A DNA stretch of 64,000 nucleotides. Source: Macrostomum lignano. Lineage: Eukaryota. Shown here one piece after another: positions 1 to 64,000 of the stretch. Made by a program: the position numbers and the translations under genes. Below the pieces are notes generated by a model. It saw only the letters and a list, made by a program, of their open reading frames with translations. It ran no database searches and was not told the origin of the DNA. The stretch lies in contig NIVC01000199.1 of assembly GCA_002269645.1 (NCBI GenBank), positions 124,001-188,000 on the forward strand, read 5' to 3'. Every line of letters begins with the position of its first letter. Position 1 is the first letter of the stretch.

Positions 1-261
1 ATTTCAATTGAAGGCGCGGCTGCGGGGCTAATAAGCGGAAGGCGGAATCATTAAATTTAATATCTCTTATTGAGCACTGGAAACTCTGGGTGCTGCGGCA
101 ATTGCGAAGGCTATTAAAAACGGTTGGACACAAGTCTACATGTATATATTTTAAAGAGCCGGCAGCTATTGGTAATTATATTCGCTAAATTTAAATCACT
201 TCATGATATTTTGCTTTCAGACCGATGTCGCTAAAAATGACGTTTGAAATTAGAAACGGTT

Positions 262-430
262 TTCGTTCTGTGAGGGCGGTCTTGCAGTCCGAGGCCATGA
301 CCTGACCGTCAGAGGGCGGCGTTGCTTCCAGGCTGTGGTCGAGACCGTTCTGCTCTAGGACACCGGAGAATTTGGACGCTGACGGACTTGCTGGAGCAGC
401 GAGCTGATGCCATCTTCAGAAGCAGTGACG
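262..430 (+). mobile_element. Degraded RTE-like non-LTR retrotransposon fragment
   Basis: Broken frames give FQAVVETVLL* and WTLTDLLEQRADA, resembling FRAAIEPILLYGMEAVPLTETRERALDA in the fragment at 29563-30393. Confidence 0.45.
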
Positions 431-1182
431 AATGAGCTACCATCTCGATAGGCAACCTGTTACTCCGTCGGCGACTCCAGGTGCCAGGCCAACATCATCC
501 GCGTCGAATCGTGCTGCCCACAGCCACAGTGAAGATGCTTTTATTGAACTTACAGTTGCCATTCGTCTGTCTTGTTATGCTGCAGAGGTTACATTTAAGG
601 ACCAGTGGAATTTCAGAAAATCCTGTCTCTAGAACATGCATGCGTGCGTGCCTTTGCAAGTTTACAGATTTTATGCTTAAAAGTACTTTTTTTAATCGCA
701 GTTGCTAAAAATATCAAAAAACTTTGACTCTACCTCCAAACAAAAACATTGTCCCTTCTTGAACGTAATTCAGAGGAAAAATAATTGAAGTTGAGCCTCC
801 AGTGGATTTTGTCATTTTTTTGACATACTAATCATTCCAGCACATTAGGTGCAGTGGTGTTTGGCCCACATTATCGTACACAAAATGTAATAACTGATGT
901 ATTATGTCTATGGTACACATGAAGAGAGCGAAATAATGACATTTTTATGAATAATGAATAGAGTTGACCGTCTCTGGCAGAGGCAGCATTTTTGTGGGTA
1001 AATTTTTTGCCCACTGCAACAATTCTACTTTCAAATAGATTGGAAGTTTATTTTTGATTGATTCGTCTTATTGCAAAGATGAAATGAAATTGCAAGAGTA
1101 TTGCTATAATTATTTTAGTGAAGCAAAAATTTAAGCTAACCAGCGACACTGAAGCGTAAAAAATCAACCACGAGTTCATCTG

Positions 1183-11143
<9,961 letters not shown>

Positions 11144-11539
11144 AACAGGACAGCATTACATGTAAGTATAGATGTACGTGTAGCAACTTTACTTAAAAAC
11201 AACTATGGAGCTGATAGTACTACCGTACTATTTTTTATATTTTGTAAGCCAACGGTAGAATCAGCAAAGCGTTTAGCATTTACTTTACCGCTCGCATTTG
11301 TACTCAATATTTGTGTTTAAAAAGTTAGATAAATAAATCTTTTTAATTTCGTCTCGAAGATAAAGTGCAAAGAGAGATATTTTTGTCAACCAGATAAAAA
11401 AAATTGTAACATTTTTCTAAATTCATTTTTTCTGTTAAGCAATGTCCTTAATGCTTGTTTCAGTCTCGTGTGTATATAGGAACCACAGGCATGCAAAAGT
11501 GCGCCATCAGCCAGTTGATGAACTCTTAGTGGTCATTCA

Positions 11540-11750
11540 GAACCGCGCCTGTCGCAACTAACTGCTTAGCATTCTGTGGGGCACGCTGCTTGAGATGGGT
11601 TCATGTCTGGAGACTTTGACAGCCTGTTTAACGTGCATGCGTTGTGCGAAAAGCCACTCCACAGTTCCTTGATGTATCGCAATTTGAGCTGGACAGTTTG
11701 GCGGTGACAGCCTTTGCTCATTTCTGCATCACCAGGACGTAAAACTCGAA
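11540..11750 (-). mobile_element. Possible highly degraded Tc1 transposase remnant
   Basis: Minus strand reads SKSPDMNP preceded by EWL..; weak similarity to WPSRSPDMNP. Confidence 0.3.
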
Positions 11751-12689
11751 GATTGTGTAATTTTTAGGCCGATTTCCTGGAAAAAAATACACTGCGGAGA
11801 TAGGAAAAATTCATGTTTTTCCTGGAAAAATCAACGATTGCATTTGATCTGGGGTAGTGAAGATTTCCTTTCCTTTAATTTAGCATACACAGCTTGTTAC
11901 TCTGTTGAATTTTATATAGCTGTGTAATGAAATTTTCATATAGTTGTTTTCTTCTTATTTCATACGCTTAGAGCCAAAAAGTTGTAAATACTCGCAAGAA
12001 AAAAATCACACGATCTATGAGTTTTAACTACGTCCTGTTATATTTATTCGCTTCTTGCTCCTGCCGGACACGCCAATGCCAACTGAGGAAGTTTTCTGCA
12101 ACCAGCCCATGCAGTTGCCACAGAAAATGTGGTGTTGCTCACTTGGAAAGATGCTATCGGGCTGGACCCCAATCCCAAAGAGGGAAGTAACGCGGAAGGA
12201 AGATCTCCGGGAGTGTCTCGCTGATGTCCTGCGCTTTTAACTGGCTGCTTTAACTGGCTGGGTGTGTTAAACCTGCTGTGACAGCTTCGCTTCTCCATCA
12301 ACTGGAGCAAGGTGGTGGTGACGTGTATCAGGCTGCTCTAACCTAGATTCAAGGAGCCCGCGTCGTGACAAGTGTTCACGGCTCTGCCTTCCAGCAGCAC
12401 CTGCTACCTGGTGATCTACTTCGACACCACGGCTACCACTTATTATAAGCAGGCGCACCGCATTTCCCACTCTAATACTCGTAGGATGAGGAAAATGTGG
12501 CGGGACAAAGAGTATTTTATATAATGCAGCAGCTCTCATTGGCTCACCTGTTAGGTACGAGCGTGCGTAGAAAATTTTTTTATTTGCCAGTGTGTGTCCT
12601 TTCAGTCCGTTAAGGCACCAAACAATGCTCAAAACGAGTATCATTATCAGCTATCTGATAAAGCGGCGCGTTTGAAGGAAACCTTTAAG

Positions 12690-12800
12690 CCATTTCGTCG
12701 ACTGCCTGCTGGCTAACGCCGGCGCCTCGGATTCGGCTGGCGGCGTGGGATCATTCGCGACCTGGCCCTGAGGCGCGCCCTGTGACGTTGAACGCGTATT
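12690..12800 (+). mobile_element. RTE-like element 3'-end fragment
   Basis: FVDCLLANAGASDSAGGVG, similar to RYVNCLLCDAGAPDTVG at ~35300 (-). Confidence 0.45.
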
Positions 12801-13034
12801 CTGTTGTTTAAGCCCGGTTAACACTTACTGCTCCACGGGCCAAATACAAAGTATGACTCAAACCAATTTTAAATTGTCTAATCAAAATCGTACATTGGTT
12901 TAGGAAATAGTTAGAAATTGAAAACCACACACAGTTAATTTATGCTAACTATTAAACACTTAAGTTTTATTACTACATTCAAGTGTGTAAAAGAGCCGAG
13001 AATCCCGAAAATCGACTTTATTAACAAAAATTTT

Positions 13035-14840
13035 TCAGTGTAGCGGATGCTGCACTACGGGCTCTCGCATGTTGAATGACACGCTTTCAAAGAACGCCTC
13101 TGGGTCCTGCGACTGCTTGCGCATGCGGCGGCTCTCGGTGAGCATGAAGTCGAGGAACAGCTCCGATGTGGCAAAGTCATCGCCTCGCTGTCTGAGATGC
13201 AGCTCTGTGAACAGTCTCACTTGCAGGGCGGAGAATCCGAGCTGAGTGAGCAGTCTCACAACGGGCAGGTCGGCTCTCGCCTTGATGTCTCTGGCCTCGA
13301 CTCTGAACTCGACTCCAGGAGTGACTGCGAGAGCCTCGTCTGTGCGACTGCGGCGGACTGCAGTAGTGGCGGCGGACCCGTCGACAGTCGCAGCACCAGC
13401 TGATGCAGTTGATTCCGTCTGTACCAATGCAGTGTGACGCTGAGCAGAAGCACCGCAAGTCGGGTGCTGCACAGGAGGCGACAGTCGATGTACTGTCTGT
13501 ACAAAGTCGCTGCCTCGCTCCAACAACACGTGAGGACACCGAGGTGACCACCTGGCGTGCTCAACCCACACATCATCGTCGCAGCTCCACTCGCTCATGC
13601 AGAGTCCGCAGCTGAAGCAGCACGTCGCTCTCTCGGCTTCCGAGTAGAAGAAGCCCGCCTTTGCAAGCAAGTACACTGGCTGCTGAACGAGAGCCGAGTG
13701 CAGAGACTGCGACCTCGCTTGGTAGGTCTTGAACTGTGCGTATTTGGCAGTCACACTCGACGGATCACTCTCGAGACTGTGCTGCAGAGCGGACAGGTTC
13801 GTGAGCGCTCTCTCCGAGCACGCAGATCTCGCTGCCTCACTTGACACTGGAAGCTGAGGACGCTTCATCATATCGAAAGCGACAAGCTCGTCCTCCACAC
13901 CGCGTTCTGCATTCGTTCCAATAGTTGCGCGTGTCGCCAGCGCCTACTCATTCAGTCCAGCGAAATCCATCGGTGGTAGCTCAGCGACCAAATTCATGCT
14001 CCAATCTCCGTTCACCATCACTGCTGCATCATCTGCAGTCTGATCAGTGCACTGCACTGCCTCTACCAGCTTTGCTGACCTCGAGGCTCCTTCTGGCTCT
14101 CTATGCTCTCGAGGCACGTTGCCGACCTCGACGAACAGCACGAACGGACAGGTGGAGAAGTGGCGTCTGTGAGCCTCTCGGACCTGCTCGCCCGCCTCCC
14201 AGTCCTTGAGCACACCCTTGCAGAATGCACACTTTACTCTGTCCGACTCCTGCAGGTAGAAGAATCCGTCAGCAGCCAGATCCGTCACTGACACCAGGTG
14301 AGCCGCTGTGAAGCTGGCATCCGGCAGGTGGAAGGACTGCCACCTGTTCTCCTCTCGTCTCATGTCCCACAGGTGTTGTGGAATCGAGGCCGGCATTCCA
14401 CTCGTGTCCCATCGCTGATTGCGGAAGTTCAGAGTCTGCGGCACGGAGGACGCTCTGCCACCAGGTGTGCTGTTGTTGTAGTACCGCAGCACCTTGCTTT
14501 TACCTGTCTGTTTTTTCTGCTGACTAATTTTTTGCTCAAGCTTTTGCCTAGTCGATCTTTGGATGAGCAGACGAAGTCTCGGAATTTCGACGAGGGCCAC
14601 TGATATGAGGCAATCCCCGAAGTCATTCGTCCAGCGAATTTCCTGAAAAATTAGCTGCAGCAGTTCCTTATGGCTCTTCTTTGAGACTATGATGAATCCA
14701 AGTATTTCATTAGCGAAGTCCAATCCCTTTTGAGAGATAAGTTCTGTTGGAACTGTTTTGGATCGCAGCGATAAAATGTGTCGTTCTGCGGCTCGTATTT
14801 CAAATAGGTTGTTTTTTGAACGGTTCGTTTTACTTTCCAT
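13035..14840 (-). pseudogene. IAP paralog A: BIR1, in-frame TAG, BIR2, UBA-like; RING missing
   Basis: ORFs 13944-14840 and 13035-13898 are in the same frame, separated by TAG at 13944-13946 (TGG/Trp in B and C). BIR signatures CAFC..HRRHFSTC and CFSC..HARWSPRC. Homology to B and C stops at ~13083 (after FFES). Confidence 0.85.
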
Positions 14841-16869
14841 TATTTTTGTCGCTCGGTCAAGACAGGTTTCTTTTTGTGCAGAGAAAGTGTTATCTAAACT
14901 TCGAAACTTTTAGTTCGAAGCATCGAAACTTCGATTGACTGATGGTTGGAAATCTACAATGAAATGTTTTAGTGCTTTTGCAAAGGACTAAGCAATTAGA
15001 GTGATATATAATTGATACGTTTATGCATACTTAGTTATTTTGAGGTTTATTTTGCTAGATGCTTTCCTGATATTTTGAACACGTTCACGACAGTACGTGT
15101 ACATGCAATTAAAAAATTTGTTTTTGGCAAAAGCAAAGCACAAAAAGGTTATAGCCGCAGAACGTCTCGGTTCTTACCTGTATATAGTGTGCTCAAGACA
15201 GCTGTTGTTGTTTCTTGATAGTTCAAATTTTTTAAAACATATTTTTTCGATGGATGAGGTGAGGTGCAGTATAGGCAATAGGCAATTTAGACTAGTGGAT
15301 AAAATATAAGATGAACGCTTATTATATATATTTTAGTTAGTTGACTTGGGGTGTGAGTGAATCTTCTTGTACGAGAACGGCTTTTATGAACAGGCTCAGT
15401 ACAGAAGCAACCACCCCATCTACATTAACTGCGCTGTAAAACCAGTGTTCAGTGGTCCTTTTTTGCGCATGAAAAGCTATGCAATAAACTGTACTCGCGT
15501 TGGAATGGCCGCGGTTTGTTCGTGGATTTTTCGCGGATTATTTTGGGATTTCCCAATGTTTACTTCACTGGCTGCAGTGCTAGAGCGTTAATCTCTATGC
15601 TAACCACGTGAAAAAATAATTTTCCCATTCGACTATATATATGTGGTGTAGCTGAAGATGGCTTCTCCATGGCATTGCCACGGTTCAACCATAGCCAGTT
15701 CGTGCTATAAAAAGGATTTCTCCGGTAAGTTCTATCTGCAGGATTACTGTAAATTATACTCTCGTTTGGGGTACTAATCTGCTTAAGGGTGCAATTCACG
15801 CTACTGAGAAATTAAGGACCTCCACACCAGTTGCTCTGAGAACACTAGCTACGTGTTAGATAGGACGCATTCCCACTTGCTTGTCATGCATTAGGAAAAT
15901 GATTATCTCTGATAAAGAAGTACATAAAAATTATATAAACTAATCTGTAATATTATTCTCATTGAGAAAAAACTCATATTGAAATATTGCATATATTACA
16001 TTCACATTAAAACTCGAACGCTTTCTTACAATTTTGCTTTACACACCTTATATCGAGGATATATTGCCGTTGCTAAATTGCTCATTTGTCCATTGTTTTG
16101 ATCGCCCTAAAAAGAAATTCAGAAGTCGTTACAGTTAGAGACCAGTCTCATTGCCTGCTGATTTCTAGAAGATTTCTTTGGTTTGTTTTGTTTCAGCTAG
16201 CCAAGAATTAGAGAGAAAATTCTGCGGCAATTCCACGTTATTGCCGGGAGTTGAAAATAGCACTGACGGTATTAGTCTTGAAAACAGCTGATAAAATTAA
16301 AGTACTGGCAGCGGTGTTCTGCATGGACTAAATATAGACACACAAGCAAGTGTGTACACACCACTGTTGATGACGAAAAATGTGTTTGACTGGTTGAAAA
16401 AGATGGCAAAATCCATCTTATAGATTAGATTAGATCCCTTTAAGGTCACATCCCAGATGTATGATATATTTAAAATTACAGTTGTAACTGTTATATTAGA
16501 AAAAACGTGAGACTATTGAACTTGGTATTAAAAAAGAAAACGCTTGCCGACCATATCTTAGCTTTCAATGAAAAACTAAGGATAAGATCTCTCTAAAAGC
16601 TTTAATAATAGAGTTTTAAGCCAAAATCGACCCTTCTATAGGCCACTAAAATCAGTCAGTCAAACTTTAGTACTAAAAGTACCCAATCTTATTCGCATAA
16701 AACGAAAACTATCCTTTGCAGAAATTTCGACTGCTGACCGAACAAAGAAGAAGCATCTACATGTCAACAGAAGTACAAAACCCAAAAAATTCAAACGTAA
16801 TTCAAAAAGGTACGTCAAAAACAAAAGAATGCATAAAAACGGCATGTTCAAAAATTAATTGCTATGTGA

Positions 16870-18819
16870 ATGAAATCAGCAACATTTTCAAACTTACCGT
16901 CCATCTTGTTAAAGAATTCGAGAGTGTTCTCAAAAAAAAGAGCATATTATCTCTCAAAAAACATTTCAAATATTTTCTATGAAATTACACATTCTGCACT
17001 AAATGCCACAGATAATATAGACCATATAATAAAATGCATCGAAGAAGAACAACTGATTGCAGACGAAAAGATCCGAAGTCTTTTGTCCGTAGTTTTCTCT
17101 GAAATGCAAAAACAGCGACTACTTGTCATGAAGTCTTCAAACCAAATATCTGACCAACGAATAGTCGAGCACAAAATACAGACAGGTAAAAGCAAGGTAC
17201 TGCGGTACTACAACAACAGCACACCTGGTGGCAGAGCGTCATCAGTGCCGCAGACTCTGGACTTCCGCAATCAGCGATGGGACACGAGTGGAATGCCCGC
17301 CTCGATTCCACAACACCTGTGGGACATGAGACGAGAGGAGAACAGGTGGCAGTCCTTCCACCTGCCGGATGCCAGCTTCACAGCGGCTCACCTGGTGTCC
17401 GTGACGGATCTGGCTGCTGACGGATTCTTCTACCTGCAGGAGTCGGACAGAGTAAAGTGTGCATTCTGCAAGGGTGTGCTCAAGGACTGGGAGGCGGGCG
17501 AGCAGGTCCGAGAGGCTCACAGACGCCACTTCTCCACCTGTCCGTTCGTGCTGTTCGTCGAGGTCGGCAACGTGCCTCGAGAACACAGAGAGCCAGAAAG
17601 AGTCTTGAGTTCAGCAAAGATAATAGAGGCAGTGCAATGCTGTGATCAGACTGCAGATGATGCAGCAGTGATGGTGAACGGAGACTGGAGCATGAAGCTG
17701 GTCGCTGAGCTACCACCGATGGAGTTCGCTGGACTGAACGAGTGGGCGCTGGCGACATGCGGAATTCGTGCACCGAATGCAGGACGTGTTGTGGACGACG
17801 AGCTGGTCGCTTTCGACATGATGAAGCGTCCTCAGCTTCCAGTGTCGAGCGACGTAGCGAGATCTGCGTGCTCGGAGAGAGCGCTCACGAACCTGTCCGC
17901 TCTGCAGCACAGTCTCGAGAGTGATCCGTCGAGTGTGACTGCCAAATACGCACAGTTCAAGACCTACCAAGCGAGGTCGCAGTCTCTGCACTCGGCTCTC
18001 GTTCAGCAGCCAGTGTACTTGCTTGCAAAGGCGGGCTTCTTCTACTCGGAAGCCGAGAGAGCGACGTGCTGCTTCAGCTGCGGACTCTGCATGAGCGAGT
18101 GGAGCTGCGACGATGATGTGTGGGTTGAGCACGCCAGGTGGTCACCTCGGTGTCCTCACGTGTTGTTGGAGCGAGGCAGCGACTTTGTACAGACAGTACA
18201 TCGACTGTCGCCTCCTGTGCAGCACCCGACTTGCGGTGCTTCTGCTCAGCGTCACACTGCATTGGTACAGACGGAATCAACTGCATCAGCTGGTGCTGCG
18301 ACTGTCGACGGGTCCGCCGCCACTACTGCAGTCCGCAGCAGTCGCGCAGACGAGGCTCTCGCAGTCACACCTGGAGTCGAGTTCAGAGTCGAGGCCAGAG
18401 ACATCAAGGCGAGAGCCGACCTGCCCGTTGTGAGACTGCTCACTCAGCTCGGATTCTCCGCTTTGCAAGTGAGACTGTTTACAGAGCTGCATCTCAGATA
18501 GCGAGGCGATGACTTTGCCACATCGGAGCTGTTTCTCGACTTCATGCTCACCGAGAGCCGCCGCATGCGCAAGCAGTCGCAGGACCCGGAGGCGTTCTTC
18601 GAGAGCAGGATGTCTCAGATTCGAGAGTCGCTGAACCAACAGCCGAGACCCCGAGACACAACCGACTGGAAGACGTGCAAGGTGTGCATGGACAAGGAGG
18701 TGAACATCATGCTGCTGGACTGTGGTCACGTGGCCTGCTGCTCAGTGTGCGCCAAGTCGCTGAAGACCTGCCCCATCTGCAGAGCCTTTATTCGAGGGGT
18801 GGTATTTGTGCAAATGTAA
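16870..18819 (+). pseudogene. IAP paralog B: BIR1-BIR2-UBA-like-RING with premature TAG
   Basis: 543-aa ORF ends at TAG 18499-18501 (CAG/Gln in A and C); the same frame continues to RING CKVCMD..CGH..CC..C..CPIC and TAA at 18819. Possible extra frameshift in the A-run near 16932. Confidence 0.85.
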
Positions 18820-20189
18820 ATTCCGTTTGGATTTTGGTCTTGCTCTTCATGTGTGGTTTATGTGGCGCCGGAAACTGCACCTTGTGCTTACAAGAAAGCA
18901 AGGTAAAGGACGGCGCTAAAGAGCCGGGTAATTGTCAGACTACTATACGAAATTTTACGAAGGTATTGGTCGATTTTTCGGTAAATTATTCTAAGATTCC
19001 GTGTCTAGAACGAGTATACATGACCACAGAGTATACGAGCGCGTACTCAATAATTATGCAAAGGACTTTCTACGCTTTTTTAAAACTGATTGAGTTTGCT
19101 CATAGGCACGCTATTAATGCTGACTCTCAGATATTTCTATATGATATCCATACCACATGAGTGCAGCGCATGGTCTACTCGTGAGAAAGGCAACAATAGC
19201 AAAAATCTGCATCGCTTTTGAGAGATTTTTGCGATAAAACGCCCCCCCCCGTTTTAAGAACATGGATCTCTGATCTTTGATTATGAATCCATTCAAACAA
19301 ACAAATATTCATTTTTCACTCGGTTAGCGCACAAATAGCTTGTAGCTGTACGATTTTGGGCACTTTTATATAACAAATGTTTTTTTTTGTCTCATTATTG
19401 GAACTTCACTTGTGTTTCAGTACTGGCAACGGCTTGTACAAATTATTGTTAAAATTCTTTGTCATTTGCTGTCGTCATAACTTATCATCTGCTAATTATA
19501 TTGTGCATGTACATTTTTGTGCAAGTCTTAAGGCTTTTAATATATGAAATCATCTAAACGCCTTTGTCCGTGTCTTGAAAAAAAATGTAATTAGGTTAAA
19601 ATGAAAAAAACAAGCACCTGTATGGTACAGCGAATCGATTTCAATAGCGCATCATCATTAATTTTATTTAGTTTTGATTTCTTCAAAAGATTACACGATA
19701 TTATGACAGAAATATTAACGAAGTATAGTGGCTCTGTTTGTAATTTTCATTGGGATGGAAGTTTTGTAAAGGTATTTTTAACTGTTCCAGCTGGCCCCTA
19801 TCTCACTATCCTTATCCTTGCCTCTCCAATCTCCTTTCCTTTCTCTCTAACTCTTTAATTCTGGTCTCCTTACACCCTTTTCTCCACCGTGATCTGCACC
19901 CTCTACCTCTCGTACTACCGATATGATGTTCTATCTAATTTGCCAACTAAATAAGCGTACATGTAGGCTAACAGTCCAAAGAAGTCTCGTAAAATCAAGA
20001 AGCCAGATCGGGAAGCTTCAGATGGTGCTGCGGCGCCAGTGAGCCAACAAAGTCCGGCCGTTCCGTTGAAGCCATCAGAGGCCATCACTTATACAATGCA
20101 GATGACTTCAGACTTGGTCCCGCCCGAATTGAAGTCCTGAAGAGACTGGGCGAAATCGCCGTTAGCCCCCGCACCCTTGAATCGGGGCA

Positions 20190-21125
20190 TCATGCAGAAT
20201 CGTTGCTGCCGCCAGTCTGACCGAAGATGCTCGATAAGGAGCGGACCAGTTGGCTCAGGATGTCACCTGCGCCGCAAAATGACATCTGAATCGCTGACGA
20301 GCTCCTGTTGGTGGCGGCTGCAGTCACCGACGGGCCGCTGATGTCGGTGACGCCTCCGCCTGCAAACTGATGGGCAACGTCAGCGGCACTCGCCGTCGAG
20401 TAGCACCGTCGGTGGCTTCGGCCGTTGCCAGCTGCCGACGACATCGCAGAGCCGCTGGCGAAGTCTTCCAGCCGCTCCCGGTTGGTGTTGTGGGCATCGG
20501 CACCGATGGCTGCTTGGATGCCGCCGCTGTCGCTGACATTGCTCTGACTGGCTGCAACCGGCGACATCGCTAGAGAACAGGGAAGGGTTGAGCTGATGCT
20601 GGAGGCACCAATTTACAAATTGTAATGTTCAAATGTTTCCTTGCTTGGATTCGCTTCACATTTCATCAATCATGTTAGATCGTTGAGCACTCAAATTTCT
20701 AGCTATACATGTATTGTGGGATGTCTTTTTATGCCTTCAAATTTTATTCAAAACGCGATGGTTCAGTGTCTTGAAATCATGTCACGGTTGGTGGTTTGAT
20801 GAGCGTGATTTTTGTCTGGATTGATGGATGGTATTTTAGACTTGACAGGGGGGTCATTTTTAAGTTGATTAGTGACATTTTGGAGCTCACTACCTTCCGG
20901 CTGTCCATAGCGCCCGCCTCTGTCAGGTGAAGCTGACCCGGTTTCAAAGCTGACTGCCATGGATGACGCGGATCCTGCAGTCGATTGTTGATGCAGCGAC
21001 ATAGCAGCCCAACTCAGACTTTGTAGTCCATGAGCATCTGCATCTGTAGGAAGCGACAGGTCGTCTTCTGCTGACAGACCACTGAATTCCGAGGCCAGGT
21101 CCGGCTCGCTCGTTGTGTTTGGCAT
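20190..21125 (-). CDS. Orphan gene X1 (2 exons, 204 aa, Ser/Ala-rich), paralog of X2
   Basis: Exons 21125-20891 and 20569-20190; phase-1 intron GTGAGC...TCTCTAG. Shares MPxTTxxPDLxSEFSGL, SSMAVSFE, RRCxST and NRSxSxxQxxFCGA with X2. Confidence 0.65.
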
Positions 21126-21635
21126 TTCCGCAGACTCGCATTTGCACACAATTCTGTTTGCTTGTAGCTATAAATTTTTCGACTCGGAACAACCTACAGT
21201 TAGGAAAGACCTACAACCAAAGAATTTCCACGGCCGTTCCATGGCAAATCCACGCCATGCCAGAAAATTTCAGTAGCAAGTGTGCTACAGTGAAATGCAT
21301 GGGCTGCTTCAGTATAAATGTACATCAAATGCACATTTCAAATCTAGGTTATTTTTTGTGTAGGACAGAAAAACCTCGTTTTGCTACTCGAAACATGTAG
21401 CTTGTAATGAAATATGCGTTTATATTTGTATTGTCGCTATTTTTAATAATTTATACTAATGTTATGTATTCTAGTAATGTATTGTACCAACTATTTACTT
21501 GCTGTAATTGTTATTGTATTATTTTTTATGAATAGTATTTGACTTACTTGACTTAGCTGCAGGGGGCTCCGTGCGTCCGGAAGCAGCGAGGAGGCGTTGC
21601 CGCCCATTTCGCTAACCCCTGGCGACCACGGGCAG

Positions 21636-25330
<3,695 letters not shown>

Positions 25331-25482
25331 CCACTCCGGGAATTCCACGAGTGGTCCGCGCAGCTTCCTGCCGGCTCAAGGCGAGTTGTGCAGGAGAGCT
25401 GCCTCTTCTGCCTCGCCGATAGCTCCAGGCTCCAGCTCCATGGGCTCCTCCCGGATGGATTCCATGGTCGAGGGCGAGGTCG

Positions 25483-26843
25483 CTACCTGGGCGGCATTCT
25501 CGCTCTCGGCCCGGTTTTCCGGGGGGCCGCAGTGGTGACACTGGGCTGGGGGTGGCTGCGGTTGGGGGCCTTGGCGGTGTCCAGCAGCTGCTTCGCGCGC
25601 TGAGTCAGACCAGAGCGGATAGTGTTCCGGGCGGGTTTCCGGCCCTTTCCACGTCCGCCTGTTGCTGCAGCTTTCGCGGCTTTCCCTCTGACAGGGTCCA
25701 CGTCCTCGGAGGGGTCGTGACGACCGGGAGCTTCTTTTCCTGGGCGTTTCCGCCCGGCAGAGCCCCCGACTGCCCGCTTACGCTTCTCCGGGGGCGGTGG
25801 GCGGGTGGCGTCAGACTCAAAGCTAAAGAGCTGAATCTGCAACAGCCCGACAGAGATGATGGACATGTCCGGGTAGCGGAGCATCCAGCTATCCGACAGT
25901 CCAAGAATAGCCGTGAAACCGTCTCCGCCCGGCTTGGAGATGGTCTCGTGAACTACGACACCGTTGGCCGGTAGCTCCGGGTTGGAAGCTACTAGCAGGT
26001 GACGCAGCTCGTCGGCCTTGGTGATGCAGTTGCGAGCCGGGATCCAGGCACGGTGCCGGTGTGTCCGGGGTCGCTCGTCCTCCCTGTAGATGAACAGGTT
26101 CTCCAGCTCCGTACCCCAGTCGAAAGTTTTCAGCAGCTCGAGGAGCTGCTGTCCTGACTGGCTGTCGGTGGGCTGGATATGGAGGGCTTGGTCCTCGACT
26201 TTCGTCTTTTGGACTCGAATAGTAGTGCCGCTCAAGGCCATCTTGACCAGGTGGGAGTCCAACCTGCGCCAGATAAGGTCGAGCTGTTCGGCCGTAAGAG
26301 GCGTCTCCTGGCCTTGGATAACCAGGGCCGGCTGCCTTTTGGCCATAGCCGCGTAGGTTCGCTTCGGCTTTGTGGTTTGGCCAGCGCCCCCCGCTTTGGA
26401 TCCCTCACGGCCGTGGGAGCTTCCACACGGGCAGAGGTCCGGTCACGGGAGGGGCCAGCCGCACCAGGAGCTTCGGCGGCACCTGACGCATCAGACCGGC
26501 GCGCGGGGTCCACCCCCTTGTCGGATGTCGGCTCCTCCGCGGGGTTCGCAGAGTTACCGGCACCCTCCTCAGAGGTGGCCGGAGGGGCGGCTTTCGCATT
26601 CCTCCGTTCCTCCGCTTTGCGCTGGAGAAAGGCTTTGTAGCGAGCAATGCTACGGGCCTTCTTTTTCGAAATCTGAGGTCCGCTGTCTTGTCCAGCCACT
26701 CCGGTATTATCCTGAGCGGCGGCAGCGGCAGATTGAGAGGCACCGGGGGTTCCGGTGTTGCGAATGTCCGGCTGGGCCGCGGTGCCAACCTCGGTTGGTG
26801 CTCCAGCAGCCTCGGACGTGTCGGAGGTAAAAGAATACTCCAT
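25483..26843 (-). pseudogene. LINE ORF1 (split by one frameshift near 26360)
   Basis: ORF 26232-26843 joins ORF 25483-26346 through a TYAAMAK segment; located upstream of ORF2 inside the TSD-bounded element. Confidence 0.75.
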
Positions 26844-28418
26844 GAGTCGCTGAAAGGCGAGTGGGGACTAAAGGTGAGAAGCCGCTGGGCCGTAACCCCA
26901 AACCCAACAACCAGGCCAAGAGGTAGCGACCGGGGGGTGGCTTAAGCCCGTACCGGCCCGACCGCTAGCAACCGAGAAACTCCCCGGCTAAGAGCCCGGC
27001 TTGGAAAAACCAGAGGCCGAACCAAAGGACCATCAGCACGGTACTACACTGGGCCCTTGAGGGAAGCAGGAGGACTGCCTCCGGAGCCTGCGGACTAGCC
27101 GCATACCCTGTTAAGGTCAGAGGGTGGTACCTGTTCCTCAGAGCCGTGGCCAGAGGTACCTGATACGCACAGGTGCACTTCCGGGCGGAGCCCGTACCCA
27201 ACTTGGCCAAAAGGCCACGGATGGGTTGCCGCCGCCGGAGCCCAGTCAGTCCAGCAGCCCTAGGGCTGCCTTGAACACATGCGGAGCGTGAACCCCTGGG
27301 TCGGCTTGCGAGTCAGCTTGGAGAGAGTTCTCCTGCCATTCCTGCACCAGAATAGAGGGGGTGCAGGTGTGTAGGATCGCAGACCTTAGCCCGTAGGCCT
27401 AGTCTGTCTCATGCTACACAGGCGTGCTGTACCCGCCTTGCATGCATGAATAGTATTTTGTATGCAAATATAAGGTAAAACCAGTTTAAACCGGTTAGGC
27501 GCGCGTTGTGCAGTTAGTCTCTCAGGTGGCTGCCGGTAACCATTAGACGCTTCATCATAGAGACAGACGTCAAACTACCCGCCGTAGACATAGACTTATA
27601 CTAGAATATTACATTATTTAAGTTTAGTTAGAGCCTAGTTAATATCATAACTACTATTACTATTATTAGCCCATCCAAATACCAATATTATCCAGAATAT
27701 AATATTTACAGCCAGCGCGTGCCACCTAATCTAACTGGATCATTAATATTGTAATATATTCTGTCGACCTATATTAACCTTCACAAATATTAAACCTGAT
27801 TGCTCTGGCAGCGTCTTTGTTTCAATTTCTTTTACTCAACTCCAGTACAGAGAATTTGAATGGCGACCACAAAAATATAGTTTATTACAAGCTAAAAAAA
27901 GCTCATCGATGTCATTTGTCACAGGCGATGGTGCATGCAGGATTTTAATAATCCACCGGAAAACAAATAAAGTAATGGGTTGTGAACACTGAAGTAAATT
28001 CATAATGCAGAATGTTTTATATGGTCTCGATTTCTTCTGCCTTCTTAAATTCTGCCTGAAATTCCGGTCTCAATTTTCTAGTTAGAAAATGTCTCATTCA
28101 CAAGGGCATCTCTCCAAAGTTTATTTATACGAGCGTATTTACGCTAAGAACTATTGGACAGAAAGCAGGACAGGGAACCAATTAAATTTATTTTTACACC
28201 AAGTAACAGTCAATTAAATGCTTCATCTCCTAACTGATTTCAAATAGGCTGTACTTCTGTATACATTACCTGTAAATGCCTCAAGCGAAACTTCAAGCGA
28301 AATGCTGCTCTTTTCATTTAAAACGTGACTATGCAATTTTGAAACTGTACAAGTCTGATCGTCATCAATTCCGCTTCAGCACAGGGTTTATATTGCAACC
28401 ACAATATACGCGCATACA

Positions 28419-29309
28419 TTACGAGATGACTGCGTTTGAATCTGTTTCAATTGTCAGCGTCGTTGTTTGACTGACAGTAAAAGTCGACAGACTGGACACC
28501 GATCGGATCATGCCTGCTAAGAAGATTTCTGCCCCGCAAAATCGTAGTTGCCTTGGTGATGCTGACCGGTTGACATTTGCAGCAACTGCGGCTGCCCTGC
28601 CTCGGCTCTCCGGTGCTCTGTTGCCAGCTGTGTGAGCGGATATGCCAGTTGAGTGACACCGGCGAAGACTCTGACCAGCGGTCGCTGTAGCCGACGCAGC
28701 ATCGCCAGCAAAACGTTCAACTCGCTCCAAGTCTGCAGCAGCATGGACTCCTCTAGCTTGATGAGGCATCGCTTCTCTGTCATCAGAAGCTGGCAACGGG
28801 AGAAACAAATGTGGAGAGATTGTTCTTTAATTAAAAAAACTTAAATATATGAATAGTGGCTACTTCTAGCAGACCAGACTCAATGCTCTTTAAACTATAT
28901 TGTGGCCAAGGAATGGCTAAGGTAGCTGCATACACTGAATTCCGTTAATTTTTTTTCGAAATTCTAGCGATTATTTCGAATGCAGGCGAATTTTTAAATC
29001 ATTACGAGCTACTTGATTTAAAAGATTTGTAGAAGGCTGAACTTTTTATTACTTTTAATTTTCTCACAGCAGATGAATTGCCTTCTCACCACGACCAGGT
29101 GATTCTGACCAGCTGTACTCAGTGCCACCTGGCCCTAGCTCAAAGCTGACTGCCATCGATGAATACGAATCGGAGTATTGTTGATGCTCCAGCTGGCTCT
29201 GGTGCATCGCGTCGTCATCAGAATGAAGCGAAGCCGGTGCATGACCCTGCTCTTCATGTAGGCCGCTAAATTCAGAGGATAAGTCTGGATCTCGCGTTGT
29301 TTTCGGCAT
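28419..29309 (-). CDS. Orphan gene X2 (2 exons, 196 aa), paralog of X1
   Basis: Exons 29309-29090 and 28789-28419; phase-1 intron GTGAGA...TTGCCAG at an equivalent position to X1; same conserved blocks. Confidence 0.65.
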
Positions 29310-29562
29310 TTCTGACAATGTCGCTTGGAAAACCTTTTTAATATAGCTTTCTCTTTGACAGACAGTATATTTACAGTCTAGTTACACATTCCAGGAGTTC
29401 CAGCTATATTTAGCCTAAGCCTTGCCGCAAGGCATCTCCACGGCAATTCCACGGCAAGACCCTGGAAATTTCGCTAGATTCAACCAACCACTCAGGTCAG
29501 AGAATTGCTTCAAAGTGCGTACTGTGAAGCAAGTACGCTTGCATTTCAAATGGAAGGCTGCT

Positions 29563-30393
29563 ATATATATATATATATTAGGACAAGCGGGGAGACTCCT
29601 TGCGCGCACGCCCTCGCAGAACAGGTGGGGGGCAGGCAGCAGCAGCCTGAGGGGTCAGTGCAAACGCCTGCAAGTCAGCGATGTGCATGGCAGTCAGTCA
29701 GTATGGCAATTCGGGCCTGGCCGATGCAGCAGGTCCAGGACCAGTAGGACGGGCGCACCGCGACCCAGGGTCCGGAGGCAGAGGCCCAAAAGCATGGGCG
29801 ACGCTCAGGGGCGCCGCTCCAGGGCTTTGGTCGGCAGGCGCTACGCTACGAGCAGTGCACGCCCAGCGCGTAGCGCAGCAACGAACGATAGAGCGCGTCC
29901 AGGGCTCGCTCTCGCGTCTCGGTCAGTGGCACAGCCTCCATGCCGTACAAGAGGATCGGCTCTATGGCCGCGCGGAACAGGCGCACCCTTCAGGCTGTCT
30001 CTGGCAACTGAATTGGGGAAATTCCTGAGGAGGTGCGCGGAGCGACAGGCCTGCTTCTTCCTGTCGGAGACCAGGCCTCCGGCGCCGAGGTACCGGAAGT
30101 CCTCGCACACCGCGATGCGGTCTCCATTGGGCAGCGTGAGAGCTGGGGCGGTATTCGTGCCCACGTGCAGCGCCTCCGTCTTGCGAGCGTTCACCAGCAG
30201 CCCAACACGGGCGCCCTCGTCGCAGAGCTTTGAGAGCTCGTCAGCATACGCGAGAGCGGGAAGCGAAACAGCAGGGTGTCTGAAGTCTGGAGCTTCGGCG
30301 TGGGACCAGCAAGTAGCTGTCATCCTCGCGGAGGGACCGACGATGTAGTCCACAACCACGAGAAAGAGCAGAGGAGCCAGCGTGTTGTCCTGA
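29563..30393 (-). mobile_element. 5'-truncated, degraded RTE-like LINE
   Basis: QDNTLAPLLFLVVVDY, LAYADE (YADD-derived), VGLLVNARKTE, EDFRYLG, RLFRAAIEPILLYG; (TA)n tail at ~29565-29580. Confidence 0.8.
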
Positions 30394-30489
30394 ATGCCCG
30401 CAGTCTCAGTCAGACATGGAGACTGCAGAGCTGAAAAAGCTGGCAGCCGAGCTCAACGTTGCCAAATGGCAGATTGTGACTCCCAAAGT

Positions 30490-30830
30490 AGAGAGGAAAG
30501 AGGGAAAGACAGGGGAAAATGGAGAGGAGAAAGTGAGGGGAAAAGAGGAAAGACAGGGGAAGAGAGAGGGGAAGAGACAGGGGTAAGAGAGAGGGGGAAG
30601 AGAGGGGAAGAGAGAGGGGGAAGAGAGAGGGGGAAGAGAGGGGAAGAGAGAGGGCTAAGAGAGAGGGGAAGAGACAGGGGTAAGAGAGAGGGGGAAGAGA
30701 GGGGAAGAGAGAGGGGGAAGAGAGAGGGGGAAGAGAGAGGCGGAAGAGATAGGGGTGAGAGAGAGAGGGGGGAAGAGAGAGGGGGAAGAGAGAGAGGAAG
30801 AGAGAGGGGAAAGAGACAGGGAAAAAGGAG
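30490..30830. repeat. Purine-rich GAGAGGGGAA tandem repeat
   Basis: Direct reading. Confidence 0.9.
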
Positions 30831-32100
30831 GAGTTTTGTGAAGGTGGTCACTTACGGCTAGACTAGTAAACTAAAAAGCTCTGATGCTCCATTTTGCATA
30901 AAACTGGGAGAATTCTTCACTCGTTTCCACTCTATCTGCTCGAGGAAATCCTTGAATACTCAATGAGGGATACGAGTTGAACTACGGATTCCCATTCATT
31001 GCTTGAATGTACAAAAACACTGTACACTTTGCACTGCGCATATACGAACACTTGCAAATTTTTGGACATTTCCAATGTACATTCATTAAATGTGCCTTGC
31101 AGAACCTAGAAAAAGGTTATATGCGGTTGTCAACGTTAACTTGAAGCACAAACTGAAGTAAACATACAGCAATAGCCAGCAGAAGGTCGCGCGACACTTA
31201 CAGTACGCGGTATGGATAATTTAAACATGGTCATTGTGTGAAACTGAATCTGATTTATTCTACTTTGTATGTATGTACTTTCTGTATGTATGTATGTATG
31301 TATGTATGTAGAAAATTAATTATCCGCTAATTCCATGGACCGTGCAATTGGTTTTCTATAGCGCATTTTAATTTTTTCTGCTCACAATCACAATTTTGGT
31401 GGCAACCCGGGAAGGACAAAGCCGGTGGGGCATTTCGATTGTAGCACGAAAAATTACGAAATCTTAAAAAAACTTTTATTCGCTTCCCTACACTTTTAGA
31501 CCGAAGTAGCGAGTTCGTTAATCGGTGGAGCCTTGCTATTTTCTGGATTTCAAAGCTCGATGTTGAGGCATCAAAACCAGCCAACTAGACATTGTTTGAC
31601 GACAGAGAAAGTGTGCAGGAATTCTCATTGCACACAATTATCAAGGTTACATCGTAAGTTTTTGGCTTTTGTATATTTATATTCACTATTTTTCAGTGCA
31701 ATATTCTGGAGGGGTACCATGCCTTTTGCAGCTGGCGACCTACAAGACATTGTAGTGAATATTGTCAGGGGGCCAAGCCAAGGGAAGTTAATCCCTCATC
31801 CCAACCCCAAGTTGGTTCCAGGTTTTAAAGGAGATTCCATGGACCAGCCACGGTTTTGCCTTTTGATCCAAAAATAGAACTTGGGAATTCTGTATGTGTA
31901 CGGAGCTGATAAAGTAACTGCACGCTATACAGTGGATATACTACGAAGTCTTAAAATAGAATTTTAAGCTCTCAAAAACACCCGGCCTCAATGCCTTTCC
32001 CACTAGGTCACCGACTGACCAACCTGAAATTATTAAGTAAATTTCTGCAAACAGATGCCATATAATTGCAATTCTTGTATTTTAAATACTCGTATACATT

Positions 32101-32708
32101 GACTGACTGACTGACTGACTGACTGACTGACTGACTGACTGACTGACTGACTGACTGACTGACTGACTGACTGACTGACTGACTGACTGACTGACTGACT
32201 GACTGACTGACTGACTGACTGACTGACTGACTGACTGACTGACTGACTGACTGACTGACTGACTGACTGACTGACTGACTGACTGACTGACTGACTGACT
32301 GACTGACTGACTGACTGACTGACTGACTGACTGACTGACTGACTGACTGACTGACTGACTGACTGACTGACTGACTGACTGACTGACTGACTGACTGACT
32401 GACTGACTGACTGACTGACTGACTGACTGACTGACTGACTGACTGACTGACTGACTGACTGACTGACTGACTGACTGACTGACTGACTGACTGACTGACT
32501 GACTGACTGACTGACTGACTGACTGACTGACTGACTGACTGACTGACTGACTGACTGACTGACTGACTGACTGACTGACTGACTGACTGACTGACTGACT
32601 GACTGACTGACTGACTGACTGACTGACTGACTGACTGACTGACTGACTGACTGACTGACTGACTGACTGACTGACTGACTGACTGACTGACTGACTGACT
32701 GACTGACT
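32101..32708. repeat. Perfect (GACT)n microsatellite, 152 units
   Basis: Direct reading; 608 bp uninterrupted. Confidence 0.98.
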
Positions 32709-32816
32709 GCAGCAGACGTACATATATATATCACCTAATTCTGTTTTTTAATATCAAACAACCAAAAATTTCCAGCACCAGAGTTCATCACCAAGCTTGA
32801 GCAAAAACATCAACAA

Positions 32817-34817
32817 TTGAATCAAATACGTTCGGCTCTAATTCTACTGTTAATCTGCAGCATGCGTCAATTCGATTCTATTCTTCAATGGCAGGCAGAT
32901 TCATTTCGTCCTCCGCAGTCGCTTAACGAAACTACATTACACGGTGCTTCCCCAGAAAGATCCACTGACTTCATAGATGTGGAGCTGACAAGTAATGTAG
33001 TCATGCCAACAGAAAATTTTGTAAGAATGCAGCCAGGCACTGCAGCAGCCAGCTGTAACCCGAAAGACTCATTAGCTGTTGCATTAAAAGGCGTAGCTGA
33101 CACTGAAATGCCTAAGCAGCGAATGCTCATAGCAGCTCAGCTTCGAGATTCAAGATATTTCAGTACATCTGACACGCGACAATTGGTACAAACAGGTAAG
33201 AGCAAGGTGCTGCGGTACTACAACAACAGCACACCTGGTGGCAGAGCGTCATCAGTGCCGCAGACTCTGGACTTCCGCAATCAGCGATGGGACACGAGTG
33301 GAATGCCGGCCTCGATTCCACAACACCTGTGGGACATGAGACGAGAGGAGAACAGGTGGCAGTCCTTCCACCTGCCAGATGCCAGCTTCACAGCGGCTCA
33401 CCTGGTGTCCGTGACGGATCTGGCTGCTGACGGATTCTTCTACCTGCAGGAGTCGGACAGAGTAAAGTGTGCATTCTGCAAGGGTGTGCTCAAGGACTGG
33501 GAGGCGGGCGAGCAGGTCCGAGAGGCTCACAGACGCCACTTCTCCACCTGTCCGTTCGTGTTGTTCGTCGAGGTCGGCAACGTGCCTCGAGAGCACAGAG
33601 AGCCGGAAGGAGTCTTGAGTTCAGCAAAGCTGGTAGAGGCAGTGCAATGCAGTGATCAGACTGCTGATGATGCAGCAGTGATGGTGAACGGAGACTGGAG
33701 CATGAAGATGGTCGCTGAGCTACCACCGATGGAGTTCGCTGGACTGAACGAGTGGGCGCTGGCGACACGCGCAACTTTTGGAACGAATGCAGAACGCGAT
33801 GTGGACGATAAGCTGGTCGCTTTCGACATGATGAAGCGTCCTCAGCTTCCAGTGTCGAGCGACGTAGCGAGATCTGCGTGCTCCGAGAGAGCTCTCACGA
33901 ACCTGTCAGCTCTGCAACACAGTCTCGAGAGTGATCCATCGAGTGTGACTGCCAAACACGCACAGTTCGAGACCTACCAAGCGAGGTCGCAGTCTCTGCA
34001 CTCGGCTCTCGTTCAGCAGCCAGTGTACTTGCTTGCAAAGGCGGGCTTCTTCTACTCAGAAGCCGAGAGAGCGACCTGCTGCTTCAGCTGCGGACTTCGC
34101 ATGAGTGAGTGGAGCTGCGACGATGATGTGTGGGTTGAGCACGCCAGGTGGTCACCTCGGTGTCCTCACGTGTTGTTGGAGCGAGGCAGCGACTTTGTAC
34201 AGACAGTGCATCGACTGTCGCCTCCCGTGCAGCACCCGACTTGTTGCGCCTCTGCTCAGCGTCACACTGCATTGGTACAGACGGACTCAACTGCATCAGC
34301 TGGTGCTGCGACTGTCGACGGGTCCGCAGTCCGCAGCAGTCGCGCAGACGAGGCTCTCGCAATCACATCTGGAGTCGAGTTCAGAGTCGAGGCCAGAGAC
34401 ATCAAGGCGAGAGCCGACCTGCCCGTTGTGAGACTGCTCACTCAGCTCGGATTCTCCGCTCTGCAAGTGAGACTGTTCACAGAGCTGCATCTCAGACAGC
34501 GAGGCGACGACTTTGCCACATCGGAGCTGTTCCTCGACTTCATGCTCACCGAAAGCCGCCGAATGCGCAAGCAGTCGCAGGACCCGGAGGCGTTCTTCGA
34601 GAGCAGGATGTCTCAGATTCGGGAGTCTCTGAACCAACAACCGAGACCCCGAGACACAACCGACTGGAAGACGTGCAAGGTTTGCATGGACAAGGAGGTG
34701 AACATCATGCTGCTGGACTGTGGTCACGTGGCCTGCTGCTCAGTGTGCGCCAAGTCGCTGAAGACGTGCCCCATCTGCAGAGCCTTCATCCGTGGCTCAG
34801 TGTTTATTAAGATGTAA
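32817..34817 (+). CDS. IAP paralog C: intact BIR-BIR-UBA-like-RING protein (DIAP1/BIRC-like)
   Basis: 666-codon open frame with two BIRs, UBA-like PVVRLLTQLGFS and a C-terminal RING. The annotated start is TTG; first ATG is 32862 and a phase-1 acceptor (TTTCCAG) precedes 32776, so the true start is uncertain. Confidence 0.92.
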   Translation: MNQIRSALILLLICSMRQFDSILQWQADSFRPPQSLNETTLHGASPERSTDFIDVELTSNVVMPTENFVRMQPGTAAASCNPKDSLAVALKGVADTEMPKQRMLIAAQLRDSRYFSTSDTRQLVQTGKSKVLRYYNNSTPGGRASSVPQTLDFRNQRWDTSGMPASIPQHLWDMRREENRWQSFHLPDASFTAAHLVSVTDLAADGFFYLQESDRVKCAFCKGVLKDWEAGEQVREAHRRHFSTCPFVLFVEVGNVPREHREPEGVLSSAKLVEAVQCSDQTADDAAVMVNGDWSMKMVAELPPMEFAGLNEWALATRATFGTNAERDVDDKLVAFDMMKRPQLPVSSDVARSACSERALTNLSALQHSLESDPSSVTAKHAQFETYQARSQSLHSALVQQPVYLLAKAGFFYSEAERATCCFSCGLRMSEWSCDDDVWVEHARWSPRCPHVLLERGSDFVQTVHRLSPPVQHPTCCASAQRHTALVQTDSTASAGAATVDGSAVRSSRADEALAITSGVEFRVEARDIKARADLPVVRLLTQLGFSALQVRLFTELHLRQRGDDFATSELFLDFMLTESRRMRKQSQDPEAFFESRMSQIRESLNQQPRPRDTTDWKTCKVCMDKEVNIMLLDCGHVACCSVCAKSLKTCPICRAFIRGSVFIKM

Positions 34818-35279
34818 TTTGCTTAAACATCAATTAGTTTATGTTTTAAACAGGAAATAATTTAGCAGTGCCTGTAATTTTTCTTTCGGTTATTGACCCC
34901 AAATTATTGATCCCAGCTCTACCTTCATGGATTTATAATCTATTTAGAAATTATCTTCGTTTTATTCTTAGCTATCCTGGCTTGTTTCCTTCTGAAATAA
35001 TTTTATTTCGCTGTACTTATCTTTCATCTAAAAAATGAATCATAGCAAATAATATCCCTGTTCTTTGCTTTAATTCCGTTTCTACGCTCGTATTACGACG
35101 TCCGCATTCTTCGTAGTCTCATAAACTTGATTTTATATATTATTCGACATGTGTGTGATGTGTAACCCAATCGTTATTTCAAAACTTTATGAAAATTTTA
35201 ACAAACAATTAGCAACAAAATGACGCAACCAAAAAATTAAAGTCATGCAGTCAGGATACTTCAAATACTTAAAATGGCG

Positions 35280-35490
35280 TGCCACGGTCCGCCAAGCCAA
35301 CAGTGTCTGGTGCCCCAGCGTCGCACAACAGGCAGTTCACGTATCGACGTCACACTTAGGCAGTCAGGTCGCATATAGAGACTCAGACTACAGGACCCTC
35401 TCACAGATTAAAAGGCAGCTCAGACTCGTATACAGATCCTTGCTGATGTCGAGTCATTCAAACTGCCGTTCGAGGTAGACAAACTGCTGA
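35280..35490 (-). mobile_element. Degraded, internally deleted RTE-like fragment
   Basis: QFVYLE..DISKDL and RYVNCLLCDAGAPDTVG on the minus strand. Confidence 0.5.
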
Positions 35491-38037
35491 CATTGCATTG
35501 CGGTAGTTCCGGGGTACAAAGCAAGAAAAAATTAATAAAATATATGTACATTGTTTCGCACCCACACTCACCACGCACTGCACGGCCAGTAGCACCTCCA
35601 AGCACTTTTTCGCGCTGTGCTACATGTACAGAACATGTACGTGTTAGATATGTTATTCCAATCGTAAGAAAGTTACCTTCTTTGTTTCTTGTACCTATGG
35701 GCTTTGCCCAAAACATTGCAAGCTGCCACAAAAATTAGATGTATATACATGTACAGTACAGCAGATTTACATGTACTTTATTTCTCATTTCTCGTACACA
35801 TGCATGCATTTCCCTCTAAGACAATCAATGTGGTTTTTAAACTTACGCTCGTAATAAAATATCGTGGTTTTAAAGCCGAAGCGCCCATACCAGCTACAGC
35901 TGGTCTCTGTTTCAATGTCAACTCCCCAGGTACCATGCAAGGTCATAAATGTACATCTGCAAGTACTCGTACATTATCAATGGTAATTTGCTTGTGAACG
36001 GGAACCAAAATAAATAGATTCTCCTTAATTGTAGCTTTTACCGCGCGTGTAATGCAAGCTAAAAGCTACTGTTGTAGAAAGAAGACCCCAATTTCATATG
36101 TATTGCTGTCTTCTACATTTTTGTTGAGGTTAAAGATGATAGCTAAGGAATAGCTATCATATAGCGAATACTCTAACTGAGAATTACAGAACCGGGTTTA
36201 ATATCGTACATGTACATAAGCATGGCTTGTTATAAATCAGATTGAGCTATAAATGTATGTGAAACTGGAAGTTTCAGGCTGTACATTAATGGAAAAATCG
36301 AGCAGAATAGTACCTGAATAAAACCGGAATAGTAAGAGATTGTCGTCAGAAGTTCTTTGTGAAAATCTTTCTGACATTGTTTTCGAGTAACCCAGAGATA
36401 AAAATCTAGACATATACGGTGAACCTGCACGTGTCTAGATGATAATGCTTTGGAGAAGGTCGGTAGCGGATCGGAATGCTCCCTCCTGCAAGGGTTCAGA
36501 GAGAATACATGATTGAGAAAAAAAATCCATACCTGTATAATAAAAACTTCTCAGATTAAAAATAAAAAGGGGATAACATATTATCACGAGTAAGATGAGG
36601 CGCCGCGGCCTATATATCGCATAATTGGATGGCACCAAAATTCCATGAATTTTGTTAGCAATGTAAACAAAAGTTAAATTTGTCATGCAGATTAGGCAAG
36701 ACTCCAGCTGTTGAATTTTCCAGGCTCAGTGGAGCGTTCGTGTTATCAAAGCTGGGCTATTCAAGATTATTCTGGATATACAGGTACGAGCGTAAGTAGA
36801 ATGATGGATATACATTTTTATACACCATGTATTTTATGTACATGTAGACCTAGCGAAGGGGTAGATTGAAATTAACCGATGTTGATCCTTGACTAATAAG
36901 ACAATACTCTTAGATAGAAAATACTAAAACAATACTACGAGCGTAAAATGAAGCTTTTGATCGTTTTCACTAAACTTAGTCTTTGTTGAACGGTTAAGTA
37001 TATAGATTTACGACGTATTCGATATTTATTCTCGTATTTCGCAGAAGGAACCAGCTCCCTAAACATACATGTACATGTACATGTATACCAGACCAAGTCT
37101 TACATGTAATTGGATTTCGCAAATCTCATTCTGTAGCATCTGAAAGTGAGCCACCGCTACATTGTAAGCAGTAAATTATTTTGGAGAAAATTAAAGTCAC
37201 CATAATTTCGTCGCAAGCAGCTCAGCCGATAGCAAATGAAAATAATAATGCTTTCAAATAACTTGTTTTACTTGAGTATACGAGCGTATTTTCTTCTTCA
37301 TTTAGTTCAAACTCCACGGTGGTCATCAATTGTTAGCATAGAAGCAATGATTTAGATGTAAATTGCAAGTACATGTACATGTATATAGCCATACTGCTTA
37401 TATAAAGTGGTAGGAATTAAAGCTACGTCGACAAAAAGTTACTCTTTGTATTTTGTGTTTCTCCCAGTAATAATGCGCGCCTGCTTCTGTTTTTTGTTTT
37501 TTTTTCTGCCATGGGTTCTTCCCGTACAGCAATCTGACGTCGTGGTGACGTCTGGCCGTCGATGTCAGGTTGTACTTTTACATTACGCCAACGTCGGATT
37601 GCTGTACGAGCTTGTCTGTCCCACCCTGTAGTCCCGCGTTGTTAGAAATGACAAGCCAAGGCGAGCAATTGCTATGAAACGAGAATCACGACAGTTCTGA
37701 GCCAATGCTCAGTGCAAAACTATTTATTATCAACGATGTAAACAGTGCGAAGCCCCGCCCAAGTCCAACACGCGTCATCCTGCACTGGTTTCACTCGGTG
37801 GGTCCTCATTTATCACCACGGCGTACCCCCCCCATTCGTATCCGGTGGCTCATGAAAGCTTTCATAACAGCCTAAAGTGTACATGTGTATGCTGCCCGTC
37901 CATGGCCAGACTAGAATGTAGCCAGCTCCCTTTTCTTAAATGCCCCTACTGATACCTATAAGCCCAAGCCACCGGCACTGACCAGCTCATGCCCATAAGC
38001 TAATTTTTGTTAATTTATCAATTCTGTCTGCTAATTA

Positions 38038-39502
38038 GCTGCTCTGCAGAATATAGCTCGTACCGTATATTCTGTGGCTAAGCTCTGCAGAATATACTGT
38101 ATATTCTGTGGCTAGGCTCTGCAGAATATACTGTATATTCTGTGGCTAGGCTCTGCAGAATATACTGTATATTCTGTGGCTAAGCTCTGCAGAATATACT
38201 GTATATTCTGTGGCTAGGCTCTGCAGAATATACTGTATATTCTGTGGCTAAGCTCTGCAGAATATACTGTATATTCTGTGGCTAAGCTCTGCAGAATATA
38301 CTGTATATTCTGTGGCTAGGCTCTGCAGAATATACTGTATATTCTGTGGCTAAGCTCTGCAGAATATACTGTATATTCTGTGGCTAAGCTCTGCAGAATA
38401 TACTGTATATTCTGTGGCTAGGCTCTGCAGAATATACTGTATATTCTGTGGCTAAGCTCTGCAGAATATACTGTATATTCTGTGGCTAGGCTCTGCAGAA
38501 TATACTGTATATTCTGTGGCTAAGCTCTGCAGAATATACTGTACATTCTGTGGCTAAGCTCTGCAGAATATACTGTATATTCTGTGGTTAAGCTCTGCAG
38601 AATATACTGTATATTCTGTGGCTAAGCTCTGCAGAATATACTGTATATTCTGTGGCTAGGCTCTGCAGAATATACTGTATATTCTGTGGCTAAGCTCTGC
38701 AGAATATACTGTATATTCTGTGGCTAAGCTCTGCAGAATATACTGTATATTCTGTGGCTAAGCTCTGCAGAATATACTGTATATTCTGTGGCTAAGCTCT
38801 GCAGAATATACTGTATATTCTGTGGCTAAGCTCTGCAGAATATACTGTATATTCTGTGGCTAGGCTCTGCAGAATATACTGTATATTCTGTGGCTAGGCT
38901 CTGCAGAATATACTGTATATTCTGTGGCTAAGCTCTGCAGAATATACTGTATATTCTGTGGCTAAGCTCTGCAGAATATACTGTATATTCTGTGGCTAGG
39001 CTCTGCAGAATATACTGTATATTCTGTGGCTAAGCTCTGCAGAATATACTGTATATTCTGTGGCTAGGCTCTGCAGAATATACTGTATATTCTGTGGCTA
39101 GGTTCTGCAGAATATACTGTATATTCTGTGGCTAAGCTCTGCAGAATATACTGTATATTCTGTGGCTAGGCTCTGCAGAATATACTGTATATTCTGTGGC
39201 TAAGCTCTGCAGAATATACTGTATATTCTGTGGCTAAGCTCTGCAGAATATACTGTATATTCTGTGGCTAAGCTCTGCAGAATATACTGTATATTCTGTG
39301 GCTAAGCTCTGCAGAATATACTGTATATTCTGTGGCTAAGCTCTGCAGAATATACTGTATATTCTGTGGCTAAGCTCTGCAGAATATAGCTCGTACCGTA
39401 TATTCTGTGGCTAAGCTCTGCAGAATATAGCTCGTACCGTATATTCTGTGGCTAAGCTCTGCAGAATATAGCTCGTACCGTATATTCTGTGGCTAAGCTC
39501 TG
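38038..39502. repeat. 34-bp palindromic minisatellite, ~43 units
   Basis: Unit GCTCTGCAGAATATACTGTATATTCTGTGGCTAR, containing CAGAATATAC-T-GTATATTCTG. Confidence 0.97.
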
Positions 39503-40282
39503 CTAATAAGCTGGAAATAAGCTCTGCTAATTTCACTGCAGTACGCTGATACTTGTGGACGTCTCACTAAATTGTAAATAAAGCCAGTTTTTTGTCACCA
39601 ATCTTTGGTAAAGCGCGAGCATCGAGAACGCTCACTTGGATTAAATTGTTCCTTCGACTTTCTAGAGCCCTCATTGGTCTCTGGCTTCGTTCTTTCTTCG
39701 GTTTTGATGAATTGTTCGAATCTCCCAGCCGTGTCTCAGAGAGCTTACAGTAGAGATCGCGCTTTAAGTAAAGTCCTTCCGTGCCTTTAGCACAAATAAT
39801 CGTAAAGAAACTCCACGTGTTTTTGATTGTTCCAGAGATATTTCTAAAGTAGCTAAGAAGCGAGAGAGCACGCCGAGGGCCGACGCTTGTGTCTATTTTA
39901 TAGATGCCATGAGACGGAGACGCTATCGGCAGCCGCTGGAGGGGGTGGATTCTCTCTTGGTTAGCAACGGCCTCAGCTGGCACTGCAGGTAAACAGACGC
40001 AAGCAATTATAGATTTTTACATTGAACTAGCAGGTTGCTGCAGGCGAGATAAATTATTTGATATTATAGTTACTTATAGCGAGGTTGAGTCGTCAGAGCG
40101 ATTAGGGGAGCTCAATCAGGAGACGTCTCTTTTTCTTTTGCGCATATCAGACCCCCACTGATCCATGCAGCCTTCGGTTTTCAGCGCGATCAGGTGAGCC
40201 GTATGCTTCTCGTTCTTCAGTCGGCCAAATTCCACACTGGCGTCAGCACTGATCTCGCCTGTCAACCGTTAATTGCTTGTCT

Positions 40283-40792
40283 GTTGTTGTTGTTGTTGTT
40301 ATTTCCGGCCGGTCAGTCCGGGGGGGGGCGGGTCTGAGCCCCGACCTCCTTCAAGAAGTCTATCACCTGCCTGCTGATGTTGCTGAGCGTCTGGAGGCTC
40401 GGGTTTTCGCCGAGGTGCCGGTCTCTGGCCTGTTGGTGAGAGCGGCAAACCTTGATCAGGTGCTCCAGGTCCTCATTGGCTTCGCCGCAGTGCGGGTACG
40501 TAGGGCTGTCGGCTTGGCCAATGCGGTGACGCTACTGCTGGAGCAAGGGGGAGTGACCAGTTCGGAGTTGGGCGTCATGTCTGGGGAGAGATCTCTTGAT
40601 TTTGGCGCCGTCCCCGGTGGTTAGGCGGTGAGTGATGCAGTGCGGGTCCGCTCGGTAGACGGCGGTGAATTGGGACTTGGCTGATCGGTCGATCGCCGCT
40701 TTGGCCGCGGCCAGGCTGATTTTTGCGTGAGTCTGGTCAAGAGCCGATCCAGCTTTGGCGGTGGCGTCCGCCAGGTCGTTGAGGCCGACTGA
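40283..40792 (-). mobile_element. 5'-truncated LINE (RNase H end + CCHC) with (AAC)6 tail
   Basis: VGLNDLADATAK..QLRTGHSPLLQQ*RHRIG..YPHCGEANEDLEHLIKVC; TSD TTAATTGCTTGTCT at 40269-40282 and 40827-40840. Confidence 0.85.
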
Positions 40793-40831
40793 GCCCGGTT
40801 AGCTCAGTCGGTAGAGCATGAGACTCTTAAT
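40793..40831 (+). pseudogene. tRNA-Lys(CTT) 5' fragment (39 nt)
   Basis: GCCCGGTTAGCTCAGTCGGTAGAGCATGAGACTCTTAAT matches the canonical metazoan tRNA-Lys(CTT) 5' half; no 3' half present. Confidence 0.88.
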
Positions 40832-43775
40832 TGCTTGTCTCGCCCGCCATGTCGGGGTATCTCGTCATCTTGATTTGCCTGACAATGCAACGGCGCGACT
40901 GCTGGCTCTGCTGCCTGACTGCAGAAAAGCTCTGCCTTGGCTGACATTGATGTCAACTCGCTTGGCCTGCAGTGCAGGTATCTGGAATGAAGGGTGATTT
41001 TTTAATTCTTATGTACGAGTATCACACAATCGTGTCCCCCTACGGACTCTAGCCATAGTCGTTCCATTTACGAGCCTTATCTTTTCACTCCCTTTACACG
41101 TAAATTGTTCCTGCATCTAGCCTAGGTTATCCAGCTTTGGTGTGTGGTTATTTTACAGGTACTTTGTTTAATTTATGTGGCGTTTCTTGTGGATTTCTCA
41201 GCCCTTACAGACTTTTGTGACCCTCGAATTATAGCATTCCAATCTCAGAGGTCAATTGTCAAAGAATAGTCCTGCGGACTATACTCATATTCGCGTCAAC
41301 TCAGTCACGGAAGTATCGCAGCGGTGAGATGGTATGGTATAGCGACAGTATTAAGCATTTAACCCTCTAGCAAGCTTTTCTAATTAAGTGGTTTTTAGAA
41401 TGATTGGATATTGAAGGCAAAAGAAGGCAATATGCGTATATAGCGATGAATTACTATAGAAACGATGAAAAAAGAAAATACACAATTGTTGAGCGAGATG
41501 CTCTTTAGCTACGAGTATATGGTCAATAAAAAGTTATAATTTCTGCGTGCAGGCGTACAACACAGAGACCAATAAATAATTAACAAGTGCAGGGCGGTCG
41601 ACAAGTTGCAATCAATGGCCACTATAGAAGTCCTTTGTAGTCTATAGAAGTTCTAGTGGTCCTTGGTTGCAATTTACGTTACATGTACAAATATGTTAAG
41701 CTAACTGATCGGTACTGTCTTGTTATCGCAAGACCTTTAGACAAAGACGGTAACGGAGAAGTAACAAAGACAGCTTAAATGAACACGCTTAGTTCGCCCA
41801 GAGGCTGCATGAGTATCTATACAAATTTCGTTAAATTTTTCACCTTGGCTAACCTAAATCCTGTCTGCCCAGCATTCTAAAGACGGTATCAACTCACACA
41901 ACTCAGCCAGGAACACAGCTACCCTCCCCCTGAGCTTGACGAACTCAGCAGCGGAGCAGCCGAAGCTCCTCGTTGCACCCCAGTTTGTTCAAATCTCCCT
42001 AGACTCTCGGAAATTCCGGCACCGATTTAAACTCACATCAACATGGAACTCATTTGACATCATGGCAATATATACAACTAGTATAGTACGCCTGGTAGCA
42101 TTTGATGTTGAGGTAGGTAGGCAAAGACAGGTACGTCGTGCTTGATCACCACTAGCTAGCTAACAGCACTCGACTCACCCTTCGGCACCCAGCCAGAGCC
42201 AAGACCAAAATAAGCCCCCGTCTTAAAAAAGTAATTCATCTAACTTTGGTAATTGGTAATCTAAATGTTGGCCTACTACGGGTGCGGGGTGCCTACCTGT
42301 CTTTGCGGGGGGGGACTTTGCCTACCTACCTCAACTCAACCTCAATCGCATCGCTCAATGCTACCAGTGGAACCAGCTGTACTGTACTAGTTGTATTCAT
42401 AGCATAGCTAAATTATTTATTACTACGTTAGGCCTAATTCAAACTTTAGTTATTTTTAACATCTTTCGATCCAATGCTTGTGTTCAGTATTTGTAGTGTT
42501 GTGTGTGGAATGAAATGTCATTATCGCCTTATCGGGTTTTTTTATCCAATTTCAATTATGTTTAGGCCTAGCCATAATTTTTAGGGCCTAGGGCCTAGTC
42601 TAAGTTTTAACTTAAAAATAAAATAGACCATACATAAATTAATGAATTAAGTTATTGTAGCCCAGCTCACAGCGAAATAAGTCCTAGTCCATGACATTTA
42701 ATAGGCTAGCTTTTCCAAAAAGCTGCTTAGGATATATTCTAAAAATAGGCTATAGTTTTTGTCTGTCTTTCAATCTAAAAATAGATAGAGTTTAGCATAG
42801 GTTAAAAATAGGTCTATGAACTATGGTGTAGCCTAAACCTAATTGAATGATTATTATATTGTCATTGTACTTTTACTTGTATTGGAAGGGTCTTACTTAA
42901 GCAGGCTAGGCCTGTAACAATGACAGGCTATGTTAAGGCCTAGGTAAAGCCTATAGGCCCTAGGCCTAGAGCAAGATAGGAGCAGGGGGTCAGCAAACTT
43001 AGGCCCATAGGCTAGGGCCTACATGTAGCCTGCAAATTCTTTCTAGGGCCCATTCAGCCCTTGGGTCTTTAAAACTTTACAATAGCAATCTGGTAGTTGT
43101 GGTAGATTTTGGTCTAGTTAAGGTTTGTATCTTATTTAGTTATTATTTTCTCTTGTCTTTTTTATCTTTTCTTTTGTTTTTTTTTTCTTTCCTTTCCTCT
43201 CTTCTTTTCTTTCTTTTTTTCAATTTCTTTTTCCTTTTTCCTTTCCTTTCTTCTCACCTTTCCTTCTTCTCTTCTTTTTCTTTCTTTTTTCTTTTTATTT
43301 CTTTTCTTCTTTTTTATTCCATTTCTATTTTTCTTCTTTATTCCCTTTTTTCTTCCCCTCTAGCTTGTAGTCATGTGCTAGGTTCTTTATTTGACCCTTT
43401 AGGTAAAAAGTTTGTCAACCCCTACCTTAGTGGCTTAGAAGCTATAATTTACTATTTGAAATTTCCAAAAATTAGAAATTAGGCCTAGGATTAGCCTTAG
43501 CTACTAGGGATAAAGATTTTGCTAACTCTAAAGTCTAATTCTAGCTAGATATCAAAAGAATCAAAAATTTAAATTTTAGGACTGAAACCAGTATAATTAG
43601 TACAAGGATAAATTTAAAGCAGGCTAGGTTTTAACACTTGCCATGGACTCTTCATTTTTAGTTCATTATTAGGCATTTTATCCAATCTAAGCTTAAAAAG
43701 CAAATTTTTACTTGAGACAAAGTGCAAAATTGCACCTTGTACCCAATTTTAAAGTGCAATTTTAAGATTCAAAGT

Positions 43776-44094
43776 CAGTGGCATAGCCAGGAATTTCAAT
43801 TGGGGGGGGGCAGATTGGCTTGGCTGGCCATGCCTTATGCCATTGCCACTTTTGGCACTGCAAGCTCTCATTTTGGTGCTGCAAGCACTCATTTTGGTGC
43901 TGCAGGCACTCATTTCGGCATTGTAAGCACTTTTTTGGCACCGTAGGCACTCATTTTAGTGTCACAGGCACTCCTTATAGCACCACAGGCACTTATTTTG
44001 GTGCCACAGGCACTCATTTTGGCATTGTAAGCACTCATTTTGGTGCCACAAGCATTCATTTTGGCATTGCATTGCCCCCCTGGCTATGCCATTG
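43776..44094. mobile_element. hAT-like MITE with an internal ~21-bp tandem repeat
   Basis: TIRs CAGTGGCATAGCCAGG / CCTGGCTATGCCATTG; near-perfect 8-bp TSD TTCAAAGT / CTCAAAGT; internal GGCACTCATTTTGGTGCTGCA repeats. Confidence 0.7.
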
Positions 44095-45001
44095 CTCAAA
44101 GTACTTTTTTCTTTTCTCTTAAAAATTTTCCCTTTTTCTTATTTTAAGATTGCAAATGAGCTTAAAAAGATAAAAAAGGTTATAAGACTATATATAGACT
44201 ACATTTTCCTTTCAATTTTAGAGTGCAATTCAAAAATTTAGGGTGCATATGCATATTGCATACAAAAAACATAGGAGAGGGGCAAGGAGATGGTTGCCTC
44301 CCCTAGCCCCCTCTATAGCTAGCAATGATAATGCATGCCCCTTTTCTTTTAGGCTAAAAGGGTCATTATAGCCCTTAGTTAACTCAGTACAGTGCCCCTA
44401 GGCCTGCCCTTACTTATTCTTATAGTTAATATCTACCTACTTATTTTATATTTATATATCTACTTTTAATAATTGGGTTAGGCCCTATTAATTTTTCTTA
44501 AGATCACATAGTTTTTTGATTATAGAATTAGGCCTAAGATAGGCCCAAGGGTCACAATTTCTAGGATCTAAAAATGCTAAAATCCTGGACCTATGATTCA
44601 ATTTTTTAAGATAGGCCTAATTTTGGCATCAGGCCAATCTTTAAAATCTTGTCCTTGGGATATCCAAGATTTATTCCTAGATTTTAGAAAATTTTAAACA
44701 AATAAAGATCTTAGGATTGTTAAATACCAAGATTTTGGCATCTAGATCTTTAGTTAATATCATAGTATACATCCTTCAAAATACATTTTAAGACCAAAAA
44801 ACTTTCTGTCTTGATGCCTTGATTCCCTAAAACTGAAACTCAGAATCCTTGATGCCTTTAAATAATCTTAATTTCTATCTCAAGGTCAAATTTAGTGTTT
44901 TAGTCATTTTTATCTAGATCCACATTGTAGTATTAGCCAACAAACAAATGGGAAATATGTCTTGGCTCTAGCATATTAGTCAAAACTTTGCTATTCAATA
45001 T

Positions 45002-46001
45002 TGAAGTACACGCTGTTTGCTTCCCGGATTAGGCCCTTGCGGATTACCTTCAGACTCGGGCCTCTTCAGTGGGAAGTTCTCTCAACTTTCTCAGTAGCGT
45101 AGGTAGTGCTGCCACCAGTTCCTTCAGGTCTCGGCCTTCGATGAGGTGAGCTTCCCGTCGGAACGAAATAAACAAGTCAACGAACTCAGCACAGCGTGCA
45201 GATTTTCAGATTAATGAACAAGGCGTCCTGATCAGCAGATCCCCGCCGGGCTCAGGGGTGACTGGGAAGGCAGTGTTAGCCTCCCTTAGGCTTGGGCTTT
45301 AGTGGGGTCTCAGTCAGACCAGTACAAACGGATTCAGTACGCAAAGGGCACTTAGTTAGACACTGACGCACACGGGTTCTTAGTGAATTCTCCGCAGATA
45401 AGAAGCCAAAACAATTCCTTGACGGAAACAAGGGGAGAGGGGTCCTATTTATAGCCGGGAAACACCCACGCACAAGACCTCGTGACTTGTTCTATTTTTA
45501 GAACTGACGTCACTTGAGATCTCGAGGCAGGGTCTCAGTGCGCGCAAGACCTCGTGACTCGTTCTATTTTTAGAACTGACGTCACTTGAGGTCTCCGGCC
45601 AGGGTACACGCGGCTGTGACTCAGTTGCTATTTTTAGCAACATGAGTCACTCCTCTCCTTAGAGAAGGGAGGGGTCCGAAAGCACGTGATTCTCCCGGTA
45701 AACAGGGCCAACGAGTGCAGTAAACATGTTTACTGCACTTTAGGACTCGAAGAACGCAGAGTCTGTCATGTGACTTGCTCACATGACAGAGGAAAACGGG
45801 ACGGGAACGCAACAGAGACAGCCCACAGCAGAGAAGCTGAGGGCTGAGAACAGAGACGCAGAAGGGCAGAACAGGCCAAGGGCAGCAACAGACGGGCCAA
45901 GGGGGTGGGAAGCTGACCAGCGGCAGACAGCAACCCAGGGCGAGGGCGAGGAAGACTGCTGACAAAGTGGGACGCCTAACATCAACTAGCGGATCACTAC
46001 A
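45002..46001 (-). repeat. 3' LTR
   Basis: Near-identical to 52926-53925 (offset 7924). Confidence 0.95.
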
Positions 46002-46532
46002 CTCTCCCCGTTCAAATGAAGAGGCGGAGTGAAAGCGAAGCGCGCTTTATTTAATAAACAAAATAGTGATTTTACTAAATAAAATTATTACAAATGCCTG
46101 GCAAAAGGATGGCAGTGTCACAAGGCATGCAAATTATTACACGGCTGGGCCAAGGTCAGGATTGTGACCCAAAATGGCGAAGCACCAATAGCACCGGTGG
46201 GTTGCCCACGCCAAGGCAGAGCCCTAGAAAATCATAAAATCGGAGGGGCTGGCAAGTCCCTCGGGCGTACGCAGAATCAGGACCTCAGTCCAACAGCGGT
46301 TTGGGGGCGCCGGCCCGGAAAATGGGCGCCTAAATATACGGGATACCATAGACAGCTGGCAGAGCCCGTCACTGGGGAGAAGGGGGATGCAGAACTGCAT
46401 CAGAGCAACAGCTCACGGGAAGATAAAAGAGTACGCATTGCGGGGGCGCTGGCCCGCTATTGAGGGGCCACATAAAGTAGAGCAGGGAAAAATCAGAGGG
46501 TGCCTGTCAGCACCAAGTCCACAGAGTCAGAG

Positions 46533-49500
46533 TTAATCGCTGCGTTGGATTGATCGGTGCACGCAGATGCAGGCAGTGCGACTAACATAGGTTTTGGCCC
46601 TAGGATTAACAATTAGCCTCTCAGGCTGTCTACGATTCCTAGCCGGCCTACCGGCATCTACAATTCCTACTGACGCTTCCACCGGAGTGGTGCATAGCGA
46701 CGGCCCAGGGGTCTGGACCACAGATAAAGCAGCACTGGGGGCGGGAGCAGAAACGGGCGGAAAAGAAACGGCAGGCATAGACGCATCAAGAACAGGCTCA
46801 TGCAAATGACATTCACCATACGGCACTGGCTCACGCCGAAGTGCACTTGCCTGGTTCGCTGGTGTCGTGACCGGTCCACCTCCTGGCTGTACCTCCGGGA
46901 TCGCCAAAGGCCGGAAGTGCCATCGGAAGGCCGGCCTTGCGTCGTAGCCGTCATCATCATCATCGTCGGGGTCGTCCTGGTCCTCCTCGGGAATTGGCGT
47001 CAGGGTCGCGGGTCCTGCGCCGTCGGGGACGTCGGGCGGCCGCCGGCGTTTCTTCGGCTTGTCGACTTCAGGATCCGATGTCCTCGTGTAGTCAGCGTCA
47101 GGCACGAGCAGAAGGTTCCGGCGATGGACGACTAATTCGTGTCGTCTAGCTCTCGGGTTGGGCAGTCTCCGTCGAATCTTGTAGACAACCTCGCCCTTAG
47201 GCTCGACGACTTCATACAGTGCTTTGCGCGGTCGGTGAAACTTCGCCGCCTCGTCCGGTTCAAGCACCGGATTGTTGAGGAAGACCAGATCACCGGGTTG
47301 AAGCTTCTTGGCGGCGGGCAGGTTCGAATAGTGCTCGTCTCGCAGTTGCTGGTGCAGATGCAGGCGCTCCTTGGCTAGCTCAGTCGCCTCGTCCAGGCGA
47401 CGTTGGAAGTCCTTGACGTAGTCGGGCAGGTCGGCGTACTCGGGCAGCTTCTTCAGCGCGTTGTCGATCGGGAGTCGGAAATCACGGCCGAACACCAGGT
47501 AGTGAGGCGTGAAGCCGGTCACCGGGTGCACGCTGGAGCGGAGAGCCATCAGACAGGCCGGGAGGAAGGTGTCCCAGTCGTTGTGGTTGCGCTCGAGCAG
47601 ACAGGTGAGGACACTCTTCAGCTGTTTGTTGAGGTTCTCGACTTGTCCGTTGGAAGCTGGATTGTACGGTGTTGTTGTCGTATGCCGAATGCCAAACAGG
47701 TCGCAGAACTTCTTGAAGGCCGAGCCGGTGAAGTTGGTGCCTTGGTCGGTGTGGATCCAGCATGGTACACCGAACTCAGGGATGAAGCGCTCCTGCAGAA
47801 GCTTGATGACTGTTTTGGCTTTCTGGTTTCTCATCGGGTAGGCGAATGGATACTTCGACGTCGCATCGCACAAGGTCAGGATGTAGCGGTTGCCGCTCTT
47901 GCTCTTCTGCGCGATTGGTCCTACTACATCACAGTGGATTCTACCCAGAACTTCGCAGACTGGGAAGCTCTGGACCGGAACTCTCTCTCGCCGTCGCGAT
48001 TTACTTTCAAGGCAGGTGCGGCACTTACTGATGAAGGTCTTGGTAGCACGGGCTAATCCGGGTCTCCAGAACCGTTCTCGTAGCCGCAGTAACGTCTTCG
48101 TCTCGCCAAGGTGTCCACACAGTGGCGAACTGTGGAGCTCCTGGAGCACCTGGGCGTCAAGGGCCTCAGGCAGAACAACCTTTGGCGGCTGCTGGCCATC
48201 GGACAGGTCAATCAGCAGCAGGCCGTTGTCCTCCTGCAGGTTTTCGTAGTATCCGAGCAGGTTCCGCTGCTCCTTCGTCAGGCGCAACCGGGCGTCGAAC
48301 TCAGGCTTCGGGGCTTCGTCCTTGACCAGGTTGAGCACGTAGCTGATGGCTCGGTCAGCGCGCTGGGCTTCAACGAACTGTTGGCGAGTCATCGGCAGCT
48401 TCAGAAAATCAGTGAGCACAGCGCGGCATGGCTGAGGGGTCCGGATTCCCGCAGTCTCCGCTTTAATGGCTCCAGGTCGATCACACGGCACCGTCTTGTC
48501 GGCGTCAGGATTAGGTCGCTCCGAGGGACTTTGTCTCACGACGTCGGCGTACGTCCGTTGATCTCGAATCGAAGTTCTCTTCATCGCTCTCATGACAGAA
48601 GATTCCGCAGATGGAGCAGCGCGCATGCCTCCACTGCATAGCACAGGCGACTCTTGGCTGTAGGGCGGGACGCAACACGTGAAGCACGCCTCGTCGCAGG
48701 CAGCCGTAGCCGTCGGCTCAGTCGTCGTCAAAATTGGGTGAGTCTTCTCCAGCACTGGGCGGTGTCGCAAAGGGGGACTCGACTTTCCGCACAGGCGATG
48801 AGCAGCTGTCTGTCGGCCCGGGGGACAGAGCTTCGACCTTGCAGCTGGCGCGAGATTCTGGCCCCTGTCAACATGGCGAGAGATCTCAGCGAAAGGCTCA
48901 GGAGGGTTGTACTTAAGTTGCTGTCCTGGAGTTGCGTTGCGGGCCGTCATCAGAAGGGCTGCCGGCGCGGTGGCCTTTGAATCTTGGTCCGTGGGCGTCT
49001 CCAGATTCCGAGACCTGAGGTCTTGGGCGTTGTCAAGGAGGTCTGTGTTCACAGTGGCCTCAAGGTCTTCGTCCAGGTTGGTCTCCAAGTTGCGGTAGGC
49101 GGCATGGGCATCGCGGCAGAGGGCTGTTGTCGCAGTGGCCTCTGAGTTGTCGTCCAGGCCGGTCTCCAGGCGTTGACTGCAGCGGTGGGCGTCGTGCTGG
49201 AAGGCTGCTGGCGCAGTGGCTTCCAGGTCTTCGTCCAGGTCAGTCTTGGCCTCCAAGCAGCGAGAGTGGACTGTCTTCTGGAGGGCTGCTCTGGCAGTGG
49301 CCTCGGGTGTCGGGTCCAAATCCGGTTCCAGGTCGTGGTCGTCACCGGGTCGGGCGGTAGAACCAGGTTGCTCTAGCAGTCGGCCATGCTCGAAGAAGAT
49401 CGGCGGGCCCTCCGGTCTTCTTGACAGGGCATCAGCGTTGGCGTGGTCCTTGCCTTTGCGGTGGTTGAGCTGGAAGCGGAACTCGCTTAGGCGCTCGATC

Positions 49501-49784
49501 CAGCGGCCTAAAATACCTGTGGCCTGAGTTTGGTTCAGTAACCACAGTAAGGCCCGATGATCGGATCGAACTTCAAACTTCTTGCCGATTAAGTAATGAC
49601 GGAAATGTCGCATAGCGTCCACAATTGCAAGCAGCTCTTTCTTCGTGACCGTGTAGCGCTTCTCAGGATCGCGAAGTTTACGGCTAAAGAATGCAATTGG
49701 ACGTTCGACGCCGTCGGATTGCAGTTGTCCAAGACAAGCGCCTATTCGAATATCAGAGGCATCCGTGTCGAGGACAAACTTCAC
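46533..49784 (-). CDS. Gypsy pol C-terminal part: RNase H, long linker, integrase
   Basis: FVLDTDAS, ELLAI, SDHRAL, NADALSR (RH); HxxxxxGH..CxxC; DVVGP, HTDQG, VENLNK (DDE). Confidence 0.92.
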   Translation of the reverse strand: MKFVLDTDASDIRIGACLGQLQSDGVERPIAFFSRKLRDPEKRYTVTKKELLAIVDAMRHFRHYLIGKKFEVRSDHRALLWLLNQTQATGILGRWIERLSEFRFQLNHRKGKDHANADALSRRPEGPPIFFEHGRLLEQPGSTARPGDDHDLEPDLDPTPEATARAALQKTVHSRCLEAKTDLDEDLEATAPAAFQHDAHRCSQRLETGLDDNSEATATTALCRDAHAAYRNLETNLDEDLEATVNTDLLDNAQDLRSRNLETPTDQDSKATAPAALLMTARNATPGQQLKYNPPEPFAEISRHVDRGQNLAPAARSKLCPPGRQTAAHRLCGKSSPPLRHRPVLEKTHPILTTTEPTATAACDEACFTCCVPPYSQESPVLCSGGMRAAPSAESSVMRAMKRTSIRDQRTYADVVRQSPSERPNPDADKTVPCDRPGAIKAETAGIRTPQPCRAVLTDFLKLPMTRQQFVEAQRADRAISYVLNLVKDEAPKPEFDARLRLTKEQRNLLGYYENLQEDNGLLLIDLSDGQQPPKVVLPEALDAQVLQELHSSPLCGHLGETKTLLRLRERFWRPGLARATKTFISKCRTCLESKSRRRERVPVQSFPVCEVLGRIHCDVVGPIAQKSKSGNRYILTLCDATSKYPFAYPMRNQKAKTVIKLLQERFIPEFGVPCWIHTDQGTNFTGSAFKKFCDLFGIRHTTTTPYNPASNGQVENLNKQLKSVLTCLLERNHNDWDTFLPACLMALRSSVHPVTGFTPHYLVFGRDFRLPIDNALKKLPEYADLPDYVKDFQRRLDEATELAKERLHLHQQLRDEHYSNLPAAKKLQPGDLVFLNNPVLEPDEAAKFHRPRKALYEVVEPKGEVVYKIRRRLPNPRARRHELVVHRRNLLLVPDADYTRTSDPEVDKPKKRRRPPDVPDGAGPATLTPIPEEDQDDPDDDDDDGYDARPAFRWHFRPLAIPEVQPGGGPVTTPANQASALRREPVPYGECHLHEPVLDASMPAVSFPPVSAPAPSAALSVVQTPGPSLCTTPVEASVGIVDAGRPARNRRQPERLIVNPRAKTYVSRTACICVHRSIQRSD

Positions 49785-51829
49785 GCAGGATCAGAATTAA
49801 ATTCAGGCAGAGCGAGAACTTCAGTAGAACACAATTTCTTCTTCAAAGTGTCGAACGCTACCTGATGCTCGGGAGTCCAATGCTGCCGTAGGCTGCCAAT
49901 GTCCTTTCGCGTCAGGGCATGCAGCGGCGCAGCCACTCCAGCGTAGCCGTCGACAAACTTGTGGTAGTAATTGGCGAGGCCTAGGAATTGTCTCAGTTGA
50001 GTAACGGACTGTGGCACGGGCCAATCACGGATCTGCGCAATCTTGTCCTCACAGGTCTTCAGGCCGTCGGGAGTCACGACGTGACCTAAATAATGCAGCT
50101 CCTTGAGGAACAAATGACACTTCTTCGGTTTCACTTTGAGGTTGGCTGCGATGATGCGCTGAAGTACAGTTCGCAAGTTATCCAGCTGTTCCTCGAAAGT
50201 CACTGAGTGCACCACGATGTCGTCCATGTAGCCAAGCGCAGTCTTTGGCGTCAGGCCGTCCAGGAGCTTATTGATGCAACGCTGAAAGCTGCCAGGACTG
50301 TCGTGGAGACCCATCGGTAGAACGTTGAAACAGAATTGGCCGCGGTCGATTACTGAGAATGCCGTCAAGTGCTGGTCGCAGTCGCGCAGCGGGATCTGCC
50401 AGAATCCTTGAGCAAGGTCCAAGCTAGAATACCACTGAGCACCACGAAGCTTCGCGAAGGTTTCCTGGATGTGCGGGAGCGGATACGGGTGATACACACA
50501 CCTGTCGTTGAGAGCTCTGAAGTCGTGGACTAGTCGGATGTTGCCGTCCTTCTTGGGCACGATGAGCATTGGCGAATTGTAGCTCGAGTAGGCAGGGCGA
50601 ATGATGTGCTTCGCCAGCATCTCGTCTAGCAGGGCGTCGAGTTTGTCCTTCAGATGAGGCGGGATTCGGCGCGGTGGTAGCGCGACTGGTGTCCGGTCCT
50701 TCAAGATGATCTCGTGGGTCACCAGGTGAGTCAGGCCGGCGTCTAGCGAGTGCTTGGAGAAGGCCGCTTGACATTCGACTAGTAGATCTCGCACTCTTTG
50801 ATGTTGTTCTTTGGACAATTCGCTGTTGATCTCGACTTCATCTAGCCATGCTGTGCTGGACTCTTCAGAGTTCTTCGGGAGGTGCCGCACTTCAGGTTCG
50901 GGCGTCTCGCTCAAGTACATCAGGTCGGCAGTTCGGAGTGGCGTCGCAACACCAACACGGATACCGGCTTGCAGGAACACCTCGCTGTCGGCGGTGTTGA
51001 CGACCTCAATGTAGCCGCGACCTTCAGGCATCGTCATCAGAGCAGGCGCTGCTTCCAGAGCGTTGCAGCTGGGATGCAGCCTCGACTTAACCAGCTCGAC
51101 AATTGATGGCGATCCTCGATTCTCAGGGTGGCCGTCATCCAGTCTGACGGCAAGCAGCGCTGAACTTCTAGGCGGCAGGGTGCACTTCTCAGAGGTGTAC
51201 ACTCGGCAGTTCTGAAGCTCACGCCGCGAATAACGAACAGGGATGCACGTGCCATTGTTGAACGTTAGCATTCCTTGAGCGAAGTCCAAGTTCTGGCAGT
51301 GCTCTCGCATAAACGATACGCCAAGCAAATTTTCACAATCGGAGACCGTAACGAGGAATTCGGTGTCCGCGACGACATCACCGAACTCCACCGGGATGGT
51401 CACCTTACAAGCAAGCGGGAGCTGCGTCCCGTCATACATAGTTACGCAATCGGGAATAGCATGCGATATAATACAACGAGGCATCCGGCGTCTAATAGCG
51501 GCCCAGGTTGACGAACCGAGGAAGTTTTTCCGGCTGCCGCTGTCTAGCAAGAAAGGGACCTCTCGACTCGCCACTCGACCTGTGACGTACGGATCGGCCT
51601 CACGCGCATGGATTTTTTGATTCGGGGAGGTGTCCACGAAACCTCCGCACTCAGCGTCGCTTACTGACGAGCGACTGTCGGACTGGGCATTGGCGCCTGC
51701 GCAGCCGACATCCTCTTCTTCTCGCGACCGTTCTGAATCTGCCAAGTAGCCTGGGCTTGGACCTCGCGGAGGGCGGTGCCGTTGTCGCTCTCCGCCTGGC
51801 CGTTTCCCTGGTTCTGGCGCATCGGGCAC
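49781..51829 (-). CDS. Gypsy pol N-terminal part: protease and reverse transcriptase
   Basis: LLDSGS (aspartic protease), RLVHDFRALN, LDLAQGFWQ, LPMGL, YMDD; out of frame with RNase H at ~49784. Confidence 0.92.
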   Translation of the reverse strand: MPDAPEPGKRPGGERQRHRPPRGPSPGYLADSERSREEEDVGCAGANAQSDSRSSVSDAECGGFVDTSPNQKIHAREADPYVTGRVASREVPFLLDSGSRKNFLGSSTWAAIRRRMPRCIISHAIPDCVTMYDGTQLPLACKVTIPVEFGDVVADTEFLVTVSDCENLLGVSFMREHCQNLDFAQGMLTFNNGTCIPVRYSRRELQNCRVYTSEKCTLPPRSSALLAVRLDDGHPENRGSPSIVELVKSRLHPSCNALEAAPALMTMPEGRGYIEVVNTADSEVFLQAGIRVGVATPLRTADLMYLSETPEPEVRHLPKNSEESSTAWLDEVEINSELSKEQHQRVRDLLVECQAAFSKHSLDAGLTHLVTHEIILKDRTPVALPPRRIPPHLKDKLDALLDEMLAKHIIRPAYSSYNSPMLIVPKKDGNIRLVHDFRALNDRCVYHPYPLPHIQETFAKLRGAQWYSSLDLAQGFWQIPLRDCDQHLTAFSVIDRGQFCFNVLPMGLHDSPGSFQRCINKLLDGLTPKTALGYMDDIVVHSVTFEEQLDNLRTVLQRIIAANLKVKPKKCHLFLKELHYLGHVVTPDGLKTCEDKIAQIRDWPVPQSVTQLRQFLGLANYYHKFVDGYAGVAAPLHALTRKDIGSLRQHWTPEHQVAFDTLKKKLCSTEVLALPEFNSDPA

Positions 51830-52935
51830 TGGGTGTTGCGATGACCGGGCTGTCCGCAGCTATAGCAGATTATAGCTCTCTTTGGCGGGCTGGCTACCTG
51901 CTGTTGGTCACGCTGCACCAGGTGATCCAGCATTCGCTGCTGCTTCTCGATCAAGTCGGTTAGAGTCAGCAAGGCTTGGGCGGTGACGTCGGGTTTCGGG
52001 TCGCCGTCCTCCTCCCCGTCCAACATCCTAACCGGGGGTTGAGCAGATCGGTGCGCCAATTCTTTGGCGCCTTCTAGTCGTCGTAGCTCTCGAATCGCAG
52101 CAAGAAGATTGTTCGGGCGAACCCAGTACAGCCGTTCGCGCAGATCTGGAGTCGTCCGGATACCAGCAAGAAATTGATCAGTAATCTCCTTCTCGCGGTC
52201 TTCAGGATGCATTCGAGGATATGCACGTTCACCCAGAGTTCTCAGGGCGTCAGCGAACTCTTCTGCTGACTCATTCTTGCCTTGTTGACGACGTCGCAAC
52301 AGTTCTCGATACTCATCAGCACCACCATGACGGGCAAATCGCTCAATCAGACGTTGCTTGACCTCCTCGTAGCTGGCGAAACGCGGAAGATTCATACCAA
52401 GCAAGGCTGGATACGCAGTAGCCAAATCGAGACTCGCGATGAGGTGTTGCTTCATCTCGAACGGGTCGACGATTCGCTCCATCTCGCAACGCTGCTCGAA
52501 CGCGGCAAGCCAGACATGAATGTCCTGACTTGGAGTATACTTCACAATCTTAACTTGTTTACTCACAGGCCGCTCCATCTGCTGCTGCAGAGCTGCCATC
52601 ATGGTCCTCACGTCCTGGTGCGTGATGTTCCGGCCGATGTTGTCCAGGCCTTGCAGAAGCTCGTCTGGCGGGTCGTCGGACACGTCGCTTCTGGCACCTC
52701 GCCTCGGCGTCGGCTGCTGACCAAAGTCGTTGATCGCTGCTGCTGCTGCGGCGTCCGCTGCCGCAGGCCTCGAACTGCTGATGTGCTGATCCAGCCGGCT
52801 GCTGCACCGGCTCTCGTCTCGTTCGTTGAACATGTTGAACTCGTAGTAGTTACTGGCCGATGTCGTTCTCGAAAGAGCGGTTGGCTTGGGTGTGTCGTAG
52901 TCGGATCCCACCGCTGCTTCACCAGTGAAGTACAA
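51661..52935 (-). CDS. Gypsy gag with CCHC zinc knuckle
   Basis: WLAAFE, QGKNESAEEFADALR, CYSCGQPGHRNTQC; true ATG lies downstream of the annotated TTG. Confidence 0.9.
   Translation of the reverse strand: MYFTGEAAVGSDYDTPKPTALSRTTSASNYYEFNMFNERDESRCSSRLDQHISSSRPAAADAAAAAAINDFGQQPTPRRGARSDVSDDPPDELLQGLDNIGRNITHQDVRTMMAALQQQMERPVSKQVKIVKYTPSQDIHVWLAAFEQRCEMERIVDPFEMKQHLIASLDLATAYPALLGMNLPRFASYEEVKQRLIERFARHGGADEYRELLRRRQQGKNESAEEFADALRTLGERAYPRMHPEDREKEITDQFLAGIRTTPDLRERLYWVRPNNLLAAIRELRRLEGAKELAHRSAQPPVRMLDGEEDGDPKPDVTAQALLTLTDLIEKQQRMLDHLVQRDQQQVASPPKRAIICYSCGQPGHRNTQCPMRQNQGNGQAESDNGTALREVQAQATWQIQNGREKKRMSAAQAPMPSPTVARQ
52905..52924 (-). other. Primer-binding site (tRNA-Leu-like)
   Basis: TGGTGAAGCAGCGGTGGGAT, 1 nt from the 5' LTR. 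Confidence 0.75.
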
Positions 52936-53925
52936 TGGGGTTTCTTCCCGGTTTAGGCCCTTGCGGATTACCTTCAGACTTGGGCCTCTTCAGTGGGAAG
53001 TTCTCTCAACTTTCTCAGTAGCGTAGGTAGTGCTGCCACCAGTTCCTTCAGGTCTCGGCCTTTGATGAGGTGAGCTTCCCGTCGGAACGAAATAAACAAG
53101 TCAACGAACTCAGCACAGCGTGCAGATTTGCAGATTAATGAACAAGGCGTCCTGATCAGCAGATCCCCGCCGGGCTCAGGGGTGACTGGGAAGGCAGTGT
53201 TAGCCTCCCTTAGGCTTGGGCTTTAGTGGGGTCTCAGTCAGACCAGTACAAACGGATTCAGTACGCAAAGGGCACTTAGTTAGACACTGACGCACACGGG
53301 TTCTTAGTGAATTCTCCGCAGATAAGAAGCCAAAACAATTCCTTGACGGAAACAAGGGGAGAGGGGTCCTATTTATAGCCGGGAAACACCCACGCACAAG
53401 ACCTCGTGACTTGTTCTATTTTTAGAACTGACGTCACTTGAGATCTCGAGGCAGGGTCTCAGTGCGCGCAAGACCTCGTGACTCGTTCTATTTTTAGAAC
53501 TGACGTCACTTGAGGTCTCCGGCCAGGGTACACGCGGCTGTGACTCAGTTGCTATTTTTAGCAACATGAGTCACTCCTCTCCTTAGAGAAGGGAGGGGTC
53601 CGAAAGCACGTGATTCTCCCGGTAAACAGGGCCAACGAGTGCAGTAAACATGTTTACTGCACTTTAGGACTCGAAGAACGCAGAGTCTGTCATGTGACTT
53701 GCTCACATGACAGAGGAAAACGGGACGGGAACGCAACAGAGACAGCCCACAGCAGAGAAGCTGAGGGCTGAGAACAGAGACGCAGAAGGGCAGAACAGGC
53801 CAAGGGCAGCAACAGACGGGCCAAGGGGGTGGGAAGCTGACCAGCGGCAGACAGCAACCTAGGGCGAGGGCGAGGAAGACTGCTGACAAAGTGGGACGCC
53901 TAACATCAACTAGCGGATCACTACA
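52926..53925 (-). repeat. 5' LTR
   Basis: Adjacent to the PBS; matches 45002-46001. Confidence 0.95.
53370..53508 (-). promoter_or_regulatory. LTR promoter: TATA box and two CRE-like palindromes in a 72-bp duplication
   Basis: TATAAATA (minus) 53370-53377; TGACGTCA at 53429-53436 and 53501-53508. Confidence 0.55.
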
Positions 53926-55742
53926 ATATACTACCTTGCCCTTGCCTTGCCCCAATCTACCTTGATCTTTTTGCAAATTTTTTCAATGCTACTTTAGGAT
54001 TTAAATTGGGATCCTATCTAGCCTCTAATTTACTAGACTATATAGTTTTGTTTTAAGAAATGTTTTAAAAAATTGTTTTTTTCTCTTTCTCTTTTCTTTT
54101 TTTTCTTGGTAACTTTTTTAATTTTTGTTTATAGGAAAATCAATTAATATTGTAACTTATCTAGGCTAATAGTATCCTCATCTAGCTAGATTGGATAGGT
54201 TGCCTAGGTATTATATATATAATCATATCAAGAACTAATACTATAAAAAGCCTATATCTAATCATCCAACTTTTTTAAGTTATAGTCATTGCCTATTATT
54301 TAATATTTAAGCCTAAAATTATATCATTATTCTTAAAGCATTCTATTAATAGGTAAAACCAATCAAATAGTAAAAGCTCAACATAATATAGACTATTGTT
54401 GAAATTAAAATTTATAGTAAAACTTGACTTACAAAATGACTTTTTCCTAGAATTTTGTGTTATACTGGAATAAAAAGAACAATAGAAGCGCATAAAATTT
54501 GAGAATAGGTTAACTTTTTATATTGCACCTTCTCAAAAAAATAATCAATTTGCTAGCCTTTTGTGTCATATAGATATTTAACAATTCTAAGGTTAGCTTT
54601 TTCTTACAAATATTAGTGTTTTAAATATAGCCCCCTTTAACTTTCATCAGCAGCCTAACAACATTTGTCTGTATTAGCTCTGACTTTGTTGGTCTTTCAT
54701 TGGCCTTCACCCAAGTAGAGCTTCTAGATATTTAGTTAGAGGTGAATGATAGTGTTTATAGACACCCTGTTACAAATATATACTTAGCAACATTGAAAGG
54801 TCGCCACCCTTCACCTAGCCAACCATTTTGTTATTAAAAATGCTTTTAAAAACAATGAAAACCGGGCAGAAGCTTCAATCCATCTAGTCTTTGCCCTCTG
54901 CTCTTCCCAATCCCTCCTCACCCAGCTCAACTCTGTGTCATGTGGTGCAAGCTGCGTCACTCAAAAGTCAATAATGAGCTGGAATTTACTGCACACTCTC
55001 AATTGGTGGCGACTTTTTAATGTTGTTGAGTATATATGCTTCTATCTCTCATCAAGCGTTAACAGTGGGCAAACCTTGATTGCCAAACCTTAGCAATCAA
55101 GCATTAAAAATGGTTTTGTAAGTTGGATAACTCTCAATATTCATTCCAGTGGGTGAAAAATGGCTTAGTATTCCTATTGCTACTGTTATTAAGCAGATCT
55201 AAACCTCTAGTTAAAATTGCAGCAATCCACCTATACTAAATCTAAGATTTGTATGCTTGCTTGCTTGCTTGTCCATCCACCTATATCCATCCATCCATCC
55301 ATTCCATCCTCTACCCAACCCACCTATACTAAATCTCTAAGATATGTTTGTTTTTCTGTTTGTAACGCTCTAGAGATTGCAATTCTTGACTAATTTTGAT
55401 CACATTTTCGCCAAAAGATTCACAATTGTCTGGAAAGAAGACAGTTAAAATTTATTGTATCTGCTTCAATGCTAAAGGTATTAAATATTCGAAAAATGAG
55501 TTTTCCTAATGCTTTCAATGGGAGGCCAAACAAGGTTGAATTCCTGACTGGCTGAATTCCAATTTCAATTATGATTGCATCATAACTCTGTACTGAATAT
55601 TCTCGCTATAAACTGGCTCTGAGCTTTTTTAGGTTAAGGCATTGTGCTAAGCATTGCGCATGCACTCTGGAGAGAGGGAAATCAGCCATGCATTTTAAAA
55701 GTATTGAAATTATTGAGGGTGTACAATATTATGTACATTGGT

Positions 55743-56100
55743 GGGCCGTAGCCCAGTGGTAGCGCAGCTGCTCTGGTGTGCCAGCGACCCAGGCTCGATT
55801 CCAAGTGCAGTCACATTAATTTAGGGCTGAATTGGAATCTCGGCTTGGCTCTGCTTGTGCAATTAACGGCCTTGAGAGCCAACCCCCCAAGGCGCAGTGA
55901 AGTGTACATGCCTAACGATAATATAAAGTTAGGGCCGCTGTACACTCCTGTGTGAGTGTGTGCCTGCGTACGTATCCGCGCGCTTGTATGCCTGCTCAGG
56001 GGAGTCGGCGGAATGGGCAGTAATGCCTCTCGCCGGTTGTGTGCCTATGTCGCTTAAAGTGCGCCAGGGTGCACACAACCCCCCTGCCTCTAATAAAAAA
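55743..56100 (+). mobile_element. tRNA-derived SINE, copy 3 (most complete)
   Basis: GGGCCGTAGCCCAGTGGTAGCGC head, B-box-like GGCTCGATTCC, TAATAAAAAA tail. Confidence 0.8.
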
Positions 56101-56837
56101 ATATTATGTACGTTTATACTTCTTTCCCCTGTCTAGAATTTCGCTATATGGAACCAAAGCATTTCGATCTACAGAGGACTGAAGGCCTGAACCAATTTTG
56201 ATCGCATTTTCGCCAAAAGATTCAAAATTGTTTGGAAAGAAGACAGTTAAAATTTCTTTAATCTGTTTCAATGCTAAAGGTATTCGAAAAACGAGTTTTC
56301 CTAATGCTTTAATGGGACTCCAAACCAGGTTGAATTCTTGACTGGCTGAGTTCCAATTTCAAAAATGACTGCGCCACAACTTTTCTCTATTCACTGTGTA
56401 GGCCCCAATACTGGCTGCAGTGTGCAGGGGAGAGGAAAATGCTCAGGGGCTGCGTGTACATTCTGACCCTGGCTGACTGGCGGACTGCATAGACAATTGC
56501 TATTTATAGATTTCACTCAACTGTGCATTGGCTCTGCCGAAGTGCCGTAGCATATATGGCTGATTTTGTCTCCCCCGATCAATAGGCGGAGTAGCCGCGC
56601 TGTAGGCACTAGGACTAGGTTTAGGCTAGGCGTAAGGTCCCAGGTTCGAGTCCCGGCCCCGGCTGACAATTTAAATTGAGTTAATTCACTAGCAATCTTC
56701 GCCCCCCGATGGGGGACATCTAGATAGAATCTCTGTTCTCTACAAGTATCAATAAGATGGCCAAACAAAGCCTTCACATAGTCAATAGAAAAACTGCTCA
56801 GATGAAGTGCAATGCGAAAAGAAAACATCCTAAGACA

Positions 56838-57322
56838 GCAAGCATCCCCCCAGATAGCAAGCACCTCCAGATAGCAAGCATCCCCCAGATAGCAGGCACC
56901 CCCCAGATAGCAAGCATCCCCCAGATAGCAAGCACCCCCAGATAGCAGGCACCCCCAGATAGCAAGCATCCCCCAGATAGCAAGCACCCCAGATAGCAAG
57001 CACCCCCAGATAGCAAGCACCCCGGATAGCAAGCATCCCCAGATAGCAAGCGACCCCAGATAGCAGGCACCCCCAGATAGCAGGCACCCCCAGATAGCAA
57101 GCACCCCAGATAGCAAGCACCCCCAGATAGCAAGCACCCCAGATAGCAAGCACCCCCAGATAGCAAGCACCACCAGATAGCAGGCACCCCCAGATAGCAG
57201 GCACCCCCAGATAGCAAGCACCTCCAGATAGCAAGCACCCCCAGATGGCAAGCACCACCAGATAGCAAGCACCCCCAGATAGCAGGCTTTCCCAGATAGC
57301 AAGCACCCCCAGATAGCAGGCG
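56838..57322. repeat. 16-17-bp minisatellite CAGATAGCAAGCACCCC
   Basis: Direct reading; source of the GACYL/AIWG ORFs. Confidence 0.95.
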
Positions 57323-60300
57323 ACATGGTGGCTTTTTACTGTTAGACATGGTGGCTCTTTAATGTTAGACATGGTGGCTCTTTAATGTTCGACATGGTGG
57401 TTCTTTAATGTTAGACATGGTGGCTCTTCTATGTTTAACAATGTGGCTCTTTAATGTTTTACATGGTGGCTCTTTAATGTTCGACATGGTGGTTCTTTAA
57501 TGTTCGACATGGTGGCTCTTTAATGTCAGACATGGTGGCTCTTTAATGTTCGACATAGTGGCTCTTTAATGTTAGACATAGTGGCTCTTCTATGTTTGAC
57601 ATGGTGGCTCTTCTATTTTTGACATGGTGGCTCTTTAATGTTTGACATAGTGGCTCTTTAATGTTAGACATGGTGGCTCTTCTATGTTTGACATGGTGGC
57701 TCTTCTATTTTTGACATGGTGACTCTTTAATGTTTGACATGGTGGTCCTTTAATTTTTGACATGGTGGCTCTTTAATGTTCGACATGGTGGTTCTTTAAT
57801 GTTCGACATGGTGGCTCTTTAATGTTCTACATGGTGGCCCTTTAATGTTCGACATGGTGGCTCTTTACTGTTAGACATGGTGGCTCTTTAATGTTCGATA
57901 TGGTGGCACTTTAATGTTTGACATCATGCCAGATTTATGTTTGACATGGTGGCTCTTTAATGCTCGACATGGTGGCTCTTTTAGGTTTGACATGGTGGCT
58001 CTTTAATGTTCGACATGGTGGTTCTTTAATGTTCGACATGGTGGCTCTTTAATGTTCTACATGGTGGCCCTTTAATGTTCGACATGGTGGCTCTTTACTG
58101 TTAAACATGGTGGCTCTTTAATGTTCGATATGGTGGCACTTTAATGTTTGACATCATGCCAGATTTATGTTTGACATGGTGGCTATTTAATGTTCGACAT
58201 GGTGGCTCTTTTAGGTTTGACATGGTGGCTCTTTAATGTTCGACATGGTGGTTCTTTAATGTTCGATATGGTGGCTCTTTAATGTTCTACATGGTGGCCC
58301 TTTAATGTTCGACATGGTGGCTCTTTACTGTTAGACATGGTGGCTCTTTAATGTTCGATATGGTGGCACTTTAATGTTTGACATCATGCCAGATTTATGT
58401 TTGACATAGTGGCTCTTTAATGTTTGGCATGGTGGCTCTTTTCTGTTAGACATGGTGGGTCTTTTTGGTTTGACATGATGGCACTTTTATGTTTTGACAT
58501 GGCGGCTCTTTAATGTTTTACATGGTGGCTCTTTAATGTTCGACATGGTGGCTCTTTAATGTTCGACATGGTGGCTCTTTAATGTTCGAAATGGTGGCTC
58601 CTTAATGTTTGTCATAAAGTCAAATATATGTTTGACATAAATTCACATATATGTTTGACATAAAGTCAGATATATGTTTGACATAAAGTCACATATATGT
58701 TTGACATAAAGTCACATATATGTTCGACATGGTGGCTCTTTTTAACATCTAACATGGTGGCTCTTTTTAACATCTAACATGGTGGCTCTTCTATGTTTAA
58801 CATGGTGGCTCTTTAATGTTCTTCATGGTGGCTCTTTAATGTTCTTCATGGTGGCTATTTTTTGTTCTACATGGTAACTCTTTTATGTTTGATACGGTGG
58901 CTTTTTAATGTCTGACATGTTGGCTCTTTTATGTTTGACATGGTGGCTCTTTAGTGTTCGACAAAGTGGCTCTTTAATGTTTGAAATGGTGGCTCTTTTA
59001 TGTTCGACATGGTGGCTCTTTTAGGTTTGACATGGTGGCTCTTAAATGTTTCACATGGTGGCTCTTTAATTTTTTACATGGTGGCTCTTTGATGTTCTTC
59101 ATGATATAGCTCTTTTATGTTACACATGGTGGCACTTTAATGTTCGACATGGTGGCTCTTAAATGTTTGACATGGTGGCTCTTAAATGTTTGACATGGTG
59201 GCTCTTTAATATTCTACATGGTGGCTCTTTTATGCTCGACATGGTGGCTCTTTAAGTTTGACATGGTGGCTCTTAAATGTTTGACATGGTGGCTCTTTAA
59301 TGTTCGACACGGTGGCTCTTTAATGTTCGAAATGGTGGCTCTTTTATGTTTGACACGGTGGCTTCTAATTGTTTGACATGGTGGCTCTCTATGTTTGACA
59401 TGGTGGCTCTTTTATGTTCGACATGGTGGATCTTTTTGTTCTACATGGTAACTTTTTTATATTTGATACGGTCGCTTTTTAATGTCTGACATGTTGGCTC
59501 TTATATGTTTGACATGGTGGCTCTTTAAGTTTGACATGGTGGCTCTTAAATGTTTGACATGGTGGCTCTTTAATGTTCGACACGGTGGCTCTTTAATGTT
59601 CGAAATGGTGGCTCTTTTATGTTTGACATGGTGGCTTCTAATTGTTTGACATGGTGGCTCTTTAATGTTCAAAATGGTGGCTCTTTAATGTTCGACATGG
59701 TGGCTCTTTAATGTTTGAAATGATGGCTCTTTTATGTTTGACATGGTGGCTCTTTTATGTTTGACCTGGTGGCTCTTTTAAGTTTGATAAGGTGGCTCTT
59801 TAATGTTCGACATGGTGGCTCTTTTATGTTTGACATGGTGGCTCTTTTATGTTTGACATGGTGGCTCTTTTATGTTTGACATGGTGGCTCTTTAAGTTTG
59901 ACATGGTGGCTCTTAAATGTTTGACATGGTGGCTCTTTAATGTTCGACACGGTGGCTCTTTAATGTTCGAAATGGTGGCTCTTTTATGTTTGACATGGTG
60001 GCTTCTAATTGTTTGACATGGTGGCTCTTTGATGTTCAAAATGGTGGCTCTTTAATGTTCGACATGGTGGCTCTTTAATGTTTGAAATGATGGCTCTTTT
60101 ATGTTTGACATGGTGGCTCTTTTATGTTTGACCTGGTGGCTCTTTTAAGTTTGATAAGGTGGCTCTTTAATGTTCGACATGGTGGCTCTTCTATGTTTGA
60201 CATGGTGGCTCTTCTATTTTTGACATGGTGGCTCTTTAATGTTTGACATAGTGGCTCTTTAATGTTAGACATGGTGGCACTTTAATGTTTGACATCATGC

Positions 60301-60728
60301 CAGATTTATGTTTGACATGGTGGCTCTTTAATGCTCGACATGGTGGCTCTTTTAGGTTTGACATGGTGGCTCTTTAATGTTCGACATGGTGGTTCTTTAA
60401 TGTTCGACATGGTGGCTCTTTAACGTTCAACATGGAGTCACATATATGTTGGACATGGTGGCTCTTTAATGTTAGACATGGTGGCTCTTTAAATTTTTTT
60501 CATGGTGGCTCTTAAATGTTTGACATGATGGCTCTTTATTATTTGACATGGTGGCTCTTTAATGTTTGACATGGTGGTTCTTTAATGTTCGACATGGTGG
60601 CTCTTTAATGTTCGACGTGGTGGCTCTTTAATGTTCGACATGGTGGCTCTTTAATGTTCGACGTGGTGGCTCTTTAATGTTCGACAAAGTGGCTCCTTTA
60701 TGTTTGACATGGTGGCTCTTTAATGTTT
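57322..60728. repeat. 23-bp satellite GACATGGTGGCTCTTTAATGTTC (~145 units) with higher-order blocks
   Basis: Direct reading; near-identical ORFs at 59457 and 59824 give a ~367-bp block; variant island GACATAAAGTCACATATATGTTT at ~58612-58725. Confidence 0.96.
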
Positions 60729-60821
60729 AAATTGTTTAAATTTAAATTGAGTTAATTCATTTATTGGTAGCTTGTGCATCGACTTATTGCAAAGTTTTTT
60801 CATGAATAGCAATTAAAACTA

Positions 60822-61430
60822 CACTCAGCAACAGTCAAAACCGCCACCCTACCGAGAGAGGCAACTTCTCTCTCACCTCAACTGCAAGTGACGTAACTTG
60901 CGCCACGGCGTGGCTAAAGCTGGGTGAGAGTGAATTCCAGGGTGAGAGTAAAAAAGGGACTGGGGTTGGGGTTGGGGGTGCAACAGTACACGTGACAATG
61001 GTCAGGCATATGACAGACGCTGAACGATGGCGCGCTGTTGGCATGCTAGAAGCTGGTGCATCCATCAGCGCAGTTCGACAATTCAACGTTCAACAATTCG
61101 AGCGCTATTAACGAAGTCCCAAGAGACTGGTAGTGTTCAACACGCAGCCATAGGCAGCCAGCGCCATGATCTCCGCGGCTCAACAGCCAGGGCAAATCGA
61201 CGTCTGCTGCGGATTGTCAGGCGAACTCCGACCGCGCCAGCCACCCTGCTCCGTCTAATGTGGGGTGAAAGAAGCAGATGGGGCATCCCATGTATCCCCT
61301 GATTGCCCTCTCCTGCATTCACTCTCACCCAGCTTTAGCCACGCCGTGGCACAAGTTACGTCACTTGCAGTTGAGGTGAAAGAGAAGTTGCCTTTCTCGG
61401 TAGGGTGGCGGTTTTGACTGTTGCTGAGTG
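60822..61430 (+). mobile_element. Internally deleted Tc1/mariner element (609 bp)
   Basis: 114-bp TIRs 60822-60935 and 61317-61430, TA duplication on both sides, transposase N-terminus MVRHMTDAERWRAVGMLEAGASISAV from 60998, then frameshifted. Confidence 0.9.
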
Positions 61431-61435
61431 TATTC

Positions 61436-62240
61436 TTATTAATTAGCAATTAATTATTTTTGCTACTCGGCACAAGCCAGTAAGCAAATTTGATTTCTAA
61501 AAACTGCTTCGAGTATTACTGATCCCATCAATGGGTATTGTCTAGCTCAATGAAAGTATGAAATTGCTAAACTGCAGACGATGATAAGAGACTGCTGAAG
61601 GTATTGCTAAATGTTGAGTTGTGCAAAAGACTGCCGATATGCATCGAAAATGGATAAGTGAGCCATACAATGCTGGGCAAATTTCTAGATTGTTAAAAGG
61701 ATCATTCATGCAGACCTTCCAGACTTATGAGTGTATAGCTGCAAACTGCTGAGGGAATAACTATCTACAGAGTTTTGTGTGGTTAATAACTGTGAAGGAT
61801 TAAATGCAAGTTGTGGGAATTACTGTGGACTGTTAAGTGAATTGTTGTAGTTTGCTGAGAGGCCAAATCTAGGCCGCTGAGGGTATAAATGCTTAATGTA
61901 ACGTAGGCGTAAGGTATCAGGTTCGAGTCCTAGCCGCGGCGGACAATTAAAATTGAATTTATTCACCTCGAGCCTCGACTAATTGCAACATTTTTGCTTA
62001 ATTAGCAAAGCACACTTAATCAATTATTTTTGCTATTCGGCGCGATTCGCTAAGCAAATTTGCTTTGTAGAAAACTGCTTTGAGTATTACTGATCCCATC
62101 AATTTGTATATCGCCTAGCTCCATGAAAGTATGAAATTGCTAAACTTCAGACGATTCTGCAAAACTGCTGAACGTATTGCTAAATGCTGAGTTTTGCAAG
62201 ACTGCCGATATGTATCGAAAATGGATTAGTGAGCCGTACA
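61436..62240. repeat. Diverged ~560-bp direct duplication
   Basis: 61450-61675 resembles 62020-62240 (AAAACTGCTT.GAGTATTACTGATCCCATCAAT...ATGAAAGTATGAAATTGCTAAACT). Confidence 0.7.
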
Positions 62241-63339
62241 AATTGTAGTCTTCTAAGGATACTGAGGAGCCGGCTGAGAGGAGAACTGCAGACTGCTGAG
62301 TGGATAAATGAGAATCAATTTTTTTTTCGATTGGAGGGGTAGTTCCTCCAGACTTATGAGCGTATAGCTGCAAACTGCTGAGGGGATAACTATCTACAGA
62401 GTTTTGAGCGGATTAAGTGCAACTTTGCTGAGGGGACAGTTCTAGGCCGCTAAGGGTATAAGTGTTTAATGTTCATGAAATTTGTAGACTGCAAAGTGGA
62501 TAAATGCAGACTGCCTAGAGATGACTGCAGTCTGTTTTGCGGCATTATATGAAGGGATAATTTCAGGTTGTTCTGGGGATAACTGCCGATTTCTGGGGGG
62601 TTAACTTCAAACTGCTGAAGTTACTAAACTTCTTGAATAGTAGAAGGTTTATTTCGACCATCTGTCAATAGGCGTAATAGCCGCAGTAGGCAGGCAGTAA
62701 CAGGCATAGACTGAAGGTCGGCAGTTCGAGCCTGAATTGAAGTAGCGAATTTATTTCTGTGACCTGTGACAATATTTACTGTCTACTATACAGATTCCTG
62801 CAGATTTTTTACATTTAATTTTAAATGTACTTTTGCTGGATCTGCGTTAATCTTCTAGAACAGTGCTACTCTGATGTAAATGCTAATTTACAGGAGGTAT
62901 TACTAATCTGGGTGAGCAGCGCTAATCGGGGAGAGCAGTGCTAATCTGACGTACTGATGTGTTCCTTATTACCAGTCCTCAACTGTAATCAAGGAACACT
63001 CACTTCTAGCTCGGTAGCTAGGCAACCCAGTAAGTCAACAGAAGGTATTTAATTACCTTGAATCCTTATGAGATATCTCTTCAATGTGGATCTCGTGTAG
63101 ATCTCGTCTGTAGTTGTGTGAATCTCAGTTGATCTGATAGATCAGGCGCCTTGGTTCTTCAGTTGCTCTGGTCCTGGTTCCTCTTGTACTTCCGATGAAG
63201 TTGTTCCGGCCGGTATCTGTCGTTCGGACCAATAGGAAGCTTCCAAATTAACAATGGGTACCCTGCGCCAAACTGCGGTATCGTCTAAGCCTTCTCTTTC
63301 TAGCAGTGGCTCTATGCACTCTAGGAATAGCTCCGGAAA

Positions 63340-64000
63340 GCTGCTGTCAAAGCTCATGGGGATAATTACTGGAATGCTGTGGCTGTTGGGGGAATTGCCG
63401 AGATTGTTAAAGTAAGGTAAGGGTTAAACCATAAATGAATTGGCCTGTCAAACAGAAAATACTCATTGGGGAATGTCAAGGCTCATGGGGGTATCTGAAA
63501 TATACTGTGGCTCAAGGCTCAGGGGAATTGCTGTGATTGCAAAACATGGGGATATTGCCGAAATTCTGTGCCTCAAATAGGAGTTGCTGAGATATCAAGA
63601 CTCATTGGGGAATTGCTGTGCTGTCAAAGCTCATGGGGTATCCGTGTAATGCTGTACGCTGTGGCTCTTGGGGTATTGCTGAGATGCTAGGGTTCACATG
63701 GGAACGGCTAGGATGTCAAAGGCTCATATGGGAATTAATAAAATTCACGAAATGTCAAGGTTCATTGGGAAATTATTGAAATGCAGTGACTCGACAGGGT
63801 TAGGGTTAGGGTCAGTTTTGATTCAAACATAGAATAACCGCTCTGTCAACCATAAAAGACTTGCTAAGATAGAATTGCTAAGATATCAAAGCTCATGGGG
63901 GGAATCGCTGAGTTACCAAGGCTCATGAAGAAATTGCAGAGATATCAAGGCTCATAAGGGGATTGCTGAATTGTAGGGGAGAGGTGAGTTGGGTTGCTGG
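63340..64000. repeat. Degenerate satellite built on CAA(A/G)GCTCATGGG / GGAATTGCTG
   Basis: The motif recurs at irregular spacing. Confidence 0.55.

What the first reader, a model, noticed from the sequence alone, without database searches (positions are those of the whole stretch)
14500..33200. IAP paralogs have near-identical cores but barely alignable N-termini, with a sharp boundary at ACAGGTAA
From QTGKSKVLRYY (A ~14510, B ~17179, C ~33189) the three copies are nearly identical in DNA. The ~105-125 codons upstream stay open in all three but align only at one motif: LISVALVEIPRLRLLI (A), LLSVVFSEMQKQRLLV (B), LKGVADTEMPKQRMLI (C), each 18-20 residues before QTG. Inference: old paralogs whose BIR-RING portion is repeatedly homogenised by gene conversion while an uncharacterised N-terminal module diversifies.
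Basis: partly seen in the sequence, partly recalled or inferred. Interest (0 to 1): 0.7.

Follow-up and report, generated by a model that had tools for sequence, protein, structure and literature searches.

The report
Gene conversion homogenises flatworm IAP paralogs
Three neighbouring apoptosis-inhibitor (IAP) genes of the flatworm Macrostomum lignano share a 1.6-kb middle section that is kept about 96% identical by copying between the genes, while each keeps its own old, loosely constrained front and rear ends; this is a clear but ordinary case of concerted evolution.

Summary
The window is Macrostomum lignano DNA with three intronless IAP copies: A (minus strand), B and C. From the codons Q-T-G-K onward they are 94.7-96.2% identical. 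Upstream, they match no better than shuffled sequence, apart from one short motif in the same position in all three. The upstream frames are stop-free for 103-150 codons.

Ten more copies from other M. lignano contigs show the same cliff at the 5' end. They also show a second cliff about 30 nt before the stop codon. There are at least seven types of N-terminal tail. Each is conserved (95-99.7% over 300 nt, C_W aside) between duplicated copies of the region. The core is 95-98% identical among all types in the main family and carries no orthology signal.

The core is a mosaic. Of the informative site pairs, 53% fail the four-gamete test, and Rm = 24. A and B share a 481-nt identical tract. Core dS is 0.09, against about 1 in the N-terminal tails of the C and D types.

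ACAGGTAA is only the codons for T-G-K. It varies synonymously among copies and is not a conserved splice site. In this window only C is intact: A and B each carry a TAG stop, and A-type copies have no RING. This is a new member of a known kind, of modest interest.

The parts
14511..14840 (-). Copy A, type-specific N-terminal tail (ATG at 14840-14838; 110 codons up to the Q codon)
   Evidence: Open frame of 133 codons, against 47 and 5 in the other frames. 96.3% identical over 300 nt to its positional counterpart A_5 on contig NIVC01003532.1 and unalignable to B and C.
14562..14609 (-). Copy A motif LISVALVEIPRLRLLI
   Evidence: Sits at the same position as the B and C motifs and scores above shuffled controls.
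13083..14510 (-). Copy A core (linker + BIR1 + BIR2 + helical region); homogenised segment, here only 1.43 kb
   Evidence: 94.7% identical to C and 96.2% to B. One BIR hit in the first ORF fragment, E=9e-16.
13944..13946 (-). Premature TAG in copy A (TGG in B, C and A_5)
13035..13082 (-). A-type private C-terminal tail (VSFNMREPVVQHPLH, then stop); there is no RING
   Evidence: The same tail is present in A_5, so it is a feature of the type and not damage specific to this window.
13353..13833 (-). A-side arm of the 481-nt tract that is identical between A and B (recent conversion tract)
   Evidence: All 53 consecutive variable sites agree, and 6 alleles are exclusive to A+B. Pair-specific P=2e-11; 0 of 300 permutations reached the observed run.
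16870..17178 (+). Copy B, type-specific N-terminal tail (103 codons from the ATG at 16870). A longer form starting at 16761 (MSTEVQ...) is put out of frame by an A8 run at 16932-16939 (A7 in B_5 and B_4).
17080..17127 (+). Copy B motif LLSVVFSEMQKQRLLV
17179..18788 (+). Copy B core (homogenised segment, from QTGK to PICRAF)
   Evidence: 95.5% identical to C. Two BIR stretches.
17856..18336 (+). B-side arm of the 481-nt tract identical between A and B
18499..18501 (+). Premature TAG in copy B (CAG in all other copies)
   Evidence: The older assembly's gene model P0004, whose closest match is copy B, omits the residues around this stop.
18789..18819 (+). B-type private last codons (..GVVFVQM, then stop)
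   Evidence: Conserved in B_5 and B_4 and different in the other types.
32862..33188 (+). Copy C, type-specific N-terminal tail (109 codons from the first ATG). The proximal 126 nt are 87-92% identical to the C_4, C_5 and D_5 copies; the distal part is only 45-55% identical.
33084..33131 (+). Copy C motif LKGVADTEMPKQRMLI
   Evidence: AlphaFold places the only N-terminal helix within the motif region here (residues 87-93).
33189..34786 (+). Copy C core (homogenised segment): linker, BIR1, BIR2, UBA-like helices and RING up to PICRAF
34787..34817 (+). C-type private last codons (..GSVFIKM, then stop)

Best explanation
The window carries three members (A, B, C) of an intronless IAP subfamily that was found here only in Macrostomum lignano. 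The protein layout is a private N-terminal tail of about 105-140 residues, a 38-residue linker, BIR1, BIR2, UBA-like helices, a RING, and about 8 private last residues. The genes lie in a tandem cluster, and the genome holds at least three near-identical copies of that region.

Each position in the cluster has its own old N-terminal tail, its own last codons and its own flanks. The 1.6-kb segment between the codons QTGK and PICRAF is repeatedly overwritten in short patches by non-allelic gene conversion among all members. This keeps even its synonymous sites about 96% identical and makes every copy a mosaic.

Shown here:
- the two homology cliffs;
- the conflict between orthology in the tails and flanks and no orthology in the core;
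- the mosaic pattern, and a fresh 481-nt tract shared by the head-to-head neighbours A and B;
- that the tails are reading frames.

Inferred:
Conversion needs matching sequence on both sides of a tract, so tracts cannot cross into the diverged tails. What lies inside is homogenised, what lies outside drifts, and the edge sharpens itself.
- The C/D group fits this picture with a stepwise fall in identity: core 95-98%, proximal tail 87-92%, distal tail about 50%.
- The tails are weakly constrained, probably disordered regulatory extensions in front of BIR1.

ACAGGTAA is simply Thr-Gly-Lys codons and has no signal function.
For: Identity and organism:
- The best hits are M. lignano proteins at 90-95% identity. 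Pfam finds two BIR stretches plus a RING.

Regional copies:
- L005 (NIVC01003532.1) and L004 (NIVC01000010.1) run in the same order as the window, at 88-99% identity including flanks. They carry A, B, C (and D) at matching positions.

Tails follow position:
- Upstream 300 nt: A_W/A_5 96.3%, B 95.3-99.7%, F 99.3%, C_5/C_4 98.7%. Between types the match is at shuffled level.
- The last codons are also specific to each type.

Core does not follow position:
- Main-family copies are 95.1-98.0% identical all-against-all. A_5 is closest to C_W (98.0%), not to A_W (95.8%).
- In some same-type pairs the core is more diverged than the upstream flank: F_1/F_6 3.2% vs 0.3%; C_5/C_4 2.3% vs 1.0% upstream and 0.7% downstream (Fisher p=0.004).

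Mosaic:
- 74 informative sites; 53% of pairs fail the four-gamete test; Rm=24.
- Neighbouring sites are more compatible than permuted ones (0.420 vs 0.534 +/- 0.019; 0 of 5000).
- A_W and B_W share a 481-nt identical tract spanning 53 variable sites, with 6 alleles exclusive to the pair.

Synonymous divergence:
- Core dS is 0.087 (range 0.053-0.133) with dN/dS 0.23. N-terminal dS among C/D subtypes is 0.78-1.2.

Spread of W->S alleles:
- With G_2 as outgroup, derived W->S alleles sit in 4.9 of 12 copies on average, against 2.5 for S->W (p=0.002).

Tails are coding:
- All seven types have a stop-free frame, P about 1e-3 to below 5e-5 each, with 2-16 stops in the other frames.
- Variation within QTGK is synonymous only.
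- pN<pS among C/D subtypes, p=1.5e-3 to 6e-7.
- GenBank CDS derived from transcripts include the tail in a single exon for types F, C and G.

Copy-specific haplotypes of B and C recur in the earlier assembly's gene models.
Against: - No RNA reads could be inspected, so exon status and the true start codons are inferred.
- E-type tails have no ATG at all. The nearest single-copy paralog, P0008, starts at the position equivalent to MPASIP. A short isoform starting there is therefore possible.
- Among very close same-type pairs, N-terminal pN/pS is 0.69 and not significantly below 1 (28 substitutions).
- The core is not more diverged than the flanks in every same-type pair (A_W/A_5 and B_5/B_4).
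- The jump in GC3 (0.33-0.44 in the tail, 0.65-0.67 in the core) also occurs between the two exons of the unconverted paralog P0008 (0.28 vs 0.81). Composition alone is therefore not evidence for biased conversion.
- Short-read polishing of 96%-identical copies could inflate the apparent mosaicism.
Confidence: 0.8

Rival explanations
1. The AG at the boundary is a cis- or spliced-leader trans-splice acceptor. Under this reading the upstream frames are intron or outron, the protein starts downstream (for example at MPASIP), and homology ends there because only the exon is conserved.
For: - M. lignano trans-splices 30-39% of its genes with a 35-nt leader ending in ATG.
- Four gene models from the older assembly start exactly at KSKVL, that is, right after ACAG|.
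- E-type tails lack an ATG, and GenBank starts that protein at MPASIP.
- P0008 starts at the equivalent position.
- The tail is low-confidence in AlphaFold and has a non-coding-like GC3.
Against: - Neither AG is conserved. The first is CAA in the C, D and E types, and the second is ACT-G in G. All variation in QTGK is synonymous, as expected for translated codons.
- The site does not fit the published trans-splice motif [T/C]TNCAG and has no pyrimidine tract.
- All seven types keep 103-188 stop-free codons in this one frame.
- pN<pS in C/D tails.
- Transcript-derived GenBank CDS read through the boundary in one exon.
- This reading does not explain the second cliff inside the ORF at the 3' end.
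- The KSKVL starts are what a splice-aware aligner produces when a paralog's transcript is mapped onto the wrong copy.
Confidence: 0.05
2. A recent burst copied only the 1.6-kb core (by partial duplication or retroposition) into pre-existing loci. The similarity would then reflect young age, not ongoing conversion.
For: - The family is intronless, whereas its nearest paralog P0008 has an intron inside BIR1.
- Core identities are uniform at about 96%.
- A non-LTR retrotransposon lies in the cluster.
Against: - A single burst predicts a clean tree and mostly private mutations. Instead, 53% of informative site pairs are incompatible, Rm=24, and patches are shared across types and across regional copies.
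- Positional counterparts are not each other's closest cores.
- A and B share a fresh 481-nt tract that their counterparts A_5 and B_5 do not share.
- Both cliffs lie inside the ORF, with homologous but old coding sequence outside them, and there is no poly(A) tail at the 3' edge.
Confidence: 0.06
3. The mosaic pattern is an artefact of assembling and polishing near-identical paralogs in a highly redundant genome. The copies would be real but the patchwork would not.
For: The Mlig_3_7 assembly contains 180 Mb of non-repetitive blocks that are duplicated at 95% identity or more. Homopolymer differences such as A8 vs A7 occur.
Against: - Copy-specific haplotypes of B and C, including B's stop, recur in gene models of the earlier, separately built assembly: 12 mismatches to the right copy against 25 or more to any other.
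- The cliffs and the type-specific tails do not depend on polishing.
- The 481-nt A/B tract carries 6 alleles found in no other sampled copy. Mis-mapped reads from other copies would not create these.
Confidence: 0.05
4. Purifying selection on the BIR-RING protein alone keeps the cores alike, while unconstrained tails drift.
For: Core dN/dS is 0.23 and tail dN/dS is 0.3-0.7.
Against: Synonymous sites are homogenised too: dS is 0.087 in the core against about 1 in the adjacent tail of the same genes. Selection on the protein also cannot produce shared synonymous patches or a one-codon-wide cliff.
Confidence: 0.01

Closest known systems
Concerted evolution of tandem paralogs by non-allelic (interlocus) gene conversion with sharp tract limits. 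Textbook cases recalled from memory are primate gamma-globin HBG1/HBG2, RHD/RHCE and the red/green opsin genes.
   Same: A defined segment is kept near-identical among old duplicates, synonymous sites included. Flanks keep the true, older history. The copies are mosaics of short patches. GC-raising alleles reach more copies.
   Different: Both limits lie inside one uninterrupted exon, not at introns or intergenic sequence. At least seven cluster positions take part, and all 12 main-family copies sampled from six contigs show the same level of similarity. The genome is a hidden polyploid flatworm, for which no such case turned up in the paper searches.
IAP/BIRC proteins of the XIAP/cIAP/DIAP type (BIR domains, UBA, C-terminal RING)
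   Same: Two BIR domains and a C3HC4 RING reach the Pfam thresholds. AlphaFold models BIR1, BIR2, a helical UBA-like region and the RING with confidence. Relatives at 24-28% alignment identity include ant, spider, annelid and brachiopod IAPs.
   Different: A private stretch of about 150 residues lies in front of BIR1, made up of the type-specific tail and the shared linker. The tail has no detectable relatives. A-type members lack the RING. The subfamily is intronless.
Clustered genes with variable first exons and a shared constant region (protocadherins, UGT1A; recalled from memory)
   Same: Variable N-terminal coding pieces are combined with an (almost) constant remainder in a tandem array. 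The junction sequence CAG|GTAAG looks like a splice site.
   Different: Every copy carries its own constant part, continuous with its tail in one open frame, so no splicing is needed. The one annotated model that joins a B tail to a D core is more simply explained as a mapping or assembly chimera.
Spliced-leader trans-spliced genes of M. lignano
   Same: Same organism. An AG sits exactly where similarity begins. The leader ends in ATG.
   Different: The AG is not conserved, the published acceptor motif is absent, and the upstream sequence is an open, constrained reading frame.

Membership tests
IAP / BIRC protein family | At least one BIR (baculoviral IAP repeat) zinc-binding domain | tested here: met
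   PF00653 in C (2 stretches, E=5.9e-27), B (2 stretches, E=9.8e-30) and A (E=9.2e-16). Cys/His zinc ligands are invariant in the 22-sequence alignment.
IAP / BIRC protein family | C-terminal RING E3 ligase domain (in the XIAP/cIAP/DIAP subgroup) | tested here: met
   PF13920 in C (E=4e-13). B has the RING codons downstream of its premature stop. A-type copies lack the RING altogether.
IAP / BIRC protein family | Caspase binding or anti-apoptotic activity | not testable with these tools
   Requires biochemistry or RNAi.
Concerted evolution by interlocus gene conversion | A tract far more similar among paralogs than their flanks, synonymous sites included | tested here: met
   Core 95-98% identical against cross-type flanks at shuffled level. 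Core dS 0.087 against about 1 in the adjacent C/D tails.
Concerted evolution by interlocus gene conversion | Conflict between the history of the tract and the history of its flanks | tested here: met
   Tails and flanks group by cluster position across three regional copies, and the core does not (A_5 is closest to C_W).
Concerted evolution by interlocus gene conversion | Mosaic of short shared patches (recombination signal) | tested here: met
   53% four-gamete failures and Rm=24. PHI-like test 0 of 5000. 481-nt A/B tract.
Concerted evolution by interlocus gene conversion | GC-biased transmission | tested here: inconclusive
   W->S alleles are present in more copies (p=0.002). However, polarisation rests on one outgroup copy, and a similar GC3 jump exists in the unconverted paralog P0008.
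Splice or trans-splice acceptor at the boundary | Conserved AG with the acceptor context ([T/C]TNCAG for the M. lignano spliced leader) | tested here: not met
   Both candidate AGs are lost in some copies through synonymous changes, and the motif is absent.
Splice or trans-splice acceptor at the boundary | Upstream sequence is non-coding | tested here: not met
   103-188 stop-free codons in the core's frame in all types. pN<pS in C/D tails.
Splice or trans-splice acceptor at the boundary | Reads or cDNAs with a junction at the site | not testable with these tools
   No RNA reads were accessible. Only transcript-derived CDS annotations could be consulted.
Processed retrocopies | Loss of the parental introns | tested here: met
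   The family is a single exon, whereas P0008 has an intron inside BIR1.
Processed retrocopies | Copy ends at the mRNA ends, with a poly(A) remnant | tested here: not met
   Both homology limits lie inside the ORF. The 3' limit is about 30 nt before the stop, and no A-run follows it. Target-site duplications were not searched for.
Variable-first-exon clusters (protocadherin / UGT1A type) | Many variable exons share one constant region through splicing | tested here: not met
   Each copy has its own core, continuous with its tail in one frame.

The most novel reading that the evidence does not exclude
The boundary sequence CAG|GTAAG may act both as a splice donor and as an AG acceptor. Read-through transcripts across the same-strand copies (B, C, D) could then join the N-terminal tail of one copy to the core of a downstream copy, seamlessly and in frame. 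That would turn the cluster into a combinatorial 'variable tail + constant core' locus. The only hint is GenBank model PAA50936, which joins the B_5 tail to the entire D_5 core across about 28 kb. Chimeric de novo transcripts or multi-mapping in 96%-identical cores explain that model at least as well.
Probability: 0.05. Interest if true: 0.7.

Novelty: new member of a known kind. Interest (0 to 1): 0.3.

Why it matters
- It is a well-delimited example of concerted evolution at the level of a gene segment. A 1.6-kb cassette inside a single exon is homogenised across at least seven cluster positions and three regional copies of a hidden-polyploid genome, while private coding ends keep the old history.
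- There are practical consequences for this regeneration model organism. Short reads from the cores cannot be assigned to a gene. Gene models become truncated or chimeric, as in the KSKVL-start models and PAA50936. Only the tails and the last codons can serve as copy-specific probes, RNAi triggers or qPCR targets.
- Biologically, the pattern suggests that the members differ mainly in a short-motif-bearing tail in front of BIR1. In other IAPs (from memory: the XIAP linker, the DIAP1 N-terminus) this is a region that tunes caspase binding and stability.
- None of this overturns current understanding.

Tried and rejected
- Splice or trans-splice acceptor at ACAG|GT: rejected because of synonymous variation at the site, the missing motif and the open upstream frames.
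- Splice-leader ATG as the start codon at the boundary: it is in frame only if the first AG is used, and C, D and E types lack that AG.
- Known domain in the tails: Pfam at E<=1 gave only sub-threshold noise. phmmer against 1.84 billion representatives gave one hit to a repetitive protein, which I judge to be chance.
- Structure of the tail: AlphaFold gave pLDDT<50 for residues 1-141. No fold search was attempted on such a model.
- 'Core always more diverged than flanks between positional counterparts': true for F and C_5/C_4 but not for A or B_5/B_4, so it is not used as a general argument.
- GC3 jump as proof of biased conversion: weakened by the same jump in P0008.
- Literature on these genes: searching the six Mlig gene identifiers in full texts, and in the supplements of one M. 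lignano transcriptome paper (PMC5816591), found nothing. No paper on Macrostomum IAPs was found.
- RNA evidence from run assemblies: the protein clusters contain only NCBI and UniRef members (plus one MetaClust entry), so no transcript contigs could be fetched.

Full report
WHAT IS THERE. The window is nuclear DNA of the free-living flatworm Macrostomum lignano. The intact copy's protein is 90-95% identical to annotated M. lignano proteins, and the next relatives are animal IAPs at about 25% identity. Pfam finds two BIR stretches and a C3HC4 RING in copy C.

There are three copies:
- A lies on the minus strand at 13035-14840.
- B lies at 16870-18819, with a possible longer start at 16761.
- C lies at 32862-34817.

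A and B are head to head, with their 5' boundaries 2.7 kb apart. C lies 14 kb downstream of B, beyond a non-LTR retrotransposon.

CHECKING THE OBSERVATION. BLAST and MAFFT confirm it.
- From the Q codon of QTGK (14510, 17179, 33189) the copies are 94.7-96.2% identical.
- One codon upstream, all nucleotide similarity stops.
- Between types, the upstream 300 nt match no better than shuffled sequence.
- The upstream frame continuous with the core is stop-free for 133, 103 and 150 codons. The other two frames have 4-12 stops each. Shuffling gives P of 1e-4 to 2e-4 per copy.
It always aligns at the same distance from QTG.

Four corrections are needed.
1. A has a premature TAG (13944-13946) and no RING. 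Its similarity ends at 13083.
2. B has a premature TAG (18499-18501) and a homopolymer length difference in its tail. Only C is intact in this window.
3. A second cliff exists at the 3' end, about 30 nt before the stop codon. After it, each type has its own last codons and UTR.
4. ACAGGTAA is not invariant in the family.

WIDENING THE SAMPLE. Cluster look-ups and exact-protein look-ups gave six more loci of the family from the Mlig_3_7 assembly.
- Two of them, L005 and L004, run in the same order as the window at 88-99% identity, flanks included. They carry copies at the same positions: A_5, B_5, C_5 and a further D_5; and B_4, C_4.
- The published assembly is known to hold 180 Mb of such duplicated blocks, because the sequenced line has extra large chromosomes (PMC5730564).
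- Together with copies of types E, F and G on other contigs, this makes 13 copies and seven N-terminal types.
- The 12 main-family copies share the same 5' cliff. In the outlier G, similarity begins about 40 nt further in.

THE DECISIVE CONTRAST. Tails and flanks follow cluster position.
- Upstream 300 nt: A_W/A_5 96.3%, B copies 95.3-99.7%, F_1/F_6 99.3%, C_5/C_4 98.7%.
- The private last codons behave the same way.

The core does not follow position.
- The 12 main-family copies are 95.1-98.0% identical to one another, with no preference for positional counterparts.
- A_5 is closest to this window's C (98.0%) and not to A (95.8%).

The core is a patchwork.
- It has 168 variable and 74 informative sites. 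Of informative site pairs, 53% fail the four-gamete test, and at least 24 exchange events are needed.
- Neighbouring sites are more compatible than randomly ordered ones (0 of 5000 permutations).
- In this window, A and B share a perfectly identical 481-nt tract (A 13353-13833, B 17856-18336). It covers 53 sites that vary in the family and includes six alleles found in no other copy. Their counterparts A_5 and B_5 do not share that tract.

Synonymous divergence is 0.087 in the core. It is 0.78-1.2 in the N-terminal tails of the C/D subtypes, the only tails that can be aligned codon by codon. Selection on the protein cannot explain a tenfold step in dS at a single codon. A single recent burst of copying cannot explain the mosaic. 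Gene models from the earlier, separately built assembly reproduce the copy-specific haplotypes of B and C, which argues against a pure assembly artefact.

IS THE BOUNDARY A SPLICE SITE? M. lignano trans-splices many genes. Its leader ends in ATG, and the published acceptor motif is [T/C]TNCAG (PMC8629364).
- The boundary does not fit that motif and has no pyrimidine tract.
- The codons Q-T-G-K vary among copies only synonymously (CAG/CAA, ACA/ACT, GGT/GGC, AAA/AAG). This removes one or the other AG in five of the 13 copies. That is the signature of translated codons, not of a signal.
- All seven tail types are open in the core's frame (P from about 1e-3 to below 5e-5 each).
- Six types have their first ATG 103-115 codons upstream of Q.
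- pN is significantly below pS among C/D subtypes.
- GenBank CDS for this assembly were derived from RNA-seq-based transcripts. For types F, C and G they include the tail in one exon.
- The old models that begin at KSKVL are what splice-aware mapping of a paralog's transcript onto the wrong copy would produce.

Some uncertainty remains.
- No reads could be inspected.
- E-type tails have no ATG.
- The single-copy paralog P0008 starts at the position equivalent to MPASIP.
- Close same-type pairs show pN/pS of 0.69, not significantly below 1.

WHAT THE TAIL IS. It has no Pfam domain. It has no relative among 1.84 billion representative proteins, apart from one hit to a repetitive protein that I judge to be chance. 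AlphaFold gives pLDDT below 50 for residues 1-141, with a single short helix at the motif. BIR1, BIR2, a UBA-like helical region and the RING are modelled confidently. With a shallow alignment this is weak evidence. It fits a weakly constrained, probably disordered extension carrying one short linear motif. It does not fit a folded, diversifying module.

WHY THE CLIFF IS SHARP (inference). Conversion tracts must begin and end in matching sequence. Once the tails had diverged, tracts could no longer cross into them. Everything inside keeps being homogenised and everything outside drifts. The C/D group shows an intermediate stage. Its cores are 95-98% identical, the proximal 126 nt of the tail 87-92%, and the distal tail about 50%. 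This is what an inward-shrinking conversion domain would look like.

With the outlier copy G_2 as outgroup, derived W->S alleles are present in more copies than S->W alleles (p=0.002), as GC-biased conversion predicts. However, the GC3 step from tail to core (0.33-0.44 to 0.65-0.67) also exists between the two exons of P0008. Composition alone therefore proves nothing.

COMPARISON AND VERDICT. The mechanism is the familiar concerted evolution of tandem paralogs by non-allelic gene conversion. The genes are ordinary members of the IAP family, in a lineage-specific intronless expansion. Less usual features are:
- both limits lie inside one exon;
- many positions and regional copies take part;
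- the setting is a hidden-polyploid flatworm.

No publication on these genes was found.

The most novel reading still open is that the donor-like and acceptor-like junction allows splicing between copies. The only hint is a GenBank model that joins the B_5 tail to the whole D_5 core. I give it about 5%.

It is of modest general interest.

Noticed in passing
window 21636-26843 (minus strand): Non-LTR retrotransposon between copies B and C. It has RVT_1 and RNase H (21636-24236), an endonuclease/exonuclease/phosphatase domain (24633-25541) and an ORF1-like frame (25483-26843). No counterpart was found in the duplicated region L005.
   Followed up: partly
window 45002-53925: LTR retrotransposon with 1001-nt LTRs that are 99.0% identical. 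L005 is continuous across the site (window 45001|53924 corresponds to L005 29678|29673, an overlap of about 6 nt). This looks like a recent insertion private to this copy of the region.
   Followed up: partly
window 8134-9590, 9804-10941, 38061-39503, 56833-57318, 57322-60728, 32100-32709: Several long satellite arrays with periods of 11, 23, 34, 17 and 23 nt. There is also a perfect (TGAC)x152 microsatellite about 150 nt upstream of copy C's first ATG. It creates long spurious 'SVSQ' ORFs.
   Followed up: no
window 20190-21192 and 28419-29318 (minus strand): Two copies of a gene with no Pfam hit, recognisably related at the protein level (by eye) but not found by nucleotide BLAST. This is an old duplication inside the same cluster that was not homogenised.
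   Followed up: partly
window 16761-16940: Copy B has an A8 run (16932-16939) where B_5 and B_4 have A7. This puts the longer N-terminal form (MSTEVQNPK...) out of frame. Both frames are open over about 70 nt. The out-of-frame reading (TFSNLPSILLKNSRVFSKKR) resembles the F-type motif region (z=5.0).
   Followed up: partly
L005 10001-40404 (GenBank PAA50936 = P0039): An annotated gene model joins the B_5 N-terminal tail to the complete D_5 core across about 28 kb. It is either a chimera caused by the near-identical cores or a hint of splicing between copies at the CAG|GTAAG junction.
   Followed up: partly
all copies, about -309 to -345 nt from the Q codon; L003 about 5695 (-192): In B_W, C_4, D_5 and F the first in-frame ATG lies at most one codon after the nearest upstream in-frame stop. 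The E-type tail has no ATG in 116 open codons but has an in-frame TTTTTCAG at -192. This would let the spliced leader's ATG serve as the start codon.
   Followed up: partly
L007 3001-5292 (P0008, single-copy IAP paralog): It has one intron inside BIR1 (donor TTACAG|GTAAAT) and a striking composition step: exon 1 GC3 is 0.28 and exon 2 GC3 is 0.81. It lacks the N-terminal extension of the expanded subfamily.
   Followed up: partly
L005, N-terminal tail of C_5 (about 18580): C_5 carries a TAA where C_4 has TCA, truncating its tail frame to 52 open codons. Together with the stops in A_W and B_W, this shows that individual members are being knocked out while the family persists.
   Followed up: no
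P0006 vs P0045 (G-type copies on two contigs): The two G-type proteins differ by a patch that matches the main family in one of them (MPASIPQHLWDM vs IPASIPQQLCDM). This suggests occasional conversion from the main family into the outlier G type.
   Followed up: no
window 30394-30861: A G/A-rich 13-nt repeat (GGGGAAGAGAGAG)n gives long low-complexity ORFs on both strands. It is probably non-coding.
   Followed up: no
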